Assembly (NCBI GenBank): GCA_038087875.1
Contig: CM075987.1
Coordinates: 18,354,001-18,414,000, forward strand
Source of the DNA: Malacoraja senta
Taxonomy: Eukaryota
Length of the DNA: 60,000 bases
Direction of reading: 5' to 3'
The notes under the pieces were generated by a model, which was not told the DNA's origin, searched no databases, and saw only the letters and a program-made list of their open reading frames with translations. Made by a program: the position numbers and the translations under genes. This document shows positions 1 through 60,000 of this stretch, in pieces; the stretch's first letter is position 1, and every line of letters begins with the position of its first letter.

Positions 1-185
1 GCAATTATAAATACACTTCAAAAGAGTCAGTAGTGAATGAAAATCAATCAAATTCAGCATTTGAGTGAATGTATGTCATCAAAACTATTTTGGTAGATTT
101 TTATCACCGTAATGTTCATCTATCTTATTTTAGATCATGAAATGAACATCCAATATGAATTTAAATTATTGTAAGAATTTGTTTG

Positions 186-501
186 GGTGGCGCAACTGGT
201 AGAGTTGTTGCCTCACAGCACCAGAGACCAAGGTTCCTTCCTGACCCCGGGTGTTGTCTGTGTGGAGTTCACAAGTTCTCCCCGTGACTGCATGGATTTC
301 ATCTGGGTACTCCAGTTTCCACCCACATCCCAAAGACACGCGGCTTTGCAGACTAATTAGCCGTGGTAAGTTGTCCCTAGTGTGGAGGGAACGGATGCGA
401 AAGTGGGATAACATAGAACGAGTGTGAACGGATGATCGATGGTTGGCGTGGACTTGTTGGGATGAAGGACCTTTTTTTCCATGTTTTATCCCTAAACTAA
501 A
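186..501 (+). mobile_element. tRNA-derived SINE (HE1/V-SINE-like)
   Basis: tRNA-like head, central tgtgtggagttcacaagttctccccgtg V-domain, CR1-like tail ending ctaaactaaa. Confidence 0.8.
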
Positions 502-581
502 CCATATGGAAATGAATTTGTGGGTTACCCAGATAGAATAAAAGGCTAACATAGTAAGTAGCTGTCTTCCTTGCTTTCTAA

Positions 582-670
582 ATCAGTCTGAAGAAGGGTC
601 CCTTCACGATGTCAACTATCCATGTTCTCCAGAAATGCTGCCTGACTCACTGAGTTCCTCCAGCACATTT
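582..670 (+). mobile_element. Penelope-like element (PLE) terminal fragment
   Basis: cagtctgaagaagggtc...atgctgcctgac...gagttcctccagca, homologous to 14115-14245. Confidence 0.7.
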
Positions 671-694
671 TACCTTTTCCATTTTTTTCTGCAG

Positions 695-933
695 GTATGG
701 TGTCTGCCTGATAGGTGCAAAGAAAGAGGACAACAAGAGCATCTTGCTCAACCCTGGACCTCGGTACATCATGGCCAGTTCAGACATCTGCTTCTACATC
801 AATATCACAAAAGAAGAAAACTCTGCATTCATTTTCAAAGAGGAAGAGAAACAAAAGCGACAATGCCTGACTTCAGGGGGCATCTTCAGTGGACCTTCCA
901 GGCTACCTGTCCACAGCATCATTGCCAGTATGG
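695..933 (+). CDS. KCNT1: KCNT1 exon, 239 nt: (K)[79 protein letters not shown](G)
   Basis: Acceptor ttttttctgcag|G, donor ATGG|gtgagt. Peptide matches the Slo2 RCK1 end. Confidence 0.96.
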
Positions 934-1769
934 GTGAGTGAAATAACTTAAATACATACACTCAATCTCAGCATTATTTTCTACCTTGAAAATCCTTATG
1001 TCTGTGTCAAGGCCCATAAAGAAGGATTTCATAAGGACTGGACGCATGAGAGAGAATAAAAAGTAGACCAAGATGTTATGGCTGAGTGGTGTGAAGTGTG
1101 TGGAGTTTTATATGTAAAAGCATATATAGATCTGATGAAAGCTCCCGACCAAAACATCGCCTGTCCATTCGCCCCAAAGATGCTACCTGATCCACTGTTC
1201 TTCCAGCATTTTGATTTTTCTCTCAAGATTCTAGCACCTGGAGTTTGTAATTAACAAACATCTCATTTGGTTCTTTGGGGTTTGACTTTGGATGTGAGCA
1301 GAACAAACATGGCCACTTCCAATTGCCTATCATTTTAATTGCTTCCATGTACTGCATTGTCACAATGAATGCAAATACTGAATGTTGAAGAGTCATTTTC
1401 TCCAGATACCATTAACAATATGGGCAGCCATTAAAACAAATTATAAAAGATCTATAGAGACAAAAGATTGACGCTGGAATAAGGAGAAAAAATAAAAATG
1501 TGTGGGAGAATCTCAGTGGGCCAGAGAGCATCTATGGAGGCAAACAACCAAATTATTTTGACTCCTAATTATTTGCTAACATCTTGATAAATGGAGGTTG
1601 ACAAAATACTCTATAGTGTGTTGGTTCCTTCCATGGAAAAATAATCAGTAAACGTGAATCATTTGCTCATGCCCCCAAGCCCCATAGGGTTGTTCTGAAG
1701 CTCAGGGAGCCCATGCCCTGTTTAAATTACTTTCCCTGTTTCCACCCTGGCCTATCCCAGCATACCCCA

Positions 1770-1900
1770 GAGTCTGAAGAAGGGTCCCAACCTGAAACGT
1801 TGCCTGTCCATTCCCTTCAAAGATGCTGCCTGACCCACTGAGTTCCTCCAGCAACTTTGTGTTTTGCTCAAGATTCCATCATCTGCAGTTCCCCGTGTCC
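1770..1900 (+). mobile_element. PLE terminal fragment
   Basis: agtctgaagaagggtcccaacctgaaacgttgcc...catctgcagttcc. Confidence 0.75.
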
Positions 1901-2857
1901 CCAGCATAAACCCTTCTTGATTTCCACTTCGCATTTTTCCATTCTCTTGCCTTGAAATTTGACTAATTTGTTCCTTCCCAATTTAACAGTGCAGAACGTT
2001 TCTCCTGGGGTGGGAATGCTGTGATAGGCTGCATTTTAATGTCTCTTAAATCATGATAACACTTTCCTAAAGCAAGGATGTCCTAATGTTGCAGTTATTA
2101 TTGCAACTTCCAATTTAGCATTACCAAACCAAAAATGCTTAAAGGCCAATTTCTTGGCAACAATCTCCCAGGAGACGGGAGAAAAAGGGGTTTATTGGGC
2201 TAGTTCAAGAGGCAAATCTGCAAAATTCATGTCCAATCCCTGAAGGATGTTAAAATGTGCCACCAATGATTAAGGTGGCCTTGAAGACTTTAACCTGTAG
2301 TCCCACCAAACTACGGGAGCTAATCCACAGCCAGAATTAATTGTATTCGGTGAAATAATGTGTATCAAAATTACACAAAATGTATTTTTGGTGTTTGTCC
2401 TGGAATGTTTATGTGAAGGTCAATTATATAGAGCTAGTGCTTATCCAGAGGTTGCGTTGATTTGGACAAGAAGAAAGAAGCTCAAGTATCGAACGAGGTT
2501 ATTTCAATCTCAATATGTGACACTTCCCAAAAGGTTTTCAAATGTTGGAGTTGCCAATCCCACATTGAATGAAGTTGTGGTATTTAACTGTCAGTAATAA
2601 TAATGACAGAATAGTTGTCTTCAAAATCGGTCCCGATCCAAAGATGCGACACCTTCTGATCTCACTTTACCAACAAACCAATACTTGACCCTGCGTTTCT
2701 GCTTGCAACATCACACATGATTGACATTGGTATCTAGCCACTTGTACAGGAGCAGATGTCTACTTGGTCTTGCCCAATTATAGAGTGAGAATCCCATGGC
2801 ACAGTAAAAGATGTTGCAGCCCACCATGGCCATACTGGCCATCAAATGTCCAGCTAT

Positions 2858-3060
2858 CAGGGGTTCCCAACCTTTTTCGTCCCGTTTACCCCTGGCAACT
2901 TTAATAGCACTTAACAATGTTATTTCACTTATTTATGAACAACTAATGATGAACAGATACCAGAACCTTACACAGTCAGTCAATGAGAAAAAATATGTAC
3001 AAATCCAGAATCAACAAATTTACCCCCGGAGGTAAATTTACCCCAGGTTGGGAACCCTTG
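2858..3060. mobile_element. hAT-like MITE
   Basis: TIRs CAGGGGTTCCCAACCT / AGGTTGGGAACCCTTG, with AGCTAT repeated on both flanks. Confidence 0.8.
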
Positions 3061-3726
3061 AGCTATACTAATGCTACACGATGCCATGGCAATTCAAGAT
3101 ACCTTCTAAATGTTTTGAGAGTACCTGCCTCCACCATCTGCTCGTTGCAGTCCAGATTCCAACCGCACTCTGGGTGAGTTATTTCTTCAGATTCCCTCTG
3201 ATCCTATTACTCCCATCAAGGTGCCGTCTGGGTTTAGAAATTCAATGGTTCAATCGTTTAGTGATACTTTATTGTCGCATGCACCTAGATACAGTGCAAA
3301 TTATTTGTTTTGCATACAATTCAGTATAATCTTACTATACATAAGCACAATCATACCTCAGGATTAGACTGCAACGATTGTAGTGTAGGAATAGCAGATT
3401 ACACTGGAAGAGTGCATGAGTTGCCACGTTTCTGGTGCCATCTTGTATCTCATCAAGCTTCATAGTCCTTAAAATTGTCCTGTCTTGGCCACAAAGGCCC
3501 GTTGTCCTGGTGACGACACAGGGTAAGGAGTTGCAGTGGTTGGCCTGGCCGGGCGACGTGGTCAAGGTCCTCCACCAATCCGAGCTGTTGCAGGCCGCAT
3601 CCGATCAACCTGCTCGTCCGACCTCTGTGGGTCCTCCAGCGGGTCCTGATCCATGCGATCCCCCCGGCTGCTGCAGGGCCTCCAGCGGCCCACACCACTC
3701 GGCGTTGGGGCGAAGAGTTTCCCACA

Positions 3727-4090
3727 ATCCATCCTAACTCTGCCCCTCGTAATCTTGTACGTGAATGCTACAATGAATGGTATCAGGAAACCCTCAGTCT
3801 CCTCCAGCCCAAGGAAAATAACCTGTCCGATCTGTTCTCGCAATTGCCATGTCCCATCCATGGTAAATCTGCTCTGCACTCTCTCCAATTAAATCACATC
3901 TTTCCATTGGTGCAATGACCAGAACTGCACACAGTCCTCCAGATGTGGCCTAATTCAAGTTTTTCTAAGTTATGCCATCATCTTCACGCTCTTATATTCT
4001 AGGTCTTGGCTCATAAAGGCAGCATTCCCATAAGGTTTCTTCTTCATCTCTCTACCTGTGCTGCTGCCTTTAGAGATCTATAAACCTCTA
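3727..4090 (-). mobile_element. Degenerate CR1 LINE ORF2 fragment
   Basis: Reverse strand encodes an ERVQSRFT-type CR1 C-terminal motif; accagaactgcacacagt matches the CR1 YCVQFW region. Confidence 0.65.
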
Positions 4091-4311
4091 CACCAAATAT
4101 GTTCAATGGTCTATAACCACGTTCCAGCCATAGAGTGAGTTATGTTAACTTAGAAAAGTTGTTCAGTGACAATTATTTTCATCTTATTCCAACCATGGAC
4201 CAAAAAGCGGTGTTACCTGAGCTGCTGCCCTTGACATCAAAGTGGCATTGAGGAGTTCTGATAAAACTGAATTCAATGGCTATTAAGGGGAAAAAAATCC
4301 AATGGTTGGAG

Positions 4312-4502
4312 TCACAAGGAGCTGCAGATGCTGGAATGTTTAGCAAAACAACCAAGTGCTGGAAGCACTCACTGGGTTAGGTAGCATCAGTGGAGGGAAA
4401 TGGACAGATGACATTTTGGGTCGTGACCCTTCTTCAGACATCGTCTGGCCATTTCCTTCCACAGATGGTGCCTGACCTGCTGACTTCTCCCAGCATGTGT
4501 TT
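4312..4502. mobile_element. PLE terminus with inverted duplication, nested in an old LINE RT remnant (about 4180-5000)
   Basis: Minus copy running to cttcttcagac, followed by a plus copy starting just after the hammerhead core. Confidence 0.7.
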
Positions 4503-5137
4503 ATTCACATAAAGTGCGGTGTTGAAATTCAATCATCATTCCCCAGCAAAGCAATGTCACCAGTGTCCTAGGTCACCTTCAGCTGGTTTGTCAGTGACTT
4601 TCCTTCCATCATAAGGACAGGAGAAGTATACTAGCTGATCCTTGCATCATGATTTTATTTTGGCAAAATAATCAATCTATACCTGCATACAGTAATAATT
4701 ATGCAGCATTCAGGCATGGACTGATAAGTGGTAAGTAACAATTGTGCTAGGCAATGCTATTCTCTAACAAGAGAGAATCTAATTAACTACCCATGATGTT
4801 CAATGGTGTGACCATTGTCGAGACCCTCATCACCAGGATCCTGGTGTCACTGTTGACTAGAAATTCATTTGGCTAGTCACATGAATGCTATGGCCAGGAG
4901 CAGGTCAGAGACTAGTATTTTGTGGCAAATGACTCATCAGACACCCCGTCTACAAGCATATGACAGGAGTGCGTTGGAATACTATTTGTTTGCTTTTAAT
5001 GAGTGTGTCTGAAACAATTTTCAATATACCTACTGGATTAGAGGATTTTAGTTGTATTTGCGATCTTCTTGAACCATTCTCGTAGAAGTGAAAGCACTAA
5101 CATTTTTCATTCAGAATGGATTTTTAGCCATTTATTG

Positions 5138-5390
5138 AGCATAGAACAGTAACTCGCAGGACCAGGCCCTTTGGCCCACAATGTTCATGCCAAACATAAT
5201 GCCAAGATAAATTAATCGTATCTGCCTGCATCTGATCCTCATCTCTCCATTCCCTGCATATCCATGTGTCTATCCATAAGCTCTTAAACCCCACTGTTAT
5301 ATCTGGCTCCACCATTACCACTGGCAGCATGTTCCAGGCATCCATCCACATTGCTGGGCACATCTCCTTTAAATTTTGCCCTGGCCTCAC
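5138..5390 (-). mobile_element. CR1/HER1-like 3' tail fragment
   Basis: catagaacagta...caggccctttggcccacaatg...catatccatgtgtctat. Same family as 12250-12610, 16350-16668, 29185-29418, 35975-36270, 37625-38043, 41730-41905 and 49310-49995. Confidence 0.75.
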
Positions 5391-7286
5391 TGTAATATTA
5401 CACAGTGAGTGTTAGTTTCTTGCAAGATGACGTCTTGACAAAAGCCCTTAAAAATTATCAAGACATTAGGTTGGACGCTGTCTTCTGCATGCAAGCATAG
5501 TTTCTTTTGCTGGCCTCAAAGAAAGATGCACATAAGGATCAGAGAACCCTGGGGTCTTCCAATTTTCTGGTATTAATTTTGGCATCAGCTTTACCATATT
5601 TCTTGCATTCGGCAATAATGATTTAATTAAGCATATGCCTTGAAGAATGTGCAGAAAGTGAAATGTCTCTAATTTATGAGCTAACTTTGTAAACGTTTTA
5701 CAGAGTACACAAAGATTGGAACCGTTGAATGAGATTGAGATAGGAACTGTGATCTCTTAACTTTAATAACATTTTAAAATTTGAAATAGCATGTAATTTG
5801 GGTATGAGTATCCAAAGTAAATGAAGTTGATATGGAATTAATTTTCCAGTGTCTAGAGGCTTTCGACAGTAACTACATCATCAAAGATTGATTGATAAGG
5901 TGAATCATACTGACCCTTATTCAGTGGAATTTAATTTTGTCATGATTTTGTATTGAGGATGTTATTAAAACATTGAAATAACATTTGAAAAAGATATATT
6001 GATTGCACTGGTATGGAAAAGCAGGTTTCACTGACAGGACCTCCTACACTTAAGTATCTCTGGAAGCTTGAGAAATTACTTCCAGTTTTGCAAAATGCCA
6101 ACGGACTTTAAGAGTATAATTGTCATTATATCTGCAAAACTTGGGTCATTGATGAGAGAAATGGAAGCCACAACACAAATGTTAATCATCAAGTATTTCA
6201 CTCAATCATTTATTTTAAGAACTGAGGGGAAAAATCCAAGTGTTCTGAGACTGGTGTACTCATGTTCGTCTGAAATAGTTGTATGTTATGTCAGAGAAAT
6301 TGTCATACAGTTTGGGAATTGTGGCCTCACTTGGTTTATCCTCGTATCTTTAGTCCTGATTTCAGCCACAGCCTCTGCATCAGGGAACCAAAACAATTTT
6401 GTATGGGTGCAACAAGTTGTGTCCTAGTACAACGTAGCTGGAGTAATATTTTGACAAAGACTTGGCTGCAAAGTACTTACAACAAAGAAATAATAAATAA
6501 AAGAAAGATTGTGGCTAATTCAAAAGCCACATCTTACTGAATGGCATAATATCATTTAGGATACAAGCTTAGAACTTCATTAATAAAGTTAATTATAAAA
6601 TAATGCATGATTTGAACTGCCATTGTATAATCTGGTTATTGACACTGGGTTTATATCTATGGTAATAGTGTTTTTATCACAATGAGCACTACTTTTTATA
6701 AAAACAATTATCCACCTTTATTAAAGAAAAGTTCTTATTAATTGTTTTGTGCTGCATTTTTGTCACTTTTGATTTGGTATATAAAGATTGTGCACTTCCA
6801 GCAAATTTCCTATTCACTGAAGCTGAAAAGAACTCAACTTTGATGCTTTATCAATTAACATTGATTAAGAGTTTTATACATTAATACAAAGCTTTTAATA
6901 CTGTTACTTTTTTTCTTTTTCCTCATTATTCTTTCTTGATTCTTTTTATTTAAGTTTTGTTTAATTGGTGCAACTCCAGTTCCATAACTTTATTATTAAT
7001 TTAAAACAAAGATGTGCAGCATCTCCGCTGAACTGTCTACATCCTGGGTACACCTTTCCATCAATGATCTTTGAATGAGTGCCAAACTATTGGCGATTTG
7101 TCAAACAAGCCTGAAGATTGACATGGTCATTCCACTGTCATGCCTAAATCTACTTTTTAATGTAATGTTCCAAATGCAAAAGTAAGGCAGGACTTCTCCT
7201 TTGAGGTGTTGCGATGTTGATGGAGTTTGCGTTGACTGTTCCCTTTCTGTTACTGCTTTCTTCTCCTTTGTATGTGTGACGTGAAG

Positions 7287-7307
7287 TTAACCAATCCACA
7301 GCCTATG
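7287..7307 (+). CDS. KCNT1: Candidate 21-nt alternative microexon, inserting VNQSTAY between ASM and GTVAMDLQ
   Basis: Pyrimidine tract then gtgaag|TTAACCAATCCACAGCCTATG|gtaagt. Phase 1/1 and stop-free. TGCATG at 7316 and 7463, YCAY cluster just downstream. Confidence 0.55.
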
Positions 7308-8639
7308 GTAAGTAATGCATGCACATCCTGCCATCATACATCAACTCACCTGAAAGGGTTTTGAGTCCTGTCTGATTTTTGTTTTTCGTAAGCTTCATTG
7401 CAATTTGTTCTGCTTTAGCCATGGTAAGGATTATTGTTTAAATTGTGCAGTTCCAATTGCAGTGCATGTAATGTTATTGGATGGATATGCATTATTTGAT
7501 ACACCTCATGAAATGCCAAATAATTAGTTTAGAAGCATAATCTAATAACAGTAATCTTTGAATACCAAAGGCAAATGTTGGAAATGTGCAGCAATCTGGA
7601 TGACACCTTAAGGAAACAATAGGTTGGCACTTGAATATTGTCATCAGACCTGGTTCTGCTGAAACAGTCTTATTTTAACCAGATGCTGACTGGCCTTTTA
7701 CATTTTTTCCTCTGATTTCCAACATTTGCAGTCTTCCTTTATGTGTCAACGTTATTACTCATTTGCATTAAGTTCATGTTTTCAGGTGCTTTTTCCCCTT
7801 CATCTCTTGAATTGATTTCACTTGAGTTTTTGTGTGACTCTTCATTGTTATAAACCAATGCAGAGGCTAATGTGAGCAAAACACAAAGTACTGCAGGAAC
7901 TCAGAAAGTCGGGCGGCATCTGAGGAGGGAAAGAGCAGGCAATGATTTGGGTCCAAACGTCGTCTACCCAACGATGCTGCCTAACCCGCTGTGTTCCTCC
8001 AGCACTTTGTGTTTAGCTCAAGATTCCAGCAGCTGCTGTTCCCTGTGCCTCTAGAAGCAAACATCATTACTGGGTGGTGGGTTTACTGTGTGTTATACAG
8101 AGTAATCATGATACAAGGCTTTATGGGGGATGTATAGCCCGGGCTGTTTCCACCCCAGCATGTGGCTGAGTGGACTGCATTCCCTCCTGGATTTTTCTGG
8201 AATTTTCAGAAATTGCAGGACCTGAACACCAGTGAAATCATCTTCCGCGAGAAAGTCTTTGGAGATTTTTTTAATAAAAGTTTTTTAATCTGTTGATTAA
8301 TAATTTTAGAAAGATTGGAGATTGGAAAAAATAAATAATCACCTGGTGAATATATCCAACCAGATATAATTGTTGACTGCAGAGAATTAGCAATGGATTG
8401 GTCAGCTGTAAAAACATGGTTATGAATGGAATTTAACCAGGTGCAGCCTGAGGCCTCTAGTGAAGGGGAAACAAGGCATGATAGATAATCCACTGTAAAC
8501 TGTACGATGTTGAGAGGTGGAGAGGGCAGTTCTGTAGGAAAATAAAACAAATTGGTGGACATAAAGACATAAAGTAAAAGTGATGGAGTCTTGCTGGAAC
8601 TGTATTAAACACATGTTAGGCCAAAGGATACAAAGGACA

Positions 8640-9445
8640 TTTATTATCACATACACCAATTGGTGTAGTGAAATTTGACTTGCCATTGCAGCACACAGAT
8701 AAAGATAAGACACAACATTAAAGAATGTAACAATAAACATAAAAACATCCCCCCCACAATGGTTCCCACTGTGAGGGAAGGCACAAAGTCCAGTCCCCAT
8801 CCCCATGTTCACCCATAGTCGGGCCTATTGAGGTCTCCGCAGTCGCTGCTACGGGGGCCGATGTTACAGGCCCTTCTTCGCCGGGTGATGGTGCTCCGGC
8901 GTCGGGAGAATCCTCTCAGCGGCTTGGGACACCTGGAGCGGCCGCATCCTTACTGGAGACCGCGGCTGCCGAAGCCAACAGGCCGCGCTGGATGGAGCTT
9001 CACCACTGGCGATCTCGGCGAGAGATCCCAGGCTCCCGGTGTAAAGTTCAGCACCGCTGCCAGCGGCTGGCCGCTCCACAGTCCCGCAGCTCCGCAATGT
9101 AGCATCGGCGGTCTTCAGCTCACCGGAGTTCCAGCGCGGCGACCCGGGCAAGGCATCGTCCGCTCCGCTCCGCGATAGCGCTCCAGCGCTGCGCCGCCAC
9201 CGAAGCCGAGGTTCTTGGCGGTCCCCTCAGGAAACGCCGCTCCAGGCCCGCTGGTAGGCCGCGAGGATGGGTCGGAGAGAAAAGCCGCCTCTCCGACCAG
9301 GTAGGGACCCTGAAAAGTAGTTTCCCCCTTCCCCCTCCCCACCCCCCACATAAAAAGACTAGAACTCCGAAAACAAAAACTCAACTAACTAAAAATAAAA
9401 AAAAGACAGAAAAAACGGACAGCTGCAGGCTGGGCAGCCATACCT
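8640..9445 (-). mobile_element. CpG-rich non-autonomous retroposon with Rex1/Babar-like 3' tail (variant 1)
   Basis: Minus-strand tail ...tgtgataataa; shares ordered terminal blocks with 18765-19425 and 47665-48450. Confidence 0.6.
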
Positions 9446-9644
9446 GTACAGGACGGCGCCCCCTCCCCCTAGGAGGAGTAGTGTGTGTAATCCTGGTCAC
9501 CACCAATTATGCCAATAATTTGGGACCATACATTTAAAGTAATTAATGGGATTAGAGGGAATTCAGAAGCAATAATTTCACCCAGAACATATGAAGGTTC
9601 CGATTAGAATTTGGTTTAGTTGATGGGAGTCTGGACTGTGAAAT

Positions 9645-9830
9645 TACAAAGCTGGAGGAACTCAAAGGCAGCATCTGTGGAAGGAAATGGGCAGATGACG
9701 TTTCAGGTCGAGACAGTTCTTCAAAATGGTGTCTGTCCATTTTCTTCCACAGATGCTGCCTGACCCGTTGAGTTCCTCCAGCAGTTTGCATCTTGCTCAG
9801 GCTTCCAGCATCTACAATTTCCTGTGTCTA
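9645..9830. mobile_element. PLE terminus with inverted duplication (similar copies at 7873-8050, 10690-10900, 18185-18430, 40855-41060)
   Basis: gctggaggaactca...ggcagcatctgtgg...gacgtttc followed by its reverse complement. Confidence 0.7.
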
Positions 9831-11198
9831 CATTGGACTTTGCAATCGGTTCCTGAGTATATCTATCCTTATATTGCAGCATTTAACTGGAAGAAGGTAG
9901 TGAACTTCTTCCATTTTAAGACATCTTATCTCCATGCAATGCTTACTGATGGATATGAATAGTGTTGAGCATTCAGTCAGCGCATCAATTCAGCACAGTA
10001 ACAAAATGGTTGAAGCACTGACTGATCAGGAGATCTGGTGCTCACCACCAGAGAGACTAGGACAGCAGGTGACCATGCAGTCTGCTTTGTAAACCTCTCA
10101 GTTAAAACCTGGGACACGAGGGAAAGTGACATTAATGCAGATTGCACCAGAGGCAGAAGGAAACAGATAGTTAAGAGATATTTTAGTAACTGTAATGTTC
10201 CTTGTAGTGTTGCATGGAGAGTTTGGTGCTAAATCAGTTGCTTTACTGCCAAGTGAACACTGAGTTAGATAGGACGCTGGGCCCTGATTAAAAAGTTTGT
10301 AGATTATATAAAATTTGGCCTTGCAATTTGTAGTGTGGGAAACAAGCTCTATAGGGCAGGCAAATATCAATGCACTAGTCAGGTGGCTAGGAAAGTGATG
10401 AATACCTTTGGAGAGGACAAACAAGGCAAGGAAATAGAAAAAGCAAGACAAGGCACAGAAAAAGACACAAAGTTCTGGACTAATTCAGCAGATCAGGCAG
10501 TATCTCTGGAGGACATGGATAGGTGACGTTTCAGGTCGGGACCCCTTGAGTCAGTACTGATGCAAAACGTTGCCTATTCGTGTTTAGAGATTAAAGATGC
10601 AGGCCATCCAAGGTTCAATGGCATTATTTATGGCCTTGAGTTCTCTGAATATAACATTCACGGAAATGGGTTCATGCTGTTCCAATGGAGACACAAGAGA
10701 CTGCAGATGCTAAAATCCTGAGTAAAAAAACAAAGTGCAGGAGCAGCTCAGTGGTTCAGGCAGCATCTGCCCATTGTCCATTTCCCTCCGCAGTTAATCT
10801 CAGTTATCATCCATAATGAGTCCTGGAAATGTGTCCATCGTCTGTCCAATTCCTTCCGCAGATGCTGCTAGGCTCGCTGAGTTCCCCCAGCACTTTGTTC
10901 AAGGCTTTACACTGCCAACTTTTTATTTGCAGAGATGGGGTTTGACAAAGGAATACCCAAATGAACAAATATCTATATGTTATGACTGAAAGTGGACAGG
11001 ACAAGGCAGTTTTTCTTTTAAATCATTATGCATGATATAAATCTACAGAGTAGCTGTCAAAATAAACTTAGTTTAATTCTGCCATTTGATGCGGTACTTC
11101 ACTGCTAAGGCCGTTGAGCTTGTGTGCCTATAACTTCCATAGATTGTACGGCATTGCTGTTTAGTGAGATTAGAAGAGTGGAACTTCTTACCATCTGA

Positions 11199-11285
11199 TT
11201 GATGCTGAATCTGTTATTGATGATGAATTGATGCTGAATCTGTTATTGATGCTGAATTGATGCTGAATCTGTTATTGATGATGAA
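11199..11285. repeat. 29-bp tandem repeat x3
   Basis: ttgatgctgaatctgttattgatg(a/c)tgaa repeated three times. Confidence 0.9.
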
Positions 11286-13741
11286 ACACTGTAACAGAAG
11301 TCATGATACATGATGCAAATTGTAGTTATATACACTTTCCATTGAAAAGCCTATTAACAAATCTATGATTACATTAGTTATTTATTAAATGTAAATTATT
11401 CTATCTATGAGCTATTTGTAAAGGGCATAACATTATAAAGCTACTTATCATTTACAGACAGCCTTGTATCGATACATTGTCACAGCAATAAATCTCCTTA
11501 GTTCTGATCTCAACTAAAGCACGATAATGTCAGTTATGCTACTAATATATCCTGGAAATGATAAACCAAATAAATGATTTCTCCTTCCATTTTCACCTTT
11601 GACAAATCTTGCCTTCTGTATTATTAAGGATGCTTAGCCTGTTCCAAGCCACGTATACATTTCTAAACATCAAATATAAATGCCAAACTTGACACAGACC
11701 AACACATCCTCCTGCGCAATTGCAGTTGTCCGTTCTTGAAAAATGACATCAAGATATCTCAAATCCAAAAACAACAATTCCTGAATATTTTTTTTAATAT
11801 ATTGCTTCTCATCTTCTTGATTTAAGTAAACAAACCAACTCTCACTTCCATTCCTCATGGATAATGATCCTTTCTTTTCACGGCTGCGGGGGGGGGGGGG
11901 GGGGGTCATCACCTCTGACGGTTCCCTCTGGGTGGGTTTCAATCTAATTATCGTTCTTTGTTCTTTTACAAGATGTGCACGGTCTCTTCTACCACAGCAT
12001 CGACATCAAACTGGATTAAGGTGGCATTGTTACAAACACCCCAGAGATTTCCAGCAAAGGTGCAGTTATTAGCTACACTCTCTATGAACTGCCTGCCTTC
12101 TATCATCTGAACAAATCGCTGGGTCCATTTTTGAACCCCTTGCTACTGAGGATTCCATCACTCACAGAAGCAAGATTTCTGTCTCCTAGACTCGACACCT
12201 CAATCTGTGGCTGTCCTGTAGCTGTGCTCTTTGCTTTCCACTTTAAAGACCATAGAACCGTACTGTACAGGAAGAGACCTTTTGGCCCACAATGCCCGTG
12301 CCAAACTTAACGGCAGATTAAACTAATCCCCTTTGCCTGCACGTGATCCATGTCCCTCCATTCCCCGCATATTCATGCACCCATCTAAAATGCTCTTAAA
12401 TATCACTATCGTATCCGTCTCCATCACTGCCTCTGGCAGCGGGTTCCAGGCATCCACCGTGTGTGTGGGAGAAAAAACATACCCCGCATATCTTTAAACT
12501 TTGTCCCTCTTGCCTTACAGCTATGCCCTCGAATCCTTGACATTTCGATCATGGGGGGGGGGGGGGGGGGGATTGTTCTGACTGTCTACCCTATCTACCC
12601 TCGCATCATTTTATTTACTTTTAATCCATTGTCAAATATACATACATTTTTGCATCCTATGAAGATGAATGCATCATTTGCAATAGAAACTTGGTCCAAA
12701 TTTTAACCCTGGAATGAAGCCAATCTTATCAGAAGCAGTGAATTATTGAGCAATATGACACGACTATTAGAGCTGCTTAATATCTTCCTGACCCAGCCAG
12801 GTGATACACTGCATACACTCAATGAACACTTTTATCACACGTTTAAACTAAACTGCAAACACACTTTAAATTGGAAGTTCTGAAGGTGCTGCATTCTCCT
12901 TCAGTCTGCAAATAAACTCTGCTGTTTAGAGAGTCCCAAGACAATGCCTACAGTGCTCATTGCACTGGCTGAACTATCAATGTTCTCTTCCAGTTTCTCT
13001 GCAGGAATGCTAAGAGCATCCCTTTTCCCTTCCACGTTATTGTACCATTTTATATAACAGGTATCAACCCTGAGATGAGATTACCTGTCACGTTGTTGGT
13101 ATGCATGACTTGTATACTGTTCTAGAAGGTACCATTGAAGGAATGGTTAGCCATTATTTTGGCCTTGTTCAATATATCAAACCGGGTTATACTACTTATA
13201 GCTGATTGCATGGTCTGGAAATGGCCTGAAATCTGTAGAGGCTTATTAAATCACTGGTTTAAAGTTGGCACCGTTCATTTGGTGGTTCAGATCGACCTGG
13301 TCTTCACTGCGATGGTCAGCACGGAGAAGGGTTCAGAAAAGAGAGGGGAAGATGGATGGAGGTTAAACATTAGTGGGACTGGGTGACGTCGAAGTTTGTA
13401 GGTGAGGGTTCAAAATGATGGGATGGTGGAGGTTCTGAGAGAGAGAGAGAGACTCCACATAAAATGGACCAGAAACGCAGAGGTTATGTCCAGGCATGCC
13501 ATGCATGACATGAAACTCCACCACATTTGTCCAGTCTTCTCCATTTTACCATTTATAAAGGATCATGACCCTCCTCCCAATGAGGAATACACAGTACACA
13601 GAACATAGAACACTACAACACAGTAATGGGCCCTTCGGCCTACGATGTTTGTACCAAACATGACGCTAAGTTAAACTGATCTCATCAGCCTGTACACGAT
13701 TCAAATCCCTCTATTCCTTGCACTTACAGCACATATGCCTA

Positions 13742-14248
13742 CCTTAGGTGTCAACTGCTCTTCATCGGTGAGACCAAGTGCAGGCTTGGCGATCGCTTCG
13801 CCCAACACCTCCGCTCAGTTTGCATTAACCAACCTGATCTCCTGGTGGCTCAGCACTTCAACTCCCCCTCCCATTCCGAATCCGACCTTTCTGTCCTGGG
13901 CCTCCTCCATAGCCAGAGTGAGTGCCATCGCAAATTGGAGGAGCAGCACCTCATATTTCGCTTAGGTAGTTTACACCCCAGCGGTATGAACATTGACTTC
14001 TCCAATTTCAGTTAGTCCTGGCTTTCTTCCTCCTTCCCCTCCCCTTCCCAGCTCTCCCACAGCCTGCTGTCTCCGCCCCTTCCTTTCTTCTTGCCGCCCC
14101 CCCCATCCCCACATCAGTCTGAAGAAGGGTCTCGACCCGAAACGTCACCTATTCCTTTGCTCCATAGATGCTGCCTCACCCGCTGAGTTTCTCCAGCATT
14201 TTTGTCTACCTTTGATTTTTCCAGCATCTGCATTCCTTTCTTAAACAA
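13742..14248 (+). mobile_element. 5'-truncated Penelope-like element: GIY-YIG endonuclease C-terminus plus terminal repeat
   Basis: 13746-14015 reads RCQLLFIGETKCRLGDRFAQHLRSVCINQPDLLVAQHFNSPSHSESDLSVLGLLHSQSECHRKLEEQHLIFRLGSLHPSGMNIDFSNFS*. TSD ATGCCTA at 13735-13741 and 14249-14255. Inserted into a CR1 tail. Confidence 0.88.
14119..14146 (+). ncRNA. Minimal type I hammerhead ribozyme motif (PLE-associated)
   Basis: CUGAAGA-A-GGGUC(UC)GACCC-GAAAC-GUC: core boxes, stem II, palindromic ACGU stem III and a GUC triplet. Stem I is only about 2 bp. Confidence 0.6.
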
Positions 14249-14965
14249 ATGCCTATCTAAAAGCCTTTTAAACTATCGTATCTGCCTCCACCATCACCCC
14301 TGGCAATGTGATCCAGGCCCCCACCCCTCTCTGTGTAAAAAAAAAAAAAACTTGTTCCGCACATCTCCATTAAACTTTCCTCCTCTCACTTTATTTCTTC
14401 TCTGGGGAAAAAGGTTTTGACTGACTACCTTCTCTATGCCTCTCATAATTTTATACACTTCTACAAAGTCTCCCCTCAACCTCTGATGTTCCCGAGAAAA
14501 CATTCCAAGTTTATCCAACCTCTCTTTGTATCTAAAACCCTCTAATCCAGGCAGTAAATTAATGGTTTACCTGTATGATTAAAATCAGCATTGTATATGA
14601 AACTTTAACATGACATTATCCATTAGGAGGCCATTGACTCTCTAATAGCATGTTGTTATCCTGTCAGAAGATCTGATTTGAAATGAAACTCTGGCTTTTA
14701 ACAAGTACAGGAAAATAATGTTAGGTAGAAATGGTGATGCTTGGGCTTCTGTGTCGATAACATTTCTCCCAAGAAGATGACAATCTTTAAAATTCATATG
14801 TTCTTGAATTTTGCTCTCTTTTTAGAGAACAATGTAAATGTAATGTTTGTCACAGTAAAAACAAAATTGTGCGAGGAACAATCTTAATCTGACAATCAAC
14901 CTGTGGATCACAGCATAAATAGGGTTAACTAGCATGCACTACGTGAATGACAGTTAATCCTTCGA

Positions 14966-15250
14966 GCGGCACAGTGGCACATCTGGTAGAACTGTTGTCT
15001 CACAGCACTAGTTCTACTAGCACGGGTTCATTCCTGAGCTCGGGTGCTGTCTGTGTGGAGTTTGCATGTTCGCATAGGTTTCCTGCGAGTGCTCTGGTTT
15101 CCTCCCACATCCCAAAGATGTGCGGGTTTATAGGTTAATTGGCCTCTGTAAATTGCCTCTCGTGTGTGGGGAGTGGATGAGAAAGTGGGATAACGTAAAA
15201 CTATTGTGAATGGGCGATCGATGATCGGCATGGATTTGGTGGGCCAAAGA
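14966..15250 (+). mobile_element. HE1/V-SINE-like copy
   Basis: gcggcacagtggcacatctggtagaa...tgtgtggagtttgcatgttc... Confidence 0.8.
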
Positions 15251-15277
15251 GACCAAAAGAGATCAACGAGACAACAT

Positions 15278-15371
15278 TTTTGATTAAACTTGCAATCGAG
15301 TGATTGATTGAAAAATACAGCGTGGAAACAGTATTTTTCAATCAATTACTCGATTGCAAGTTTAATCAAAA
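15278..15371. repeat. 41-bp inverted repeat with 12-nt loop
   Basis: Arms 15278-15318 and 15331-15371, one mismatch (G-U pair on the + strand). Confidence 0.92.
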
Positions 15372-17119
15372 TTCCTTTGATACCGGCCACTTAATTCTTA
15401 TCCTGTGGGTTATTTTTACCATCTGATCAACCTTGCGATCATTCATGGCTCCTCTACTCTCAAAATCAATATTACAGAGAAGGCTTCTCTCATCTGTCCT
15501 TGTATCCCTCTCCACTCATTTCCCAAATCCACTTATTTAGAAAGGTTCAGATTAAAATCTCTCCCAGGATCACCTACAAAGACCTAACTGCCTGTTCTTC
15601 ACTGCTCTATTCTACCCGAATCACTTTCCATCCTCCACTTATGACATACTTCAACCCAGTTATTTGCATTTGTATGGCATCTACCTTGCTGATATAGAGG
15701 CAGTTAAAAATAAGTTGACACGCTGACTAATTGAGTCGTGTTCTGCAAAGCTCAGCTTTGCCTATAAAACAGTATTTTACACACTCATACCCAAGATCTT
15801 TTCCCTTGACAAATGAAGCTGTTGGTCATGAATGATACTTGCTTTCATTGACATTTCAGATCAGATTGAAAACTCTGGCAAATGTGCAGTTGCAAAATAA
15901 GTTGTTGACTGTGGACCTTCCCAGCTGTCAGAGACTGGGGAAGGTCAGTCAACATCACCAAGACTCGTTTGCTGACCTGAATAGCTGGGCTGAAGTCTTT
16001 GCTAGTTTCTGTCATGAAAGATGAGAATGTGCCCAAGGCTGAGCCTTGTGAATAAATGCACAGGCACTATACTGCCCTTATGCATGCCAACTGATGAATA
16101 TTGTAGAAGAGCAAGCACGAGTTGTTTACAGGGCATTTTTGGTGGCATAGTAGCAAAACTTATAGAGTTGCTACCTCACAGCTCCAGTGACCAAAGACCA
16201 ATCCTGACTTTCTGTGCTAGCTCTGTGGAGTTTGCATGCTCTCCCTGTGACTGCGTTGGTCACAAACACCTGATGGCTTTAGGTGCATTTGCTTACATTG
16301 CACATTCTGCTGCCCAGATGTTTTTCAGGCAGTTCTAATGAAAGCCCAATAATAGATTGGGTAGATAATCAGAACCTTTGTCTCAGGAGGGAAATATCAA
16401 CATAGCTTTAAGGTGAGAGGAGCAAAGTTTAAGGGAAATGTGCAGAGCAAGATGTTTTTATACTGTGGGTAGTGGGTGCCAGGGGGGGGGGTGTGGTGGA
16501 GGCAGATACGATAGTGTCGTTTAAGAGGCTTTCATATAGGCACATGGATATGCAAGGAATGGAGGGATATGGTTCATGTGCGGGCAGAGCTTAGTTTATC
16601 TTGGCATCATGTTCAGCACGGCATAGTGGGCTGAAGGGCCTGCTCCTATGCTGTACTGTTCTATGTAATATGCTTCGGGCATGATTCTCTACCTACAGAT
16701 TACACCTTGATCTGCTGAGTGTTTCCAGCAATTTATTTTTATATTTTGTATTTGACTAATTGCGCTGTTAATTGATTGGTGTTAATTTCCCAGCCTCCAG
16801 TTTCTAGTGCCTTTTGTCGTTCTGGCATACATTACTAGCGGTGAGACTGAGAAAAATCACACAAAGGAGTGTTGATGCATTTTATTCTTGATTACAGAAC
16901 AACACCCCCAGAGAGCATAAATGTGTTATGCAGCAGAGCCTTTGTGGGGAGTTTTCACATTCAGTCCATTACCAAGATGAATATTGCCAACATGGCCATT
17001 TTACTGTTTGCAAGATCAACTTGCCCAGATGAATGCAGTCACCATATTTCAAAATAATTCAAAATATGTGAATATCTTTTTGTGATTCTTATTTTAGTGA
17101 AATATCATTGTCTCTGAGA

Positions 17120-17323
17120 TGCAGTTGAGGTAGTTCATTGGCTATATTGAGGCCAGTTCATTGGCTATATTTAAGAGGGAGTTAGATGTGGCCCTTGTGG
17201 CTACATGGAGAGAAGGCAGGGATGGGATACTGAGTTGGATGATCAGCTATGATCATATTGAATGGCGGTGCAGGCTCGAAGGGCCGAATGGCCTACTCCT
17301 GCACCTATTTTCTATGTTTCTAT
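17120..17323 (+). mobile_element. CR1 LINE 3' end
   Basis: gatcatattgaatggcggtgcaggctcgaagggccgaatggcctactcctgcacctattttctatgtttctatg. Confidence 0.8.
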
Positions 17324-18764
17324 GCTCCTGAAATCCCTGTCCATGGCCAAGCTTTTGGTCACATGCAACTATCTCTCTTTGTGAGATCTACAAAGTGCTG
17401 GGGGAAGTCAGCAGGTCAGGCACATTCTGTGGAAGGAATGGACAGACGATGTTTCAAGTAGAGACCCTTTCCTCACAAGGGACAGACATCAACTGACGTC
17501 TGAAGCCCAGACTATCTACCTATGTGACACATTTTTTGTGCTAATGTATGAGATGACTTGAGACACTATTATGTTAAAAGGCACTTTATAAAGTCAAATA
17601 ATTGCTTTTGGTCACGTCTTATTAATGCTATCTTTCCTTCCGTTTCACCATTGCCCCCATAAGTGAAAATGACACTGTTTTGCCTTTGTCACTTAAAGTG
17701 ACAAACAATAGCTACAGAACATAGCATAGTTACATGTGCACAGTAGGAAGATATGTTGCAAAGTTCTGCCTCTTCTAATGCCTAGGAGGGCTGGGAATGG
17801 ACACTCCAAAGCCTCATGTCTGACTTCAATTCCGCCATGAAAGAAGACAATCAGAGCCACAGAGGTATTCACAGATATAATCCTTGCTTAGATACATCTC
17901 ATTGTGTTTGACATTATCAATTAATTCTCTTCCCCTGATCTCAACAGCTTTTTGAAAGCTAGTGCACAGATTTATATTCCCCTTTGCATAAAGATATACT
18001 TCATGCCATCACCGAAGAGCAGCTTCAGTCTAATATTAAAGTTATACCACCTTCTTCTGGACTCCATCATCAACATAAATTGTTTTTCCTATTACCCAAG
18101 CACATTCTTTAATCATCTTAAATGTGCCAAGTAGACCAACCCTTCTGAATTCAGTCCAAGTCTGTGAAGTCTGGCTTATGAAATACCTTGAGCAAAACAC
18201 AAAGTACTGGAGAAACCCACGAGTCGGGCAACATCTGTGGAGGCAATGGGCGGATGCCATTTTGGGTCGGGACCCTTCCTCAGACTGATTGGAGTAATAT
18301 TTATTTTTCAATCTTTCTTCCCCTTACTTCATCAATGTAAAGAAGGGTTCTGGCCTGTAACATCTTCTGTTTATTTCCCTCCCCAGATCCTACATCAATT
18401 ATAATCTAACATCTACAGTTTCTTGTGTTTCCTTAAATAACTTATTAAACTGTTGTGTTGCCCCAGTAACTCTTCCAAGGCTGATTTATCCATCATGGGG
18501 TGTTGAGGAGATCAACAGGGCTCTGTGCAGTTACAATGTGACACTCAACCTTTTGTATTCCAAACTCCCTAAAAATAAACTCCAACTTTGCACAAAAGGC
18601 CTTTTAAATATCTGGGCACCAAAGGAGCCTCAAAGCATTGTTGACTTACAGCTGTTCACTAATAATCTATAGGTTAAAATATGGCATCTCCTGAAAATTG
18701 AACAGAAATATTCAGCAGACTAGGCAGCACCGGAAGAAGATGAAGTAATCATAATCGTAATCAT

Positions 18765-19425
18765 ACTTTATTAGCCAAGTATGTTTTGTAACATACGAGG
18801 AATTTGATTTGCCATGCAGTCATACCAATAAAAAGTAACAGAGCACACAAAATACATTTTAACATAAACATCCACCAAAGTGACTCCTCCACATTCCTCA
18901 CTGTGATGGAAGGGGAAAAAAAAGTTCAATCTCTTCCCTTCTTTATTCTCCCATGGTCGGAGGCCTCGAGCCTTCCGTTGACGGGATGATTTGGCTCCCA
19001 TAGCCGGCGGTCGGGCCCTCCGTGTCGGGGCGATAAAGCTCCTGCATCGGGGGGGATCTCATCTCCCTCGCGCCGGGGGAGGAACTAGTTGATCCTCCTG
19101 CGACTTTGGAGCTTCCCGACATCGGTCTCTATCTGAGACTCGATGTTGAAAGCGGTTGGAGCGTCGATCCCAGGCAAGGGATCGCAGGCTCCGATGGTAA
19201 GTCCACGGCTCCGCGGTGGGGTTCAAAGTCAGTCTCGAGCAAGGCCTCCAGCTCCATGATGTTAGGCCGCAGAGCGACCGGAGATACCATCAGGAAAACA
19301 ATCATATCTCCGGCAAGGTAAGAGATTGAAAAAAAAAAGTTTCCCCCACCTCCCACATAAAACAAGAACATCCAGAGAACATTAACAAAAACTTTAAAAA
19401 CACACTAAAAATCACAAATTTGAAA
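18765..19425 (-). mobile_element. CpG-rich non-autonomous retroposon (variant 2)
   Basis: Shared blocks aaacatcc...ttcctcactgtgatggaagg, ccatgatgttaggccgc and gtttcccccacc. Short tandem tail at about 18745-18765. Confidence 0.6.
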
Positions 19426-19428
19426 CTA

Positions 19429-19430
<2 letters not shown>

Positions 19431-19464
<34 letters not shown>
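19431..19464. repeat. (AT)n microsatellite
   Basis: About 17 AT units. Confidence 0.97.
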
Positions 19465-19466
<2 letters not shown>

Positions 19467-19590
19467 CTCATTTTGAGGAAGCACGGGGAGGGAAAAAAGT
19501 AGGGAGGAAGGACGAAAGTAAGTGGTGATTCTGTAATTGGGTGCAAGACGGGAGAGGGAATATAAGCAGAATGATTTCCTACATACTAAA

Positions 19591-19719
19591 GGTAGATAAA
19601 AATGCTAGAGAAACTCAGTGGGTGAGGCAGCATCTATGGAGCGATGGAATAGGTGACGTTTCGGGTCGAGACCCTTCTTCAGACCGATTTTTCCAGCATC
19701 TGCAGTTCCTTCTTAAACA
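19591..19719. mobile_element. Young PLE insertion with 5' inversion and 14-bp TSD
   Basis: TSD TCCTACATACTAAA at 19577-19590 and 19720-19733. Intact hammerhead core on the - strand at 19655-19682. Confidence 0.85.
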
Positions 19720-21883
19720 TCCTACATACTAAATATAATTTGTACGATTATTGTCTTGTAATCTTACAAAGTTATTGTAAATTAATATTGTAATGTTACT
19801 GTAATGTAGCAGGAACATTACTGTTTGTAACGTAATATTTTGTACAGTTACGTACTAAACTGTACATGCAATGTTACTGTCTCACTGACAGAGTAACAGA
19901 AAACCCATAGAGGATACATATTTACACTACGCATTCAAAATTCAACCCTCCACTTCTTCACAGTAATCAAACTCTTGCTGAACACGAATGATTCCAGCTC
20001 TTACTAACTCAAGTTTCCAAACTACCATTTCCTTTTTGGCAGGATTTTTGTGTATATTGGTACCAAATGTTTATTACCGTTTAAAATGTAAAATGCTCAG
20101 CAGGTCGGGCAGCACTTGTGTGGCCTGTGTAAATTGCCTCTAGTGTGTATGGAGTAGATGCGAAAGTGGGATAACATAGAACTGGTGTGAACCGGGTGAT
20201 CAATGCGGACTCAGTTTACCAGCTGTATCTTTCAATCAATCAACCTCCCAAGGGAGATACATGCCCGAGTTGCCCTATGTGTGCCCAAGAAGCCACTCTC
20301 AGAATGGCCTTTGGGATCACCAGACGAAGCAAACTCTTGTCAAGCCTGGTGCACCGATGCTTCCATCTATCCACTATCTATCTACCACTGTTGGAATGGA
20401 AACATATCCAAGCAGGGATTTCAGCCTCTCTGACCTATCCCAGTGTGTTTTGCTCCTTATTGCAAGTGGAAAACAAAATGCCACAACATTTTCATCCAGT
20501 TTCTTTAAAAATGTTTTAATGAGTTCTGTGCACGTTAATGATATTATTAAGTACACAAAATACAATGGAATTTTTGGATGAATCGGAACAGGAAATGCTT
20601 GGTCCAAATTCCCTAATGGGCCTCAACTCGAAATGAGCATGAGAGGTGAATTTTGTGTTTTACGTGAGATTTGCACATTAAGAAACAGCTGCAGTTTTGT
20701 AAATCCTATTTCGATGTCTGTGATAAGTTAAACAGAGATTGGAACTGAGTGACAAAACAGATGAGAACCCAAGGCCAAGGCTGGGGGGGTAAAGGGATGA
20801 CAAAGTGAGCTCAGAGGATCAGGAGAACTGTTACCAGCTCACACGATCTGAGAAAATAGAAATAACAAGAGCACTTCACTCATCCTCTCTGATCAGTTGA
20901 TGCACTTTTTCAGCCAATTTTTTACACATTTTACTAAAACAATTGAAATGGATCAGGGTTCATATGTCCTAGCATTCAAACTTATATGTGGCAAAACCCC
21001 ATAGAAATAGTGGAATTTAACATGTGTTAAATTTTGGGTGTGAGCTGCATCAAATTGCATCATTCTGTGTGACTCTGCTGTTGGGGATCCACAGGGTAGA
21101 TCGGCACAAATTGGCCCAGGAACCACCGCTGCTGCACTTTTCCGGGGTAACTAAATCTTCACAGTGCAGTATTGAAAATAGACACAAAGTGCAGGAGTAA
21201 CTCAGCGGGTCAGGCAGCTTCTCTGTACACCTTTCTCAATAGGGCAGTGCTGAAATTGGATTCTGGTTAGATAAGTCCCATAAAAAGTCGATTCTTTATA
21301 TCCCATCTTTGCTGTGCCCCTCACTCGACCCAACAATGCGACCTCACCCTGAGCTCCTGATCTTCCCTCTAATCAGTCTGAACTCCCACACTCCCTTTGG
21401 CCCCGAGCCCCTGATTTAAACAAGAGCCACGAATGCCCGCAGGGTGTCCTGAATTCCACCCTGAATCCTTCCCTGCCACTTGAATGACATCCAGACCCTC
21501 TCCCCACCCCTTTCTGGCTGTGTACCTAATATTGCCTCCACTAAACCTTGCCCTAAGCCATCACATCTGCATCAGCAAAAGTGGACAATGCCTTTTCAAC
21601 AACACTTGCTGAACTCTGCAATACCAAGCACACAATCAAAACATTTGTTAGTGATCGTTGCTCGGGCCACTGGGGACACTTGAATAAATAAAGCATTATT
21701 TATTTGAAGAGAAGGTAGGTGGTACAGTTGTGGTCGCCTCTGCCTTGACTGGAGGTTGGTAGCCTTGCCCATGACTACCTGGAATGGTTAATGTAACTGT
21801 ACTTCATGAACTGTACTTGGAATGGTTAACTTAACTGCGTTTAGTTGCCTCAATGTTTGACCCTCCTGTCATTTTCTTTCTAG

Positions 21884-22100
21884 GTACAGTTGCCATGGAT
21901 CTACAGAATACAGAGTGCCGCCCATCCAGTGGCACCACTTTGACTCTGCCTACGGAGAATGGAGCTGGAGGTCGAAGGCCCAGCATTGCACCCGTCCTGG
22001 AAATCGCAGACACTTCTGCCATTCTGCCCTGCGATCTCTTAAACGACCAGTCGGAAGATGAGGCAAATCCGTCTGATGATGAGAGCTTACCTACCCCCGA
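21884..22100 (+). CDS. KCNT1: KCNT1 exon, 217 nt: [72 protein letters not shown](E)
   Basis: Acceptor ttttctttctag|, donor GA|gtgagt. Matches the KCNT1 RCK1-RCK2 linker; phases fit both neighbours. Confidence 0.96.
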
Positions 22101-22184
22101 GTGAGTTAGCTACCTTAAGGATGAATTTGAACCGATAATTAATGACTGAGTCATTAGATATTTCTGTTTGTGCTTGTGTTTGGT

Positions 22185-22505
22185 GTAGCTGACCTCAGCA
22201 CTGTGGCAGAGACCCAAGTTCGATCCTGACCTCGGGCGCTGTCTGTGTGGAGTTTTCGCGTTCTTCATGTCACCGCGTGTGTTTCCTCTGGCTGCTCTAG
22301 TTCCCCCCCCCCCCCCCCCCCACACTTCTCAAAAACATGCGGGTTTGTAGGTTACTTGGTCTCTGTAAATTGCCCCTAGTGGGGAGGGAGTGGATGAGAA
22401 AGTGGGATAACATAGAATAGTGTGAACGGATGATTGATGGATGGCGTGGACCCAGTGGGCCAAAGGGCCGGTTTCCTTGCTGTATCTTTCAATCAATTCA
22501 ATTCA
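22185..22505 (+). mobile_element. HE1/V-SINE-like copy
   Basis: B-box-like aagttcgatcc, V-domain, tail ctgtatctttcaatcaattcaattcaat. Confidence 0.8.
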
Positions 22506-22969
22506 ATCCCTGGGATTGTGGACAAGCGGTTTTATAAAACTGTGGATCCCCAAGTACATTCAAACACAGAAGCATACGAATATCATGAATCTCAAACTGC
22601 TTGAGTTCCTCCTCTACACCTGAGGTTGGAATGTTCTCCTTTCTTGCTTGCACCGCTGAATAACAAGTTATTCCCTCAGCCCTCTTTATAACCTCCAACT
22701 GACCGCTGTCTATGACTAGAATGATACCAATGTCCCCTCAGCCCATTTGATTTCATCTTACCAGAATAACAATCCTATTGTATTCTTTCTGTTGCATCCA
22801 TCTGTATTTTTAAATGAGTTTTTAAAGGTCATTATATTCATGTCAGTATAAAAAAAAAACTTTAAAGTACTGTGTATTTGTTCAGATAGTACTTTTGATG
22901 CTTATTTACTCCATTGACCAATTTATCTGCATCATCCCTCAACAATTGGCTTTAACTGCTACTAATTTG

Positions 22970-23282
22970 GGTGACACAGTAATGCAGAGGTAGAGCCACT
23001 TCCTCACAGCGCCAGAGACCCGGGTTCGATCCTAACCTCGGGTGCTGTCTGTGTGGTGTTTGCACATTTTTCCAGTGACCACATGGGATTCCTTTGGCTG
23101 CTCCACTTTCCTCCCACATCCCAAAAGACGAGTAGTTTTACAAGTTAAACGACCTCTGTAAATTCCCGCCCCCATGTGTAAGATGTGGGTGTGAAAGTGG
23201 GCTAACATGGAACCAGTGTGAACGGGGACATGGATGCGGTGGGCCCAAGGGCCTATTTCCATGTTGTATCTCTAAAACTAAA
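22970..23282 (+). mobile_element. HE1/V-SINE-like copy
   Basis: cacagcgccagagacccgggttcgatcc head, tail gtatctctaaaactaaa. Confidence 0.8.
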
Positions 23283-23671
23283 TCTGTTTCCTTCCTTATC
23301 CTTCAATTCCCTGCTTATACATGTGCCTATGTGCCCTATTTAAAACCTCCTTAAACACTATTATTGTATCTACCTCCACCCCTTAACTTGAGAAATAATG
23401 TGATTACCTTACTGTGAACAATTCACTGAGTAGCAAGGGAATGGAAGGACTTGAAATGTGCAGGTAGATGATATTCATTGATCTTGGCATCAGGTTCAAC
23501 ACAGACTGCACTTCACAGGACAGAAGGGCCTGTTCCTGTGCTGTATTGTTCTGTGTTCTATAGGGTAGAGAACATATCAAGGTTGAGAGATGCAAGGAAC
23601 TGCAGATGCTGTAATCTTACTGTAAGATTTTTAGGCAGTAGCTTTAATGATCCTCGGGTGGTCTAGATTCA

Positions 23672-23960
23672 GGGGCGGCATGGTGCCGCAGCGGTAGAGT
23701 TGCTGCCTTACAGAACCAGAGACCCAGGTTCCATCCTGTCTGCGGATGCTGTCTGTACGGAGCGTTCTCCATGTATCAATGGAAGTTTTCTACGGGTGCT
23801 CCAGTTTCCTCCCACACTCCAAAGACGTACAGTTCTGGTTCAGGCTCTGGTAAAATTGCCCCTAGTGTGTAGGATTGTGCTAGTGTGCGGGGATCACTGG
23901 TCGGCACAGACCCGGTGGGCCGAAGGGCCTGTTTCCGCACTGTATCTCTAAACTAAACAA
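23672..23960 (+). mobile_element. HE1/V-SINE-like copy
   Basis: ggggcggcatggtgccgcagcggtagagttgctgcc head, tail tgtatctctaaactaaac. Confidence 0.85.
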
Positions 23961-25289
23961 ACCTAAACATTGATTAGAATGTTTATTGAGCCACATTGGC
24001 AGAAATCAGACCTTTCTAGGGTGTGGGATCTGCTTGTGTGGCTCAGTATCAAAATAATATTCAAGAACACTTCTGTAAAGCATCTTTAGATGTTCTATAT
24101 GTGCAAATTATTGTTGAATTTGATCTGATTAAATTAGTGATCCTGAGAAACAAACTGAAGCAAGGGAGATTTTGGAAATAGTGAAGATAACGATCAAATT
24201 CACATCAGTGGTGGATATGGAGAAAGCAGAGACAAAGAGAAGATTTGGGGCAGCAAATCAGTTACTTTCAGCTCGATGATTGGCACCCCAGCTGAGGTCA
24301 ATTGGTCAAAGAATATTAAATCAAACTATAGACTAGCGAAGATATGAAATGCATAAGACAATCAAAAAAGATTCTGGATAGTGGTACATCAAAGATAAAC
24401 ATTTTGTTTTAGAGAGAGAGATTAGGGCAAAAATTAAACTTTGAAAAAGCCTTTTGATAAGTGAAGTGGGAAATGCAGAAGGAAGCTGAATGGTAGAGAA
24501 AATAAATAAAGTGGGAGATTTACTGTAGAAGTCGTAATAAGAAATGAAGAGCGGCGGTCACCATCTGGTTTCGTGATTTGCAGTACTACATATCTGTTCA
24601 AAAGGAGAAGGATGATTCAGACTAATCAGGGACACTCGCCAAGAACTCTTACAGAACAGAGGTGCTTTATCTATCCAAGACAATTCATATTTGCTATTGG
24701 CAAGCCCAGAAACATAAAGGAGACAAGACATGGGCTGAATATCTTTAAAATGAATTTTCTGAGGCATTTAATGAGGTAACTCATAAGAAAATAAAAATGT
24801 ATATTAATGCACACGCATGAATGTTGCACAGAAAGAATATCCAGTCATTTGGTAGGATTTTGACGTGCCACAGAGATTTGTGTTGCTATCTCTCAAATTT
24901 TCCATTTATTTAAATGACTTGGACATGCATGCAAAACTAATGACTTTAAGGTTTGCTAATTATACCAATTTAGAGAGCGGTGGGCTGTGAAGATGAAGGC
25001 AAGAAATTACAGAGATGGGCTGGTTAGTGATAGGGTCATGAACTTGACGATTCAGCTTTCAGCATCTGTTAATTTGCTCTATTTCTATCTCGCTTTAAAG
25101 TGGTTTATCAATTTTAAGTCTTGCTCAAACTGCTTGCAGTGACAGCCCATATTCACCATCCCAACCTGTTACCCCTGCATTATCCTTATGCAAGCTTTAT
25201 TCCTTGATCCAATGGCCTTAGTGCAAAGTGGAGCAGCTTACAAGGGAGCAGCTTATACTGTACATAAATTCTGCAAGGCATTAAAAAGA

Positions 25290-25795
25290 AGAAAAAGACA
25301 CAAGTGCAAAGGACAATTTAAAAAAAACCTAAGTACATGGTAATGCAGGAGGTGGGCCACACCGCTCCGTTGTCAAGGGAGGATTAGGGTTATGCAACTT
25401 GGTTCCAGAATTTGATGGTTATAGGAAAGTAGCTGTATCTGAACCTGGTGTTGTGGAGCTTCTGGCTTCTGTTCCTCCTGCGGGATGGCAGCATTGAGAA
25501 GAGGGCATGGCCTGGATGGTGGAATCCTTGATAACAGATGCCACCTTTGTGAGGCAGTTCCTCATATGGAGGCAACGATGCCCATGATGGACTGGGCTGA
25601 TTCACTGCTCTCTGCTGCCTTTTGCGTTCCTGTGTGTTGGAATTACCCATACCAGGCCATGATGCAACCAATCAGGGTATTTTATGCAGTACTTCAGTAG
25701 AAGTTTGTTAGAGTATTCAATAATATGCTGAATCGCTTTAAACTTCTAAGCAATTAGAGGTGATGGCTTATACATCTCTGTGCTGGGCCCAGGGC
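25290..25795 (-). mobile_element. Rex1/Babar-like LINE 3' fragment
   Basis: Minus-strand ORF contains HPGHALFSMLPSRRRNRSQKLHNTRFRYSYFPITIKFWN, the typical Rex1/Babar C-terminal motif. Confidence 0.7.
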
Positions 25796-26065
25796 AGAAC
25801 AATACAAGTGATAGATCTTGTGGCATCACCCAAGATCTTTTCAGATGATGATCATATAAGCAAGTTAAAACATATATATAAAATGGAAGGCAATAAATTT
25901 GCTTAAACTTTTAACTGATTTAAATTTAATTAAAACAAACGTTATATAACACATGAGATAAATTCACTCACCTGTGCTTACCTCTCTGATACTGATCAGT
26001 GACCATTGCAAATAGATGGAGTGGTTCCATTTATGGGGCGTAAAGCTCAGGGGGCAGATATAAGT

Positions 26066-28273
26066 CAGGGCTCTCGCTTAACTTTTTTCCCCCTGTTGCC
26101 GGCCGGGCAACCTTGGCAGCTTTTTAGGTTGCCAAATGACAGTTTAGGTGGTCATTTAAGATGGCTTGCATGACGCGTGCGATAATGTGCTCGGACGAAG
26201 TGCTTAGTTACCAGTCGGAATTATACTCAATGAAGCATTCACATATTATTTCTGCTTCAAATAAAGTCACAAACTAAACATATTCACCAATCAAGACATG
26301 ATATATCCCACAATGACATGCAGCAAAATTATAAGACAGTATCTCAACTCTTTTTACACATAGCAATTAATGCAATTTCTATTAGTTCTTTCCACTTCCA
26401 AACAACAATGCGGTTGGATTATTCAGCGTATGATCAACCTGTGTCAATAAATCCTGGACCATGGTAACATATATGCGTATGTATAGTTGTGAATGTTGCT
26501 CATTAAATAACTACAGTACTGATACTCCATATTAAGAGCATTGATTTGCTGTTAAAATGAATTCTGTAATAACGTGTCAACGGCAGCAGTGACAATCGAA
26601 CACTGCGGTTTTAATGTTTCACGTGTTCACAATTTAATTAATCCATCTTTATGTATTAAAACAAATAATAACATTGGGAATTAAAACACATTTGATTGCA
26701 TTCCGTTATCAAACATAGTCAAAGTTCGCTCTGAAGACATTTCCAGCACAATAGGGTCAGGGAGGGTGGTGTGTGTGAATCAGTGCGGGGTGGATAGATG
26801 GCGGGGGTGGAGGGGGGGTTAGACGGCAGTCGGTGCAGAATGGATGGATTGAGGCAGGTGAATTAGTACGTGTTGGTTGGAGTAGGTAAAATTGTGAGGG
26901 GAGAGCACCGGGGATGTTAGTGGTGTTGAATGGGGGGGTTCAGTACGGGATGGATGGGGGTAGACAAAAGTGCTGGAGAAACTCAGCAGGTGAGGCAGCA
27001 TTTATGGAGCGAAGGAAATAGGCAAAGTTTCGGGTCGAGACCCTTCTTCAGACTGTTCCCCCCATTCTTCTTGGATGGGAGGATCAGTAGAGGATGGATG
27101 GGGGTGGAGATCAGCGCAGGATGAATGGGGGGGGGGGGTCAGTACAGTGTGGATCGGAGGGTCTGTGCAGGATGAATGGGGGATCACTACAGGATGAATG
27201 AGGGGAAGGGGGGAAGGTGCAGGGTAAATGGAGGGTGGGTCAGTACGGGATGAATGCGTGGATTAGTACAGGTTGGATGGAGGAGAAGTGGAGGATGGAT
27301 GGGAAAGGGGTAAGTACAGGGTGAATTGGGGAACCAGTGTAGGATGGATGGGGGGGGGGGGGTGGCAGGAGAATCAGTGCGAGGTGGATAGGGTGATCAG
27401 CGCAGGATGATTAGATGGGGGGGGGGTAGATGGGGAGGGGAGCACAGGGAATGTCAGTGAGGACTGAATAGAGGCGGGAATGGGGATCAGTGCGGGATGG
27501 AGAGGAGGGGCCCCAGGATAAGAGGGGTGCAGGGGGGCGTACAAGAGAGAGGGAGAGGGGGGGCGAGGTGGGGAGGAAGGAAGGTCAGCGCTCCTCGGAC
27601 AACATCGCCCCTCTGCCTTGGCCGTTGGGAACTCCTCGCCACCGCCTCCCTCCTCCGCCAGCCAACAGCAAGGTGCGGGGCCGGGAGGGTCAACTCAGAG
27701 ATCCTATAAGCTATAAGATCTTTGGTGCAGCTGCTTCAGACGAGTCGGAGTGAATGACGGGCCCCGAACAGCGGCTCCACTGCCTCCTCCTCCCGCCCCC
27801 CGCCCGCCCTGATAAGGGCCTCTGCTTGTAAACCCGCTAACAGTGATAACCGCCCTCCCCCTCCCTCCTCCTGGCCTCGGCTTGCGGGAGGGTTTGTTTT
27901 GAAAGCGGTTATCGCCGTTATCGGGTTTACAAGCAGAGGCCCTTATCAGGGCGGGCTGGAGGAGGAGGAGGAGATGGAGCCGCTGTCGTGGCCGCTGCTG
28001 CCGCTGTGCGAAGCCCATCATTCGCTCCGACCCTTCCTCACCCCGCACCTAGTATCTTTGCCCCACAATACAGCCATCACCGACACAAAACGTCGCGTTC
28101 CTTTTCTCCAGAGATGCTGCCTGACCCGCGGAGTTACTCCAGTTTTTTGTGTCTATCTTTGGTACAAACCAGTATCTGGTTGCCAAGCCGGGCAAAATGA
28201 CTTGGTGTTTAGGTTGCCCGGCGGTGCTTTGAGTGGTCAGTGGCACCCGGGCAACCTCTAATTTCGAGCCCTG
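26066..28273. mobile_element. Non-autonomous TIR DNA transposon with 5-bp TSD (hAT5-like)
   Basis: Termini CAGGGCTC...GAGCCCTG. TAAGT at 26061-26065 and 28274-28278. Subterminal GGTTGCC/GGCAACC repeats at both ends. No transposase ORF. Confidence 0.75.
26760..27530 (+). repeat. Degenerate purine-rich minisatellite inside the transposon
   Basis: Recurrent cagt(a/g)c(a/g)ggatg(a/g)atggggg units. Confidence 0.75.
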
Positions 28274-28730
28274 TAAGTGAATCCGGGCCCTTGGTTTGGC
28301 ACGACGAAGCAGTGTAGTGAGTCCAGTCATGGTACAATAGACAATGTGAAAGTTGGAGGTCAGGTATATTAGTGTCTGACCTCCAACTCATTACTGTAAC
28401 GATGTTCCCAATGCGTTGGCGTGGAAGTCGGGAACATGCTGATTCAAGCACTGCTGTTCAGCGGTTCTCTGGGGAACCGTCAGCTGCTGCTCAGTGGATC
28501 TGGGCCATTGGCTTTGACGAATGCTGTAAAGGGCAGCACATTACGAAACAAACAAAAAAAACTGACCGTATACATTGTAAAAAAAGCCGTGGACAAGGGA
28601 AAACAAAAATGCAAAACAGGTAAAGATGTGAAGCATGAGTGTGACTTTGCGATTTTGTTGGCTTCTCCTGCAAGACTAATGGTAAAAAGGTTCATCAGTG
28701 GCCAAATTTCTTTGCATAGAAATGCTAAAT

Positions 28731-28943
28731 AGACAATAGACAATAGGTGCAGGAGTAGGCCATTCGGCCCTTCGAGCCAGCATCGCCATTCAATGTGATC
28801 ATGGCGATTCGTCCCCAATCAGTACCCCGTTCTTGCCTTCTCCCCGTATCCCCTGACTCCGCTATTTTTAAGAGCCCTATCTAGCTCTCTCTTGAAAGCA
28901 TCCAGAGAACCTGCCCCCACCGCCCTCTGAGGCAGAGAATTCC
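28731..28943 (-). mobile_element. CR1 LINE 3' end
   Basis: Starts with the agacaatagacaataggtgcaggagtaggccattcggcccttcg tail on the reverse strand. Confidence 0.8.
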
Positions 28944-29516
28944 AGTGACTCGCAATCCCACAGTCTCCGAATGGCAATTGTGGGAGGAAAACAGCAGTAA
29001 AAGGACATAACCCCAACCCAAGAGTCATACAGAAGATTGACACAAAAAGCTGGAGTAACTCAGCGGGTCAAACAGCATCTCTAGAGAAAAGGAATAGGTG
29101 ACGTTTCAGGTCGAGACCCTTCTTCAGACATACAGATGGAGGAACACATTGATGTGCAGTGCACAGACAGTGGAGATTGGAATGTAGAACATAAACATTG
29201 AACCGTACAGCACAGGAATAGGCCCTTTGGCCACAATGTCTGTGCCAAACATGATGCATAGTTAAACTAATCTCGTCTGCCTGCTTATGACCTACATCCA
29301 TCTAAAAGCCTCTTAAAATCCACAATTGTACCTCCAACCTGGGTGCCCACCACCCTGTGTAAAAACACAAACTGGACCTGCAAGCTCCTTTAAACTTTGC
29401 CCCTCTCAACTTAAAGCTATTGGGAACAATATGAATGAACAAATTTACAAAGCAGCCTTGGGTGATTTTTGAATATGTAAATAGAGACATCAAATATAGG
29501 TATTAGGAAGTAATGT

Positions 29517-29727
29517 GTAGGAAGGAACTGCAGAACCATTCTACATTTCCTTGTCAGCATCCGCTTCGCTCTGTCGATTTCACACCTTACCCTTCAATAT
29601 CTCTAGACTCCTTCTCCCCTGACTCTCAGTCTGAAGAAGGGTCTCGACCCGAAACGTCGCCCATTCCTTCTCTCCAGAGATGCTGCGTGTCCCGCTGAGT
29701 TTCTCCAGCATTTTGTGTCTATATATG
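29517..29727 (+). mobile_element. PLE insertion with inversion and 12-bp TSD; hammerhead core at 29631-29658
   Basis: TSD AGGAAGTAATGT at 29505-29516 and 29728-29739; ctgaagaagggtctcgacccgaaacgtc. Confidence 0.8.
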
Positions 29728-31719
29728 AGGAAGTAATGTTTGAAAGATACTTTGATTAAGCCATGTTAAAAATACCACGAGTAAGTCTGGCATACTGAGG
29801 AGGATATCAGCGGTGAGGAAAGGGTACATCAAAAACTCACGACAATCATAAGAGCACTGAGAGGTTTTGAACAAAGACTGAATATTGGCCTTTTTTCTCC
29901 AACTGAGATGATTAAAGTGGATTAAAAACCATTAAAATGTCTCCATTGTTCCTTAACGAAAGATTGGTTCCACTGTCGAGATGATCAATAAAATGTAACG
30001 TTGACTAAATGTGATAGTGAGTGAAGTGACAGAGCAAGATGAATGACATTGCTTTCATCAGAGGATGGTTAGAACATTCATTATCTCAAGTAGTCATTAT
30101 AAAACAATGAGCCCTGATTTTTCAGTTAATTTTACCCAAATGCAACATTAATCAATATAAAAATCTAGTCTAGAGATTTGTTGGAAGGCATGAAATAATG
30201 TGGAAAAAGCAAATTCCCCTCTGATTATTATTTTCCTTTCAATTAATTTATGCAATTGTTCAAAAATAAACATTAATTTGACTGGACCATGGGCACTGCA
30301 TTTCATTGATGAAATAGATCCAATTCCTCAAAACCCTGAGGAAGTTTGGGACTGACTATAATCATTTATTTCCTCACCACTTACAGCTTGATTAGATATA
30401 ATTTTATGGTAACGCATTTTGTAGATCAAGACTGTTCCAATGCATTTCTACACGTTGAGTCTAATTGGTTAGTGATTTGTTTAATTGGTTAGTAATATGG
30501 TTTAAAGCTGAGTTATTGGTGGTTATCATTTTGTAGTTTGCTAAAAGTGAAACTTAATTTGCAACACTTATGTTATAATGTTCTGCCATTAGGACTGGTG
30601 AGCCCAATAAGACGTAGCTGCGGAAAATATTTATGCAACTTTGAGAAACTGAAACACTGAATTTAGAACTGTGACATTGTGGTTGTGGTGAACTTTGTGG
30701 TCCGTCGTGTTAATCTGAAGTGGCATGCTTTATATTCATGCTGCATATGAAAATGGAAAGGTTCATGTTCATCTCAGTCTTCTCCCACTGAAAAATGAGA
30801 TACTAAATGGGCATGGAGAGAAGTCATGTCTGCCCTTTATACAATAGGTCTGACTGGAATATAGAATGAAAAATGCCACATTCTAATATTAGGGTGTTCT
30901 AGTTAGACCACACCTACAGTACTGTGTTCACCTCCTGTTGTTGAGATGTAAGTAAACTCTTCTGGTATTAGAAGCACTAAAAAGAAAATGCAATGTCCTG
31001 TCATGAAATGCAACAATAGAATTTTATCCCTCAAACAACTGTGACTGTGCAAATGCTATATGGTTCCAGGTCTCCAAGCTCAAAGTAACACCTATGGGTA
31101 GCACTCTAAGTTATCTACATGGTTCTTACTGCACATCTTATTCACGCCCATGAACATTAGGTCATTGACTGCCAATTCCGACCCAAGCCATTGCCTGCTC
31201 ACAGCGTCATCAACTCCACCTCTGGCAATGCCGATCCAGACCCAACCTGCAAGGTTCCACCACCACCTTCACCTCAACAAGACTTTAGCAGCAGTGGCCT
31301 AAGCACTGAATTACAGCTGCACACTTTAGAATTATAGATTTTGCACATGGCAAGTTAATTTTAAAACTGTTTCCTGATAACAAGACATTTATTTAATGGG
31401 CTTTTACGTAATTATTACCAGCCACACACAGAAATAACTTTTGATATTGTGTGTACAAAGATTGCAGTGTTCAATCTTATCAATGTATAGATTTTCTTTA
31501 AACAGCAGATAAAATCAGAAATGTATGCAGAAAGATGAGACGGAATTGGCATTCCAATGTTGCATGTGCCTCAGTGTTGCATGTGCCTCAGTGACAATGG
31601 GCTTTCACAGAGTGTTTGGGTCTCCAGCGGTGGTTGTTGTTACTGCCATTGTAACTGAGGGACACCCAGTATAACATGGAATTCCTTCAGCCAAAATGAT
31701 GTCCTGTTTGCTGAATGAA

Positions 31720-33102
31720 TCTGCTTGAAACAAGCTCCTTGGTGCTTCTAGAATTTTTTGAAGATGTAACAAGTAGAATGGATAAGGGAGAGCCAGTGGA
31801 TGTGGTGTATCTGGACTTTCAAAAAGCCTTTGACAAGGTCCCACACAAGAGATTAGTGTGCAAAATTAGAGCACATGGATTGGGGGTAGGGTATTGACAT
31901 GGATAGAGAACTGGTTGGCAGACAGGAAACAAAGAGTAGGAATTAACGGGTCCTTTTCAGAATGGCTGGCAGTGACTAGTGGGGTGCTGCAAGACTCGGT
32001 GCTGGGACCCCAGTTATTTACAATATATATTAACGATTTAGACGAGGGAATTAAATGTGACATCTCCAAGTTTGTGGATGACACAAAGCTGGGGTGGCAG
32101 TGTGAGCTGCGATGAGGATGCTATGAGGCTGCAGGGTGATTTGGATAGGTTGGGTGAGTGGGCAGATGCATGGCAGATGCAGTATAATGTGGATAAATGT
32201 GAGGTTATCCACTTTGGTGGCAAGAATAGGAAGGCAGATTATTATCTGAATGGTGTAAGAAAGAACTGCAGATGCTGGTTTAAATCGAAGGTAGACACAA
32301 AATGCTGGAGTAACTCAGCGGGTGAGGCAGCTGATCCAGAGATCCAGCGATGCTGCCTCCCTGCTGAGTTACTCCAGCATTTTGTGTCTATTATCTGAAT
32401 GGTGTCAGATTAGGAAAAGGCGAGGTGCAACGAGACCTGGGTGTGCTTGTACATCAGTCACTGAAAGTAAGCATGCAGGTACAGCAGGCAGTGAAGAAAG
32501 CTAATGGCACGTTGGCCTTCATTGTGAGATAATTTGAGTTTAGGAGCAAGGAGATCCTACTGCAGTTGTACAGGGCCCTGGTGAGACCGCACCTGGAGTA
32601 TTGTGTGCAATTTTGGACTCCTAATTTCAGGAAGGACATTAATCTGGTAGGTTCACCAGATTAATTCCCGGGATGGCGGGACTGACGTATGATGAAAGAA
32701 TGGGTCGACTGGGCTTGTATTCACTGGAATTTAGGAGAGGGAATCTTATAGAAAAATATAAAATTCTTAAATGGACAGGCTACATGTAGGAAAAATGTTC
32801 CCGATGTTGGGGGAGTCCAGAACCAGGTGTCACAGTTTAAAAATATGGGGTAGGTCATTTAGGTGAAACATCTTCACCCAGAGAGTTGTGAATCTGTGGA
32901 ATTAATCTGCCACAGAAGGCCGTGGAGGCCAATTCACTGGATGTTTTCAAGAGAGAGTTAGATTTAGCTCTTAGGGCTAAAGGAATTAAGGGATATGGGG
33001 GAAAAGCAGGAGGTACTGATTTTAGATGATCAGCCATGATCATATTGAGTGGCGGTGCTGGTTCGAAGGGCCGAATGGTCTACTCCTGCACCTATTTTCT
33101 AA
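31720..33102 (+). mobile_element. 5'-truncated CR1 (HER1-like) LINE, RT domain to 3' end, disrupted
   Basis: LLEFFEDVTSRMDKGEPVDVVYLDFQKAFDKVPHKRL, SVLGPQLFTIYINDLDEG, KFVDDTKL, WQMQYNVDKCEVIHFG. Frameshifted. Confidence 0.93.
32257..32388. mobile_element. Hairpin-shaped PLE insertion nested in the CR1, 17-bp TSD
   Basis: TSD TATTATCTGAATGGTGT at 32240-32256 and 32389-32405. Confidence 0.88.
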
Positions 33103-36100
33103 TGCCGAATTTCAGGACTAGTATTTGTCAAGATTCATATTTTGTTTAAGTCGCTACCAAACTATTTTCTTTGTCAAATGAAAATACTATGAATGAATTG
33201 ATTGATGTTCTGGTGATTATTTGGCTTAGTAATGTTTTCCAAAAAGGTGGTTGAGTGAATAATCATTGATTTAGGTGCTTTTTATTTTATAGGATAATGG
33301 AAATTATCAATTACAAGGAATTGAGTTGAATTTACAGCCGACAGATCATTGGCGATGTTTCTGCTTCAGATGAGCCTCCCACCTCCCACGCACTTTATTC
33401 ACCTTACTTCATTTTGTTGACATATCTTTCCATTCTTCTCCCTTTCACATGCTTATCTAATTTCCTTTACATCTGCGCTATTTACCAATTTCCATGTCAT
33501 AAGACAAACTGGTGTTTGTGGTAATCAGCAAAAATATATGATTGTGTTTCACTTATGTGGGACTTTGTCCCTTGTTCCCATCCATAACTGATGATAGATA
33601 TCGTACCTGCTCTATATTAATCTGCTTTTAAATTATGAATGTCATCTAATATCCAGATGAGACTATTTACTATGAATCTGTGGCTGGGAAATATATTTTT
33701 AGACCATTAAATCATTGGCCATAAGAAGATAGCATTCCACCCACCATGTCTCCAAAAGAGCAATTATTCAAGTCCTTGCTTATTACCCATACGCCCACAA
33801 ATATTTATTTGATTTAAAAGACCAAACACCCTCTTGGAAAAGAATATTCAGACTTTAGAATTATATCACAAAGAGAATCAAACTGTATACGTCAGAAAAT
33901 AATCATTGTATGATGTTAGAATGAAAGCTCTAATTGTAGTATTTCTATTTTAATTTTCTCCACTTTTTCAGTGTTTTGCGTATTTTGCTCCTCCATTGAC
34001 AGCTCGATGACTGAGTGCATCGAATGACTTGGATCTGAGTCATGCAGTTCCACTTTCAATCTCCACCCAGACTAACTGAACAGATCTCCGAAGCTTCAAT
34101 TATGGGGTGCCACAATTAGCCTTAGCTTCTCATGAACCCTACTGCAAAGTGAAGTATTTAGAGTGAACGGAGTCGTGTAGAGCTCTGACGCTCCCCATTA
34201 TTAAGTAAGCTGCTGCTAGTTTGTGAAGAAAGACTACTTTCTGTGCAACATCCTGAGCCTGTAAAAGTATTCACAAAGATGACCTTCTAACATTGATCGT
34301 TTTTAACAGTGGCAATGCATTTGCAAGTTTGTAAAAGAAAAGCAGAGTCAAACTTGCAGAATCTGGGAGATGCAGGCATTTCAAGGTTACAATTCTTAGA
34401 AATCCTTTTTTTTTGTGTGGGTGTGCTGATAGATTCCACATCCCTGCTGACTGGCTCTCGTTGTGATAGCTGGTGTGGCTACAATTTGTCTGAGATAACT
34501 CTTGAACCAGTGCTATTTCACAGCAATGTTGAAATGTCCCATACCTTTGCTGTATCATATTGTATTAAAATAAAAATAGTTGCATCAATCCCCATTAAAT
34601 TCAACAATGAATTGCATTTGAGGATCCATTCATGTTTCGGTTTCTTGTGCTGCAATTGAACCACATTTATTAGTTTCAGTCAAACCAGCACAACATCTGC
34701 ATATTTGTAGACAATGCGGAAGGCAATTCCTTACAGGTGACAGGCTGTAACCTCTAATTAGTTCCCAGCAAGGCAGCCACAAACCTTAGCATGCGTGTTC
34801 AGTATTACATTGTACCTGACCTTGCAATCAAACGCAAATGCTGTTCACGTTTTAGTGTATTGGCATTTTTTGCATTCAATAAAATTAACATAGTTAAAGC
34901 AATTATACACCAATATGTATATGCTCAGCAAGAGCACTGTAGTGACACAGCGAGCTGCAGATACTGGAATCTCGAGCAAAGCACTAAGTGCAGGAGGCAC
35001 TCAGTGGATCAGACTCTTCTCAATTTGCTGCCTGAACTGAATTCCTCCAGCACTTAGTGTTTTGCTCAGAACATCGTGGTGTGAAATTACATTGTTCCAA
35101 TCATTTTATGAAGTGTTGCAGTCCAAGTAATGTCAGAGTTTTTTTCCACGTCTCCTTGTACTTGAGAATCACTGCAATCCTGCTGGTGAAAATGGATCCA
35201 AAATTGATGAAGGAATTTCAATATATTTTGAAGAAAGAATAGAATGGGACTTCAATTGCAAGACTGTGCATGAGATAGTGTTTCCATGCCGCCCGAGTCT
35301 TTCCAGTTGGCGAGGTCGTGTGTCTGGGAAATGCTATCAGGCATTGCATTTTATAACAGCATTTAAGAACGTCCATAAGACCATAGACATAGGAGCAGAA
35401 TTAGGCCATTCCGCCCATCGTCAGCTCTGCCATTTGATCATGGCTGATCTACTTTTTTTACTCTCAAACCTGCCCTCTCCCTGTAACCTTTGACACCCTC
35501 ATCTGTCCATTCCCTCCACAGATGGCGCCTGACCAGCTGAGCTCCTCCAGCACTTGGGTTTCTGCTCAAGCTTCTGGCATCTGCAGTTTTTTGGTAGCTC
35601 TCTTTTATGTTCAACTTGCATTTCCTTGCTTACATTTTCCTCCAAATTATCCTTCAGAACAAAGAAGATTATGTGCAGATTTAATGAAGCGTGGAAAGCT
35701 GGGAAGGATTTTGATATGAAGTAAATGAACCAGTGATCATTGTCAGAATGTCATTATCTAACGGAGACAGATGTTGTGAATAAACACAGTAGAGATGATG
35801 AAAATCCCCCCCCCAAAAAATCTGCAGTTGCTGAAAATGTGAAATAAAAACCAAAAGGACTGGAAACACTCAGCCCGTCAGTCAGCATCTGTGGAAAGAG
35901 AAACGGTTAACATTTCATATTGTAGTGAAGGTTCCCAGACTTGAAACTTTAATTGCTTCACTTCGGTAGAGCAAGGAACAGTACAATGCAGGCCCACTAT
36001 GACGTGCCCAACATGATGCACTAATATTCAGAAAAATGAATTCAGGAACATTACACCAATCTCCTCTGTCTCCGTGTGATCCATATCCTTCCATTCTCTG

Positions 36101-39001
36101 CATATCACATGTTTTTACCTAAAAGCCCCTGAAACCTCATTATCGTATCCAGCTCCACCACTCATACCAGGCACATACCACTCTGTGTGTAAAAAAAACT
36201 TGCCCGCATATCTCCTTTAAATTTTGCCCCTCTCACCTTAAACCTTTGCACTCTAATCTCTGACATTTCCTCAGTTGTGGCTGCAAGACCCAACAGGAAC
36301 AAATGGATAGGTTTCTTTAAAAAAAAAAAAAAATCTGCTTTCGGCCAAATAAAGAATTTAAATAATTGTTAAAAAAATTGTCATATAATTAGCATTCTCA
36401 TTTCAGGATGTAAAAGTTCCACCATTTAATCCTAACAACGTTCTTTGATTTCCATTAGCGCTCGTGCCACTGCATCACAGTGAGACTGTTTCATCTTCAG
36501 CCAAGATCTCCTGCCTTTTGAGTGAAGCTAATGGCTAACCAAGTAGCAGCTTTGTTTCACAGAAGCATCATATAGTGTATAGTTCCATTTCAGTTTCTAT
36601 GTGGTCAAAAAGAGGGAAGTATTAGTCATCCATTTAGTGCATGATTCATTTTCAATTATTGCACTGAACTAGGTATTAGCTACTTAACTTCGGGGAAAGT
36701 TGCTTTGTCCTTGGAACTATTTTATAGTGCAGATTGCCCAGAATAATGCCAGGTGAAAATGATTAAATTATGAGGCAGATACAAGGAACTACAGAAGCTA
36801 GACTCTTGAGTGAAAAGCACAAAGTGCTGGACTAACATCTCTGGAGAACATGGATAGACATTTTGTGTTTGGATTCGTCTTCAAACTGATTGTAATGCGA
36901 GGCGGGGGAAAGCCGGAAGAGAGATAGGGACGGGACAAAACCTGGTAAGAGATAGGTGGATACAAGGGAGGGTGGTTGATTGGCAGTGTCTGAAGGAGGT
37001 CTCGACCCGAAATGTCGCCTATTCCTTTTCTCCAGAGATGCTGTCGACCCGTTGAGTTACTCATCTTTTTGTGTCCATCTGGGTTGATTGGCAGTTGGAT
37101 GGAGAAAGACCGGAGACAAAAAGGAGGTAAAAGGCAGTGAAGGTGGTGAGAATAGGAGCAAAAGAGTGAGTCCAGAGAAAGGGCTGTAGGTGGAAGCGGG
37201 GGGATAGCGGGAAAAATGGGTGAGCATCCATGAGGGCAGTTTGCATTCCACATAGATTATTATACCTTGTGTTGACATGGTTGAAGGGCAATCTTGTCAA
37301 GGTTTATGAACTGGTAAACAAATGAATTAGGAAGATGATAGGGGCCAGTACCACCAATGATAAAGAAAACTGAATTAAAAGACAATATTTAAAATTATAG
37401 CTTGGTCACGTAGAAGTCTATGTGTGAAACAAATTCACACAAAGAGTGTGCAAATCTAGAGAACACCATCTCAAAATGTCTCACAGTGAGGCAGTGTTAA
37501 AATGCTAATCCAATTGGAATTTTGAAGCCTGACAATGTTGAGAAGTATTTCCAATAAGAACTTGGAAATAATGAGGTTCAGATCAGCCACTGGGTTGCAA
37601 CAAGCTCAAGTAAGAAAATTGGAATACATAGAACATAAATCAACAGCATAGGCATAGGTCTTTCGGCCCACAATGTCTATGCCCAGCATGATGCCAAGTT
37701 GAATTAATGTCCTCTAACTGCTTGTGATCCATATCACTCCATTGCCAGCATATCTAAGTGCATATCCAGAAGCCTCTTAAATGCAATTATTGTTTGTGCT
37801 TTCACAATCGTCCCAGGCAGTGGGATCCAAGTACCTACCACTCTCTGTGTATAAAAAAAACTTGCTCTGCAAACTCCTTTAAACTGTGCCTCTCTCACCT
37901 TAAGGTTATGCCCTCTAGTCTTTGACATTTACACTCAGGGGAACAAGGTTCTGACTAAATACCCTATCTGTGCCGCTCAGAACTGTATACACTTCTCCCA
38001 TGAGGTCCTCCCTTCAGCCTACAACGCTCCAGAGAAAACAATCAGACTTTATGGATTCAAACCTTAATTCCCTTTGGGAACAATTACCTACTTTGCCATT
38101 GTATCTAAACACGTAAAGGACTTGCAATCGAGGATATTTTTCCAATTAAACGCATGAAGGGTAGTCATTGGGCTGGGTGGTCAAAACAATGCCTGAAAGA
38201 ACCATTAGCAAAATCTGAAGAATATTTCTGAAGAACAGCTCAGCCCATTTTAGAAACTGGGCAAAATTCAAATCGTGAACATCATTGCTTATTTACAATT
38301 GACTAATCTATTGATCACTGTGCTGAGACTTAATCTGATGGTACGGTGTTTCGATTTAAAAGTCATTAGGTGAAGTAATTTTGGATTCAAAGTGAATTTT
38401 TCTGTCTTTTGGGGGTTGGCTAGCTTTTAACAATGGGTTTGCCTAACCACAACCTGTGATTGAGCCAATGGCACCATCTTGTGGTGATGTGGATCTTCGT
38501 TCAGAGAAGCATTTTTTTTATTGTTTATGTAGCTTTATAAAGAAAAAAAACTTTGCAGCATCACAAACAACTTATAGCCAATAAAGTATTTTGACATGCA
38601 ATGATTATTGTGAGGTGGAGAACATGGGTATTTGTTTCTGCACAGTCAATATCAAGAAACAAATTGCTAGAGGAAACTCAGTGAGTCAGGAAGCATCAGT
38701 CATGGCAAAGGGATAGTTGAAATACTGCATTTGGAATTCACAGATGCTGCTAGATCCTGGCAACATGTTCAGCATGGACATTGTGGTTCCTGTGTGTCCA
38801 GTTTTATGATCCACAGAGTTCCTCCAGTAGGTTGTTCCTTGTTCAAGATCACAGCATCTGTGTCACCTTGTGCGCAGTTACGTCTTACAATACAATTGTG
38901 ATCAAATAAACCTTCATCTCATACAGGAGGAGGCTCATCAGAGCGTTCATAAGCTCATGGCTGATCTGATTGGAACCTCAACCTGAACCTTGTATTCCCA
39001 G

Positions 39002-39067
<66 letters not shown>

Positions 39068-39195
39068 ACCCCCCCACCCCCCCCCCCCCCCCCCCCCGCC
39101 CCACCCCCCCCCCACCCCCCCCCCCCCCCCCCCCCACCCCCCCCCCCCCCCCCCCTCACACCCCCCACCCCCCACCCCCCCCCCCCCCCCCCCCC

Positions 39196-39264
<69 letters not shown>

Positions 39265-39288
39265 ACCCCCCCCCCCCCCCCCCCCCCC

Positions 39289-39325
<37 letters not shown>

Positions 39326-39335
39326 CCCCCCCCCC
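39002..39335. repeat. Near-pure poly-C tract of about 334 bp
   Basis: C run with sparse A/T/G interruptions, inside a CR1-like tail fragment. Confidence 0.9.
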
Positions 39336-39949
39336 TCAGTAACCGTTCAACCCTTTGCTTATCAAAAATCTTTCCACCACAGCCTTAAACGTACTATAGA
39401 ACTCTGCTTCCACTGCCACTTGAGGAACTCTAAACACTCACAACTCATTGACAGGAGACATTTTAAATGGGTGATCCCTTAATTTTTTTTTTAATAACTA
39501 AATTCCAGATTCTCACAAGATGAAATCTACTCTTCATGTTCACTTTGTCAAGACCCTTTTAGAATTTGTTTTAATGCCTTGTATCCAAAAATAAGTGTAA
39601 TTTTAAGACCTGATGTTAATTTGCTCTTCAGCATTAGCCATCACTTCTGAGTATTATTCACTTAGTGTGCCCTTTTAAAGGCGGTTGCACATATATTAGT
39701 TGTAAAGGAGTGGAATTCAACTCCATGCACCAGTTATGGTTTGGCTCCCCATTATGCAACTCAATTTCCCTTCGTGATGTATCATGATTTCCAGCCTATT
39801 TCATTCTATGTACCATACACACCATCCACCATACTAAAGTTACCAATTATGAGAAAATCGTTGATGGAAAATATCAGAGAACGTTGCTGACAAATTCTAA
39901 TTGTGTATCACATATCATAGCCCATTGTGTTTCTTCTGTTTGTATCCAG

Positions 39950-40055
39950 GTACGTGAAAGGATACCCTCCCAATTCGCCTTACATTGGAAGTTCTCCAAC
40001 TCTCTGCCATCTATTACCTGTGAAGGCTTCATTCTGCTGCCTGAGATTAGACAGG
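39950..40055 (+). CDS. KCNT1: KCNT1 exon, 106 nt: (E)[35 protein letters not shown]
   Basis: Acceptor tgtatccag|G, donor AGG|gtaaga. Near-invariant Slo2 motif [20 protein letters not shown]. Confidence 0.96.
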
Positions 40056-41924
40056 GTAAGACCTTCAAGATGAACCCGGTTGACTGCGCAGACTGGTTGT
40101 TCTGTGTTTCCAGGGCACCAATTGCAGAAGAAGAGATGAACAAGAATGCATAAGTTTTACAAACGTCTTTAAGATGTATCAAATCCAAGATGATGCTGAT
40201 GCTTAGATTTTAGTGTTTTTTATATCTGATCTGATTCAGGTATATAACCTTGTGTTTAGAAAGTATTGTTGAGGCCATTTAATATTTTCCTTATACAAAA
40301 GTAATGGAGCTCACCATTTGGTAGTATTTATGACAAACGACAACAATAGGTAGTAATTTGATGTTGCATAAAATTTAGAACACTGAACTTGGCCAAGTAG
40401 TGTGTTTTGGTTTCCATGCTCCCCACAAGCCTCCAACCACAATATGTATCAGCTCCCATTAGTTTACTGTTCTTCCTCAAATATGCAGTACAACAGTGAC
40501 CCAGGTTACATTCAGACCTCCAATTTGTCTTTGTTGAGTTTCCACTTTCTCCCGTGAAACTAAAACTGCCCACATTTACTCCCAATGTTCCATTTTCCTC
40601 CCATGTCCCAAAGATGTGCAGATTGATAAGTTAATTGACCATTGTAAATTACCCCGAGTGTATCGATGCACTTGAAGCATTTAGTCTATCATTGTGCAGG
40701 TCACAGCTTTTGAAGAACACATTAAGTTCTTTTTAATGTGGTGAGGTTTCTACCTTTTGGGCAACGAGTTTCAGATACCTATCACACTCAGGTGAAAATG
40801 TTCTTCCCACCTTCCCTTTAACCTGTTGGTTTAATTCTCAGCCGTCGAGATTTTGACAGAAAGTGCTGGATTAACTCAGCAGGTCTGACAGCATCCGAGG
40901 AGGAATGAACAGGCAATGTTTGGGGTCAGGATCTGAAGAAGGATCCTGACCCAAAACGTCACCTATCCGTGTTCTCCAGAGATGCTGCCTGACCTGCTGA
41001 GTTACTCCAGCACTTTGTACCTTTTTTTTTTCCAAAACCAGCATCTGCGATTCCTTGTATTTCTTGATTGCTTCAGGAGTCTGGTAGCAGTGGGGAAGGA
41101 GCTGTACTTAACCCTCCATCCATTTTAAAGTATTGGTTCTGAGATCTCTCTCTACTATGTTGGTCACAGGGTCGCATTAAAATGAGGTAGTAATACAATC
41201 TTAATACAAAGTTGATTTTACCAAAAACATTTTTAATAAAAGAAAGAACATTTCTGTTGAGTATCTTTTCACGATTTCTGAATTTCATAATTAGTGGGGA
41301 ATGGGTGAAGTTTTTTTTAATGTAATGTAGTCAGTAGTTTTACATCCAATCTGAAAAACATTCAGCAATGGAACTGTCCATTCCAACTGGTTCTGAAATA
41401 TTGTGCTACATTTTGAGAGTTCTTCAGGACTCCAAGACCAGTCCTTGCCAGTGCCACGCCAGTCCTTGCCTGTGATTTCTTTGATAGGGTAAAACCTAGG
41501 TGGCCATGGGGACAAGCTGTAAGCAGTGAATAGGAGCAACCAGTTAGAGAGAACAAAGACAAATGAACATAGACATAAGACGGGAAGAGTTGCAAAGCAG
41601 AAAGACATGTGTCACGTAGGGTCTGCCTTACTCCCAGAGGGGAATAAAGGGGTAAGGCAACAAGCTGAGGGTTAGTGGGTATAAACTCTTTCGTCACTCC
41701 ATCTCTCCTTCCCACCTGTGTGTACGTTAGCCCGCAATGTCTGTGCCAAACATGATGCCGTTGAACTAATCTCCTCTGCCTGCATGGGATCCATACCACT
41801 CCATTCCCTGCATATCCATGCGCCTATCTAAAAGTCTCTAGAACATCATTATTATATCTGTTTCCACAACACCCTTGGCAGCACGTTCCAGGCACCCTCT
41901 GTGTAAGTATCGTTCCCCGTACAT

Positions 41925-42124
41925 NNNNNNNNNNNNNNNNNNNNNNNNNNNNNNNNNNNNNNNNNNNNNNNNNNNNNNNNNNNNNNNNNNNNNNNNNNNN
42001 NNNNNNNNNNNNNNNNNNNNNNNNNNNNNNNNNNNNNNNNNNNNNNNNNNNNNNNNNNNNNNNNNNNNNNNNNNNNNNNNNNNNNNNNNNNNNNNNNNNN
42101 NNNNNNNNNNNNNNNNNNNNNNNN
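41925..42124. other. Assembly gap (200 N, probably a placeholder length)
   Basis: Run of exactly 200 N. Both flanks are CR1-tail repeat sequence. Confidence 0.99.
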
Positions 42125-42298
42125 GTTTAACTTGCCATCATGTTTGGCATGGACATGGTGGGTTCTATGTTCTGTAGCATACAATACCCCACTCGCCTTT
42201 TGATGCTAATAATTAATTTTGGATTATTACCGACTTTCTGGATGATGAATTGACCTTACTTGAACTAACAGCATTTAATTTTTCCCCTTGTCATCTGA

Positions 42299-42812
<514 letters not shown>

Positions 42813-43243
42813 CACAACCTCCTGTACACACATTTTTCGCCAGTAAACAGATTATCAATCCAATGTGAGATCTACAATCCTATTACCACTGTGCTATTCA
42901 TGGCTCAGCTTTCAGCTCCCTGGTACCTAGGCTCTGGAATTCTGTCTGTCCCGAGCCCTCTCTCTTCTGCCTCCGTTAAGACATTCTTAAACTGCCATGC
43001 TTTTCATCAATTATCATAACAGTCCCTAGCACATCTCAGTTTAATTATGTTTCTGTGAAACATGCTAGAACATTTTATGGTGTGAAACGTGATGCACACA
43101 TGCAAGTTTTTATCGCTGAGCGTTTCAGCTGTGTTTGTTTGCTCCAATGATGTAAGTAGGAACAAGCAAATTGAATGTGCAACAGAAAAATCATTTTACG
43201 TAACAAGTACTAACTGTTCCCATCTTTCCACTCTCTTTGCAAG

Positions 43244-43327
43244 TCCTTTGTTAAAGATTACATGATTCCAATCGCACGGTTGTTACTTGGACTTGACACT
43301 ACCCCAGGCTCCGGGTATCTTTGTGCT
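43244..43327 (+). CDS. KCNT1: KCNT1 exon, 84 nt: [28 protein letters not shown]
   Basis: Perfect TACTAAC branch point at 43208-43214, acceptor ctttgcaag|, donor GCT|gtaagt. Confidence 0.96.
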
Positions 43328-43629
43328 GTAAGTAAGGTTGAATAATTTTATAGAAGTTTGTTGCTGATTTGTTTATGTATTTTCTTTTATTAATCTGTGA
43401 GTTTGAAATACCCAGAGATGAATGTAATTTTTTTTTGTTTGCAAACTCACAGGCTGACAAACTGTAATTCAAATAATTGTGCACTGTACTCCAAACCGGT
43501 TGTACTTCACTCACTTTGTCCATGCAAGTCCATTTCATCATCCATCCATGCATCTTGCTAAAAATTGGCAGGTCAACTGTGTCATTTTAACAACAGAATT
43601 TTTTTTGAGACAAAAAGGGGTCGGTCACC

Positions 43630-43630
<1 letters not shown>

Positions 43631-43667
<37 letters not shown>

Positions 43668-44119
43668 AAAACTCTGTGGCTGCCTGACGTGGCTGCCTGA
43701 CGTGGCTGCCTGACTTGTGTCTGCCTGACTTGTGTCCGCCTGACTTTCACCAAATCCCCTTTGATACCGCCCCTGGCCCACACAGCGCGCGGAAAGGCCC
43801 ATATTTTTTACCATTTCCAAAGAGATGACATTTATCTTTACGAATAGCCACTCCTGATTAAATTCGGTCGTGTTTATGTACACGTTTTTTAAATAAAATC
43901 CATCCCCCACCCCCACGCGATTTTCTCCGATTGTCTCCGATTTTCTCCGAAAACGACGCCATCTTTTTTGCGCCGATTTTCTCCGATTTTTGTCCGAAAA
44001 CGACGCCATCTTATTTCCGCTGATTTTCACCCCGGGGTCTGAAGCACCTTCGGGAACAACACCCCGGGGTGTGAAGCACTTTCGGGGACCAGACCCAACG
44101 GGTCCTGCACTTGGTCTAG
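43631..44119 (+). mobile_element. Non-autonomous Helitron
   Basis: 5' TC with (TCTA)n, 3' CTAG, inserted between A (43630) and T (44120). Subterminal hairpin GACCC-AAC-GGGTC at 44092-44104. Internal tandem repeats. Confidence 0.82.
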
Positions 44120-44142
44120 TATCAATTAAAAATTATGCTACG

Positions 44143-44433
44143 TTTAGTTTTGTTTGGAGATACAGCGCGGGAACGGGCACTTCGGCCCACCAGATCCGCG
44201 CTGACCAGCGATCCCCGCACATTAACACTATCCTGCACACACCAGGGACAATATTTACATTTACCAAACCAATTAACCTACAAACCTGTACGTCTTTGGA
44301 GTGTGGGAGGAAACCGATCTCGGAGAAAGCCCACGCAGGTCACGGGGAGAACGTACAGACAGCACCCGTAGTCGGGATCGAACCGGGGTCTCCGGCGTTG
44401 CATTCACTGTAAGGCAGCAACTCTACTGCACCT
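44143..44433 (-). mobile_element. HE1/V-SINE-like copy
   Basis: Reverse complement of the SINE at 57005-57317. Confidence 0.85.
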
Positions 44434-44662
44434 TTATCAACATTTCTTCATTTCTTCATCTTCATTTCAACATTCATCTTGTGACCAATCAACATCTAAT
44501 TTAATAAACCAATAACTAAAAAGTATAGAATCAACACATTAAAAACATTTGAAAATCTCATTGTTAACTGTAAGGTTGCCGGGTCAGCATACCGTCACCA
44601 AAAAAGCACCAGTTAACATGTATTTTTGGCAACAAGGATGGTCAAGCAACTCTTCAGTGGCA

Positions 44663-44785
44663 GAAGAAGGGTTTCGGCCCGAAACGTTGCCTATTTCCTT
44701 CGCTCCATAGATGCTGCTGCACCCGCTGAGTTTCTCCAGCATTTTTGTGTACCTTCGATTTTCCAGCATCTGCAGTTCCTTCTTT
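44663..44785 (+). mobile_element. Young PLE terminus with 15-bp TSD
   Basis: TSD AACTCTTCAGTGGCA at 44648-44662 and 44786-44800. The 5' end falls inside the hammerhead core (gaagaagggtttcggcccgaaacgtt). Confidence 0.87.
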
Positions 44786-44794
44786 AACTCTTCA

Positions 44795-45065
44795 GTGGCA
44801 TAGCTGGTACAGCTGCTGCCTCGCAGCGCCAGACCCAGGTTCGATCCTAAAACTCGGGTGCCATCTGTGTAAAGTTTGCACTGAAATTGGGTGCTCTGGT
44901 TTCCTCCCACATCCACTTGTAGGTTAATTGGCCTCTCTGTAAATTACCCCTGGTGTGCAGGGAGTGGGTGAGAAAATGAGATAACATAGAACCAGTGTGG
45001 ATGAGTAATTGATGGTGGGGATGGATGTAGTGGGCCAAAGAGCCATGTTCCATGCTCTATCTCTA
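44795..45065 (+). mobile_element. HE1/V-SINE-like copy
   Basis: cagcgccagacccaggttcgatcc head and SINE body. Confidence 0.75.
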
Positions 45066-46018
45066 GGGTAATCTCAGTAATCCATTCTATCATTTCATTT
45101 TGTTTCTGCCTCCAGAAGAACTTGTTGCCGAAGCCCATTTGTTACTGCTCATTTCAATTGCGCACTCCAATGAATTTACAATGTTAAAAGTATAAAGAAC
45201 TAACCTCCAGATTATTTAAACATTTATTTATGAACAGCCTTGTCCCCTCCGAGCCTCTCAGTTATGCTCCTGAAGGAATTATTTCAGGTTTGAGCCTCCC
45301 ACACATATTGACACCTTGGCGATGTTGCACACAATAATGGCGCTGTTACAGAGAGCAGCGAGTTGCAAATGTGTGAAGGTCTGAGAACGTTTGGCTGAAT
45401 CATTGTCTTTGCTACATGTGGAATTGAAGCTGTGAGGCTGCTGATGGTAAATCCTCCTGTGGGGGGGGACGGTCCAAACGGTAAATCCTCCTGGTGGGGG
45501 GGGGGGGGGGGGGGGGGGGAGCAAGTCTGGAAAGATGACGAATGCAGCAAAGCAAAAACGGAATCTGTGTTTTAGAAAAATAATTGAACAATGAAATATT
45601 TTTATATCTTGAACCTTGAACTGGAGAGTTCAAGAAGATGATTCAACACCACTACTCAAGAATGATTAGGGATGGGCAGTAAATACTGGCCTTGATAGCA
45701 ATAAGATATTAACACCTAGACTGTAGAGTCATACAGCATGGAAACAGGGCCCTTCAGCCCAACTTGCCCACACCAACCCAACATGCCCCATTCACAGTAG
45801 TCCCACCTGCCTGCGTTTAGCCCATTTTTCTCTAAACTTATTCCAATTCATGTACCTCTCTAAATATTTCTTAAACATCATAATAGTACCTGCCTCAACT
45901 ACCTCCTTAGTGCTATTAAAATTTAATTTGATTGCTTCAAAATTTATTGAATACGAAAACCGAACCTGGCGCTATCACCCTTCACCCAACCTACTGACCC
46001 CTTGCTTTTGTTTTGTAG

Positions 46019-46147
46019 ATGAAAATCACAGAGGATGATTTATGGATTCGTACATACGGAAGGCTCTTTCAGAAACTCTGCTCTTCAAGTGCCGAAATTC
46101 CAGTTGGGATTTACAAAACAGAGTTGCACTTATTTTCAACATCTGAG
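46019..46147 (+). CDS. KCNT1: KCNT1 exon, 129 nt: [43 protein letters not shown]
   Basis: Acceptor ttttgtag|, donor GAG|gtgagg. KCNT1-type sequence. Confidence 0.96.
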
Positions 46148-46692
46148 GTGAGGTGCTGTTTGGGCCGTCTCCTTTTACTCTTCATTCCTTTCACAAGTGG
46201 CACCGGACACTCGATGGTATGAATGATATTGGCCGCTTATCCCCCTCTGCCTGAATGTTGGCTAGATTTAAGCATGTGGGCACGATCTGCTTCACTAGCT
46301 GAGGTATTGCAAGTGGAATTGAACATCATGCCGCCATCAGCAATCATTCCCATTCGTTTCATTCAATTTCTTCAGTCTGAAGAAGAATCCCCACTCAAAA
46401 TATCGCCTGTCTATTCCCTCCACAGTTACTGCCCGACCTGCTGATACCGCTCAGAAGTTATCTTATTATAGTAGAGGGAATGATGTGGTCATTTTATGCT
46501 TGGGTGTTACTTGACTATTGTAAAAGATGTAGAGAAGGTTCAGGATTCTTGAGGATTTATTGCACATTTTATTTTCCAAATTAGGACAAATATTTTTTTT
46601 CCTGAAATTGGTGTCTTTAGTACAATTGCCTAACATTTGGCCAATGATCTGACCGATGAGATAGTTTATCTGTGTTCTCCCCTTGTTCCCAG

Positions 46693-46989
46693 TCACAGAT
46701 CTCAATCAACGTTGACGAGTGTGAGGACACAAAGGAGGGAAAGACCACTGGGGCGGCAAGAGTCACCGCAACTCAACGTCCAGTGACCAGTCGGAGCACC
46801 CGTTGCTGAGACGCAAGAGCATGCAGTGGGCGCGAAGGCTGAGCAGGAAGGGGAACAGGCAAGCCAGTAAAGCTGACGAAAAGATCAGCCAGCAGAGACA
46901 GAACCTGTACCACCGACAGAATGGCAAGAGTTTGTCAGAACTGGTGAAAAACAGAATGAAGCATCTGGGACTACCCACTACAGGATACG
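46693..46989 (+). CDS. KCNT1: KCNT1 exon ([16 protein letters not shown]...[30 protein letters not shown]...[18 protein letters not shown]), frameshifted as assembled
   Basis: Acceptor ttgttcccag|, donor TACG|gtgcgt. Length is 297 nt where a phase 0-to-1 exon needs 3n+1. Homologous peptide switches frame near 46740. Confidence 0.9.
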
Positions 46990-47664
46990 GTGCGTGTTCT
47001 CCTTTCTAACAACAAAACAGGTCAATGACCTGGTTTGCAAAATATTTCTAAAATATAGTTTTTCCATAAGTTTACGATAGTAATTAAAAGAAATAGTTCT
47101 TGTTTCTTAAAGCAATAACAAGGTCAGATGTTGCTAATCTTATCTAATCTCTAATCATAAATTTAATTGTTCTTTCTATGTTAAAAATATCATTACACAG
47201 GAGAAAGGTATTTTCTTATGACCAGCCAAACGCTGTCTAACCAGTAATTGAAATGCAGTAATGTATATCATCTTGCTTTTTGGAAGATGCTGTGGAAAAT
47301 ATTGCTGTATTATACAATGAACACCACTTATAATGGAAATTTTTAAAATATTTAAGTATGGCTTTTTGTATTACATTTGAAACAAGATACTGCATGTAGT
47401 TATTGAGTTACAGTACATCATACCCAGCCACTGACCGACTAAGACGCGGATAAGACCAGTGTAAAATGGATGCTTGTTGGTTGGTATAAGCTTTTAGGGC
47501 CCAAAGGGTCTGTTTCATTGCTTTTATCACACTATTACCTTTCTCATAGGCATAGGTTTTTGGAGCAGGTGAAGATTGAATGAGAGTTGAAGGTATTTTG
47601 ATCTTTATCTCTGCCAGTTATTTCACCCCCTCCTTGCACATTCCTCCTCCATCAGGAACAAGGC

Positions 47665-48450
47665 CAATCAATCAATCAATCAGATTTATTCATCACATAC
47701 ACAATAAAGTGCAGTGAAATGAATTTGCCAGCAGCGGTACAATCAAAAAAGAACACACAATACACAATAAAAATTTAACACAAACATCCGCCACAGCATT
47801 CTTCACTGTGGTGGAAGGCACAAAGTACAGTCAGTCCTCCTCCATTGTTCCCCCATGATCGGGGCCATAAACCTCCGCAGTCGCCGCTGCGGGCGGCCAG
47901 ATGTACAGGCCCTCTCTTCGAGACGGTAAGCGGAGACCGCGGCTTCAGGATGTTGTAGGTCGCAGGCTGGCGGTCGAAGCTCTTCTCCGGGGATCCCCAG
48001 CGAGGGATCCCGCTCTGGATGTTAAGACCACGCCGCGCCCGCGTCTAGGAGCTCCGCAGACCGTGGCTTCAGGATGTTATCGGCCGCGGGCCGGCGGTTG
48101 GAGTTCTCCTCCAGCGATCCCCAGCGAGGGGGTTCCAGGCTCCAGACGCCACGCCCGTGGCTAGAAGCTCCGCAGACCGCGGCTTCAGGCGATCAGAGCA
48201 CTTCCTTCTGGCGACCTCTGCAAGGGCTCGCCCATTCCGCGATGAAAAGTCCACGCTGCGCCCACTGCTGAAACTCCGGGCCCAACTCCGGGAAAGGCCA
48301 CACCAATCCATGGTGTTAGGCCACGAAGGAGGCGACATGGAAAAAGTCGCCTCTCCGGGGAGGAGGCGACCGAAAGCGGTTTCCCCCTTACCCCCCCCTC
48401 ACCACCCCCCCACACAAGACACACCAAGAGACATTAAACCACATTAAAAG
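47665..48450 (-). mobile_element. CpG-rich non-autonomous retroposon (variant 3)
   Basis: (CAAT)n tail plus tttatt, shared terminal blocks with variants 1 and 2, internal triplication of agaccg(c/t)ggcttcagg. Confidence 0.6.
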
Positions 48451-48783
48451 CAGCCCAGGCCTTCTTCTGGGGGGGGGGGGGGAGAGAGCTGAAAAAGAGG
48501 GGTGGTGGCAAGTCAAAGCCTGGCAAGTGATAGGTAGAATATGATCGAAGGGCTGGAGAGCAGCAGGAATCACAGAGGGGGAGCAGTGAGAGAGGGGTGG
48601 TCACAGAATTCCCATCAGAGAGGAGCTCTGTAGGTGCAGTTTGAGAAGATTTTGCAATGGATCAGTGGAGTGAATGCACAAGGAACTGTAGATGCTGGAA
48701 TCTTAAACAAGGGTCAAAGTGCTGGAGGAACTCGGTGGATCAGGGCAGCATCTGTTGGGGGAATGGATTTCTTTCTCTGCTAC

Positions 48784-49016
48784 AGGGCCTGTCCCACTTT
48801 CACGATTCACGACCTTTTTTACTTGTGGCCATTTTTCATCGTGTTAGAAAAAACGCCCCGACCTACTTGATGCCACGAGTACCTACGACTAGCATCACGG
48901 CCTGCTACGACCTACCTACGACCTCCTATGACCTCGTGACAACCATGCTGCGAGTATGAGTCAAGGGCAAACTCAGCAGAGGTCGTGAATTATGTCGTGC
49001 AAGTGGGACTGGCCCT
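48784..49016. mobile_element. PIF/Harbinger-like MITE
   Basis: TIRs AGGGCCTGTCCCACTT / AAGTGGGACTGGCCCT, flanks TAC and TAA, internal acgacct repeats. Confidence 0.75.
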
Positions 49017-49520
49017 TAACTGCAATATTAACTGCAAACTGAATGCCACTGCATTCAATTCAACTTGCTTGTTCCAGCTTTGAGACTAATCCAAACGCCT
49101 GATATTTCATTTTCAAAGTTCAGAAGGTAGAGCAGAGTCAACATCACAAGATATAATAATATCGACTTTTAATGATCAGACAGTTTATCACATGGCTAAC
49201 CTTCTCTAGAGTGTCTTAACAAAATTGCCGTGTTATTGAAGAAAAATGCATAATCATTATTGTGAAATCATTTGGACGAACAGAACGGAACAGAACTGGC
49301 GACTGCAACTCACAATGTCTGTGCCAAACATGAATCCAAGTTGACTTAATCTCATCTGCCTGCACATGGTCTATATCTCTCCATTCCCTACATATCCATG
49401 TTTTTTTGCTAAAAACCTCTTAAACGCAAGCCCTGGCAGTGCATTACCCGCACCCACCATCCTCAGTTTAAAAAAATGTGCCCTGCACTTCTGCTTTAAA
49501 CGTTGCCCCTCTCATCCTTA

Positions 49521-49820
49521 TAGCCCTGTCCCATGGTACGAGTTCATTCCAAGAGCTCTCCCGAGTTTTAAAAAAATCAAACTCATGGGAAGCACGGAGA
49601 ATGAACGTAGCGGGTACTCTTAGCGCTAACGGCAGGTACTCGGGAAGACTTGCTAACGGCAGGTAAGCACAGGAAGACTCGTGAAGATTTTTCAACATGA
49701 TGAAAAATGTCCACGAGAGCCCCGAGTACCGACGAGTGGCCATTACCGTAAATCTCCGAGTTCAAATCAGGGCAAACTCGGGAGAACTCTTGGAATGAAC
49801 TCGTACCGTGGGACAGGGGT
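49521..49820. mobile_element. PIF/Harbinger-like MITE nested in a CR1 tail
   Basis: TIRs of about 45 bp (ccctgtcccatggtacgagttcattccaagag...), TTA flanks, splits a CR1 ccttaaagct motif. Confidence 0.8.
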
Positions 49821-50345
49821 TTAAAGCTGTGCCCTCTAGTCTTTAACATTTTCACCCTTAGAAAAGGTTCTGATGGTTTACCCTATCAATACCTCCCATA
49901 ATCTTATATTCTTCTATCAGATCTTCCCACAACCTCCAGTTTTCCAGAGAAAACAATCCAAGTCTGTCCAACCTCTCCTTACAGCGAATACCCTCTATCG
50001 TATCAAGATTATCTCAAATTTGAATTATTAACGTATTAGTGGGGTTGCCATATGTGTCCTGATGTGTATTTATGCAACACTAATATTGTGCTTCTGTGAT
50101 TGCTGGCTTCATGCAGCCTATATACATGGAATAACCTGGGCACCAACGTATTAAGTTAAAGGACATGCAATGTCAATGATTATCTGGAAAAGATACTATA
50201 TATTTTCCACAGTGTTTCTCCTTTCTTTGTTTCTTTTTCTTACTCCATTTACTTCGTTTCAACAGCATATAAGTTATTTATCTTATTTAACAATATTACA
50301 ATCTTGTTCTCTTTTTCTGTATGTGTGTGTATGTATGTTCTGTAG

Positions 50346-50408
50346 AGGATGTAGCAAATTTAACAGCCAGTGATGTGATGAATCGTGTAAATCTTGGATA
50401 TTTGCAAG
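50346..50408 (+). CDS. KCNT1: KCNT1 63-nt cassette exon: EDVANLTASDVMNRVNLGYLQ
   Basis: Acceptor gttctgtag|, donor CAAG|gtaaat. Phase 1/1. Peptide matches the recalled rodent Slack segment. Confidence 0.94.
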
Positions 50409-51489
50409 GTAAATTCTCTCCCTGGTAACAGAGTGACCCTCCACAGACACTGTATACTATAAGACATGCCAACCTTAATAACATGTTCAAGTGCCCACTG
50501 CATATTTCACAATGGGGAATATTTCGGCCCAAGGGAACCTCAGATATTTGCTATATCAATGTTTCACTTCCCACAGTTGCTCCAGGTAAATCACATCTGT
50601 CTTACTTTATTATAATAGCTCCTGCACATTTTTAACACTTCTGTAGTGCAATCAGTATTTTCAAAGGGGTCGAATTTGGTATCTGTGCAGACAAGGACTA
50701 AACATCCTGGCTTTCCTGATTGAAAAGAAACAGCATTATGAGAGAAGACACATCAGCATTTAATTTATAATGTTTTCAACACTTCAGATAGTATATCCAT
50801 CTACCACTGCTGAATCTGCAGGTATAAGGGAGTTTCCTCCCCAAGGATCTTGCCAAGTTGATGCCTTTTATTGACATGGCATAACTTTCAGAAGGTCTCA
50901 ATCGTTGCATGACAAATCAATAATCAAACCCAAAAAGAAATACAATGTTCAGACTGAAGAAGGGTCCCGACCCAAACATCGCCTATCCATGTCCTCGAGA
51001 GATGCTGCCTGACCTGTTGAGTTAGTCCAGCACTTTGGTTTTTGGTAAACCAGGATTGGCAGTTCCTTGTGCCTCTAATAAGCCAACCCACTTAAGTATC
51101 AAAAAATCTCATTAGTTTGCTGCCAACAGTAATGAACACATGCGCTCGACATCCTAAAACCAGACTTCAACTTCCCAATTTAGTTGCCAATCGTAATTAT
51201 TCACCCGTCTTTCTCTCTTTACACCCGACCAACTGTTTAGCCCTGAAAAGAACTCTGGGTTTTCTGTTATTAATGTTGGCATCTCTTACATATAGTGTGC
51301 TTTACCTGTTGTTTGACGAGCCTCAAATGACGTTTCATGGAAGTTTCGCCCTACAAAAGTATCACATTGAAAATGACATATACCTACCACACATCCCAAG
51401 TTATGCCAGTATCCAGAATGGTATGATGAACAACACTGAGGGTGCTTAGGTTTACAACTGGCTTGATAGATCAAAGATACAGATTATCC

Positions 51490-51810
51490 CAGATTATGCC
51501 CAGTGTAGAGGAATCGATGACCAGAAGACATAGGTTCAAGATAAAGGGGAAAAGATTTAATAGATATCTGAGGGGTAACCTTTTCACACAAAGGGTGGTG
51601 GGTGTATGAAACAAGCTTCCAGAGGAGGTAGTTGAGGCTGGGACTATCCCAACGTTTAAGAAACAGTTAGACAGGTACATGGATAGGACTGGTTTGGAGG
51701 GATATGGACCAAGCACAGGCAGGTGGGACTAGTGTAGCTAGGACATGTTGGCCGGTGTGGGCAAGATGGCACGAGGGTCTGTTAACACAATGTTTCACTC
51801 AATGACTCTA
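51490..51810 (+). mobile_element. CR1 LINE 3' fragment
   Basis: ttttcacacaaagggtggtgggtgtatg...gtttaagaaacagttagacaggtacatggatagg. A related minus copy lies at 45725-45905. Confidence 0.8.
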
Positions 51811-54287
51811 TTAAATTAAACTTCCGATTGGCTTCTAAGAGGGAGACAAGTTTTCAAATTTATAAGTAGGTGTTTCTTTGAAGTAGCAGCAAGATTAGTT
51901 TAGTTTATTGTCACGTGTACGGTGAAAAGCTTTGAGGTACAATGGAAAGCTTTACAGAGAAAGAGGCTCAGTTAGCTATTGTTTTATTTTACATCTGAAC
52001 AAACAGCAGAGACCAAATGACTTGTAAATCCATTTGTGGTGTTGTTTGGGTGGAATCATGTTGTCCACATAGTTTTATAACTTCTGTTAGGTCCTGCTCA
52101 ATGTTATTTTAATAGTCCGTTTATTTTACTAACAGCAGAAAGAAGATCATTACGACTGCACATTGAGCAGTCATGCCATGATCAATCATCACATTTTTAT
52201 CATACTGACTGCAACCTAATGCCATCTGTTCATATGAAGCCCTGAGTCTAGGTTCCCAAAACTGCCTCTGACATACATACTCCACATTATGGGAATACTG
52301 CCAACTAAACATTCAATACAATACGATAGAATATTTATCCCAGGAGTGAAATTGATCTGCCAACAGTCATAAAAACACAAAATACATTCTAGAGGCAGTC
52401 TAACTTCGGGTTGGGAGCAGTGAATGCCAATTGGGCAGGGGAGTTATTGATAATATCACTTCCATTTGGCCTAATTGCCAGGCAAGGCCTAACTAAATTA
52501 GATTGATATTAAAAAAAATAAAAACTATTTGACAGCATAACCTAAATACCCAATGGGTTTTATCATAGATATTTGAGCACGTCAGATCTATTCAGTAATA
52601 ATATTTAATTTCATTGTGTTTTCAAAACAATGTTTCGGCAGGCAACATTAGAATATAGCACAGTTGTGGGACAGAGCAGAGCTTGGACATTGCTTTGGTG
52701 TTTCCTGGTGTACATGAAACTAGATCCATTGTGGGACTTACACAAGGTCAACATGACCTGTTCTCCTCCCTCTGCTGCTAAAAGCAATGACTCCCATAAT
52801 TGGGATGTATGGTAGAGCTGGAATCTCAATTTGCTGAAATTTGAATGTTAACTTTGACTTCTTGAACATAATTTGTTCTGCTCCCTTGTACGAGAGCATG
52901 GTTATATCTTAAGGCCGCACACTAGGATTGTGGTTGGGTTGCCTTTCACTGTATTTTACAGCGGACTGGGCTTCTTCCATGGAGCGGGTTTGTGTGCATG
53001 AACCACTGGACCTCATTCATAATTCACTAATCCAATGGTGTGGTGCCTCTCTCTGTGTTGGTGGAGGCTGTAGGGTGCTCATCAAGTGACACTTCCATTT
53101 CTCTCATGAGACGGTTTGTTATTTAATAAATTATTAATCATTTGATTTTAAATTTGTGTTCTTGGTGAAGTGACTACTAGAAAGATGTTGTAGTGTGCTT
53201 TAATTGTGGATGGGGTTGCTTTTGGCTTCTACCCCTTCATGAAGTCGAAGTGAAAATGTGTAGTTTTCAATGGGCAAACTTGATACTATTGCATCTGTTA
53301 CATAGTCATCAAATACTACCCTTTACATGGTCATCAAGTACTAACCTGGCTTGGATACTTGAACACGTGGCCATTTCTGTAAGTTTTCACTTTCTACTTG
53401 CTATCCACACAATCAATCTGGCAAGTGAAGGCTAGACCCATGAGGAAGGATGGATGGATTTAACACCACTCTGTCCTTGTCAAAGTGGCACCTTTCAGTG
53501 GACAATAGTAGAAGTAGGCCACTCGATTGCTATTTGGCAATTCCACATTTTTTGAATAAAGAGGGAAAATGAAATATTTACAAAAATGTTTTTTAAAAAA
53601 ATCATAACAGAAGCAATTGCTCATCTGTATTTAATCAACTGCCAAGTACAAATGCACGAGTGAAGGCTTGTATTTTAGTGCTGGATTCCTTCCTCCATAA
53701 TTCTCATAAGAACTTAATAAAAGTACCTATAGGTAATATTTATTTGCACAAATTTTACATCAGAGTTACTGACAACCGGAACTTTAGCCTAAAATATAAT
53801 TCTTTATTTAAATCATATGCTCAGAGATGTTTGCATATTAACACTCCATTTCTAACATTAGCTCTGGTGCACAATCATCACACCCATTTAATTGAAAGCA
53901 AAGGCCAGGATTTACTGCTTCTGTGCTCTCGATGAATTCACTATGGTGAAATAAAGATCATTCTTTATGTAATACTTGTTAAAAGTTAAGAACAATCCAA
54001 AAAAACTTGCCAACTGCCCTTAATAAATAGATTCCTGCTGGAATGAAATACTTGTCAGAAGACCCTGGTTCTTGAACCATATATTTTAAACACTGAGGGC
54101 CTACAACTCTAAAATAGGCCCTAAAATACAGTAAATTCAAAATAGTGACGAATGCAAAATGAACCTTAATATTTAAATTTCGATATAATTAATAAAGGTT
54201 ATAATGTCTTACTAATCTAACATCTAGGGTGATTTAAGGTTATGCCTTTGGTCTTTCATAACTACAATTGCTGTTTAAATAAGCTAA

Positions 54288-54412
54288 TCTGAAGAAGGGT
54301 CTCGAACCGAAATGTTGCCTATTTCCTTCGCTACATAGATGCTGCCTCAACTGCTGAATTTCTCCAGCATTTTTGTCTATCTTCAATTTTCCAGCATCTG
54401 CAGTTCCTTCTT
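54288..54412 (+). mobile_element. PLE terminal fragment (another at 50950-51075)
   Basis: tctgaagaagggtctcgaaccgaaatgttgcc...ccagcatctgcagttccttctt. Confidence 0.8.
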
Positions 54413-55209
54413 GATAAATAATGCTCCTTTCACTCTTTTACATGATGAGAGAACTTGAAAAAATGAGTTGTAATTAAAATTACTTGTTGAAGGAGACCTT
54501 GTTCGGTAAATATATCCTTGGGATATTTTTATCTTTGATGGGATTATGAACATAAAAGCAAATCTTAGCTTTTTTAAACATTAATTTATGAATAATTTAT
54601 ATTACAGATATGAAGAATAATTATGATATAGGGACATGGGAATTATTCCTCTATACTTTAATTAAATAGCTTATATTAGCCCCAGGGAAATGTTCTGTAC
54701 AGTCTGATGTTTTGAAAATTCATTAAATACCAACGTTCTTATGAGCTCCATTAAAGACAGAATGTTTAGCTTGCTGTCAGAGTCATGACTGCAAACAATT
54801 GCCAGAAAAATGAACCACAAGGTTCCCAATTGAAAGGATACAAACTGGGAAAAAGCAAAATTCCTTGCAAGTGGATGTTTTCTGTGGCTCAGCAATCTAA
54901 CTATAAGCATCCCTGATCTAATAAAATATGCTGGTTAATTGTTCAGCCATTTGTTAGAACAAAAATATCACTAATAACACCAAATCTAATAAGTCAGCAA
55001 ATCTGAGATATTTGTTACAATATTTTTGGAACAATTATAGAAAAGCACAAAGATAGACTTTGCACAAATTTAACCCGAGAGAGTAAGTTTGAATGGCAGC
55101 ACACAGGTTGGGTAGTTAGTTGTATTCAGGTGATATGAAGTCAAACACTCGGCTGCAAATGTGAAATTCTAACCTTCTGCTCTGCTGTGGTCAGATTCAT
55201 CTCAATGCC

Positions 55210-55510
55210 AGCAGTTGTGCAGCTGGTAGAACAGCTGCCTGTCAGTGCCAACGAACTGGGTTTGATCCTGACCTCGGGTGCTGTCTGTGTGGAATTTCCA
55301 CTGTGACAGTGGATTTCCTCCGGGTGCTCCGGTTTCCTTCCACATCCCAAAGATATGTGGTTTCTAGGTTAATTGGTCTCGGTACATTGTCCTGACTGTG
55401 TAGGGGGTGGATGCAAATGTGGAATAACATAGAACTAGTGTGAATGGTTGATCGATGGTTGGCATGGACTTGGGGTGGAGCTGTTTCCACGCTGTATCTT
55501 TCAATCAATT
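55210..55510 (+). mobile_element. HE1/V-SINE-like copy
   Basis: SINE body and tail gctgtatctttcaatcaattca. Confidence 0.8.
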
Positions 55511-57004
55511 CAGTGCTATGCAACTCGTATTTCTGAATTAAACTATTCAATTACTAATTTATGCTTTTATGCATCAGAGAAATCGCAAGTCCCTTCTGGG
55601 GTACCTATCCTATTTCCATCAGTTATGCCAGTGTTTCATAGAAAATAAACACAATTTCCATCCTTCCATACAGAACACTGAAAAGCATAAAATCTAATTG
55701 CTTCTTATCTGCCTGCATGAGTGATCACCATGAACTGTGAGGGTCAGTCTAAGTGAGATTGCTTTCTTAATGCTCACATCATTGCTATTGCACAACCCAT
55801 GTCTTTGGTGTCTGCCTCATTGTTCCAAAGTAGCTTCATTGTGTGATCATCTTTTATAACACACCTGTATGCCTCTCAAGTTTTAATTCTAAAATGCTAT
55901 GATTTTTGTTTATTAAATAGGATGTGTGCAAAAAATATTTGAAATTACTAGAATAAGTATTGTAAAGTTTATCTGCACCTGTTATCAGTTGAGGGAAAGT
56001 ATTATCAAAGGAGGTGTGTTATAAAATATATTTTTTGTTCACAAATGTGTTCATGTTAATCTCTTTGAGGTGTTCATTTGATATATATTGTACAAAATGC
56101 ATCTTGTACTGCAGTTGAATCCTTATAAAACATAATTTTTGTCCATTTGCACTTCAATCAGAATTCATATGAACCCTGTGCCATTTTTCTTGCAACCACA
56201 ATGCAGGTCGATTGGGTGGGAGAAAGTTATCAGTGTATCACTGCCATGGGGTTAAATTCACTGATAGATTGACTGTGCTTTTTGTAGGCAAACATTATGC
56301 TGAGACTAACATTTGTGTGATGGTCTTGAACGGGACACATTTAGTGCATGGATCAAGAATGATTTTACCTGGAGTCAACTGATGTCTTTTGTTTGCAAAG
56401 TTAATGGAAGTCATCTTCTAAACAAATTTAACATGTTTTGTAAATGTTTCTGAATTGTACTGTATTGATTTATTGATAAATGGAATTTTTACTATTGTAT
56501 ATATGGGATCCTTGCTAAGAGAGTGTATTTTAAGACTAAAGGATGCAAGATTTCAACCGATCATGGTGCACAACGACCTATACTTTATTAAATGAATTTG
56601 TGCATCACTGTACATATATTAAAAGCTAGTTTTCTGCTGACCTGGTGCACACAAATTGTGGGAAGCATTTGAATCGATCTTTATATATACTGTGTATAGA
56701 AGAATTCCACCATATTAATTCTTCTTGTCATTTGTAAACTCTGAGACAAACATCTAAGTCCATAATCTGCAGAAAAAAACCTTCAACGAGGGAGTGACTT
56801 ATCTTTGGCCACTAGTTCTAAATGGATGCCACCATTTGTACTTCTCTCCCACACAATTATCCCCATTAAAGTCATTGGCACCAAATGTACAGAGGTGAGT
56901 AGAACCTGATATTCTTACACCCATTTGGGTTCGTGTGAAAAAACAATTCTCCCCGAATTAGTTTATATCTCACGCCTATTTACAAAAAAAGTACAAGTTT
57001 TTAA

Positions 57005-57317
57005 GGGCGGCACGGTGGTGCAGCGGTAGAGTTGCTGCCTTACAGTGCTTGCAGCACAGGAGACCCGGGTTCTATCTCGACTAAGGGTGCTTGGCTGTAT
57101 GGGGTTTGTACGTTCTCCCCGTGACTGCGTGGATTTTCTCTGAGATCTTCAGTTTCTTCCCACACTCCAACGACATACAGGTATGTAGGTAAATTGGCTT
57201 GGTATAAGTGTAAATTGTCCCTAGTGTGTGTAAGATCGTGTTAATGTGCGGGGGCTGCTCGTCGGCGTGGACTTGGTGGACGGAAGGGCCTGTTTCCGCG
57301 CTGAATCTCTAAACTAA
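57005..57317 (+). mobile_element. HE1/V-SINE-like copy
   Basis: gggcggcacggtggtgcagcggtagag A-box head, gggttctatc B-box-like, tail ctctaaactaa. Confidence 0.85.
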
Positions 57318-57575
57318 GTTCCAATTTTTCCTTCTTCTTGAACAGAGTTTTTATTCCATGTGGATTAGTTATGCGTTGGCTATTGGGTATTCTTGTTCTT
57401 AGATTGGCTTGAAGATGCATTATTCAATTAATGCCAGCGCATCTGTACAGAAACTGGTAATGGTTGAATAATAGTTCTGCAAATAGAAGGAAATCACGAG
57501 CATAACTTTGGGAGTGGACTCAGGGTATTTCATACATAATCTAAATTCTTGCTAATAGGGGAATTCTTTTTTTAG

Positions 57576-57782
<207 letters not shown>

Positions 57783-58364
57783 TAAGCTGTCAAAGAATCA
57801 ATAACCTTGAACACCACATTTTTTAAATTTCAAATTGCTTTTGGATTTTTGGAAATGTTAAAAAATACTGGCATTAACATTTATCTTTCTTGTCCCTTTC
57901 AATTTATCACCAAGTTGTTTATAGGCAATGACTGTCTGTTGAAGTGTCATCATTCTAGTAAAGTAGGAAATGTGTCACACAGCAAAATTTCCAACATTTT
58001 AATGGTTGGATTATCTGTTGTAGCAATGTTGGCCAGGATAGTTCTGGTCATCTTAAAAAATGTCCCATGGAATCTCTATAGTCCACTAAATCACTATTGC
58101 CAAGGGTTTTAGGGTTTTTTCTGCCGGAGTCAGTGAGCAGTAACTGTAGAGAAGTTAGTTATAGTTTGGCAAAATGGTCAGGCAGATTTTGAAATGAGGA
58201 ACATGTAGTTCTGATGCCGTATGTAATCTTTTAAATGCTAACACTTCATTGGCCATCGACATTGATGGTTTTAGTTTTTCTAACCTGACCTGAAGGCAGA
58301 GGGTTTCAGCACCTTGTTTGAAGTATTGGACTGCTGTTAACTGGACTGTTGTCCTTTTGATTAG

Positions 58365-58482
58365 GTACCTGATTCGTTCCGACCCACTGGCCAATGTTCA
58401 AAATGGTTCAAGCAGCCTGAAGAGCAAGCCCTGCAGGTTGTTCCCATCCAATGAGGAGGCAAAGAATGAAACGGAACTATAA
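58365..58482 (+). CDS. KCNT1: KCNT1 last coding exon: (V)YLIRSDPLANVQNGSSSLKSKPCRLFPSNEEAKNETEL*
   Basis: Acceptor ttttgattag|G, YLIRSDPLA motif, TAA at 58480-58482, class I PDZ-type end ETEL. Confidence 0.94.
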
Positions 58483-60000
58483 ATGCTGGATCCCTGACAA
58501 TTTGTAAGACACCACCTTGATTTTACAAAAATGACAACATACTGTTTATGCACAGAAGATGGTCCTACTGACACCTTGAAACAAAACAATGCTGATTGAA
58601 GTTTTGCATTACCAAATACGACCAGTTTACAAATTGAAATAGATCACCGAGGTTACTCTGATTAGACCTTGGACTACAACAGGTTTAATGGAACTATGCC
58701 AATTGAGAATCAGCATTGACTCAGACTAAAGCAACATATGAAGAAAATGTTTACTTGATATATTATGCATAATTTCAGGTCCAGATAGTGGACTTGTTTT
58801 ATATATTTTTGTACCATGTAGAATGGGACATGTTGTTTATTTATTTAAACTCAACCTACTTGGGACAAGTGGTCCTATTTCTATTATTGGAGAGCAGACT
58901 ATCTTGATACTGTCTCCCAGATAGTATTTGTGACTCAGATGTGTGTACAGGTATGGCATGAACTTTCTTTCCATTGTCCAGGTGCTGATGTTGCTGTGTC
59001 AAATTAATTCAAGGATCCTTTGGTGCCAAAGGGACAAATGCTTTCAAGATCTTTTTCTACATAAATATGCTTGGACAATTGTTATAGGATAATCGCTGGA
59101 GCTATTTGATCTCCGATCCATTTTGCACAGTTAGTAATTTCTCATCGCTGGTTTGAATGGAAAGTGGTGCCTTCAGTCTGACCCATCGTTGGGCTAAATC
59201 ATCAATTGCCAACAAGAAATAAGGAACAGTGGACAAATATGTGAAAAATATCAGGAAAAATGTGCAGGCAAGAAAGCATCAGTCCATATTCATTTGGAAC
59301 AAATTGCTTGAACAATTTTAATGAAGGTGAGTGTGGGCATTTGTATTGCACACTATTGAGATAGTTGCAGAACATGTATTTATTTTGTTATCAAATTATG
59401 GCATGTCATTGTCTATCACAAAGAATGGGAAACATACAGGCGGTAGTCTGCGGCTGTACAACGTTTTGACTGTGTCGACACATTGCTCTTTGTGTAGAGG
59501 AAGACCCCGAGGTACAGAACATTAGAATCAAAAACAGAAAATACCGTAACTAGAATTCTGGTGCACCAACATAACTCTATTTCAAGACTGCAATAGAATA
59601 CTTCAAAATAACTTGCTTATATCATTCTCACCACATCTAAAGCTGGAGTTTGGACAGTTCATGGAAACTACATGAGATGACTGTGGCGATCAACAGGCTT
59701 ATTTGGGAAAATAGAAGTTAGCATGTACGTCCAGTTACTGAAACATATAGAGCCTCAAACTCAACAAAGTTGTCATTTGTCCCTCTCATGCCTCTGGACT
59801 TCAATACAAGGATGATGTGGTCCATAGTGCCTCGTTTGTGGCATTTATCTGCCAGCATTCATGGTGTCTGGTTTCACACCCACCTTCCATCAAAGCTCAG
59901 GTTCAAATCCCTGTGATACTGCAGATACAAGCCCATCTACAGGGAAGTTGTACGTAAGCTGTGGAACTCTCAAGCTTCTGAGGACATTGAAACACATTCA
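58483..60000 (+). other. KCNT1: KCNT1 3' UTR, probably continuing past the window
   Basis: Follows the stop codon and is repeat-poor. AU-rich ATTTATTTA near 58839. No AATAAA seen up to 60000. Confidence 0.6.

Follow-up and report, generated by a model that had tools for sequence, protein, structure and literature searches.

Which kind of element places a short hammerhead ribozyme motif behind a GIY-YIG reading frame in an intron of KCNT1, why do so many copies of this motif surround it, and could any of them act on the host transcript? These questions are raised by a window of 60,000 nucleotides (the whole stretch of DNA analysed here) from Malacoraja senta (GenBank assembly GCA_038087875.1, contig CM075987.1, positions 18,354,001 to 18,414,000 of the forward strand). 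The segment 13745-14248 is confirmed as a 5′-truncated Penelope-like element (PLE), of Neptune type by linker and exclusion, in a KCNT1 intron. With a probability of roughly 0.87, we regard it as a dead copy of an EN+ Neptune-type PLE, the short repeat as the hammerhead-bearing pseudo-LTR (pLTR) end of that element, and the hammerhead as serving the active element only. The original prediction of a PLE terminus joining a GIY-YIG remnant to a hammerhead is borne out by the stop-free frame, its homology and the same-sense core. The element runs in the order GIY-YIG C-terminus, pyrimidine spacer, minimal type I hammerhead and tail of ~35 nt, within these features:

936..21885 (approximate bounds, ~21 kb), + strand: KCNT1 intron holding the PLE locus, placed by homolog comparison
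13735..13744, + strand: left copy of the target-site duplication (TSD), ~10 bp, 9/10 identical to 14249-14258, from sequence
13746..14015, + strand: PLE ORF 3′ end, coding for the C-terminal portion of the GIY-YIG endonuclease, beginning at the 5′ truncation point
14016..14112, + strand: pyrimidine-rich spacer/3′ UTR, ~80% C+T, varying between subfamilies
14114..14119, + strand: initiator-like TCAGTC; many genomic copies start at 14116-14117
14117..14148, + strand: minimal type I hammerhead, predicted cut between 14146 and 14147
14149..14213, + strand: remainder of the short unit, to the first 3′ end class (~14208-14213)
14214..14248, + strand: optional tail of ~35 nt, second 3′ end class
14249..14258, + strand: right copy of the TSD, from sequence

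The KCNT1 exons lie on the + strand from ~693 to 58479 (tblastn). Copies of the hammerhead unit on the + strand are therefore sense, and their earlier placement within the KCNT1 pre-mRNA was correct. The exon at ~693-935 matches KCNT1 structures in the homology comparison, and its 95% identity to a skate protein is the highest among the top-ranked matches. A composition-based exon scan of the window did not reveal the KCNT1 exons, which were located by homologs. Other Logan contigs join the flanks without the main element (13725 to 14250/14272). The flank of the element resembles an antisense CR1-type LINE end.

The frame at 13746-14015 comprises 89 stop-free codons terminated by TAG, and its peptide is 80% identical to skate predicted proteins. 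The C-terminal frame recognised earlier is real, but the GIY motif is lost and YIG has become FIG. The second C and both His of the CCHH motif are present, and the whole motif occurs in relatives. A Pfam search with the window peptide itself gave no match; the upstream part of skate homologs matches Pfam GIY-YIG weakly in 4 of 5 tested (E 8e-4 to 0.05, below the curated cut-off). The absence of stops was rejected as a sign of function, because the frame opens at the truncation point and has private changes relative to the family. No further PLE ORF remnants were found in the window.

A profile search with the peptide retrieved 7,279 proteins at E up to 0.001. Eleven long relatives (609-927 aa) share 38-49% identity over the peptide, and it is in these that the telomerase-like RT, which lies outside the window fragment, is found. 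DKG and Y(I/V)DD/FIDD are present in all nine long relatives checked, and a C-x-CxxC linker plus the GIY-YIG pattern in seven of the nine. Both Pfam RVT_1 and GIY-YIG are matched by 4/4 long relatives tested, with GIY-YIG scores below the cut-off. The CX2-5CxxC linker between RT and EN also lies beyond the fragment and is carried by P0002 and P0003 (80% and 73% identity to the peptide). Linkers of this type are described for Neptune and Nematis (Craig et al. 2021, PMC8557442), while the vertebrate PLEs covered by Li et al. (2026, 10.64898/2026.07.22.740005) are Neptune and Poseidon only. The Neptune clade is therefore the probable assignment, made by linker motif and exclusion and not by a tree.

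The hammerhead core begins 104 nt past the stop codon of the PLE frame, in the same sense. Its parts on the + strand are:

14117-14118/14147-14148, + strand: helix I
14119-14125, + strand: hammerhead core, followed by the extra A at 14126
14127-14130/14135-14138, + strand: helix II, with loop 14131-14134
14139-14142, + strand: GAAA; palindrome at 14142-14145; C17 at 14146

This motif fully fits the consensus given for PLE minimal hammerheads (CUGANGAH, G..C, GAAA, palindrome, U, H; Cervera and de la Pena 2014, PMC4209133), including the nucleotide after position 9 and before 10.1, and the palindrome. The palindrome and the extra A had already been noted and both conform, but the viroid analogy then offered for the A is unneeded, since an extra A is normal in PLE hammerheads. 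Helix II, formerly drawn as 5 bp with a 2-nt loop, is better read as 4 bp with a 4-nt loop (CUCG). Helix I has 2 bp, and 3 bp in one copy, in line with the earlier estimate of 2-3 bp; a helix of 2 bp is also listed for Culex, Drosophila and Oikopleura (Cervera and de la Pena 2014, PMC4209133). Across aligned copies, 82% of helix I cells are paired, and folding does not favour helix I. As had been suggested, the window was scanned with a minimal-hammerhead descriptor, which gave 5 matches versus 0 in each of 100 dinucleotide shuffles. None of the 16 Rfam cmscan matches with E up to 10 belonged to a hammerhead family, a miss that would be expected for a motif without helix III. Furthermore, the z-scores of minimum-free-energy folding were not significant in any of four stretches.

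How many copies does the window hold? An nhmmer profile built from 13 window copies detected 42 segments, and none in the reversed window; together with one tail-only BLAST piece these make up 32 loci. Including the main element, the family covers 4,527 bases, or 7.6% of the window. The original count of about 30 copies was close, and all 14 further positions named with it coincide with nhmmer matches. The repeat length of 130-200 bp has to be shortened: the unit measures 100-140 nt, and lengths beyond this come from inverted composites. Exact copies of the 28-nt core lie at 14119-14146 (+), 29631-29658 (+) and 19655-19682 (-), the three places where it had been called intact. Among the 20 copies that hold the whole motif, these three are fully canonical and two more carry a G.U at 10.1-11.1. 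The loci referred to below are:

582..54415, both strands: span of the 32 family loci, with 22 + and 20 - nhmmer segments
1768..1904, + strand: older-subfamily copy, descriptor match, G10.1.U11.1 wobble
19577..19733, both strands: single insertion with a perfect 14-bp TSD, inverted unit plus forward tail, no overlap
29028..29133, - strand: antisense copy, descriptor match, G10.1.U11.1 wobble
29625..29721, + strand: the other fully canonical sense copy, tailless, core at 29631-29658
32240..32405, both strands: head-to-head pair lying within a LINE RT remnant, TSD of 17 bp
44648..44800, + strand: tailed copy whose truncation falls in the core box, TSD of 15 bp

The copy at 44663 had been singled out for a different stem II that still pairs. 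Its U.G does pair; the change from U-A is one-sided and uncompensated, and the stem was rejected as a case of covariation. This copy is without U4 owing to the truncation inside the core box.

The decay of the copies bears on whether the motif matters after insertion. Essential CpG positions of the motif are altered in 24 of 77 cells (31%) versus 19 of 73 (26%) for non-essential ones (p=0.59). In the 14 better-aligned of the 20 copies, 88% of cells pair, but no measure beats shuffles: the helix II covariation score was reached by 141 of 500, and 43 of 500 reached the observed number of pairs changed on both sides. Whole-motif copies are sense in 12 cases and antisense in 8 (p=0.50). Since the core decays at CpG, covariation does not exceed shuffles and strand bias is absent, the inserted copies look neutral, although with n=20 whole-motif copies weak selection could escape. 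Non-CpG mismatches in the core amount to 15/199 (7.5%), against 57/621 (9.2%) in those downstream columns that do not distinguish subfamilies (p=0.57) and 92/694 across all downstream columns (p=0.035). The core is without the subfamily-diagnostic columns found downstream, and our reading is that source elements kept the core while inserted copies decay neutrally. A core no better conserved than its surroundings and helix II covariation not above shuffles were the computational results that the original prediction had set against itself, and both were found.

Genome-wide evidence was taken from Logan contigs, in particular run X1 with 232,580 contigs. The summed depth in X1, which is not a copy number, is 1.1M at 14087-14109, 27-41M over 14110-14201 and 2.3M in the tail. 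Of 34 BLAST matches in the window, 16 start at 14111-14121, none further upstream and one at 14145-14148. Among the best-supported rows, loose contig ends occur at 14113 (990), 14114 (1,611), 14116 (1,264) and 14117 (1,225). Those at 14113-14114 run into the pyrimidine-rich spacers of other subfamilies, whereas those at 14116-14117 run into AT-rich unrelated sequence (agreement 0.31), i.e. they are insertion junctions. At the cleavage site (14147), no loose ends appear among the best-supported rows listed, and there is no depth step. Many copies genome-wide start 2-3 nt upstream of the core at TCAGTC and not at the cleavage site, and their other end falls at either of two positions ~35 nt apart. 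TCAGTC at 14114-14119 resembles the initiator consensus. For a rotifer pLTR an Inr-like TCACT has been described (PMC3846280), and for Penelope an internal promoter (PMC2377424). A capped start at TCAGTC would be the simplest account of the 5′ edge, which could otherwise stem from stalling of the RT, from a short master family or from splicing. The short unit falls into at least 2-3 sequence subfamilies. The letter before the junction is a G in 4 of 5 rows at 14116-14117 (X1, X18, X21); this G agrees with cap copying, which is only a hint as a matching letter is excluded by construction.

The arrangement of the copies is also distinctive. Close pairs are head-to-head in 11 of 11 cases and never tail-to-tail, the arrangement reported as most frequent for PLEs (PMC3846280). 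No same-strand close pair was found among the 32 loci, and the at least 2 consecutive units of tandem retrozymes do not occur in the window. At 19577-19733 the inverted unit is equivalent to 14117 to ~14213, with the canonical core at 19655-19682 (-), and the forward tail lies at 19686-19719. In the pair at 32240-32405, one arm has a tail and the other none, and the hammerhead is missing from both. TSDs of 14, 15 and 17 bp were found at three loci and one of ~10 bp at the main element; at most loci a clear TSD is missing. Candidates at 16706, 20090 and 21166 were dropped as self-overlap artefacts. BLAST 3′ ends fall at 14186-14214 (23/34) and 14231-14247 (11/34) with none between, those near 14202 partly reflecting subfamily divergence. 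These two classes match the optional PLE tail of 30-40 bp. Hallmarks of PLEs are seen in the link to GIY-YIG, the head-to-head arrangement of pairs, the tail and the TSDs. The link of the short unit to the ORF rests on one window copy and on contigs spanning the spacer.

Published PLE biochemistry suggests how such copies could arise. In PAc of Anolis, two internal RT start sites flank the tail, and each of the two DNA strands is cut and extended; the ribozyme needs protein, and uncleaved RNA is the main template (all from the account in PMC11167929). By analogy, the PLE protein would nick AT-rich DNA on both strands, and RT would start inside the uncleaved pLTR RNA, at a site either ~95 or ~130 nt in. 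As cDNAs would begin at these sites, most would consist of the short unit only, with or without the tail. Such SINE-like cDNAs of uncleaved RNA would extend from the internal start sites to the RNA 5′ end. Two-strand priming would yield the inverted composites, and one RNA primed at both sites would leave the inverted unit and forward tail of 19577-19733. In the active element the hammerhead would probably act in protein-assisted or dimeric processing of tandem transcripts. It would be kept in source elements and be without function in copies after insertion, the KCNT1 ones among them.

There is also a bolder version, which we hold tentatively, with the odds against it. The repeat would be a SINE-like mini-PLE of 100-135 nt whose ends reflect the transposition cycle of Neptune, with a capped Pol II start at TCAGTC, 2-3 nt before the core, and two internal RT starts; the insertion at 19577-19733 would come from one RNA primed at both starts, on opposite DNA strands. 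Its hammerhead, located at the extreme 5′ end of the transcript, would remove a capped leader of ~31 nt as a decapping or translation switch and not release unit-length RNA. Perhaps about a million copies would exist in the skate, if the 32 loci seen in 60 kb are scaled up to a genome of ~2 Gb.

Other explanations of these data were considered. The short unit could be its own non-autonomous SINE-like or retrozyme-like family, with masters transcribed separately and mobilised in trans by PLE protein. This is compatible with a PLE terminus, from which only the template differs, and we consider it rather unlikely. The X1 summed depth (again not a copy number) of 26-41M over the unit against 2.6-9.1M over the ORF end speaks for such a family, as do the sharp 5′ edge, the existence of several subfamilies and the head-to-tail joints 14212->14117 (10 contigs in X1, 1 in X18) and 14153->14116 (13 contigs). 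In addition, retrozymes derive from pLTRs and are present in one chondrichthyan according to 10.64898/2026.07.22.740005. However, the subfamilies differ in the upstream spacer too and therefore occur as longer elements; few tandem joints are seen in the 232,580 contigs, and same-strand close pairs are absent from the window. Splicing would offer another origin of the 5′ edge if the spacer were a spliceosomal intron, running from the stop codon (CAG|GTAG in the family) to helix I (CAG|TCTG). A polypyrimidine tract and CAG immediately precede helix I, G at 14012 in 1.52M of 1.82M depth gives AG|GT, and an intron of Penelope from D. virilis is reported to end at helix I (PMC4209133). Nevertheless this is improbable: a GT..AG joint is absent among the 15 joints listed, contigs of a probable RNA run cross the spacer unspliced, and the flanks before 14116-14117, with their low agreement, contain no common exon. 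Furthermore, one of 8 candidate predicted proteins holds the unit, and this is entered upstream of CAG|TCTG.

Lastly, the original prediction held that pairs of sense copies in the KCNT1 pre-mRNA might cleave; the pairing would go through the palindrome, and channel expression could be affected. Two canonical sense copies (14119 and 29631) exist, dimeric minimal hammerheads with low in vitro cleavage are described (PMC4209133), and one of nine Xenopus dimers is reported as highly active (10.64898/2026.07.22.740005). The remaining eight dimers of that set are inactive, monomers are inactive (PMC4209133), and the Anolis ribozyme requires PLE protein (PMC11167929). In the window, the only two fully canonical sense copies lie 15.5 kb apart with an exon between them, and helix I has 2 bp. 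Predicted folds pair the purine-rich core with a downstream pyrimidine stretch; the probability of helix II is at most 0.04 in three sense contexts and 0.25 in the antisense copy, and that of helix I is ~0. Dimer-like structures reach -12.7 and -9.4 kcal/mol versus a cofold minimum of -21.5 (9-12 above it, with non-canonical core contacts outside the model). Sense copies are not depleted and cores decay freely. Cleavage of the KCNT1 pre-mRNA by copy pairs is unsupported and highly improbable in our estimate, and an effect on KCNT1 is unlikely.

The preferred reading, a dead Neptune-type PLE with its hammerhead-bearing pLTR end, can be compared with known systems. With the PLE minimal hammerheads described in PMC4209133 the motif shares CUGANGAH with the extra nucleotide, G10.1-C11.1, GAAA, a loop-3-less palindrome, a short helix I, the pLTR location and mostly dispersed single motifs. 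Helix II has 4 bp, whereas it is longer in most of the fish examples there, and the density of 20 whole motifs per 60 kb is far above the 4,000-9,000 per genome given for coelacanth and Xenopus, which count descriptor-passing motifs only. No cartilaginous-fish sequence was found among the rows seen from Fig. S3 of the same paper. Neptune as characterised in PMC8557442 has in common with our element the C-terminal GIY-YIG with CCHH, the pLTR, an inverted 5′ copy and the 30-40-bp tail, and its Zn-finger-like linker is shared by the element's close relatives. In contrast to Neptune, the window element retains the last 89 codons only. PAc, a Poseidon of Anolis (PMC11167929), likewise has 3′ ends of two classes separated by the tail, targets rich in AT, structures fitting two-strand priming and copies from uncleaved RNA; it belongs to a different clade and has its ORF start within helix II, whereas none was identified in the window unit. 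Non-LTR retrozymes (10.64898/2026.07.22.740005) are also pLTR-derived short hammerhead repeats of vertebrates including one chondrichthyan, but they are described as tandem units (mean 363 bp in the chondrichthyan), in contrast to the dispersed 100-135-nt monomers and head-to-head pairs seen here.

The link between ribozymes and PLEs is already established, and the finding as stated is unsurprising. We found no report of a hammerhead PLE family for skates or cartilaginous fish in the literature seen, where a prior description is possible given the one chondrichthyan with PLEs and retrozymes in 10.64898/2026.07.22.740005. The value lies in abundance and geometry, i.e. in the very large number of natural Neptune insertions that are short and sharply bounded. 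These copies offer an in-genome test of the internal-priming model, which so far stands on in vitro work with one Poseidon element, and they bear on the open question of the role of PLE hammerheads. Finally, they concern skate repeat annotation, as pieces of the unit can make up several percent of a gene's sequence and end up in predicted proteins.

Outside the window, head-to-tail repeats of the short hammerhead-bearing unit (equivalents of 14116-14212 in the main copy) are rare and occur with periods of 38, 57 and 96 in the contigs of sequencing run X1. These repeats are the best candidates for active hammerhead dimers. Translated pieces of the Penelope-like element (PLE), either the GIY-YIG end or the short unit, are also found inside predicted skate host proteins (P0001-P0003, P0007 and P0276), where they are probably gene-model artefacts.

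The window also contains the following features:

15277-15372 and 27775-27978, long, near-perfect inverted repeats
31751-32260, LINE reverse transcriptase remnant
38950-39385, near-pure C run of about 400 bases
41925-42124, N gap

The LINE remnant is broken up by a head-to-head PLE pair (32240-32405). The inverted repeats, which yield sub-threshold Rfam miRNA matches, are possibly MITE-like or duplicated sequence, and the C run is possibly a sequencing artefact.

In tblastn searches of the whole window, residues ~776-938 of the closest KCNT1 homolog have no counterpart; their expected place, between 40055 and 42299, contains the N gap. The same method splits the KCNT1 exon at 46666-46988 into two reading frames, a frameshift which is probably an assembly error. 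Lastly, a 21-codon KCNT1 exon (50345-50407) is aligned by the skate homolog P0011 but has no counterpart in the homologs P0012 and P0018, so it is likely to be alternatively spliced.
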